DNA from: Nemertoderma westbladi
Lineage: Eukaryota > Animalia > Xenacoelomorpha
Direction of reading: 5' to 3'
Assembly (NCBI GenBank): GCA_032718475.1
Contig: JAUCBJ010007723.1
Span: forward strand, 1-38,150
Length of the DNA: 38,150 bases
Shown here: in pieces, positions 1 through 38,150 of the stretch
Position numbering within the stretch: position 1 is the stretch's first letter
How the letters are laid out: every line of letters starts with the position of its first letter
The notes under the pieces: generated by a model
Seen by the model: the letters and a program-made list of their open reading frames with translations, nothing else
What the model was told of the DNA's origin: nothing
Databases searched by the model: none
Program-made: the position numbers and the translations under genes

Positions 1-47
1 CCAACAGAGGTATAACGAACACCGACCGTTTCGATAGCCACGTCGAC

Positions 48-2549
48 ATGGCCATCGCACCGACCAAACTCCGCAATCGGTGTCGGAGATTAGCGGACCA
101 CAATCCCCCACCCACCAACGGCAACCACGGATCGAACCCGACCATTCTAACTCCCACCCACCGGCCGATCCTCCCGCCAACGGATACGTTTGCCGCCGCG
201 TTGCCAGGGCAACCACCAATTTCCGCCATAAATAAACCGAGCACCCGTAAGTCGGCACAACGCTGTTTGTTCCCGGCACTAAACACCGAACAAACATCCG
301 ATGTTGAGCCAGCACCGCCGATTGCCCCAACACACACATACATACCAACTACCCCACTCGATGACCCCCACAACCTGCCGTCCCACCCACCACCGTCGCG
401 AGGCCCATGCACACCCCTAGACACGCCATCATCGCGAACACGTTCGAAAACGCGAACACCGACAACGCGCACCCTACCACGAGTGACGAAGCTAAATACG
501 ATTACCGAACAACCCAATATCGACCCGGAACCACCCGACCCCCCATTCTACCGCCACGCGAGATACGTCGCCCCCCGCGCCGATGACCCTGGCATAGAAT
601 CACTTATATACGACCTACACAAAACAACCAACTCAATTAATCTACAGCGATACAACAACCAACACCCCCCTAACTTAAATAAATCTCAACTCACTGCTCT
701 CCAATCTCTTAAGAAAATTAAAGATGTCTCCTTCCTCAAAGGAGATAAAACCGGTAACATTATTCTACTAGATACCGCCGATAAACACTTTGAAATCCTA
801 AGGATCCTCAGCGACACTACAACCTACGAACAACTAACTAAAGATCCAACCGCCCGCTTCCGTGTCAAATGTCGAGCCCTCCTACGTGAACTGTCGTTAC
901 GCAACCCCGAACTCCAAACGCACCTATTTCCCAATACTTTTACCACAGGCCACATTTTTATCTCCCTCAAAGATCACAAACCCAAAGAGGAATGGATCCA
1001 ACACCCAAACGGTAAACTAATCCCTAAAGGCCGACCAATTATATCCAATACTGACGCCTTTTTCTCACCACTTTCTAAACTGATGCATTTCTACTTACAC
1101 CCTCTAGTCACTAACTCGTCCAATTATCTTTGTAGTTCATTACATTTAAAACACACAATGCCTACCCACCTTAATAACTCATCATGTACTCTCATCGCAG
1201 TAGATGTAGTCGATATGTTTACTAGTATTCCACACGAGCTCGGGTTACAAGCCACTATGCAAACACTTACCGAAGACCCATCCCTGCCACACCGGTCTAT
1301 ATTCACGCCATATCAGTTATGTCTTATACTAAGGTTTCTACTTTACCATAACTTTTTTAGGTATAGTGACAAATTTTACCTCCAAATCTCTGGTGCGCCC
1401 ATGGGAGGCTCACATAGCGGTGATTATGCCGTTATAGCCTCATGCAGAGTCCTCAAGCGAGCCCTAAATACCACCCTTTACTCAGCCCAGTATTTTAAAA
1501 CACTCGTTGACGACAGTATTGTTGAATTCGATAGGGAACTCAACACCAATGAGTTAAGTGGTTTGAAAACGTCACTCAACCAAGCCTGCCTCGAACTATA
1601 TAATACGAACTCAATACAATTCACCATAGAACACTCCTACTCCACCTTAAACTACCTTGACCTCACAATATACCGCCAGGATGACAAATTACTTACCCAC
1701 CTATATAAGAAGCCCATGTCCAATAAATTACCCATCCTATACGCTAGTTTTCACCATAAACCCACCCTACTCGCAGTTGTTAAAGCTGAAATCCTCCGTT
1801 ACCGCAGACTTACTGACTCAGATAACCTTTTTAATGTCACCCGCCATAATTACTTGGAACTATGCAAACTTAGAGGATACCCACTAAACTTCTTACTATC
1901 AATGTATCTATGGAAACCAGCCAAACAGTTACCCGCCACCTACACCGCTATACAGCATACTCACCCTCCCCCCATCTACATACCCACAACTCCTTATTTT
2001 TTAACATCTATGTCCAAAACCATCGCCCGGCATCAAAACCACCTTAGTAACATAGGTATTGCCATTAAACCCGTCCCACGCAACCTCCCAAACCTTGGAC
2101 AAATGCTTATACGTAAACTAGACCCACTTATCCCGGTAGGTAATCACCAATGTCGCGCTCCCCGTTGCTTATGCTGTCTAGCAATTACAAACCTTCGTAA
2201 AACACACTGGAATGAATCCATTCACGGCCGCTTTAACTGCAAATCCCACAATGTGCTCTACATTATCTCCTGTAGAACTCATCCGAGTGATTTCTACATC
2301 GGCCAGACGGAACAATTCCTCCACGACCGGCTTAATAAGCACAGACATAGTATTAGGGAAGCCCGTAAAGGCTGCGACCCAACTAGCCCCGAAATCCTTC
2401 TCCTACAACATTTCACTAACTGTGAAATAGACCAACTGACCGTAACCTGCTTTAAACAGTTCCGCAACCACCAGCGACGAGTTCATGCAGAGTCCTGTTA
2501 CATTAATATGATCCACCCAACTCTTAATAAAGTTATACCTTCTATGTAA
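48..2549 (+). CDS. Penelope-like element ORF (reverse transcriptase + GIY-YIG endonuclease), Neptune-like
   Basis: PLE RT motifs: KGDKTGNIILLD, GRPIIS, DVVDMFTSIP, QISGAPMGG, LVDD, LNYLDLTI, LYKKP, SFHH. C-x4-C-x2-C linker (CRAPRCLCC) precedes a GIY-YIG domain (NVLYIISC...FYIGQT...RLNKH...ESCYI...LN). The frame is also open from position 3, so the true start may lie outside the window. Confidence 0.95.
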   Translation: MAIAPTKLRNRCRRLADHNPPPTNGNHGSNPTILTPTHRPILPPTDTFAAALPGQPPISAINKPSTRKSAQRCLFPALNTEQTSDVEPAPPIAPTHTYIPTTPLDDPHNLPSHPPPSRGPCTPLDTPSSRTRSKTRTPTTRTLPRVTKLNTITEQPNIDPEPPDPPFYRHARYVAPRADDPGIESLIYDLHKTTNSINLQRYNNQHPPNLNKSQLTALQSLKKIKDVSFLKGDKTGNIILLDTADKHFEILRILSDTTTYEQLTKDPTARFRVKCRALLRELSLRNPELQTHLFPNTFTTGHIFISLKDHKPKEEWIQHPNGKLIPKGRPIISNTDAFFSPLSKLMHFYLHPLVTNSSNYLCSSLHLKHTMPTHLNNSSCTLIAVDVVDMFTSIPHELGLQATMQTLTEDPSLPHRSIFTPYQLCLILRFLLYHNFFRYSDKFYLQISGAPMGGSHSGDYAVIASCRVLKRALNTTLYSAQYFKTLVDDSIVEFDRELNTNELSGLKTSLNQACLELYNTNSIQFTIEHSYSTLNYLDLTIYRQDDKLLTHLYKKPMSNKLPILYASFHHKPTLLAVVKAEILRYRRLTDSDNLFNVTRHNYLELCKLRGYPLNFLLSMYLWKPAKQLPATYTAIQHTHPPPIYIPTTPYFLTSMSKTIARHQNHLSNIGIAIKPVPRNLPNLGQMLIRKLDPLIPVGNHQCRAPRCLCCLAITNLRKTHWNESIHGRFNCKSHNVLYIISCRTHPSDFYIGQTEQFLHDRLNKHRHSIREARKGCDPTSPEILLLQHFTNCEIDQLTVTCFKQFRNHQRRVHAESCYINMIHPTLNKVIPSM

Positions 2550-2567
2550 TGCTAAATAATTTAATCA

Positions 2568-2644
2568 TGTTAATCCTGCCACCCACCCGATACTAACTAT
2601 CTACTGTTAATCCTGCCACCCACCCGATACTAACTATCTACTGT
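2568..2644. repeat. 37-bp perfect tandem duplication
   Basis: TGTTAATCCTGCCACCCACCCGATACTAACTATCTAC x2, just after the PLE stop codon. Confidence 0.95.
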
Positions 2645-2772
2645 ATGTAGACTTATTTATTAATAATTTGATAAATGTATTAAGTGCAATAACTACTGTA
2701 TAAATATGCACTTAACTTAACTTATTTCCAGTAACACATTTGCTTAGTTTTAATCTTTGATATTATTTTTAA

Positions 2773-2875
2773 TTTTCTACTGTTTAAATGTTTGGTGCAA
2801 AATAACACATATATTATTAATTTTTCTAATGTTTAACTATTTGGTGCAAAATAACACATATATTATTAAGTTTCT
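2773..2875. repeat. ~49-bp imperfect tandem duplication
   Basis: TTTGGTGCAAAATAACACATATATTATTAA core present twice with similar flanks. Confidence 0.85.
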
Positions 2876-3223
2876 CAAGCCACTCACCGCAATTAACTAC
2901 CTACTGTATAAATTATGTTTACTTGGTTATCTTTTAGCAACTACTGTAAAGGTGCAACATACCGTACACACGGTACACGTATGCAGCCTGATGACAGGCA
3001 GTCAGTGCTTAGGCTGTAGCGCCGTAGCCCCACCACAACTATGCAACTGCACTACCGGTACTCACAACGTTTCACTGTTTTAATTAGGCCCCTAAATATT
3101 TCAATGTAAATTTCCCATTATTTACTGTAAATGCTGCTTGGTAGGTACCCTAAACTTTTAAATTGTGAACTAATTTTTAAATTAAATTATATTTTAACGC
3201 TATTTTAATTGCTGAATTGAATA

Positions 3224-3265
3224 TACCGCTGAAGACGCCCGCGAGGGTGAAATGGCCATACGGTA
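3224..3265 (+). ncRNA. Minimal type I hammerhead ribozyme
   Basis: Stem I TACCG/CGGTA; core CTGAAGA (3229-3235); stem II GCCC-gcga-GGGT; GAAA (3249-3252); palindromic stem III TGGCCA; predicted cleavage after TA at 3260. This architecture is typical of PLE-associated hammerheads. Confidence 0.85.
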
Positions 3266-3365
3266 AATAATTAACTTCATTTTTTATATATCCACGTGGT
3301 GAAAGACCCTTCCTTGCCTTTATTAATCCTGTAATTTTAGTAATGTACAACTTCAAGAAATATTA

Positions 3366-5016
3366 TTGGGCACGGCTGCCCTTGTTCATGCCTTGTTGTC
3401 ACACACACACATACACACACAGAGACTTTTGAAAAACGGCCATAGTATAATTACAGTATATCAGTTCGCTGATGGCTCGCCATTCGTGTCTCGCCCCACA
3501 CAAAATACGCATTCACGCAAACAAACAAGTAAAATTAGCCTCGAGATAGCGATAGTTTATGTGCTCGGGAAGAGAGCTTTCGATCATTTGCTCAGATTGG
3601 TGCTCGTGTGTCGGAGTGTATAGCTTGGACAGACTCACAGACTCATAGACTCACAGACAGACAATGCATATTTATATATAACACTAGAAACCTTCTAGTT
3701 CACAAGCTTCTATACAGTCAATCAATCAATGGACAATATCAAACATAAATAAATTAATTAATTAACTTAACAAAACTTTACATGTATAACTGCGTGTGTA
3801 ACTGGAAAACTGTATAACTGCAGAGTAGTGGTTAGCGTCCTCGCAAACATAACCTATAGTGCAGTAGGTCACTGCAGCAACTCTATCGTATTAAAATGGA
3901 AGGTTGTAATTTCAGACATTTCGCCCCCTAGTGGCAGACTGCCTGCCAAGTGCCAAGTATCAGCAAAAAAGCATTCATAAACAACAAAATTGTAGGTTTC
4001 CTCATTCAGACATTTCATCCCCTAATAGCGGCAGACTGGGGAACTGTAGATTGGTCATCGTCTCCCCAAGCCCAAATACACACCCTTACGGTGTAGTATA
4101 CTCTGCTTGGTATCAGCAAAAAAAACATTATAAACATATTGTGTAAAGGACCTAAGTATCAGCTAAAAATAATTATTAATAACAAAATAGGATAAGATTT
4201 TCACTTTCAGACATTTCGCCTCCTAGTGGCAGACTGAAGAACCGCAAACTGGTCAGCGTCCTCCCAACACGCAGCTATGGTCTGGTAGAATTTATTCTGC
4301 AAAGTGTCAGCAGAGTGGTTACGATGATGCTGTTATAATTTCCTGCTTGCTGATCAGTAATTTCTCAGATAACAAAACAACTGCAGAATAATGCAATTTT
4401 ACCTCAAAGACGCATTCATGCAAGTATCAAGTAAATGTGTAAAATAATCAACCTCGAGATAGCCTTTACAATTCATGTTCACGGGCTCAGGATGGTCTGC
4501 ATCATATAGATGAACGCACATGATAGAGTCAAGATCCAACTTGTAGGATGACGGACTGACGACCTGCTAGGCCTACCTCGCTAGCACCCATCCGGTACAT
4601 TGCAAAATTGAATAATTGAATCATTTTGTGTTTATGATTATAAACAATATGTGAACTGAAAAAAGCTAATCTAAGATTTACTGCTGGTTCTTACCAATGT
4701 AAGTCAAGAACCAATCACAGTAGTTCCACTCCGCTCTCCTGCTGGGTCCTATTTATTGAGATTACTACTTAACCAACCCAGCCTGCTGCAGGCCACCTAT
4801 GATTGGTCTGCAAGTAGCTAGCTACCTGGCTAACCGATGTATCATTCGCTCAGATTGGTGCTCTTTAGCTGAATATATTAATTTAGATTATGGCTTCCGA
4901 CATTTATGGCTACCGACACACACACATGTCACACACACACACACAGACTTTTGAAAAACGGCCATAGTATAATTATATCAGTTCGCTGATGGCTCGCCAT
5001 TCGTGTCTCGCCCCAC
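3366..5016 (-). mobile_element. Cluster of non-autonomous Helentron/HINE-like repeats
   Basis: A ~100-bp block ((CA)n...GACTTTTGAAAAACGGCCATAGTATAATTA...TTCGCTGATGGCTCGCCATTCGTGTCTCGCCCCAC) occurs at ~3398-3498 and ~4928-5016. GCTCAGATTGGTGCTC occurs twice. Internal repeats TTCAGACATTTCGCCYCTAGTGGCAGACTG lie at ~3911, ~4005 and ~4207, with a GACA-type microsatellite at ~3627-3663. Family assignment is inferred from architecture. Confidence 0.55.
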
Positions 5017-6295
5017 AAAACTATATACCATTTAATAGAGAATTTTCTTGTGATGCCTAAGCTCCAAGAATTACGTAAATATAATAAACCGTTGAAGAAT
5101 TAGGACTGTTTGAAGAGAATAAGTCGTAAATTTACCTTGTACAATTTCTACACATCCATCTTCAACATTTGATAAATACTTGCAAATTCCATAAAACATC
5201 TAAACCCGTATATCATTTTGAAGCTGAGAATTTATGCTTTCATGCAGAATAAATTTGTTATCTAAATATCTTAATAAAAAGTTTTTGCACTGTTAATAAT
5301 GTGAATGCAAATTCCGTTACATAAAATGTCCCCGCTGTAATGCCAATGTCCACAACTTTTCCATGTAACGCTATGCCAACGGTGTCAATTTATTCGAAAA
5401 CTACAATATCTGTTTGATATACTGCTGTAATTTTGCGTCTAAAGAATAACCCATACTCTTATGGTAGCAGAGTAAAGTGAAATAGTCGAGTTCGTAAAGC
5501 ATAATGGTGAATGGTCTACCATTGTAATGCTATAAAAATTATTGGAACTTTCTTATAAGTAGCGCAGATGGCTTGGTTTTTGTATCATCTGAATCGTTGG
5601 TAAATTCGCTATCCGAATATTAACTTTATAGTACTTTGTCAGCCTCAGCAGTTTATTTAAGAGTTACCAAACTAGTGTCCACCATGCAATAATACGTCCA
5701 CCATTACTGAATGGCATTACAGCATGTGGACTGTTCCAGATCGAATGGTACATAGTGATAAATTTTGCATTGCCGCACAGGGAGATAGAGATGGTATCCC
5801 GGTAGAGAGGGATTGAGAAGCAGTTAAGGTAACAAATAGCCTATAGAGCACCTTTCCTGCAGGGTGAAGCCCGGTCCTAATGGCCGCATCATCCAATCTG
5901 CAGCTCAGGGCCACACATCACCCCATAGCGAGGTGCGCATTGGCTGACAACTCTATATGTACCTGCAACATTATTAGCTACACGGGCCCACTAATTGTTA
6001 AGGGATGATAAGAAGATTGATCCCCTACACTTTCTAGTTCTTCAATAATCACAGAATTGGCGATGAAGGTAACTGTAAACTGTCATCTTTAATAACAGGC
6101 CCTACCGTAATTTAATACAGAATTTTACGGTGGCCCACAATAGCCATCGTTTTCACCCATACTCATCTATGTGAAATTTGACGGCAAATTCAAACTGCCG
6201 CCAACTTCTGCGGTGAAAATTTACGCAAATTCAACCTGCTTTTATTTTTATGATTTTTGATGATTTATTTTTATTCTGAAATTTTATAATTACAG

Positions 6296-6813
6296 GTGGG
6301 GCGAGCCACGAAGTGAGCGAAGCCTTAGCATATGGGTGCCATTAACGATTTGTCTGTCGTCGTCGTCGTCGTCGTAAATTTTTGATCGCTAATAACTCAG
6401 TTATTCCTTGATGAAATTAAACGAGACTTGGTACGTATGTAGTCGGCAAAAGCTTAGAAAGAATCTCAAGTTTGGTCAAAAACGAACGATCGCAACGAGG
6501 TTACAGTGGATACGGGTATCCATCTGCCATAAATCAGCAGTTACTCTCACAGTTTCGAGACTTTGCACAGTTATAAAGGTTGTGAAATTATTTTAAGACA
6601 AAACAGTACGAGCGCAACGAGGCTATTGAAGGAGAAGAGTATTGTAAAACTAAAAATGTCATACTTAACTTAAATAGCCCTAGTTAGAATGTTTACAAAT
6701 GACAGTTAAAGTGTGTAAGGGCTGATAGCATCGCCTTCACTCATATATATTTTAGGAAAGACAGTTTTCGTATATCTAATAGAGAATGGTCTCGTGCTGC
6801 GCGAAGGCCCCAC
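6296..6813 (+). mobile_element. Non-autonomous HINE-like element
   Basis: Begins GTGGGGCGAGCCACGAAG (same terminus as copies at 3498, 5016 and 18420 in reverse), followed by a (GTC)n microsatellite, and ends with an inverted CCCCAC. Confidence 0.55.
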
Positions 6814-7264
6814 GAACATGTTTAAGTCTGCAGACTGCTGGACGCAGGCAATTCTACACAGTTGCCTACTGGTTGGTAGACAACCAGTCCGGTCGCAAAT
6901 ATAAATCGTCAGTTATAAAAATCGTTGCTATAAATAAAATCGCTTTAATGTTTTTTACATTTTCTACAACTACAAAAACAATGCGATACATCGTTTGATA
7001 AGCCACAATGGTTACAAATTATTTGAAATATCCTGCAGCATTGCTTTACTTGTCCCACTTTTGTCCACCATAAAATGCATTACAACAAGGGATAAAACCA
7101 TTACAGCATTATTTAGCTCTATAGTCGTTTATGAGGTAGCAATTAAGCGTGACACGTAGCATCATCATATAGTCGCAATGCAAATACCTTTCGAATGACT
7201 AAAGTTCTTCATTTATTTGGGCACTTTTTAGGAGAATCAACCATTAACGTCCGATATAACTGAC

Positions 7265-7372
7265 CTTTTCTGCCATTTCTTCCCGGATATTACGAGGGGG
7301 TTTATTACATTTTGTGGAACATTTTTTCACAAGATGAGGGGAGGAATGGCGATAACGGTAATATAATATGCC
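7265..7372 (-). CDS. Candidate UNC80 exon (GILYYRYRH...IREEMAEK)
   Basis: 108-bp open phase 0-0 exon with a weak AAG acceptor and AAG|GTCAGT donor. No recognisable homology. Confidence 0.35.
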
Positions 7373-7618
7373 CTTACAACGATTTATATATATATTTATT
7401 TATTACGCCCAATTGGGCAACAAGCAGATACAGTTGTAAAAAAAAAATTTTATTATTTATATTGCACATAATCATTAGAGAAAAGTTATATTAAAATAAA
7501 TTTATTAATAAAAGTAGTGTTCTTAATTTATTTCGACCAGTGCGATAGAGACAATGAGAAAAATAACAAGTTAATTATAACGATTTAAGTTTGTGTTAAG
7601 TTCAAATAACCAACAAAC

Positions 7619-7828
7619 CTGGTTAAATGATGGCTCATCCATTATTTCTATGCGATCATCATCAATGTCAATGGCAACCGCATCAACGTGTGCGGATCTT
7701 TCGATGTCTTTTACAGATTCATCATCATATTCCATCTGAATGACGACATCCTGCATGGTTGTTTTAATATCCCCCGTGAAAGCGATCCGGGCTGAATTTG
7801 GTGCAATATAAGATATTGCGTGTTCTAT
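7619..7828 (-). CDS. UNC80: Probable UNC80 exon (IEHAISYIAPNSARIAF...IMDEPSFNQ)
   Basis: 210-bp open phase 0-0 exon. The acceptor TTTTGTGTTTATAG| is the last unit of the 36-bp array and the donor is CAG|GTTTGT. Assigned by strand, phase and position rather than homology. Confidence 0.65.
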
Positions 7829-8410
7829 CTATAAACACAAAATGTATGACGTGACATGTTCTATCTATAAACACAAAATGTATGACGTGACATGTTCTAT
7901 CTATAAACAAAAAATGTATGACGTGACATGTTCTATCTATAAACACAAAATGTATGACGTGACATGTTCTTTCTATAAACACAAAATGTATGACGTGACA
8001 TGTTCTATCTATAAACACAAAATGTATGACGTGACATGTTCTATCTATAAACACAAAATGTATGACGTGACATGTTCTATCTATAAACACAAAATGTATG
8101 ACGTGACATGTTCTATCTATAAACACAAAATGTATGACGTGACATGTTCTATCTATAAACACAAAATGTATGACGTGACATGTTCTATCTATAAACACAA
8201 AATGTATGACGTGACATGTTCTATCTATAAACACAAAATGTATGACGTGACATGTTCTATCTATAAACAAAAAATGTATGACGTGACATGTTCTATCTAT
8301 AAACACAAAATGTATGACGTGACATGTTCTTTCTATAAACACAAAATGTATGACGTGACATGTTCTATCTATAAACACAAAATGTATGACGTGACATGTT
8401 CTATCTATAA
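7821..8410. repeat. 36-bp tandem array, ~16 copies
   Basis: Unit TGTTCTATCTATAAACACAAAATGTATGACGTGACA. Two variant units recur 360 bp apart. Confidence 0.98.
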
Positions 8411-8435
8411 TATTCAGTAATCTCTTTGAACCAAC

Positions 8436-8570
8436 CTTTAGAACCTCTTGGCTATCATGGAGTACAGTATCAGCAGGTTTTACTACGGCTAGAGGGTTCT
8501 GGGAAGGTTCCTCCTCTATTATCGGTGTCGTTGTTGGCCGGAAGTGACGGTCACCCTTCTTCATCGATGA
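8436..8570 (-). CDS. UNC80: Probable UNC80 exon (SSMKKGDRHFRP...DSQEVLK)
   Basis: 135-bp phase 0-0 exon with acceptor CATTATTTAG| and donor AAG|GTTGGT, and protein-like composition. Assigned by context. Confidence 0.6.
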
Positions 8571-8866
8571 CTAAATAATGACAGATAATTTAAAAAATTG
8601 TCAAATAAATATAATCCATTAAGTCTCAATGAGTTGGTTACTATGGTTACTATATCATTAGAATTTATCTTGAACATAATTTCTATAATTTTCATTTTTT
8701 CAGTTTTGCCCACTTCAGTAGGTCAACTTCGAAGTCCACTTTAAGCTTACATGGCAAGCGATAACGTAATACAATGACTTATCATTAGATTTTAGCACTG
8801 GCAATTGCCAAGGATACATTAGTTAAACAATAAAAAAATATTAGACAATTATTACATTAGGTATTA

Positions 8867-9199
8867 CGACGGCGGGGTAGCTCAGTTGGTTCAGCGCCGG
8901 GCCTGCAATCTATTGGTTGTAGGTTCAGCCCCGCCAGGATCGATAAAATGAGAACCAATTAACTAACTGGGAGCAAATCATGTGATAGGAATAGCGCCCA
9001 CCCACCCGTGCCCTCGTGTAGCAGCTATCGAAAGAGGAGCCTTCGGGTCGCCTCCGGCCTCGATCGACTGTTTGCTTGCTGCATTAGGAAGAGGAGCCTT
9101 CGGGTCGCCTCCGGCCTCGGCCTACTGTTTGCTTGCTGCATTAGGTCGCCTCCGGCCTCGGCCGACTGTTTGCTTGCTGCATTGCTGCATTGCTTGCTG
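8867..9199 (+). mobile_element. tRNA-derived SINE with 12-bp TSD and reiterated 3' end
   Basis: A box TAGCTCAGTTGG and degenerate B box GGTTCAGCCCC. The central GATCGATAAAATGAGAACC resembles the Deu/Nin domain. TSD CATTAGGTATTA at 8855-8866 and 9200-9211. Confidence 0.85.
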
Positions 9200-10483
9200 C
9201 ATTAGGTATTAAATTAAACACACAATTTTATTAATTTATTATTAATAAGATTATAAACTGCTTAATAGGGTGAAAGGGAGTAATATTAATAAGAGTTGTA
9301 ATCTCAGTAAAACGAAGCCAAGACCAAGCAATGATAAAAACATACGACAATAGGCCTATTAATTATGTTCGAAATTATATGGTCGAAGCGGAATAAAGAA
9401 GAGACGGGACTATACATTAATGGGTAAATCCAGATATTTTGTTTTAGACTTTAAGATTAATTTTTAGAGAAAATAGTTGCAGGAAAACGAATCCGTGGTA
9501 ATTGAGAAATTATTCAAAAAAGGGACGTAAAAATTATCAATAAATTTAATCATCTCTGTTGGCTTTATTTTTCGTCTTTGGAGTGTAAATCTAGATCGTT
9601 TTCAATTTCACCAATAACTTCCGGAGATATTATAAAATTTCAAAGGTATGCATTTTGACATGTAAATCGATATAATTATAATGATTTGTTTATTAAGGGA
9701 GATGGTGTATATCGTTTTAATTATATTTTGTCATACGCAGATGCTACAGTACCATTGTTCAATGTTCGAGTCATTTTATCGAGAAATTACAATATACATA
9801 TATATATCCATTGCGGTCAAAAATGAGGTCGACAAACCCCAATTTTTGTTTCCCATTTGTATCTTCACCAGCTAATGTCTAGAACATATTCAAAATCTCA
9901 ATCAAGGCTGTCTCCGGGGTAAAAGTGGTTCCATCTCCAGTCTTCCATGACAAGCAGAAGCAGTGAATCAGATGCAAAATTATCAAGGTAACATTTAGAA
10001 TAAAGACATAAAGGAATTACTCGAAAATAAATTACCTTTAAAGGAAACCAGTAAGAAGCGTGTTAGCCAATAAGAATTAGGCATTACCAAAAACCAACCA
10101 ATCAAAGCATAACAAATTATAAATTACTTATATTTCACCTAATTGTAGGAATCTTTTAAAAAAAAACAAGCAAATTACTATGATTTGATATCGAAGTAAA
10201 CTGTAGGTAGACATTGTAGAAAGTAAACCAATCACCATGGGATGGCTAAAGAATAGAAGTACCCATTACCGATCAAAATAAATTAAAAAATTTAATTATA
10301 GTTATATACGGTGTGGTCCACAACTGTCACTACACACTGTAACAAAACCTTAGCAAATTTCCTTACTTTGCTGTGGGATTTTTCTGTACAAGGAAGTGAG
10401 GCGCAAGTGAATGATGCATAATTATTTGATAATGCAAACATCTATACACTTGCGACTTCCGTGGATACTTAATTGGACACTAC

Positions 10484-10491
10484 TGGGAGGG

Positions 10492-10522
<31 letters not shown>

Positions 10523-10527
10523 TGGGG
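10484..10527 (+). repeat. Poly-G tract (G-quadruplex-capable)
   Basis: About 26 consecutive G plus flanking GGG runs. Confidence 0.9.
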
Positions 10528-10583
10528 ATATCAGATGGGGTAGCTCTTGATGGATTTGCTAGGATCGTCGATCTGGAACTCAC

Positions 10584-10633
10584 TGTGCACTGTACTGGAT
10601 GTACAGTATGTTCTGGAATTCCAGTAGGCCTAC
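10584..10633 (-). CDS. Candidate short UNC80 exon (RPTGIPEHTVHPVQCT)
   Basis: Acceptor CATTTTTTAG|, donor ACA|GTGAGT, 50 nt, phase 1-0. Restores frame together with the 19-nt microexon at 17246-17264. Confidence 0.4.
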
Positions 10634-11308
10634 CTAAAAAATGTGTTAATTGAATATGCCGAAAAAAGATATGGGAGAAAAAACCCATTGATAAAAAACA
10701 TAGGGCTACGTAATCTTGTCTTGAGGTTTTCTTTGTAGTGATAGTTGTGGGCCACCGTCATTATAGGAAACCAAAAAAGCAAACCAATCACCAGGCGCGC
10801 TTTAAAGATAGGCAGAACCAAAAGCACATCACCACAAAAGATTCGTCTGATTCTGATAGCCAAACTACATGCACTAATCAGTAAGGAAGTAGTACCTTAT
10901 GGAATATAGACCACGGTAACAGCAACTGAAATAACAATACGTATTGTACTAAGCTATACTGAAGAAAATGAAACCTACAGTGTTAAAAGACTTTTACACG
11001 ATATTAGGTAGCTAGGTCTAGACCTGATTTTATTACATACCGAAACGGGTGAGAGATATATAAGAAATATATTATTGAAAATATTTGTATTACAATGCTA
11101 AACGTACAATTGTAATTTTTATTACTAAACTTTTTTGTACTTCGTTCAGGTAAAAATGAACAGAAAACGTAAAATCGAATCAAAAACTTCCTATCAGTTT
11201 AGCCTATCAGCCAAAAATAGCAATGTTAGCTTTAGCTCGACCAATAAGACATTAATGATAAATGACAATAGCAAAAAAAATGGACTTATTGTAAATACTA
11301 GATAACAC

Positions 11309-14300
11309 CAACGAGCTTACTGAACCAGGAAAGCAACGAGCTTACTGAACTAGGAAAGCAACGAGCTTACTGAACCAGGAAAGCAACGAGCTTACTGAAC
11401 CAGGAAAGCAACGAGCTTACTGAACAGGAAAGCAACGAGGTTACTGAACCAGGAAAGCAACGAGCTTACTGAACCAGGAAAGCAACGAGCTTACTGAACC
11501 AGGGAAGCAACGAGCTTACTGAACTAGGAAAGCAACGAGCTTACTGAACCAGGAAAGCAACGAGCTTACTGAACCAGGAAAGCAACGAGCTTACTGAACC
11601 AGGAAAGCAACGAGTTTACTGAATCAGGAAAGCAACGAGCTTACTGAACCAGGAAAGCAACGAGCTTACTGAACTAGGAAAGCAACGAGCTTACTGAACA
11701 GGAAAGCAACGAGGTTACTGAATCAGGAAAGCAACGAGCTTACTGAACCAGGAAAGCAACGAGCTTACTGAACTAGGAAAGCAACGAGCTTACTGAACAG
11801 GAAAGCAACGAGGTTACTGAACCAGGAAAGCAACGAGCTTACTGAACCAGGGAAGCAACGAGCTTACTGAACTAGGAAAGCAACGAGCTTACTGAACAGG
11901 AAAGCAACGAGCATACTGAATCAGGAAAGCAACGAGCTTACTGAACCAGGAAAGCAACGAGCTTACTGAACTAGGAAAGCAACGAGCTTACTGAACAGGA
12001 AAGCAACGAGGTTACTGAACCAGGAAAGCAACGAGCTTACTGAACCAGGGAAGCAACGAGCTTACTGAACTAGGAAAGCAACAAGCTTACTGAATCAGGA
12101 AAGCAACGAGCTTACTGAACCAGGAAAGCAACGAGCTTACTGAACTAGGAAAGCAACGAGCTTACTGAACCAGGGAAGCAACGAGCTTACTGAATCAGGA
12201 AAGCAACGAGGTTACTGAACCAGGAAAGCAACGAGCTTACTGAACCAGGGAAGCAACGAGCTTACTGAACTAGGAAAGCAACGAGCTTACTGAACCAGGG
12301 AAGCAACGAGTTTACTGAACCAGGAAAGCAACGAGCTTACTGAACAGGAAAGCAACGAGCTTACTGAACCAGGGAAGCAACGAGTTTACTGAACCAGGAA
12401 AGCAACGAGCTTACTGAACAGGAAAGCAACGAGCTTACTGAACTAGGAAAGCAACGAGCTTACTGAATCAGGAAAGCAACGAGCTTACTGAACCAGGAAA
12501 GCAACGAGCTTACTGAACCAGGGAAGCAACGAGTTTACTGAACCAGGAAAGCAACGAGCTTACTGAACAGGAAAGCAACGAGCTTACTGAACCAGGAGAG
12601 CAACGAGCTTACTGAACCAGGAAAGCAACGAGCTTACTGAACAGGAAAGCAACGAGGTTACTGAACCAGGAAAGCAACGAGCTTACTGAACCAGGAAAGC
12701 AACGAGCTTACTGAACCAGGGAAGCAACGAGCTTACTGAACCAGGAAAGCAACAAGCTTACTGAACCAGGGAAGCAACGAGCTTACTGAATCAGGAAAGC
12801 AACGAGCTTACTGAACCAGGAAAGCAACAAGCTTACTGAACCAGGAAAGCAACGAGTTTACTGAACCAGGGAAGCAACGAGCTTACTGAACAGGAAAGCA
12901 ACGAGCTTACTGAATCAGGAAAGCAACGAGCTTACTGAACCAGGAAAGCAACGAGGTTACTGAACCAGGAAAGCAACGAGGTTACTGAACAGGAAAGCAA
13001 CGAGCTTACTGAACCAGGAGAGCAACGAGCTTACTGAACCAGGAAAGCAACGAGCTTACTGAACCAGGGAAGCAACGAGCTTACTGAATCAGGAAAGCAA
13101 CGAGCTTACTGAACCAGGAGAGCAACGAGCTTACTGAATCAGGGAAGCAACGAGCTTACTGAACAGGAAAGCAACGAGCTTACTGAACCAGGAAAGCAAC
13201 GAGCTTACTGAACCAGGGAAGCAACGAGCTTACTGAACCAGGAGAGCAACGAGCTTACTGAACAGGAAAGCAACGAGCTTACTGAACAGGAAAGCAACGA
13301 GCTTACTGAACAGGAAAGCAACGAGCTTACTGAACCAGGAAAGCAACGAGCTTACTGAATCAGGAAAGCAACGAGCTTACTGAACAGGAAAGCAACGAGC
13401 TTACTAAACCAGGAGAGCAACAAGCTTACTGAACCAGGAAAGCAACGAGTTTACTGAACCAGGGAAGCAACGAGCTTACTGAACAGGAAAGCAACGAGCT
13501 TACTGAACCAGGAAAGCAACGAGCTTACTGAATCAGGAAAGCAACGAGCTTACTGAACCAGGAAAGCAACGAGCTTACTGAACCAGGGAAGCAACGAGCT
13601 TACTGAACCAGGAAAGCAACGAGCTTACTGAACAGGAAAGCAACGAGCTTACTGAATCAGGAAAGCAACGAGCTTACTGAACAGGAAAGCAACGAGCTTA
13701 CTAAACCAGGAGAGCAACAAGCTTACTGAACCAAGAAAGCAACGAGCTTACTGAACCAGGAAAGCAACGAGCTTACTGAACAGGAAAGCAACGAGCTTAC
13801 TGAACCAGGGAAGCAACGAGCTTACTGAATCAGGAAAGCAACGAGCTTACTGAACAGGAAAGCAACGAGCTTACTGAACAGGAAAGCAACGAGCTTACTG
13901 AACCAGGAAAGCAACGAGCTTACTGAACCAGGGAAGCAACGAGCTTACTGAACCAGGGAAGCAACGAGCTTACTGAACCAGGAAAGCAACGAGCTTACTG
14001 AACCAGGAAAGCAACGAGCTTACTGAACCAGGAAAGCAACGAGCTTACTGAACCAGGGAAGCAACGAGCTTACTGAACCAGGGAAGCAACGAGCTTACTG
14101 AACCAGGAAAGCAACGAGCTTACTGAACAGGAAAGCAACGAGCTTACTGAACAGGAAAGCAACGAGCTTACTGAACCAGGAAAGCAACGAGCTTACTGAA
14201 TCAGGGAAGCAACGAGCTTACTGAACAGGAAAGCAACGAGCTTACTGAACCAGGGAAGCAACGAGCTTACTGAACCAGGGAAGCAACGAGCTTACTGAAC

Positions 14301-17261
14301 CAGGGAAGCAACGAGCTTACTAAACCAGGAGAGCAACAAGCTTACTGAACCAGGAAAGCAACGAGTTTACTGAACCAGGGAAGCAACGAGCTTACTGAAC
14401 CAGGAAAGCAACGAGCTTACTGAATCAGGGAAGCAACGAGCTTACTGAACAGGAAAGCAACGAGCTTACTGAACCAGGAAAGCAACGAGCTTACTGAACA
14501 GGAAAGCAACGAGCTTACTAAACCAGGAGAGCAACAAGCTTACTGAACCAGGAAAGCAACGAGCTTGCTGAACCAGGAAAGCAACGAGCTTACTGAACCA
14601 GGAAAGCAACGAGCTTACTGAATCAGGAAAGCAACGAGCTTACTGAACAGGAAAGCAACGAGCTTACTAAACCAGGAGAGCAACAAGCTTACTGAACCAG
14701 GAAAGCAACGAGTTTACTGAACCAGGGAAGCAACGAGCTTACTGAACAGGAAAGCAACGAGCTTACTGAACCAGGGAAGCAACGAGCTTACTGAATCAGG
14801 GAAGCAACGAGCTTACTGAACAGGAAAGCAACGAGCTTACTGAATCAGGAAAGCAACGAGCTTACTGAATCAGGAAAGCAACGAGCTTACTGAACCAGGG
14901 AAGCAACGAGCTTACTGAACCAGGAAAGCAACGAGCTTACTGAACCAGGAGAGCAACGAGCTTACTGAACCAGGGAAGCAACGAGCTTACTGAATCAGGA
15001 AAGCAACGAGCTTACTGAACCAGGAGAGCAACGAGCTTACTGAACAGGAAAGCAACGAGCTTACTGAACCAGGAAAGCAACGAGCTTACTGAACCAGGAA
15101 AGCAACGAGCTTACTGAACAGGAAAGCAACGAGCTTACTGAACAGGAAAGCAACGAGCTTACTGAATCAGGAAAGCAACGAGCTTACTGAACAGGAAAGC
15201 AACGAGCTTACTAAACCAGGAGAGCAACAAGCTTACTGAACCAGGAAAGCAACGAGTTTACTGAACCAGGGAAGCAACGAGCTTACTGAATCAGGAAAGC
15301 AACGAGCTTACTGAATCAGGAAAGCAACGAGCTTACTGAACCAGGAAAGCAACGAGCTTACTGAACCAGGGAAGCAACGAGCTTACTGAACTAGGAAAGC
15401 AACGAGTTTACTGAACCAGGGAAGCAACGAGCTTACTGAATCAGGAAAGCAACGAGCTTACTGAACAGGAAAGCAACGAGCTTACTGAACCAGGAAAGCA
15501 ACGAGCTTACTGAATCAGGAAAGCAACAAGCTTACTGAATCAGGAAAGCAACGAGCTTACTGAGCCAGGAAAGCAACGAGCTTACTGAACCAGGGAAGCA
15601 ACGAGCTTACTGAACAGGAAAGCAACGAGCTTACTGAACCAGGAAAGCAACGAGCTTACTGAATCAGGAAAGCAACGAGCTTACTGAACAGGAAAGCAAC
15701 GAGCTTACTAAACCAGGAGAGCAACAAGCTTACTGAACTTGGAAAGCAACGAGCTTACTGAACCAGGAAAGCAACGAGCTTACTGAACCAGGAAAGCAAC
15801 GAGCTTACTGAACCAGGGAAGCAACGAGCTTACTGAACAGGAAAGCAACGAGCTTACTGAACCAGGAAAGCAACGAGCTTACTGAATCAGGAAAGCAACG
15901 AGCTTACTGAACAGGAAAGCAACGAGCTTACTAAACCAGGAGAGCAACAAGCTTACTGAACTTGGAAAGCAACGAGCTTACTGAACCAGGAAAGCAACGA
16001 GCTTACTGAACAGGAAAGCAACGAGCTTACTAAACCAGGAGAGCAACAAGCTTACTGAACTTGGAAAGCAACGAGCTTACTGAACAGGAAAGCAACGAGC
16101 TTACTGAACCAGGAAAGCAACGAGCTTACTGAATCAGGGAAGCAACGAGCTTACTGAACAGGAAAGCAACGAGCTTACTGAATCAGGAAAGCAACGAGCT
16201 TACTGAACCAGGGAAGCAACGAGCTTACTGAACCAGGGAAGCAACGAGCTTACTGAACCAGGAAAGCAACGAGCTTACTGAACAGGTAAGCAACGAGCTT
16301 ACTAAACCAGGAGAGCAACAAGCTTACTGAACCAGGAAAGCAACGAGCTTACTGAACCAGGAAAGCAACGAGCTTACTGAACCAGGAAAGCAACGAGCTT
16401 ACTGAATCAGGAAAGCAACGAGCTTACTGAACAGGAAAGCAACGAGCTTACTAAACCAGGAGAGCAACAAGCTTACTGAACCAGGAAAGCAACGAGTTTA
16501 CTGAACCAGGAAAGCAACGAGCTTACTGAACAGGAAAGCAACGAGCTTACTGAACCAGGAAAGCAACGAGCTTACTGAACCAGGGAAGCAACGAGCTTAC
16601 TGAACAGGAAAGCAACGAGCTTACTGAACCAGGGAAGCAACGAGCTTACTGAACTAGGAAAGCAACGAGTTTACTGAACCAGGGAAGCAACGAGCTTACT
16701 GAATCAGGAAAGCAACGAGCTTACTGAATCAGGAAAGCAACGAGCTTACTGAACCAGGAAAGCAACGAGCTTACTGAACCAGGGAAGCAACGAGCTTACT
16801 GAACAGGAAAGCAACGAGCTTACTGAACCAGGAAAGCAACGAGCTTACTGAATCAGGAAAGCAACGAGCTTACTGAACAGGAAAGCAACGAGCTTACTGA
16901 ACCAGGAAAGCAACGAGCTTACTGAACCAGGAAAGCAACGAGCTTACTGAATCAGGAAAGCAACGAGCTTACTGAACAGGAAAGCAACGAGCTTACTGAA
17001 CCAGGAAAGCAACGAGGTTACTGAACCAGGAAAGCAACGAGCTTACTGAACCAGGAAAGCAACGAGTTTACTGAACCAGGGAAGCAACGAGCTTACTGAA
17101 CAGGAAAGCAACGAGCTTACTGAATCAGGAAAGCAACGAGCTTACTGAACCAGGAAAGCAACGAGCTTACTGAATCAGGAGAGCAACGAGCTTACTGAAC
17201 CAGGAAAGCAACGAGCTTACTGAATCAGGAAAGCAACAAGCTTACTGAACCAGGAAAGCAA
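11309..17261. repeat. 25/24-bp minisatellite, roughly 240 copies (~5.95 kb)
   Basis: Consensus AAAGCAACGAGCTTACTGAACCAGG with a small set of recurrent variants. Confidence 0.99.
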
Positions 17262-17264
17262 AAG
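17246..17264 (-). CDS. Candidate 19-nt microexon of UNC80
   Basis: Minus strand reads cctttctaatttatag|CTTTTGCTTTCCTGGTTCA|gtaagc. The acceptor is in unique sequence immediately outside the array and the donor is in the first array unit. Confidence 0.5.
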
Positions 17265-17442
17265 CTATAAATTAGAAAGGCACCAAAAATATTTTACATT
17301 TTTATTTTGTTTTAATGGGTAAAAAGTAATGTTAAAAAGAAATAAGAAAAAAGTAACGGAAAGAAGCACTATTTCTCACTAAATTTGGTAAAAACTAGGC
17401 AATTTGGGCTTGGTGTCCTGATTCTATGACTTTTATGTAATT

Positions 17443-18420
17443 AGTGGGGCAGCAGACTTAATGTAGTAAAACTTAAATTAACTAATTTTAATTGACCGAA
17501 ATTCAATTATTCTGTCCGGGTGAGTTAAGTGTTTCTCGAGTTGGGAGGTTTTTTAAAATGCCATCGTGTGCAAAACTCAATACTCAATACACGAGGCAGA
17601 ATATCTGAATTTTTTTACCGAAACGAAATTAGTGACATGGACTTCTTTCCGACACGGTATTTTAGTTTTACTGGAATTGATTGATGCGTAATTTTAACTG
17701 CAGTAGGCCTAACTAACTGCAGTACCAATAAAGGAAACAGCTGAATAATTGTCAATACGATGGTATTTTTATGAATTATCATTAAAATGATGTATACACT
17801 ATTCTTATACTATAATTAATGATGAATTCACCAATTATTTCGATTAACAGAAAAACACAATAATATATAATATCATTTTCATCATGTTCCACATATAATG
17901 TATGAAATGCGGAATTCAGCTTAACTTGCTACAAAAATCCATATCAGTGATTCTATCAGATCATAATTTATTGTAATATTAACTATTAAGGATTCGAATC
18001 TACGAAAACGTTCCTTCGCGCAGCATGAGGCTCAGTTATGAGATACATATTAAAAATGAGCGATTCTATCACAAAATCGATATTTAAGAAATTTAACCAA
18101 ACCCCCAATGGGGTATGGGGATTACATCTGTATAATTTTTAAGTATACTTATTTAAATTTTTACTTGAAAATAATTAATTTCCACTAAAGGGCAAGCAGA
18201 AAAATGATGTTTTTTACCGTAATCAACTTAATTAACAAATTAACTGCTTTTATCTCAGTTTATCGAAGGCCACACGCAAATTCTACTTGTAAAATTTCTA
18301 AACGTTTTGAGTTATTAACGTTTAAAAACAAGGACCTACAGAACGACAGATCTACAGACACATCGATTCAGTTAGTGGTACCCGTATGCTAGGTTCGTTT
18401 ACTTTTGCGTCTCGCCCCAC
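17443..18420 (-). mobile_element. HINE-like element (same terminus family)
   Basis: Minus strand starts GTGGGGCGAGACGC at 18420, followed by TCTG-like repeats. An inverted GTGGGGC lies at ~17444. Extent is uncertain. Confidence 0.4.
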
Positions 18421-18708
18421 AGTAGTAGAAATACTTTCTGCCACTATGGGAAGTAATGATAGCGAGTGAAAGCACTACTTTCTTGTTTTCTAGAAAATTT
18501 AGTGAGAAAAAGTGGATTTTTTAAAGATCAAATATATTAAAGTTTACTATCTATAACAAATAATATATTTAATAACAAACTTAAAACTAAATAATATAAA
18601 ATAATAGACTGAAAAAGTTAAGGAGATAAAGAAGACCATAAAGTCAGCTGGAAGGTCAGTAAATACAGTAGTTTTAGCAGTAATCACTAGGCCTACTCAT
18701 AGACATAA

Positions 18709-20050
18709 ACTCACCGGCATAGTTCGACCAATCACAGCCGTGCTCGACACTGGTTTGTGGCCCCTCCCTACTCACCCTTCCTAGTTCGACCAATCACAGC
18801 CGTGCTCGCCCCTGGTTTGTGGCCCCTCCTTACTCACCGGCCTTGTTCGACCAATCACAGCCTTGCTCGCTCCGGTTTGGTGGCCCCTCCATACTCACCG
18901 GTCTAGTTCGACCAATCACAGCCGTGCTCGCCCCTGGTTGGTGGCCCATCCCTACTCCCCTGCCTAGTTCGACCAATCACAGCCGTGCTCGCCCCTGGTT
19001 TGTGGCCCCTCCTTACTCACCGGCCTTGTTCGACCAATCACAGCCTTGCTCGCTCCGGTTTGGTGGCCCCTCCATACTCACCGGTCTAGTTCGACCAATC
19101 ACAGCCGTGCTCGCCCCTGGTTTGTGGCCCCTCCCTACTCACCCTTCCTAGTTCGACCAATCACAGCCGTGCTCGCCCCTGGTTTGTGGCCCCTCCTTAC
19201 TCACCGGCCTTGTTCGACCAATCACAGCCTTGCTCGCTCCGGTTTGGTGGCCCCTCCATACTCACCGGTCTAGTTCGACCAATCACAGCCGTGCTCGCCC
19301 CTGGTTGGTGGCCCATCCCTACTCCCCTGCCTAGTTCGACCAATCACAGCCGTGCTCGCCCCTGGTTTGTGGCCCCTCCTTACTCACCGGCCTTGTTCGA
19401 CCAATCACAGCCTTGCTCGCCCCGGGTTGGTGGCCCCTCCATACTCACCGGCCTAGTTCGAACAATAACAGCCGTGTTCGCCCCTGGTTTGTGGCCCCTC
19501 CATACTCACCGGCCTAGTTCGAACAATAACAGCCGTGATCGCCCCTGGTTTGTGGCCCCTCCCTACTCACCGGCCTAGTTCGACCAATAACAGCCGTGAT
19601 CGTCCCTGGTTTGTGGCCCCTCCCTACTCACCGGCCTAGTTCGACCAATAACAGCCGTGATCGTCCCTGGTTTGTGGCCCCTCCCTACTCACCGGCCTAG
19701 TTCGACCAATAACAGCCGTGCTCGCCCCTGGTTTGGTGGCCCCTCCCTACTCACCGGCCTAGTTCGACCAATAACAGCCGTGATCGTCCCTGGTTTGTGG
19801 CCCCTCCCTACTCACCGGCCTAGTTCGACCAATAACAGCCGTGATCGTCCCTGGTTTGTGGCCCCTCCCTACTCACCGGCCTAGTTCGACCAATAACAGC
19901 CGTGATCGTCCCTGGTTTGTGGCCCCTCCCTACTCACCGGCCTAGTTCGACCAATCACAGCCGTGCTCGCCCCTGGTTTGTGGCCCCTCCCTACTCACCG
20001 GCCTAGTTCGACCAATAACAGCCGTGTTCGACCCTGGTTTGTGGCCCCTC
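18709..20050. repeat. 61-bp tandem array, ~22 copies, with higher-order structure
   Basis: Unit ~TAGTTCGACCAATCACAGCCGTGCTCGCCCCTGGTTTGTGGCCCCTCCCTACTCACCGGCC, with 183-bp and 367-bp periodicity in the left half. Confidence 0.98.
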
Positions 20051-20160
20051 ACTAAATTGCTACGTTCCGGTTGTTCGTCTGTTACCTCGGAAACGTGTAT
20101 TAAAGGAATTGGAGTCGATTGACTACGTTGCCGCTTTTCTTCGCGGACAAAATTAACATC
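19999..20160 (-). CDS. UNC80: UNC80 exon (DVNFVREEKRQRSQSTPIPLIHVSEVTDEQPERSNLVRGHKPGSNTAVIGRTRP)
   Basis: Acceptor TCTTTTTTAG|, 162 bp open, phase 0-0, ending at CCG|GTGAGT in the first 61-bp unit. An alternative in-frame donor GAG|GTAACA lies at 20086. Confidence 0.7.
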
Positions 20161-20180
20161 CTAAAAAAGATGTAATAATT

Positions 20181-20223
20181 AAATGTTGTCTGTTAAATGT
20201 TGTCTGTTAAATGTTGTCTGTTA
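20181..20223. repeat. 14-bp tandem repeat x3
   Basis: AAATGTTGTCTGTT x3. Confidence 0.9.
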
Positions 20224-20527
20224 AGTTCTGTTATTATTTTTATATCTTGTCACTCTTTTATTAAAGTATTTTATTCGCGCACTATATCTTTTATGTTTTT
20301 TCTATACAAATTAAAATTACCCTAGACATTCATTACAGCTTAAAAAGGCCAACGATATTTTCTGGTAAATTTGCGAAATATAATTTTGAATTAAATTTTA
20401 CCACCCATCTGAAATATGTACATTCCAATAAATTGATAATAACAAATAATACATTACTTAATTATAAATAGAAATTACATCAAATTTATCAACCAATGTC
20501 ATTCCAACCACTGGAACATTGGCCTAC

Positions 20528-20689
20528 CTGGACTTGTTTGAGCCGCCCCAGAAGATAGTTCAACGACCAGACCAGACCCTCTTCGCTCCAATACATATTA
20601 AATATGGACCGCAGAGCGGCAACATCCAGATGTGTCGCCAAATCGGGTCGGTCGGCGCACTTCGACTTCACATCGGGTGCGGCGGGCAG
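20528..20689 (-). CDS. UNC80: UNC80 exon
   Basis: ATHLDVAALRSIFNMYWSEEGLVWSLNYLLGRL matches the recalled UNC80 motif ATYFDVAVLRCL...WSEEG.QWSL.YYLQRL. Boundaries TTCCAG| and CAG|GTAGG, 162 bp, phase 0-0. Confidence 0.9.
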
Positions 20690-21014
20690 CTGGAATTAAT
20701 AGGAGAAACTCGAAATTATTTTGGATTTGGTAAATCAATGTTTTTGATGTTTTAGAAAATTAATACATAAAATAATTTAATGGGATACAATATGTGCCTT
20801 ATGTGGTAAGATTTCCAAATTAAATTTAAGGCATATCACATTTTTTAAAACCCAAACAGACCATGCTTTCGCCTTTCGCTCATATTGTTTGAGTTGATAC
20901 TGTACATTATTAGATTCCAACACAATGCTCTATGAGCATGTGTTGGAGGGTAGACCTACTGAATAGGCCTACTGGGATGTGCAAATGTATAGAATCACAG
21001 TTAAAATTCCTTAC

Positions 21015-21117
21015 CCTGAAGGGTCGATCTGCATCTCCCAATGTTAACGTTCGAGATCGGTGTATCTCATTGGTTAATGAATATGAGTCGTCGGTAATAG
21101 AACCCGGACTAATCAAC
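21015..21117 (-). CDS. UNC80: UNC80 exon (LISPGSITDD...GDADRPFR)
   Basis: Acceptor TTTTCTCATTAG|, donor AGG|GTAAGG, 103 bp, phase 2-0. Joins the two homology-supported exons in frame. Confidence 0.8.
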
Positions 21118-21739
21118 CTAATGAGAAAACAATTAAGGGTGGTTTCGGATTTGGTATAATTCTCGAGATTGGGCCCAAATTGGGTTCAGATAGGTTCAGA
21201 TATGACCTAAGTACTATCCCAAATATATTGTATTTCCGAAATTAATTGGGAAGATTTCAGCACAGTTTACAAAAGATGGCGTAATCATTGCAAACTTTAG
21301 TACCACCAATAATAGTAGTTAGGCCCTACAAGAGCCTACACTACCTGTAGTACTAGTACTGTGCAGTACAGTACAGTTGTATTCGGCCATATTTGTTATC
21401 CAAGGCGAGCCTTTGGTTTGTAAATGGCGTCATACATCCCATCGGTTATAATCAGTTAAAATGATATTTTTATAGGATTTTGTTCAGAGCGTATAGTGCT
21501 GGTTCAACCCCCGGTGACATGCTTGCTCATTTTTTCAATTTCTGAACAAAAGCCTATTAAAATCCCATTTATTACATTTGTAATATCAGATCATATCAAA
21601 TTCATTTACAGTAATTATATTCAGATCACGATTAACAACTAAAAAACGTAATCAATTGTAAACTTCAGAACATTAGGCCTACTGTACATCATTTTGTACA
21701 TAAATTTAGTTTTTTCCTTAACAAATAAAAATAAATTAC

Positions 21740-21952
21740 CTTTCCGGCGGTTTAGGAAGCGGCGTCATATTGATTGGTTGTTTGAACGCCGGTACCTCAG
21801 GTGATTGGTAGTCCCACATCGGCTTCCAAATATCCATCCCCGGCGCTAGCAGGTGTCGCAGATCCTGTTGTCGAATTTTTCCGCACAATGGGGCAAATAG
21901 TTGAAGGAACATTTGGAGTAAGTCAAGTGAGAAAGTGTAATCAGGGGGCAAA
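21740..21952 (-). CDS. UNC80: UNC80 exon (end of N-terminal conserved domain)
   Basis: LFAPLCGKIRQQDL...LAPGMDIWKPMWDYQSP matches recalled UNC80 LFAPLVHRIKESDLTFRLASGLVIWQPMWEHRQP. Boundaries TTTTTTTTCAACAG| and AAG|GTAATT, 213 bp, phase 2-2. Confidence 0.9.
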
Positions 21953-22094
21953 CTGTTGAAAAAAAATGGTACCATTTTATTTCTGTACTGTATGCTAAAA
22001 ATATTATGTCACTCGATATATTAATGTAAGTAGGCCTATCTATTGTGGAACTAGTCCACGCAGAATTAGTTAAAGATTTACTGTACGCAGAAAA

Positions 22095-23677
22095 AGTGTC
22101 TGAGTCTGTACTCCCAGATATTCCCATTGGTGATATCTCCTTTGCAGAAGTGAAGGCTGCTGCAAAGAGCATTAAGACCACTCGTGCCAGTGGAGTAGAT
22201 GGTGTTCCCCCTGAGGTCTTTAAAATACATGAGTGTTTAAAGCTCATCTATCCCATCATAGTAGACATGTACCGAACAACAAGAGTCACACAAGAAATGA
22301 AAACAAATAAGTTGGTGCCAGTTCCCAAGAAAGGCAACCTAACACTCTATGGTTCTTTTTGGGGAATCTCATTGATCTCGATTGCTGCAAAGCTATACAA
22401 TAGGATTCTATTAAATCGCATCAGGGATCCCATTGAGAGACTGCTCCGTGGAAATCAGAATGGGTTCCGTAAAGGTCGTGGGACCATGGAGCCCATTTTG
22501 GCACTTAGAAGGATAATTGAAGAATTATCAAAAAAGAAAGACAGGCATCTGGCTGTTATCTTTGTTGACTTCTTCAAGGCCTTTGATTCAGTCTCTCGGT
22601 CACGTATGTTCAGCATACTTTCATTATATGGGATTCCTGATGAAATTATTGCAGCAATCAGATCAGTATACGAAGGTTCGACAACATTTGTGTCTACTGT
22701 TGACGGTGACACAGAACCATTTGAAGTGTTATGGGGCGTCCTCCAGGGAGACACACTTGCACCATTATTGTTCATAATTGTTGTTGAATATGTTCTACGC
22801 ATGTCCTTAGATCATCATAATGATGATGGGGTGATGATAATTCCAACTACTGGCTCCAGAAGTCGAGGAAATCCTGCCAAGTACCTAACTGATCTAGACT
22901 TTGCTGATGACTTAGGAGTACTCTCAGAATCACTAGAGGGAGCCCAACGGCTCCTCAGCTCACTAGAACATGCTGCTTCTAGTGTTGGTCTTTTTATTAA
23001 CTCCAGAAAGACCAAAATTTTGACAGTTAACTTTGAAAGTCCTCAGCAAGTCTCTGATCGGATGAGCATAAGCTCAAAAGATGGTATGCTTGAGCATGTG
23101 GATGACTTCTGTTACCTGGGATCATGGATCCGGAAGTCAGATGAGGACCTTCGAATACGTAAGGGAAAGGCATGGGCAGCCTTAAATAGGCTTTCCAGGA
23201 TTTGGAAGTCAACGAGAATTAATCGGAAACTTAAGGTCCGATTATTTAGAGCGGCAGTAGTTCCAGTACTCCTCTATGGGAGTCCATGCTGGGCTCTAAC
23301 TGCTGAGGACACCAAATCTCTGGATGGCACATTCACAAGAATGCTACGCCGGGTTCATTGTGTCAAGTACAATGCACACATCTCCAACCAGACACTATAA
23401 CATTGGAGGTGTCTCATTGGTTCCCCCAAGCTTGACACTAGAACAAAATCGCCTCCGCTTTGCAGGACATTGCTTTCGCCGTGAGGACCAGCCAGTGCAT
23501 AATCTTGTACTTTGGCAGCCTCATGGAGTGAATAGGCATGGTGGACAGCCCATGACTTTCTTGAGACGCATCTTAAAGGACACTAGCCTTGAAGATGCGG
23601 ATGATCTAGCAAATGTCATGGGTGATAGGGAGTTGTGGCGGTGCAATTTTGTCGATAAGCCGGCACAGCATTCTTAA
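22095..23677 (+). pseudogene. RTE reverse transcriptase remnant, frameshifted near 23398
   Basis: ORFs 22045-23400 and 23324-23677 join at ...HISNQTL/YNIGG... (probably a 2-bp TA deletion). The endonuclease domain is absent. Confidence 0.85.
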
Positions 23678-23718
23678 AAATGCAGCTGCAATGCAGCATG
23701 CGGATCCTAGTAGTAGTA
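22095..23718 (+). mobile_element. 5'-truncated RTE-clade LINE with 12-bp TSD
   Basis: RT motifs (GVDGVPPE, PVPKKGNL, QNGFRKGRG, FVDFFKAFDSV, GVLQGDTLAPLLF, DFADD, FCYLGS), C-terminal RLRFAGHCFR and a (TAG)n tail. TSD GTACGCAGAAAA at 22083-22094 and 23719-23730. Confidence 0.93.
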
Positions 23719-23961
23719 GTACGCAGAAAACAGAAAGTGAATGTTATATAAACATGAAATTGAAAGAAATTCGAAATAACTGCACAATGACCAGTAATAC
23801 TATATACTGAACTTTCATTTTCCTGATAACACGGACACTCAAAAACGCGCCCTCAGTATCGTCGCCATTCTTCACATTAGTAGCAATTTTTCATAGTGTA
23901 GACCTACCTAGAAATGTAAGGCTTCCAAATATCTATGTCTGAGTTTCATTGAGAAACAGCT

Positions 23962-24240
23962 GTAAAGTAAAGTAAAAGTAAATTTTCTTCGGCCGCTAGG
24001 CCAGGGATTACGCACAAAGTCTGAAGACTTTTCCAGTGCGGTCCCGCCAGAACTTTACTCCCCAGAGGAAACTCCAGTACTCATTTAGCTACCACTTAAG
24101 GATGCAAGGCAGATATACGCCCTGGCTGGTCCCTTTAAAGCATTCGTGGCGAAACGAAAACTGCCCTGGCCCATGTGAGGATCGAACCCACGACCTACAG
24201 GAGATGTGAATTCAATGCGACCACTACACCAAGGGTGAAC
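23962..24240 (-). mobile_element. tRNA-derived SINE with (TTTAC)n tail
   Basis: Minus strand has A box TGGTGTAGTGG, B box GGTTCGATCC, central TAAATGAGTACTGG (Deu/Nin-like) and tail TTTACTTTTACTTTACTTTAC. Confidence 0.85.
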
Positions 24241-24604
24241 CAAATCTGAGATGGAGTTAGGACAATTGAGAGACCCGGACAATTGCGACCCAACAAATTT
24301 TTCTAAATTATATCATAGATCATTATAATCATAAATAATTAGTTTCACAACATTCTAGATTTCAACTTTTTAACATCATTAAACGTCATCATTACTGCTG
24401 TTGGCAGTAATGACAGTTGGCTTATATAATGTGATAGGCCTAATTAAGTCATACTTAATACATTGTTACTTTCTGACCTAACCTGTTTACTAACGTAAAC
24501 ATAACAAATATCAATATAAGTTAAAAATAAATTGATAAATTTTCAGCGTCTTGTTTTCGTGTAATGATAGAAAGAGACATTTGACTGTTTGAAGAATGTA
24601 TGTG

Positions 24605-25801
24605 GGGTAAATCTTTTCGACCTACGCGTAGGCCTACGCCTAGCTACGCGTAGCTACGCGTAGTTCGCAACATTGGGTCATATATCACCAGTTTCAGAGT
24701 TTTAACAATAACTACGCGTAGGTGCTACGCGTAGCTACGCGTAGGTGCTACGCGTAGCTACGCGTAGGTCCTACGCGACCTACGCATAGGTGCTACCCAT
24801 AACTATGCCTATACGTCGTTTATCATTAGTAGGCTTACGTATTCCAAAGCGAGTCAGTACTAAAATAAGACACAATACGGTATGTTCAATAAACAACCCA
24901 CAACCATCAAATGCTTTCAACAGTAATGTATCCTATACCTGTATAGTGTATACTCTATATAGAGGAATACGCGACGAAGACTACATAATCTTCACTTCAT
25001 GCGTTGCGGGCGGTAAAATGTATTAATAATTAATGTTTAGAGTTCAAAAATAGTTTACAAAGGAAATAGGCCGATGGTTCTTATCGATTCTCTATGCTTT
25101 TTATTGCCTTTGTTCACGATAGGGCAAGGATATATTTAATATGTTAACCCCTTGACAAGGGAAGGGGGAGACTAAATTATCTACCATGATTGGTTGCACT
25201 TGATATTTGACCAAACAATTTGATTATATGCAGTATTTATCAGCTTTCGCTTAACCTCTTCACCGGTAGACTGGTCGCTTTATTTACTACTGTTCAATAT
25301 TTAAATAATCCAATGGAAACAAAGATACTTGAATCATGAGACGTGAATTTTAAGTTTACTTTTTATTCATCCTCTGTGTTTGTATGTGAAAGAGCCGAAT
25401 ATTATTTATTACCAGTGCTGTATGTAGAGATATGAGTTTCCGATTCTGTTATTACATTTGTCTGATAATCAGATACCTGACATATACCGATACTTGCCTA
25501 ACAACTCAACCCTACCGGACCTGAAATGAAAAATCAAAAAATTGTTATCAGGACTGCTACGCGTAGTTTCAAAATACCTACGCGTAGTTCCAAAATAACT
25601 ACGCGTAGTTCCAAAATAACTACGCGTAGTTCCAAAATAACTACGCGTAGTTTTAAAACACCTACGCGTAGTTGTTAAAAAGGCAGTAAGTCTGGCCCTA
25701 CCGGTAAATGACAGGAATGGAAGTTACAAACTACGCGTAGCTACGCGTAGGCCTACGCGTAGCTACGCGTAGGCCTACGCGTAGGTCGAAAAGATTTACC
25801 C
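24605..25801. mobile_element. Non-autonomous TIR DNA transposon with 8-bp TSD
   Basis: Terminal inverted repeat GGGTAAATCTTTTCGACCTACGCGTAGGCCTACG, TSD TGTATGTG at 24597-24604 and 25802-25809, many subterminal CTACGCGTAG palindromes, and no transposase ORF. Confidence 0.92.
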
Positions 25802-25844
25802 TGTATGTGAAATGTTTTTGTGTATTTTCGTGATTTCAATTAAT

Positions 25845-25950
25845 TTGTGTGGTGCGCATCAGAGCTGCGCGCTGCTGCGCAACGCGCATCTGTCTCACCC
25901 GAACGCGCAATGCGCATCTGTTTCACGGTCATTCGCGCAGGTACGCGCCC
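25845..25950. promoter_or_regulatory. Possible promoter island with TGCGCA/CGCGCA motifs
   Basis: Local CpG/GC-rich patch with clustered GCGCAT-type (NRF1-like) motifs about 2.2 kb upstream of the UBR4 ATG. Confidence 0.3.
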
Positions 25951-27111
25951 GAGTTTTGCAGCATTAATTCCAACCTGGCATCTGGCATTCAAGTACCGGT
26001 ACCGGTCTGCCGGTAGGCCTAATCAGATATTACAGTATTACTGTATTACATCAATTACAGGCAGACAGGTACCGCGGTACCGGTACTGAATTAAGCTGGC
26101 TAGCCCTAGCACAGTAGCAGGCCTAACATTTACTGAAAATTACATTACAGCATTATACACAGCAGTACTGACGATGACAATGACATTAAAAGGCGGAGGA
26201 CAGGAGGACCCATTCATTGCACATGCACATTGCCTCTGTGCCTTTATGCCCGGGGAAACTTCTTCTGTTCTTAGCTAGGAAATTTTGCATTTGGTGCATG
26301 CAGTTTGCAGTAGGCCTATTACTGTATTAGGCCTAGTCAGTTAGTGTCAAAAGTGCTTTATTTAGGGCTTTTTCAGTTTTTGTTCCAGTGTGTACCGTAC
26401 TCTGGTACTGCCGTAATGTAATTCTCTTTGGCAGTTTGGTCTAAGCGTAACTATTCCAGTATTCAGAACTTGTTCATAATAAACTTAGGGTTGGTAATGA
26501 ATAACAGTATAATAGCAGAATAGCTGCCTAACTGTTTCAGAATGCTATTTCATATCCCAAGAGCTTTTTTTCAATTTCGATTTCAAGCTTTTTTTTAGCT
26601 TTTCACTGTTTTATCAAGCTTTTTTTAGCCTTTTTTCAAGCTTTATTACCGGTAGGCCCTACAGCCCTATCTGCCTATCAGCCAGTCAGCCTATACCTGT
26701 ATACTGCTATAAGCTTTTTTTGCAGCTTTATTCTATATTTTAGGTTTTAACATTCCAAATTTCTCAGATTCATCTTGACAGCTTGGAGCAATGAATTTAC
26801 TGATTTATAGAAATTACCGGTACCGGTATTTGAACTAAAAAAGCTTGAAATAAAGCTAAAAAACGCAGTGCGGAAACGGGCCTTCTTTACACTTTACTCA
26901 CAGTCACAACTCACAGGACTACACCATTGTACCGGTACACTGGTACATGCACATGCACATGCAACACGACTAGGCCTAATGCAGTAATGTAGGCCTAATT
27001 TGTAATTGAATCAGAATACATTTTCTTACCGGTGTACCAGTACCGGTACTGGTGTACACGGTACCGGTCAGACGGTACCGGTAACAGATAATTTTCTCTC
27101 CCCATGCAATA

Positions 27112-27502
27112 TCACTCCCCGGTTAAAATTCCCTAGTGCAGTAGTGTCAGAGTGTATTCTCACTCCCGGGGTGAATTTTGTGTGATTTGTGTGTTTAGAA
27201 GGACCGGTGAAGTACAGCAGTACCGGTAGTGTATTTTAAGTTTAACCCCCTCCAATGAAAACTCACCCCTGCGCCCTGCATTTATCAATTTTCACTCTGC
27301 CAGTCTGTGCAAATCCATCCCCGGTTAAATTTCTCTAGTGTATTCTCACTCCCGGTGTATTTTTTGTATCTTCTACAGTACTACTTCTGATGTTCTGTAC
27401 TTTAGTTTACAGTATACAAATCTCCGGCGTGTGTTTCTGTGTTTGTCTGCGTACCAGTCAGTATATACATAATACATATTGTAAATTTTAACCGGAGGGT
27501 GA
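27112..27502. repeat. Degenerate direct/inverted repeats (possible MITE remnant)
   Basis: CCCCGGTTAAA...CTAGTG...TATTCTCACTCCCGG at ~27117 and ~27319, with an inverted AATTTTAACCGGAGGGTGA at ~27484. Confidence 0.45.
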
Positions 27503-27817
27503 ATTTTTATCTGTTTTAATCAATCATTTAGGCATTATACTGTTATATCCCCTTTTGTTGTGTTTTTACTTTTTTGTCGGTTTTTTATTTCAGTCAGCCG
27601 GTACCGAGCTAACACCGGCCTATACCAAGAGCAACCTATACCAAAGCTATATAACTATACAATAGAACAATTCAGAGGTTACACCAACTCCAAGGGGGAT
27701 TCAATTGTTCAAATGCCTGAGCCCATCACCTACATATAAATTTGTCTTAAGCTTAACTGCTTAACACATAAACCGGTAGGCCTACCAATCTTCTAATACC
27801 TAACCTAAGCCTACTAC

Positions 27818-27851
<34 letters not shown>

Positions 27852-28151
27852 AATAATCTTACAATGCTTTCGTTGGTGGTCATAAATTACCTGTAGGGTG
27901 ATTATCGCAAACACGCATTTATTAGTAGGTCTACATATTTACAAGGATACCGGTACATGTATACTTAAAACTTATATATACCGGTATTGAATGAAACCAT
28001 GATATTATTCTAGTTCTTAATATTTATTCTACCAATACTGTACTGTACCTCAGTACCGGTTCTACAATATTTGATGGATAAGACGCCAGAAATGGCCCTT
28101 TGTACTTTTATTAAACTAACAGGTCTAGAGCCGTGCATAATCTAAGCTACA

Positions 28152-31100
28152 ATGAAGGAGAAAATTATGGAGAAGACCACAGATGGTGAAGCCGGGCTGG
28201 TAGAGGTATATAGTATTTCAAATGAGGCAAAACATTGGATGACTATTCTAAAACCAGCACTTACACCATCTACGTTGTCAACGTTTACACTCCACGAAAT
28301 GATATCAATTTGCGAAATTCTCAATTTAAATGAAGACAACATAATGCAAGTGGACAATAATCAAAGTGGTCCTGAGACAGAGGAATTTTACAGTAAACTT
28401 CTTGTTGTTGTCGGGAATTATCTTGGGTCATGTATTCCTTTTGTTAGTTACTTGAATACTAACCATGTAGTAACAGCTTGCCGCATTGTTATTATGGGAA
28501 TATTGAAACGAATTGAAGAGTTTAAACCAATCATTCAATCAGTCAGTGTCTCAACATTTCTTGGTGGGATTGAAAGCTTACTTGAAGGAGAAGCTATGCT
28601 TCCTTTCCAAGATAATGTATCATTATCAACAACATTGGAATCGATGATGCCACCTGCATCATTCCGCCTTTTGCCACTAACAGAACATGATGAACCATCC
28701 AATATTCAAGGAGCATTTTTTAATCTGATCTCTAGCGTTTTTACTGATACCACAAGTTCAAGTACGTCCCATATCATGCCAGTGACAAACAGGCTTCCTG
28801 GTGAAAGAGATAACATATGTAGGGCAAATGTTGATACCATTCAACGTCTAAAGGGCTTTGATATTATAATGACTACATACTTATCTATCTCCTCCATTTC
28901 TTTATATATGATAAACATTAATCAGATTTTCTCTTGCAAGAGTTCTGCCGTCAAATTTCCACTTCACACAAGTAGTAAAGAAAACCAGGCCATTCGGATT
29001 AATACAACTCCACTTCTAGTAGACTTGAAATATGCAGTACGTATGCTGAGTTTACCAATTAAAGAGCCTTTAGAAAATAAACGATTAACTAACATATTAA
29101 CTATGGCTATTGGTTTTCTTCGAGTAGCGGTTTCTGTTTGTCAAAGTCGCTCTGTTCAATGTAGCTTGGGAGATTTGTCTGATAGGGAGATGGAACTGCA
29201 GACACAAGCTATAGTTATTAAATCCCTAGAAGCCTTTGATTTGATATCTGCTGCCATAAAAGAGAGCAACCGGACAAGTGGCTGTACTTTACTCAATCTC
29301 TACCATGCTGGGTGTCATATTTTACTGCAAGGATTAAATGGTATCCTTTCTATGGTTCCCGATAAACGTGATATTTCTTCACCTAAGAGAGAGCGTTCCT
29401 TTAGCTTTACAAAAAAGATCACATCTCCTAAAGGTTTCCATTTCCTCGGGGCCTCAACTATTGAGTTGGCAAATCATGCCTTGCAACTCTTTTCATTGTT
29501 GATGAATGATTTCAATATGGATCAGTCTGGTTGTCCTGAACTTTCTACCGATCCTGTGAATGAGTTAACAGTTAATTATTCACCTGAGCATCGAATCAGA
29601 GAACTTTTGAACAGTGTAGAAATAACTACAGTTATTTTTAATTTGCTACAGCTTTCATGCAAAAAGGCATTTTCTTTATGTCAACTTAAAAAGTCATATG
29701 CCTCACTAGTTCTAAGTGATGATGGGTCATGTAACCATGATGATTCAACTACTTTTGGTGATACATCAGACGGTGAAGACAGTGAGGATTCAGAGGAACC
29801 AATTTTTGGTTACTGGTTCAAAGAGACATTAAATCCAGAGAACAAGGAAGAAGATATTGTAGAAAAAGAACCTGCGGGTCCTATTGATACTAGTACTGCC
29901 TTAGGGCCAACTTCATATTTAAGCCTAGCATCACAATTGGTACAGCTCTTGAATAAATATTTTGTTACTGGTACAGAGAGCTCTCAAATACTTCCTGCAT
30001 ATTTTTCGTCATCTTTGAAGGAAATACATATGGTGTCATTAGCCGGAATTGTTAAAGAACTTGAAAGAGATGTTATGGAACCTGAAGTATTTGGGGAGTT
30101 TGAATTATCACTTTGCCGTTTCATCCATTCTCTACTTGGGTCGAATTTACTCTGTCAATCTCTTCAGTTATCTTTACTAGATAATCTCAATCTTTCACCT
30201 GCGGTTTCATCACCATGGCCATTAAATCTGGGGCCTAGGCAGCTCGGAATATTGGCTCACATTCTGTTGAATTTGCAAAGAAACACTGATACTGGTAGTC
30301 CAGTAGAAGAAGGAAAAGATACATCCCTGATAGATCAAGATAGTGCAGCATGTATCACAATTTGGTTTAGATTTTTATCTACACTTGGTGTGCATGTTGT
30401 TGATGGTACACGACCTTGTGATTTTGATGATCTATCTGTGGAACATGCACAATTACTCTTGTTGATTTTTCATAATTTCACTTATGCTACCCGGGTGAGA
30501 ATATTTAAAAAAGCACTTGATACCTTCACTGAAAGTGTTCTTTCTGATACTACATTTACTGTTTATCCACTCGCATTATCCCGTTTGGTATTTATAGTTG
30601 ATTATTTAGTGTCAAATTTTTATAATAATGCCAAGAATCTATTTGATCAAGTTCGGGGGAATCTATTTAACTTGTTTTCAGGTACATCAAAGGATTCCTC
30701 TCCAAAACTTTGTCAGTCTTTCAAAGATGTCCAGGATGGATACCAGAAAAACCTCAGTTCTGGTGAATCACTATACCCGCGCTTTTATATAATAAACTCA
30801 TCATATACCAATGGCAAAGGTACAGTAAACACTGACTGTATTGTGAAAATGATTAGCTTAGAAACAATGAAGTTAATCTGTGAATTAGTTAGTGATTATG
30901 ATGCATTTCATAATGCATGTATGAAATGTCTGGCAGCAGGAAAACTATTGGATAATAATTTGGGGCATGGAGATAATGCTTCTGCTTTGGACTTGTGTAG
31001 TTTGCAATATCATTTTCAAGTTGTGTGGCACTTGTTGTGTTCAATTCCACCTCCAACTAGATTCTTTAGGGTACTGGATGAAGATTCTACTAGCATATGT

Positions 31101-34100
31101 ACCATGTCTCCACAGCAGCTATTCCTTGTACTAAAATGGGTTCCCCGCATGGCAATTCCGGAATATTATTCATGGTTGATTAGTTGTTTGCACGAGCAAG
31201 GAATAGAAGCTGATGATGCCGCACAGCTTGTTACTCAGGTGAAGCAAAGTACTAATAACCTACAATTTGATGCTCAGTTAGCTCTTCATATAATGACACA
31301 ACAGATATCAATATTTTGTGATTTCCCAGATGAATTACCTCCTTTTTTTGCAATATTGCAACTTGATACAGCATTATCAAGGTTACATTCGCGATGTGAT
31401 GAAATTATCAATAGTTCCCATCTAGGTGATGCAAATGCGGAACATCCATCATCATTGTTGTTTATTGCAGAAATGTCTCCAATAATATTGAATTTGTTTG
31501 AGCAATACTTGTTATTTTCGCGCCTTGCTATTATTAAATTGGCTAAGAAGGATGGCAAAATTGATGATGATGCTGTGAATTCAGCATTGGCGGCAGTGCT
31601 AAAGGTTGGCTCCAGTAAACCTCATAAATTATCTCAGTTAAATGACATTGGTACATTTTGGGAAATTGGAATGCCAGGATGTCTAGCAGATGCCTTGCTT
31701 AAGTGGAACAATTTCTCAATCAACGAATATCCCTCAATTGGATCTTGGAAAACGTGTTTTGCAAAAGATATATTGCCATCAGAATCGTATACAGAAACTG
31801 TAATGATATGTCACCTCAGAAATCTATCAGTAAATCCAAAGTATCCAATTGCTGGACCTCTAAAGCATGTTCTCATATCGTTGGCACGATTTGCAGGTGA
31901 TATCATGTCATATTGTCCAAATGATATTGATGCAGATGACATCCAAAGAACATTATTTCCAGCACTCTTGGATGCGAGCTCTGAACATGTGTCGGAATAT
32001 TGCTCACAAACTATAGAAAATTATCTCGGTTTAGCACAAGACCCAGAAAAGTTTAACAAGGTTTTGTGCCAGTGCTATTTGGAAAATTGCTATGATATAC
32101 TTGTTTATCACACATCTGCAAATGGGGTTGATGATACTACTGTTTCAGAGTGCATTATATGTCTTGATGAATTACTAGATAAACAAGCTGGTAAATCCTT
32201 ACTTACTGAAGGGTTTGGTGATCGGCATTTAGTGTCCCTTTTACTGTCCTTAACTAGTAATGCTGTGTCGCATACACACACATTGAGAGTTTTGGAATTA
32301 TTCATTAAGCTCTTCAGTATTGCTGACAAGTTTAATAATTGGACTATGATCACAAAGGCATTAAACCAATTGAAAAATACCGAGCAAGTGCTTATTCAGA
32401 GCTGGGTTGAAAAGATTATTCATTTAGATGATGACAATACTAATACTAACATCAGTCATATTGTATTGTTTAAATTTGTCACATATATTACAAAACATGA
32501 AGCTATGATTGATAAAGTAGTTTTTGATAAGATATTTAGAGGTATTGTACCTATTACTGAGAAAGTTCTAAAAGCAAATTCAGAGAAAGTGATACTTGCT
32601 AGCCTTATAAATATGCTTATTATATTAGCAAGTGCTTCTGAAGGGGACTATCATGTCCATCTTATAAGGATCTTTGTAGAATTTTTGACATACATCAAAG
32701 GATACATAGCAAATAATATTTCTAGTGAAGATGATGTTGCTAAGATACGCAATACGAATCATGTGGAAGCTTGCAATTCTATAATTGGGTATTTTTGTGC
32801 CGTATCAACATCCCTTAAGGTTCAATTCCATGAGACCAATATTGATACTGATGGAGCTTATCACTCTGACTCTGATTATATTGATGAACAACATATTACA
32901 GATGAGTATGTGAATGATGCAGATGATGATTCAGAGGATGAGGATTTATGTAATAAGCTATGCACATTTACATTTACTCAGAAGGAATTCATAAACCAAC
33001 ACTGGTATAATTGCTATACTTGCAGTAATATGAATGATGGTAGAGGTTGTTGTACAGTATGTGCAAAGGTTTGTCATAAGGGGCATGATTTATCCTATGC
33101 TAAATGTGGCTCCTTCTTCTGTGACTGTGGTGCTAGAGAAGATGGTTCCTGCTCATGTCTGGTGAAGCGGACACAAGGTATTATGGGAGAAAGTAAGGAA
33201 AAGGATCATGACTTTCTTTGGGAGAATGAAAATGACCATAAGCAACCTGTTGGTAAGCAGACCAAACACAGTGAGAAGATTTCAAAGAAGGATTCTGAAA
33301 TTAAAACCAAGCATGATTTATTGGTCAGTTTGATTTCAAGCCGTATTGCTAACAATCATACAAATATACTATCATGCCTGATAGATACGAATATGCTGGA
33401 TGTCTTATTATCATTGTTAGAAATGTTAGCACCAGTAATATATTCTCATTATCATAGCCACAGCCTACACTACCTGCAAAGCAAAATGCAGAGACTTCGT
33501 GATACACTGTGGACTGAAAATAAAATTTCTACCATGTCGGATCAGCTAATGTGTGCAACATTGGGTTCTCAAGAAGGGGCATTTGAAAATGTGAAGGTGA
33601 CATATAATGGGGAGCAAGGCCAGCAAATTCGACAATTATTGAATTCACATATTATACACAGAGTGGGTATGTGTGTGATGAGTTCTATGAATGGCAAAAG
33701 GCAACACCTGGCAGTATGCCATGAGAAAGGAAAAGTTACCCTGTTGCAACTTTCTGGATTGTTAAAACAGACAGACTCTTGGAAAAGAAAATTAACTCTA
33801 ACAAGACTTAGTAGTGCACCTGTTCCATTTACAATCGTCAGTATAGTTTCAAATACGCACAATGAGGAGGTATTGGCTATTTGTGGGTTAAAGGAATGTC
33901 ACATTTTAACATTTACATCCAATGGGACATTGCAGGACCATCTTCCCTTGAACACCTGCCTTGAGGGTGGCAATTATATTATTCGTGCACTATGGTTGCC
34001 AGGAAGTTCAGTACTTATTTCTATCATCACCGCTGATTTTGTAAAGGTTTATGATCTCTCTGTAGATTTTGGCAACCCACTATATTTTTTCTTACTGCCA

Positions 34101-37100
34101 TCTGGAAAGGTACGTGATGTAACTTTTCATATATCTGATCAAACTCAGGTTATAATTATTATGTCATCGACAGGATACATCTATACCCAGGAAATGTCAG
34201 ATATTTCATGTGCAAAACATGGGCCATTTTATGTGACAAATGTATTGGAGTTTGATCACCATGATATAAAACCTCAATCTAACGGACACATTATGGGTGG
34301 TGGTGCAAGTGTATTCTATTCATATGCTTTAGAATTATTGTTTTTTTCTTACGCCCAAGGGAAAAGCTTTTGCTGTGCTCTAACATCAAATGTACAATCA
34401 AGCAATGCAGTTTTCCAAATTGCTTATAAAACAAATAATGGGTCAAATAAAACCAATACAAGTGTTGCTGTCCCTCTTTATCAGTGGCATGAAGTTCCTG
34501 GCCACCCTGGTCTGATATTCTCTATCAACCAAACAGGAAACCCTGTTGTAATAATGGTCACACCTAGGACAATTGATGTTCAAGAAATACGAAATACAGT
34601 TGCAAAAGCAAAAATTCAAGATATGGTTGCTATACATCATACAAATGGACAAATTGATCAGCATAAAACAACAATGATATTGCTTTGTGATGATGGCAGC
34701 TTAAAGATTTACCAGGCAAAGGATAGTACTACATGCTTTTGGACAAGTATACAAACAAATTTTCCTTCCACTCTATATGGGTTGGTAAAGTTAGTTGGTG
34801 TTCGCCGGAAACAACGAGTAAAACTTCCCCATCAGACACGTGCAGTTTCATTTCCAATAGATTTCTTTGAGAACTGCCAACAATTGAGTGATGTGGAGTT
34901 TGGAGGCAATGATTTACTGCAGGTTTATAATGTTGCTCAATTAAAGAACCGATTGTCATCCAATGGCATGTACATAGCAAGTACCAAGGCATTAGGTTTC
35001 AATCTCGAAGTAAAAACTGTGAATAACGCAGTAGCTGTTGTTGGTATCCGTGTCCTTTTGGGAGCATCTAGTGGTCCAGAGAAATCTCCACAACACATAG
35101 TATTGTTTGGTAGATATATCAACTTGAACCCATCTGTCCATCGCTGGTACGATTTTCCATTTACTAGGGAGGAAACTATGTTATGTGAAAAAACATTTAC
35201 AATCACATTCGGTTCGAGCAGTGATTCTAGTGGAATTACTATAGTTGATTCAGTAAAAATATATTCTAAAACAAAGGATGTATTTGGTTGGCCTGAAGAG
35301 GTGCCAGATGAATGTACAAATTCAAGAACAGGCTCCAGCAACACCCAATCAACAAATAGTACTGGAAATGATTCTACTTCCATAACACCTATGTTAACAC
35401 TTGATTGGATTGTATCAAATTCTTGCAACATATTAGATAATTTTATATCAACCACAATACTTGGGGAAAAAGAAAAATCTAGGGTATTGGACTTTGCCAT
35501 AGGTATCATTGTGATGAACACACCAAGTATTGTACAACTTCATACAAAAAGACTCCTTTCTATGCTACATAAGAACAAATCTGCATATTATTGTAATAGA
35601 GATAATATCCTAATTTCAAATGCAATAAAGTCTTTGAAATGGGATAAGGAACAGAACACAAATGAAGATATAACTATTGACAGTCTTTCTTTTCAACAAT
35701 TGGTCCTAACACTACGTTCTATTGCTTTAGTTAGACCAGTGAACCTTGCAAAGTTTACAGATTTCTTCGACCAGTTAGAGAATAGTGCACAAGCATCTCG
35801 TATGTCGCAACTGAGATCACTCTCAATAAATAACAATGTCCAGAAAGCTATTCTTCATATTGTTAATGCCATGTGGATTCTTTGGGATTCAAAGCCGAAA
35901 AATTCATTTTTAATGTCAGTGTTTGCCCCAGTTCCTTTACAATTTGAAATATTAGTTGCAGCATCGATTGAAATTATTCATGCATTTACGGTAAAAGATA
36001 TTGATAATGTTCCAATTGCTGTGAAGTGTTATGTGTCAATGCTGCTTTGTGAGGACCAGTTTTTGTGCTTTGCTGCCAAAAACGCATTGTATAGGTTACT
36101 CAAACCTAAATCACACAAAAAACGGGTATTAATTAACACAGCTCCACGAGCCTCACCTGATCATGGAAAGGTAAGTAATGTTCTACTTCCTTTTGAGGCC
36201 GATAGTGGTCAACCACAATCAGAGCCAATGGTTATTGAACCAGAGGATGATAACTACATTCTTAATCAAGGGTTTCCACATGTCATGGAAATGCCTGGTG
36301 ATGATGAAGCTATGGTTGAATTAGCCATTGCCCTTAGTTTACAGGATCAGCAGCAACCAGTTCAAAGACATGAGAGCTCTGCTGTAGGTTCAAATCAGAA
36401 TGCATCGTCATTTGGAAATGTATCAGCCGCTATTAGCGATGATGAAGAAGTAAGTAATGCAGCAACTGATGGCAGTACTTTAAGGACAAATGAACATCCC
36501 CCATCTGACAGTGGCGGTTCAAATGTTGATTCAGGTGAACACATTAGTGGCCGCAGTTCAGCATATGGTGACATACTTCAAACTGATGGAAGCATAACAA
36601 ATATTACAGCTGCGTCCCAGTTAGATGAGTATAGCACCACCAAACACAATGCATTGAAATTAGGTATTTTAGAAGAAATGCTGAAACACTTGGGCTCTGT
36701 ATGTATGACTAGTGGAACTCAATGTCTGCCTTACATGCAATGCATTTTATTTCTAGCTACTGATCTTGACTTAGCTGATGAGAAAGACCGTGCGACATTT
36801 GATGCAGTTCTTGAGAAACTTGTGGATGAGCTCGATGTAAATAGACACTCACTGAGTGATATTCATATGAGGTCACCTCGAAATGAGGTCAATCTAATCA
36901 TAATGAGGCTTTTATCAGTGTTTATGTCTCATAGCAAGCAGAGTGCGACTGGAGGTACACTGAATACAGATCATACATCTGGGAAAAGTGATGCACCAAC
37001 TCAAATATCACATTCAACCGCCAAGTTATTACTTGAAAACCACACTAACGAATTTTGTTTAAAAATTATAAAACATATGTTGATTTATTGGAATGACTAT

Positions 37101-38150
37101 AATCCATCTGCTGAATCTGCCATTGTATTAGCAACAACACTGAAACATCCAACTTCTCAAACCTTCCTACCTGATATGTCACCATTTTTTTTAAAACAAT
37201 ATGTAAAAAGTAATGCCAGTGATTTATTTCAAGGGTATGCTCAATTGTTGACTGAAATGGTTCTTAGAATTCCATATCAGATTAAAAAATTGGCTGAAAA
37301 CACCCCATATATGCCAAGTCTAATTTTTGGCGATGAGTGGTTTTCTACTCTCTCTGAATACATGATGATCCAGCAAACTCCATATGTACGTCGTCAGGTT
37401 CGAAAGTTGTCACTGTTTATCTGTGGGTCCAAAGAGAATTACAGATATTTAAGGGATTTACATACGCTAAATTACCATTTAAATGAAGGAAGACAAATTT
37501 GTGAATCGAATGGCATTTCTGCAAATGTGTGTGAATATATAACTATATCCTATAATTCTCTGGTTGCTCTTGTCGATAATTTTAAGGCATGCAATGATAT
37601 AGCATGTGTTCGCACATTGAACTGGCAAAGATATTGCAGAAAGCATGAATCAGTACTACTCTTTATTATACAAACTTGTCTCTGTGTTGATGAAAATCTT
37701 CATAGTATATTGATTCAGTTACTATCCAGTGCATTATGTGGCACATCGAAATCTTCGTCCAAAGATGTAAAAGGAGGTGGTAAAGAAAAGCTTTCCACTT
37801 CTGGTAGTAGTGGCAGTAGCAGGTTAGATGAAGCATCAGAAATACGACATGTATTGATTCAGCAGACAATCCAACAGTGTCATATTGATATTTGGAGGCG
37901 GTTTGTCTGTCTGTTTCTCTTGGAGTCAAACTCGACGTCAGTGAGATGGCAAGCGCACTCATTGTTGTACAACATTTACAGGAATTCTTCGCAGTCCCAG
38001 CAGGATATATTTCTCGATCTTATGTGGAGTATTTGGGACAATATGGCAATATATGGAAATCGTGCTGTTCATTTTGTTGATTTGTTGGGGTACTTCACAT
38101 TGAAAACACAGACTTCAACAAGTAAGATCGAAGGCTTCATTGGAAGATGT
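28152..38150 (+). CDS. UBR4: E3 ubiquitin ligase UBR4 (p600/Poe), 3'-partial, single uninterrupted ORF
   Basis: ATG at 28152 (MKEKIMEK...[10 protein letters not shown]). UBR box ~32945-33165 ([23 protein letters not shown]...[29 protein letters not shown]). [12 protein letters not shown] at ~33560, FPIDFFE...[14 protein letters not shown] at ~34850 and UIM-like [13 protein letters not shown] at ~36305. It ends in the same frame with [12 protein letters not shown], and the ORF track lists no stop-terminated ORF in this frame. Confidence 0.96.
   Translation, partial: [3333 protein letters not shown]

Follow-up and report, generated by a model that had tools for sequence, protein, structure and literature searches.

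Minisatellite arrays at predicted exon edges of an UNC80 gene from Nemertoderma westbladi resemble mirage repeats

The window analysed here, a 38,150-nt stretch of a Nemertoderma westbladi contig, contains three high-copy tandem arrays, and the gene that hosts all three is, by its protein matches, UNC80, read from the minus strand (Table 1). The modelled exons 21952-21740, 21117-21015, 20689-20528, 20160-19999, 8570-8436 and 7828-7619 form a chain of 328 open codons when the 19-nt candidate micro-exon is left out. The first half of exon 20160-19999 matches UNC80 relatives weakly (best blastp E-value 9e-4 in a small database; profile E-value 0.009), and its donor has the top score among the modelled exons, 11.9, a value reached by 0 of 612 intronic GTs. 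Homology searches with exons 21117-21015, 8570-8436 and 7828-7619 gave no match. For the last two this is expected, because UNC80 relatives are poorly conserved over a long stretch here. The closest UNC80 protein among 93 representatives is 48% identical, and searches for a same-species or close UNC80 protein that could reveal the junctions gave 0 matches among 9 and 6 candidates. The preliminary description of this DNA had not mentioned exon 8570-8436. A LINE lies at about 22.0–23.7 kb in the window. By TRF, the three arrays total 7,889 nt, and array sequence makes up 55% of the modelled span of 14.3 kb.

Table 1. Exons, candidate exons and tandem arrays of the modelled UNC80 gene, in order along the gene.
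Feature	Position in window	Strand	Basis or remarks
UNC80 exon, 213 nt	21740..21952	-	Pfam UNC80_N, E 6.5e-14; PDB UNC80 181-231; conserved N-terminal domain
Predicted UNC80 exon, 103 nt	21015..21117	-	closes chain phase; strong splice sites
UNC80 exon, 162 nt	20528..20689	-	PDB UNC80 322-361, E 7e-6; profile E 1.7e-12
UNC80 exon, 162 nt	19999..20160	-	weak match to relatives' RSxSxPxP motif
61-bp donor-side mirage array (probable), x22	18709..20054	-	TRF
Candidate 19-nt micro-exon heading the 25-bp array	17246..17264	-	acceptor 6.4, donor 4.4 (weak)
25-bp array, about 240 units of 24-25 nt	11309..17261	-	TRF
Alternative frame-restoring candidate, 50 nt, weaker	10584..10633	-	acceptor 4.2, donor 7.1
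Candidate 17-nt micro-exon, best frame-restoring partner (19+17=36)	10367..10383	-	acceptor 10.1, donor 7.7
Predicted UNC80 exon, 135 nt, phase 0-0	8436..8570	-	open; 49% GC
36-bp acceptor-side mirage array (probable), x16.4	7821..8410	-	TRF
Predicted UNC80 exon, 210 nt, phase 0-0	7619..7828	-	open for 70 codons; first 8 nt inside 36-bp unit

The 61-bp unit is composed of the final 56 nt of exon 20160-19999 and the 5 donor nt GTGAG. That this array is a copied exon–intron junction, at a predicted boundary, is well supported. Among its 22 donor positions GT is intact in 20, namely the exon-proximal one and 19 of the 21 copies. Units near the exon diverge from the exon copy by 2–5 nt, and those farther away by 4–9 nt. 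The distal part contains a six-unit block repeat, with four identical units at an offset of six; the longest such block in 200 shuffles was three. The variants thus show block duplication and local homogenisation, like those of ordinary minisatellites. The other two arrays were no more block-structured than their shuffles.

The 36-bp unit consists of the last 28 nt of the intron and the first 8 nt of exon 7828-7619. The array fills this 607-nt intron, which would measure 67 nt if collapsed, and 16 acceptor copies, all 16 with AG kept, precede the exon-proximal acceptor. The 210-nt frame of the exon opens exactly at the final acceptor copy. Only 22 of about 27,648 non-coding codon starts open a window that matches exon 8570-8436 in both length and amino-acid score, and 13 match exon 7828-7619. 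The array is probably a copied acceptor junction, its exon being predicted from frame, phase and composition only.

The 25-bp array would represent amplification of a whole micro-exon only if the 19-nt candidate at its head is real, for which the chances are about even. Added alone to the chain, this exon produces 15 stops, and it needs a second exon of 3n+2 nt. Splice-site pairs as good as that of the 17-nt candidate number two on the gene strand and none on the opposite strand (14,807 nt), and the 50-nt alternative starts with a motif that is frequent in non-coding DNA of the window. When the peptides of the 19- and 17-nt micro-exons were compared with 23 relatives, their similarity was no better than that of shuffles (fractions 0.78 and 0.49). 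As an acceptor the unit scores 8.1, against 4.4 as a donor. A role as the acceptor of an exon at its 3′ end was rejected, as the required phase gives an immediate stop. There are 26 unit types in irregular order, and the signals are intact in 238 of 239 full units. This array probably grew like the other two, either from a real 19-nt micro-exon or, with about equal probability, from a chance look-alike.

The preliminary description had stated that the three arrays share no sequence, which is borne out by pairwise best local alignments of the units (scores of at most 7), and the splice motifs that it quoted are present in the units. A splice-like signal inside a unit easily arises by chance: a donor or acceptor scoring at least as high as the weaker observed one was present in 762 of 4000 random intronic 25-mers, 1130 of 4000 36-mers and 1651 of 4000 61-mers. 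Continuity with an open, in-phase exon is not due to chance for the 61- and 36-bp arrays. The further claim of the preliminary description, that each terminal unit continues into a phase-fitting exon, stands for these two and is not confirmed for the 19-nt exon. The corresponding claim that the arrays are amplified splice junctions is supported for two of the three, firmly for the 61-bp array and as probable for the 36-bp array, with the 25-bp array evenly balanced. A search of the window outside the arrays for 14-mers of the units (at most one mismatch) found no match except to the 36-mer, for which three overlapping matches lie at one AT-rich site. This near-absence elsewhere in the window, together with the joining of exon and intron in the units, fits a local origin. 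The predicted RNA structure of the three units is not special (z of +1.0, −0.4 and −0.4).

Eight sequencing runs were found, none recorded as RNA, and contigs of four were compared with positions 19945–28700, a region in which the LINE dominates the matches listed; among these matches there was no UNC80 joint. In run X4, guessed to be DNA, depth is 13.7 in both bins with 162-nt exons and 2.05 in the intron bin between. These depths match a spliced contig ending at 19999, with implied values of 24.7 and 24.8, as against a ratio of 1.34 for a contig running on. Two other exon bins, however, imply 33–37, and depth is zero over the UBR4 start. UBR4 itself is 48–52% identical to its counterparts in molluscs, vertebrates, a crinoid and insects among the 120 listed of 520 hits, which favours none of these groups as the closest. 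The X4 pattern is thus no more than a hint of splicing at 19999, contig depth being unable to rank gene parts. In run X3, depth is 149 in the bin with the 61-bp array end compared with 18–22 nearby, which fits the presence of the repeat in a second sample and gives no copy number.

These data argue that the 61- and 36-bp arrays are probably mirage-type minisatellites, in which predicted exon edges with their splice signals were copied, likely by local DNA duplication. This kind of repeat is already named in lancelets and known in human genes. All three UNC80 arrays consist of head-to-tail tandem units of minisatellite size, a unit spans a predicted boundary in the 61- and 36-bp arrays, and, taking the arrays together, AG or GT is kept in many but not all units. 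The first duplication may have occurred at short flanking likenesses, which are 14 nt long in the case of the 36-mer, about 9 nt long and imperfect in that of the 25-mer and next to absent in that of the 61-mer, and the arrays would have grown by slippage, unequal exchange and gene conversion. Of the donors, the spliceosome would choose the one farthest upstream, and of the acceptors the one next to the exon; rare mis-splicing would be removed by nonsense-mediated decay. The arrays are likely tolerated, as no copy other than that adjoining the full exon is predicted to be used in splicing, and they are likely a harmless by-product of DNA duplication.

In amphioxus, as far as the available portions of the papers describe them, mirage minisatellites occur in Adh3, the globins BflGb6 and BflGb9, troponin C and PGBD5 (PMC3087553, PMC3902484), on donor and acceptor sides, with splicing undisturbed and copy number variable (PMC3087553). 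Like them, the 61- and 36-bp arrays have tandem units that cross an exon–intron boundary, here a predicted one, at a donor in the first case and at an acceptor in the second. Further resemblances are unit sizes inside the 10–160 bp known from amphioxus, end units that apparently differ from inner ones and, as with the two arrays of PGBD5, the presence of more than one array in a gene. By contrast, the UNC80 copy numbers (22, 16.4 and 240) exceed the 2–7 given for amphioxus, and in the 25-bp array, should its exon prove real, an entire micro-exon would be present in about 240 copies. For the amphioxus repeats, length polymorphism and undisturbed splicing have been demonstrated; for UNC80, splicing at the authentic sites is a prediction.

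Donor-spanning minisatellites are reported in the human genes F7 (IVS7, 37 bp), LMNB2 (100 bp), PDGF (81 bp), CBS (IVS13) and 6-16, with 5–9 units in F7, 16–18 in PDGF and 25 pseudo-sites in 6-16 (PMC1557585). The sole donor used in F7, LMNB2 and PDGF is the most upstream; in 6-16 and CBS two pseudo-sites are used alongside the authentic site, which shows that the copies are not always silent (PMC1557585). As in these cases, the 61-bp array begins with a unit that spans the boundary, and further copies of the donor extend into the intron. The units differ in make-up, with 4 exon and 33 intron nt in F7 but 56 exon and 5 intron nt in the 61-bp array, and the human cases described are all donor-side with transcript data (PMC1557585). 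Variable tandem repeats at exon–intron boundaries, like those of UNC80, are also reported in human segmental duplications and attributed to unequal crossing-over and slippage; there they form new introns and isoforms in young paralogues (PMC2812944), whereas the UNC80 decoy choices that were translated run into a stop codon after no more than two units and predict no new isoform.

A neutral origin by duplication does not predict that high-copy arrays touch junctions. Among TRF loci, those with at least 16 copies and a period of at least 20 touch a modelled junction in 3 of 3 cases and the others in 0 of 14, a post hoc comparison (Fisher p = 0.0015, or 0.022 if the micro-exon is false; restricted to the modelled span, 0.029 or 0.14). 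A transcription- or splicing-coupled process, in which stalling, breakage and repair linked to R-loops or the spliceosome start or enlarge repeats with a preference for exon edges, would place arrays in this way, and two to three of the three high-copy arrays are on junctions, with a local chance, again post hoc, of 0.014–0.025 for at least two and 0.0003–0.0007 for three. On the RNA strand the 61-bp unit is rich in G (skew +0.30), and the mirage mechanism is called unclear in PMC3087553, which leaves room for a junction bias. Against such a process, the other two units have neither G skew (−0.06 and +0.08) nor GGG runs, and a single G-rich unit argues against a common R-loop origin. The third junction, moreover, has only about an even chance of being real, and the window was chosen from some 250,000, so that an event of probability 0.0005 is expected many times. 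A literature search that covered few subscription journals found, among the papers listed, none that reports an excess of tandem repeats at junctions across a genome or an origin from R-loops. We consider this process unlikely; the new generator of this type proposed in the preliminary description finds no support in the anatomy of the units, which mix exon and intron and of which one is G-skewed. Marginally less likely again is its combination, in this lineage, with a 25-bp array that is a 240-fold copy of a neural micro-exon, one of the 19- and 17-nt pair; if this is true, the spliceosome would have to pick one true copy from 240 units, each with a donor-like and an acceptor-like site.

It is improbable that the 61-bp array alone is a genuine junction repeat and that the 36- and 25-bp arrays are intronic minisatellites beside mis-modelled exons. 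Exons 8570-8436 and 7828-7619 lack homology matches and have middling splice scores, and comparable signals occur in 19–41% of random intronic units. Yet both exons are long, open and of phase 0-0, few non-coding starts equal them in open length and amino-acid score, the 210-nt frame begins at the very last acceptor copy, and the low conservation of the relatives predicts the missing homology. Slightly more improbable is the suggestion, also made earlier, that selection keeps the arrays as decoys whose splice sites, by way of unproductive splicing and decay, reduce or adjust the amount of productive UNC80 mRNA. Most copies do keep GT or AG, and human tandem-repeat length is reported to be associated with splicing (PMC10078293); but copies that are young and alike are expected to have intact signals, and decoy choices, ending in stops, could at most feed decay. 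Conservation is not higher in signal columns than in the other columns of a unit, variable columns numbering 3 of 9 signal versus 14 of 52 other columns in the 61-bp array, 1 of 15 versus 1 of 21 in the 36-bp array and 4 of 9 versus 8 of 16 in the 25-bp array (Fisher p = 0.70, 1.0 and 1.0, with low power, above all for the 36-bp array with its two variable columns). Silent copies are also reported in F7 (PMC1557585) and in amphioxus genes (PMC3087553). An origin of the arrays from a lariat or a spliced fragment, by RNA-templated reiteration or by rolling-circle reinsertion, has only the junction position in its favour and is very improbable: spliced mRNA would give exon–exon joins and a lariat intron only, so the 61- and 36-bp units, which join exon and intron, speak against either as template, and one rolling-circle round would give a fixed period, whereas the 25-bp array is irregular and the 61-bp array has a divergence gradient.

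As probable mirage-type minisatellites, the UNC80 arrays are a dense example of a known oddity, with donor- and acceptor-side forms in one gene. They would offer a natural setting in which to ask how one splice site is chosen from many identical ones, particularly if the micro-exon with 240 copies is genuine. The case would matter more if arrays favoured junctions genome-wide, because PMC3087553 calls the origin of mirages unclear and these repeats have been proposed as a route of intron gain.

The three tandem arrays are real. Tandem Repeats Finder located them at the positions given in the preliminary description and, summed, they occupy 7,889 nt. As was also stated there, the 36-, 25- and 61-bp units are mutually unrelated (top local alignment score of 7) and the host gene is UNC80. 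It lies on the minus strand and is identified by Pfam and PDB matches of two exons. Exon 21952-21740 matched Pfam UNC80_N (E = 6.5e-14) and aligned to positions 181-231 of PDB UNC80, while exon 20689-20528 aligned to positions 322-361. A profile of UNC80 relatives, searched against 1,982 open frames from across the stretch, picked only these two exons and, weakly, exon 20160-19999 (E = 0.009); thus, the UNC80 protein start and the next conserved block apparently lie outside the window.

Tandem arrays located in the window
Array	Positions	Copies	Method
36-bp	7821-8410	16.4	Tandem Repeats Finder
25-bp	11309-17261	240	Tandem Repeats Finder
61-bp	18709-20054	22	Tandem Repeats Finder

Joined at their junctions, all of which are predictions, exons 21952-21740, 21117-21015, 20689-20528, 20160-19999, 8570-8436 and 7828-7619 give 328 codons without a stop. 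Among the contig joints listed for four sequencing runs over 19945-28700, none fell in UNC80. The 135-nt exon 8570-8436, absent from the preliminary description, begins in phase 0, matching the end at 19999, and the frame therefore closes without the 19-nt exon 17264-17246. Exons 8570-8436 and 7828-7619 found no match in a homology search of relatives, which show a long stretch of low conservation at the position of these last two exons. Among ~27,648 non-coding codon starts, an equally long open stretch whose amino-acid score was no worse was found 22 times for 8570-8436 and 13 times for 7828-7619.

The prediction that the 61-bp array is an amplified UNC80 donor junction is well supported. 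Its unit consists of GTGAG preceded by the 3′-terminal 56 nt of exon 20160-19999, with an intact GT at 20 of the 22 donor positions. The exon donor scores 11.9, a value reached by 0 of 612 intronic GTs on an approximate vertebrate-type matrix. If reading continues from this exon past its donor, a stop is encountered in the second unit. Compared with the final 52 nt of the exon, nearby units carry 2-5 nt differences and more distant ones 4-9, and the distal array contains a six-unit block repeat beyond all 200 shuffles. Separately, a 14-bp repeat (3.3 copies, 20179-20224) lies upstream of the acceptor at 20160 and ends 19 nt short of it, near the junction without spanning it.

The 36-bp array is a probable amplified acceptor junction, its unit combining the last 28 intron nt with the first 8 nt of predicted exon 7828-7619. 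The array occupies an intron of 607 nt, which shrinks to 67 nt once the repeats are collapsed, and its seed may be preserved as a 14-nt partial copy at the 5′ end. Use of a decoy acceptor, a splice-site copy other than the exon-proximal one, gives 11 codons and then the in-frame TAG of the next unit, and intron retention leads to a stop at 7764. On the minus strand (7764-8570), the frame of exon 8570-8436 stays open through the entire array and reaches a stop only after 268 codons; gene-prediction software could wrongly call a single coding exon with a 12-residue repeat.

The 25-bp array is the least certain of the three. The 19-nt exon 17264-17246 had been described as fitting the phase of the chain; inserted alone, it produces 15 stops, and it requires a frame-restoring partner. 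A 17-nt minus-strand candidate, 10383-10367, has very strong sites (acceptor 10.1, the best among modelled exons; donor 7.7) and restores the frame only jointly with the 19-nt candidate (19 + 17 = 36). Evidence against a real 19-nt exon also includes its donor (4.4), the weakest in the chain and matched by 53 of 612 intronic GTs, the higher score of the 25-bp unit as an acceptor (8.1), and the candidate's peptide, which showed no homology among UNC80 relatives. In favour of a real exon, besides the 17-nt partner, a fair acceptor (6.4) lies precisely at the array head. Only 8 comparable acceptor-donor pairs occur within 14,807 non-coding nt, and the chance that a random 25-nt seed includes one is ~1.4%. 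The chances that a real 19-nt micro-exon underlies this array appear about evenly balanced. Judged from sequence, amplification of UNC80 junctions is thus indicated for at least one array and probably a second, while the earlier three-of-three claim is unproven.

Splice-like motifs occurred in 762 of 4,000 random intronic 25-mers, 1,130 of 4,000 36-mers and 1,651 of 4,000 61-mers, making a motif alone cheap evidence. Overlap with real junctions is less easily ascribed to chance. On collapsed arrays (6,567 nt, 12-16 junctions), the probability that two or more of the three arrays overlap junctions was 0.014-0.025, and that all three do so 0.0003-0.0007, both post hoc for a window picked from ~250,000. 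All 3 high-copy loci touched modelled junctions, versus 0 of the 14 others among the 17 Tandem Repeats Finder loci (post hoc Fisher p = 0.0015, or 0.022 with the micro-exon dropped; within the modelled span, 0.029 and 0.14). Among the papers listed by literature searches, none reported a genome-wide test for enrichment of tandem repeats at junctions.

Local DNA duplication would start such arrays, with growth by slippage, unequal exchange and conversion. When an exon edge is duplicated, one complete exon would stay and additional copies would fall in the intron, an arrangement that would be tolerated if splicing uses the exon-proximal site. Such use among repeated donors has been shown for human F7, with 6-16 and CBS as exceptions (PMC1557585). 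Splice-signal columns proved as variable as the remaining ones: variable columns numbered 3/9 in splice signals versus 14/52 elsewhere (61-bp), 1/15 versus 1/21 (36-bp) and 4/9 versus 8/16 (25-bp). Outside the arrays, the window contained no real match to the units, and RNA folding of the three revealed none unusual. A transcription-linked bias of repeats towards junctions is a less likely possibility; RNA-strand G skew was found in the 61-bp unit only. The RNA-templated origin proposed earlier is very unlikely, as the 61- and 36-bp units combine exon and intron sequence, which cannot come from spliced mRNA or a lariat.

Neighbouring sequence includes a single uninterrupted plus-strand UBR4 frame at 28146-38150 (3,335 codons, still open where the window ends; Pfam E3_UBR4_N, E = 1e-196). 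It runs antisense to UNC80, and since the N-terminal UNC80 exons fall outside the window, it may represent an intronless UBR4 copy inside an UNC80 intron. Vertebrate UBR4 is intron-rich, and no paper on an intronless nested UBR4 was among those listed by a literature search. A 1.2-kb element at ~24604-25801 has terminal inverted repeats, a 10-nt palindromic-type motif forms its sub-terminal arrays, and it is probably a non-autonomous DNA transposon. The 848-codon plus-strand frame at 3-2549, open at the window start, had no Pfam match at E 0.1; by eye, its C-terminus resembles the end of a reverse transcriptase with a GIY-YIG nuclease after it, the layout of Penelope-like elements. A plus-strand LINE reverse-transcriptase fragment (~22030-23700; RVT_1, E = 9e-27) has very high depth in sequencing run X3, and ~98% identical LINE pieces in runs X5 and X7, from two other organisms, could reflect close kin, horizontal transfer or contamination.

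The name mirages was given to tandem repeats across exon-intron boundaries in amphioxus Adh3, and such repeats are also reported from amphioxus globins, on both boundary types; they show variable copy number and apparently undisturbed splicing, and their generating mechanism is called unclear (PMC3087553). Published accounts also describe two mirage arrays within the single lancelet gene PGBD5 (PMC3902484) and variable repeats at exon-intron boundaries in human segmental duplications (PMC2812944). Like amphioxus mirages, the UNC80 61- and 36-bp arrays consist of tandem units spanning predicted exon-intron boundaries, and they are new members of this already known kind of repeat. The remaining interest lies in the possible 240-copy micro-exon and in the question of junction bias.
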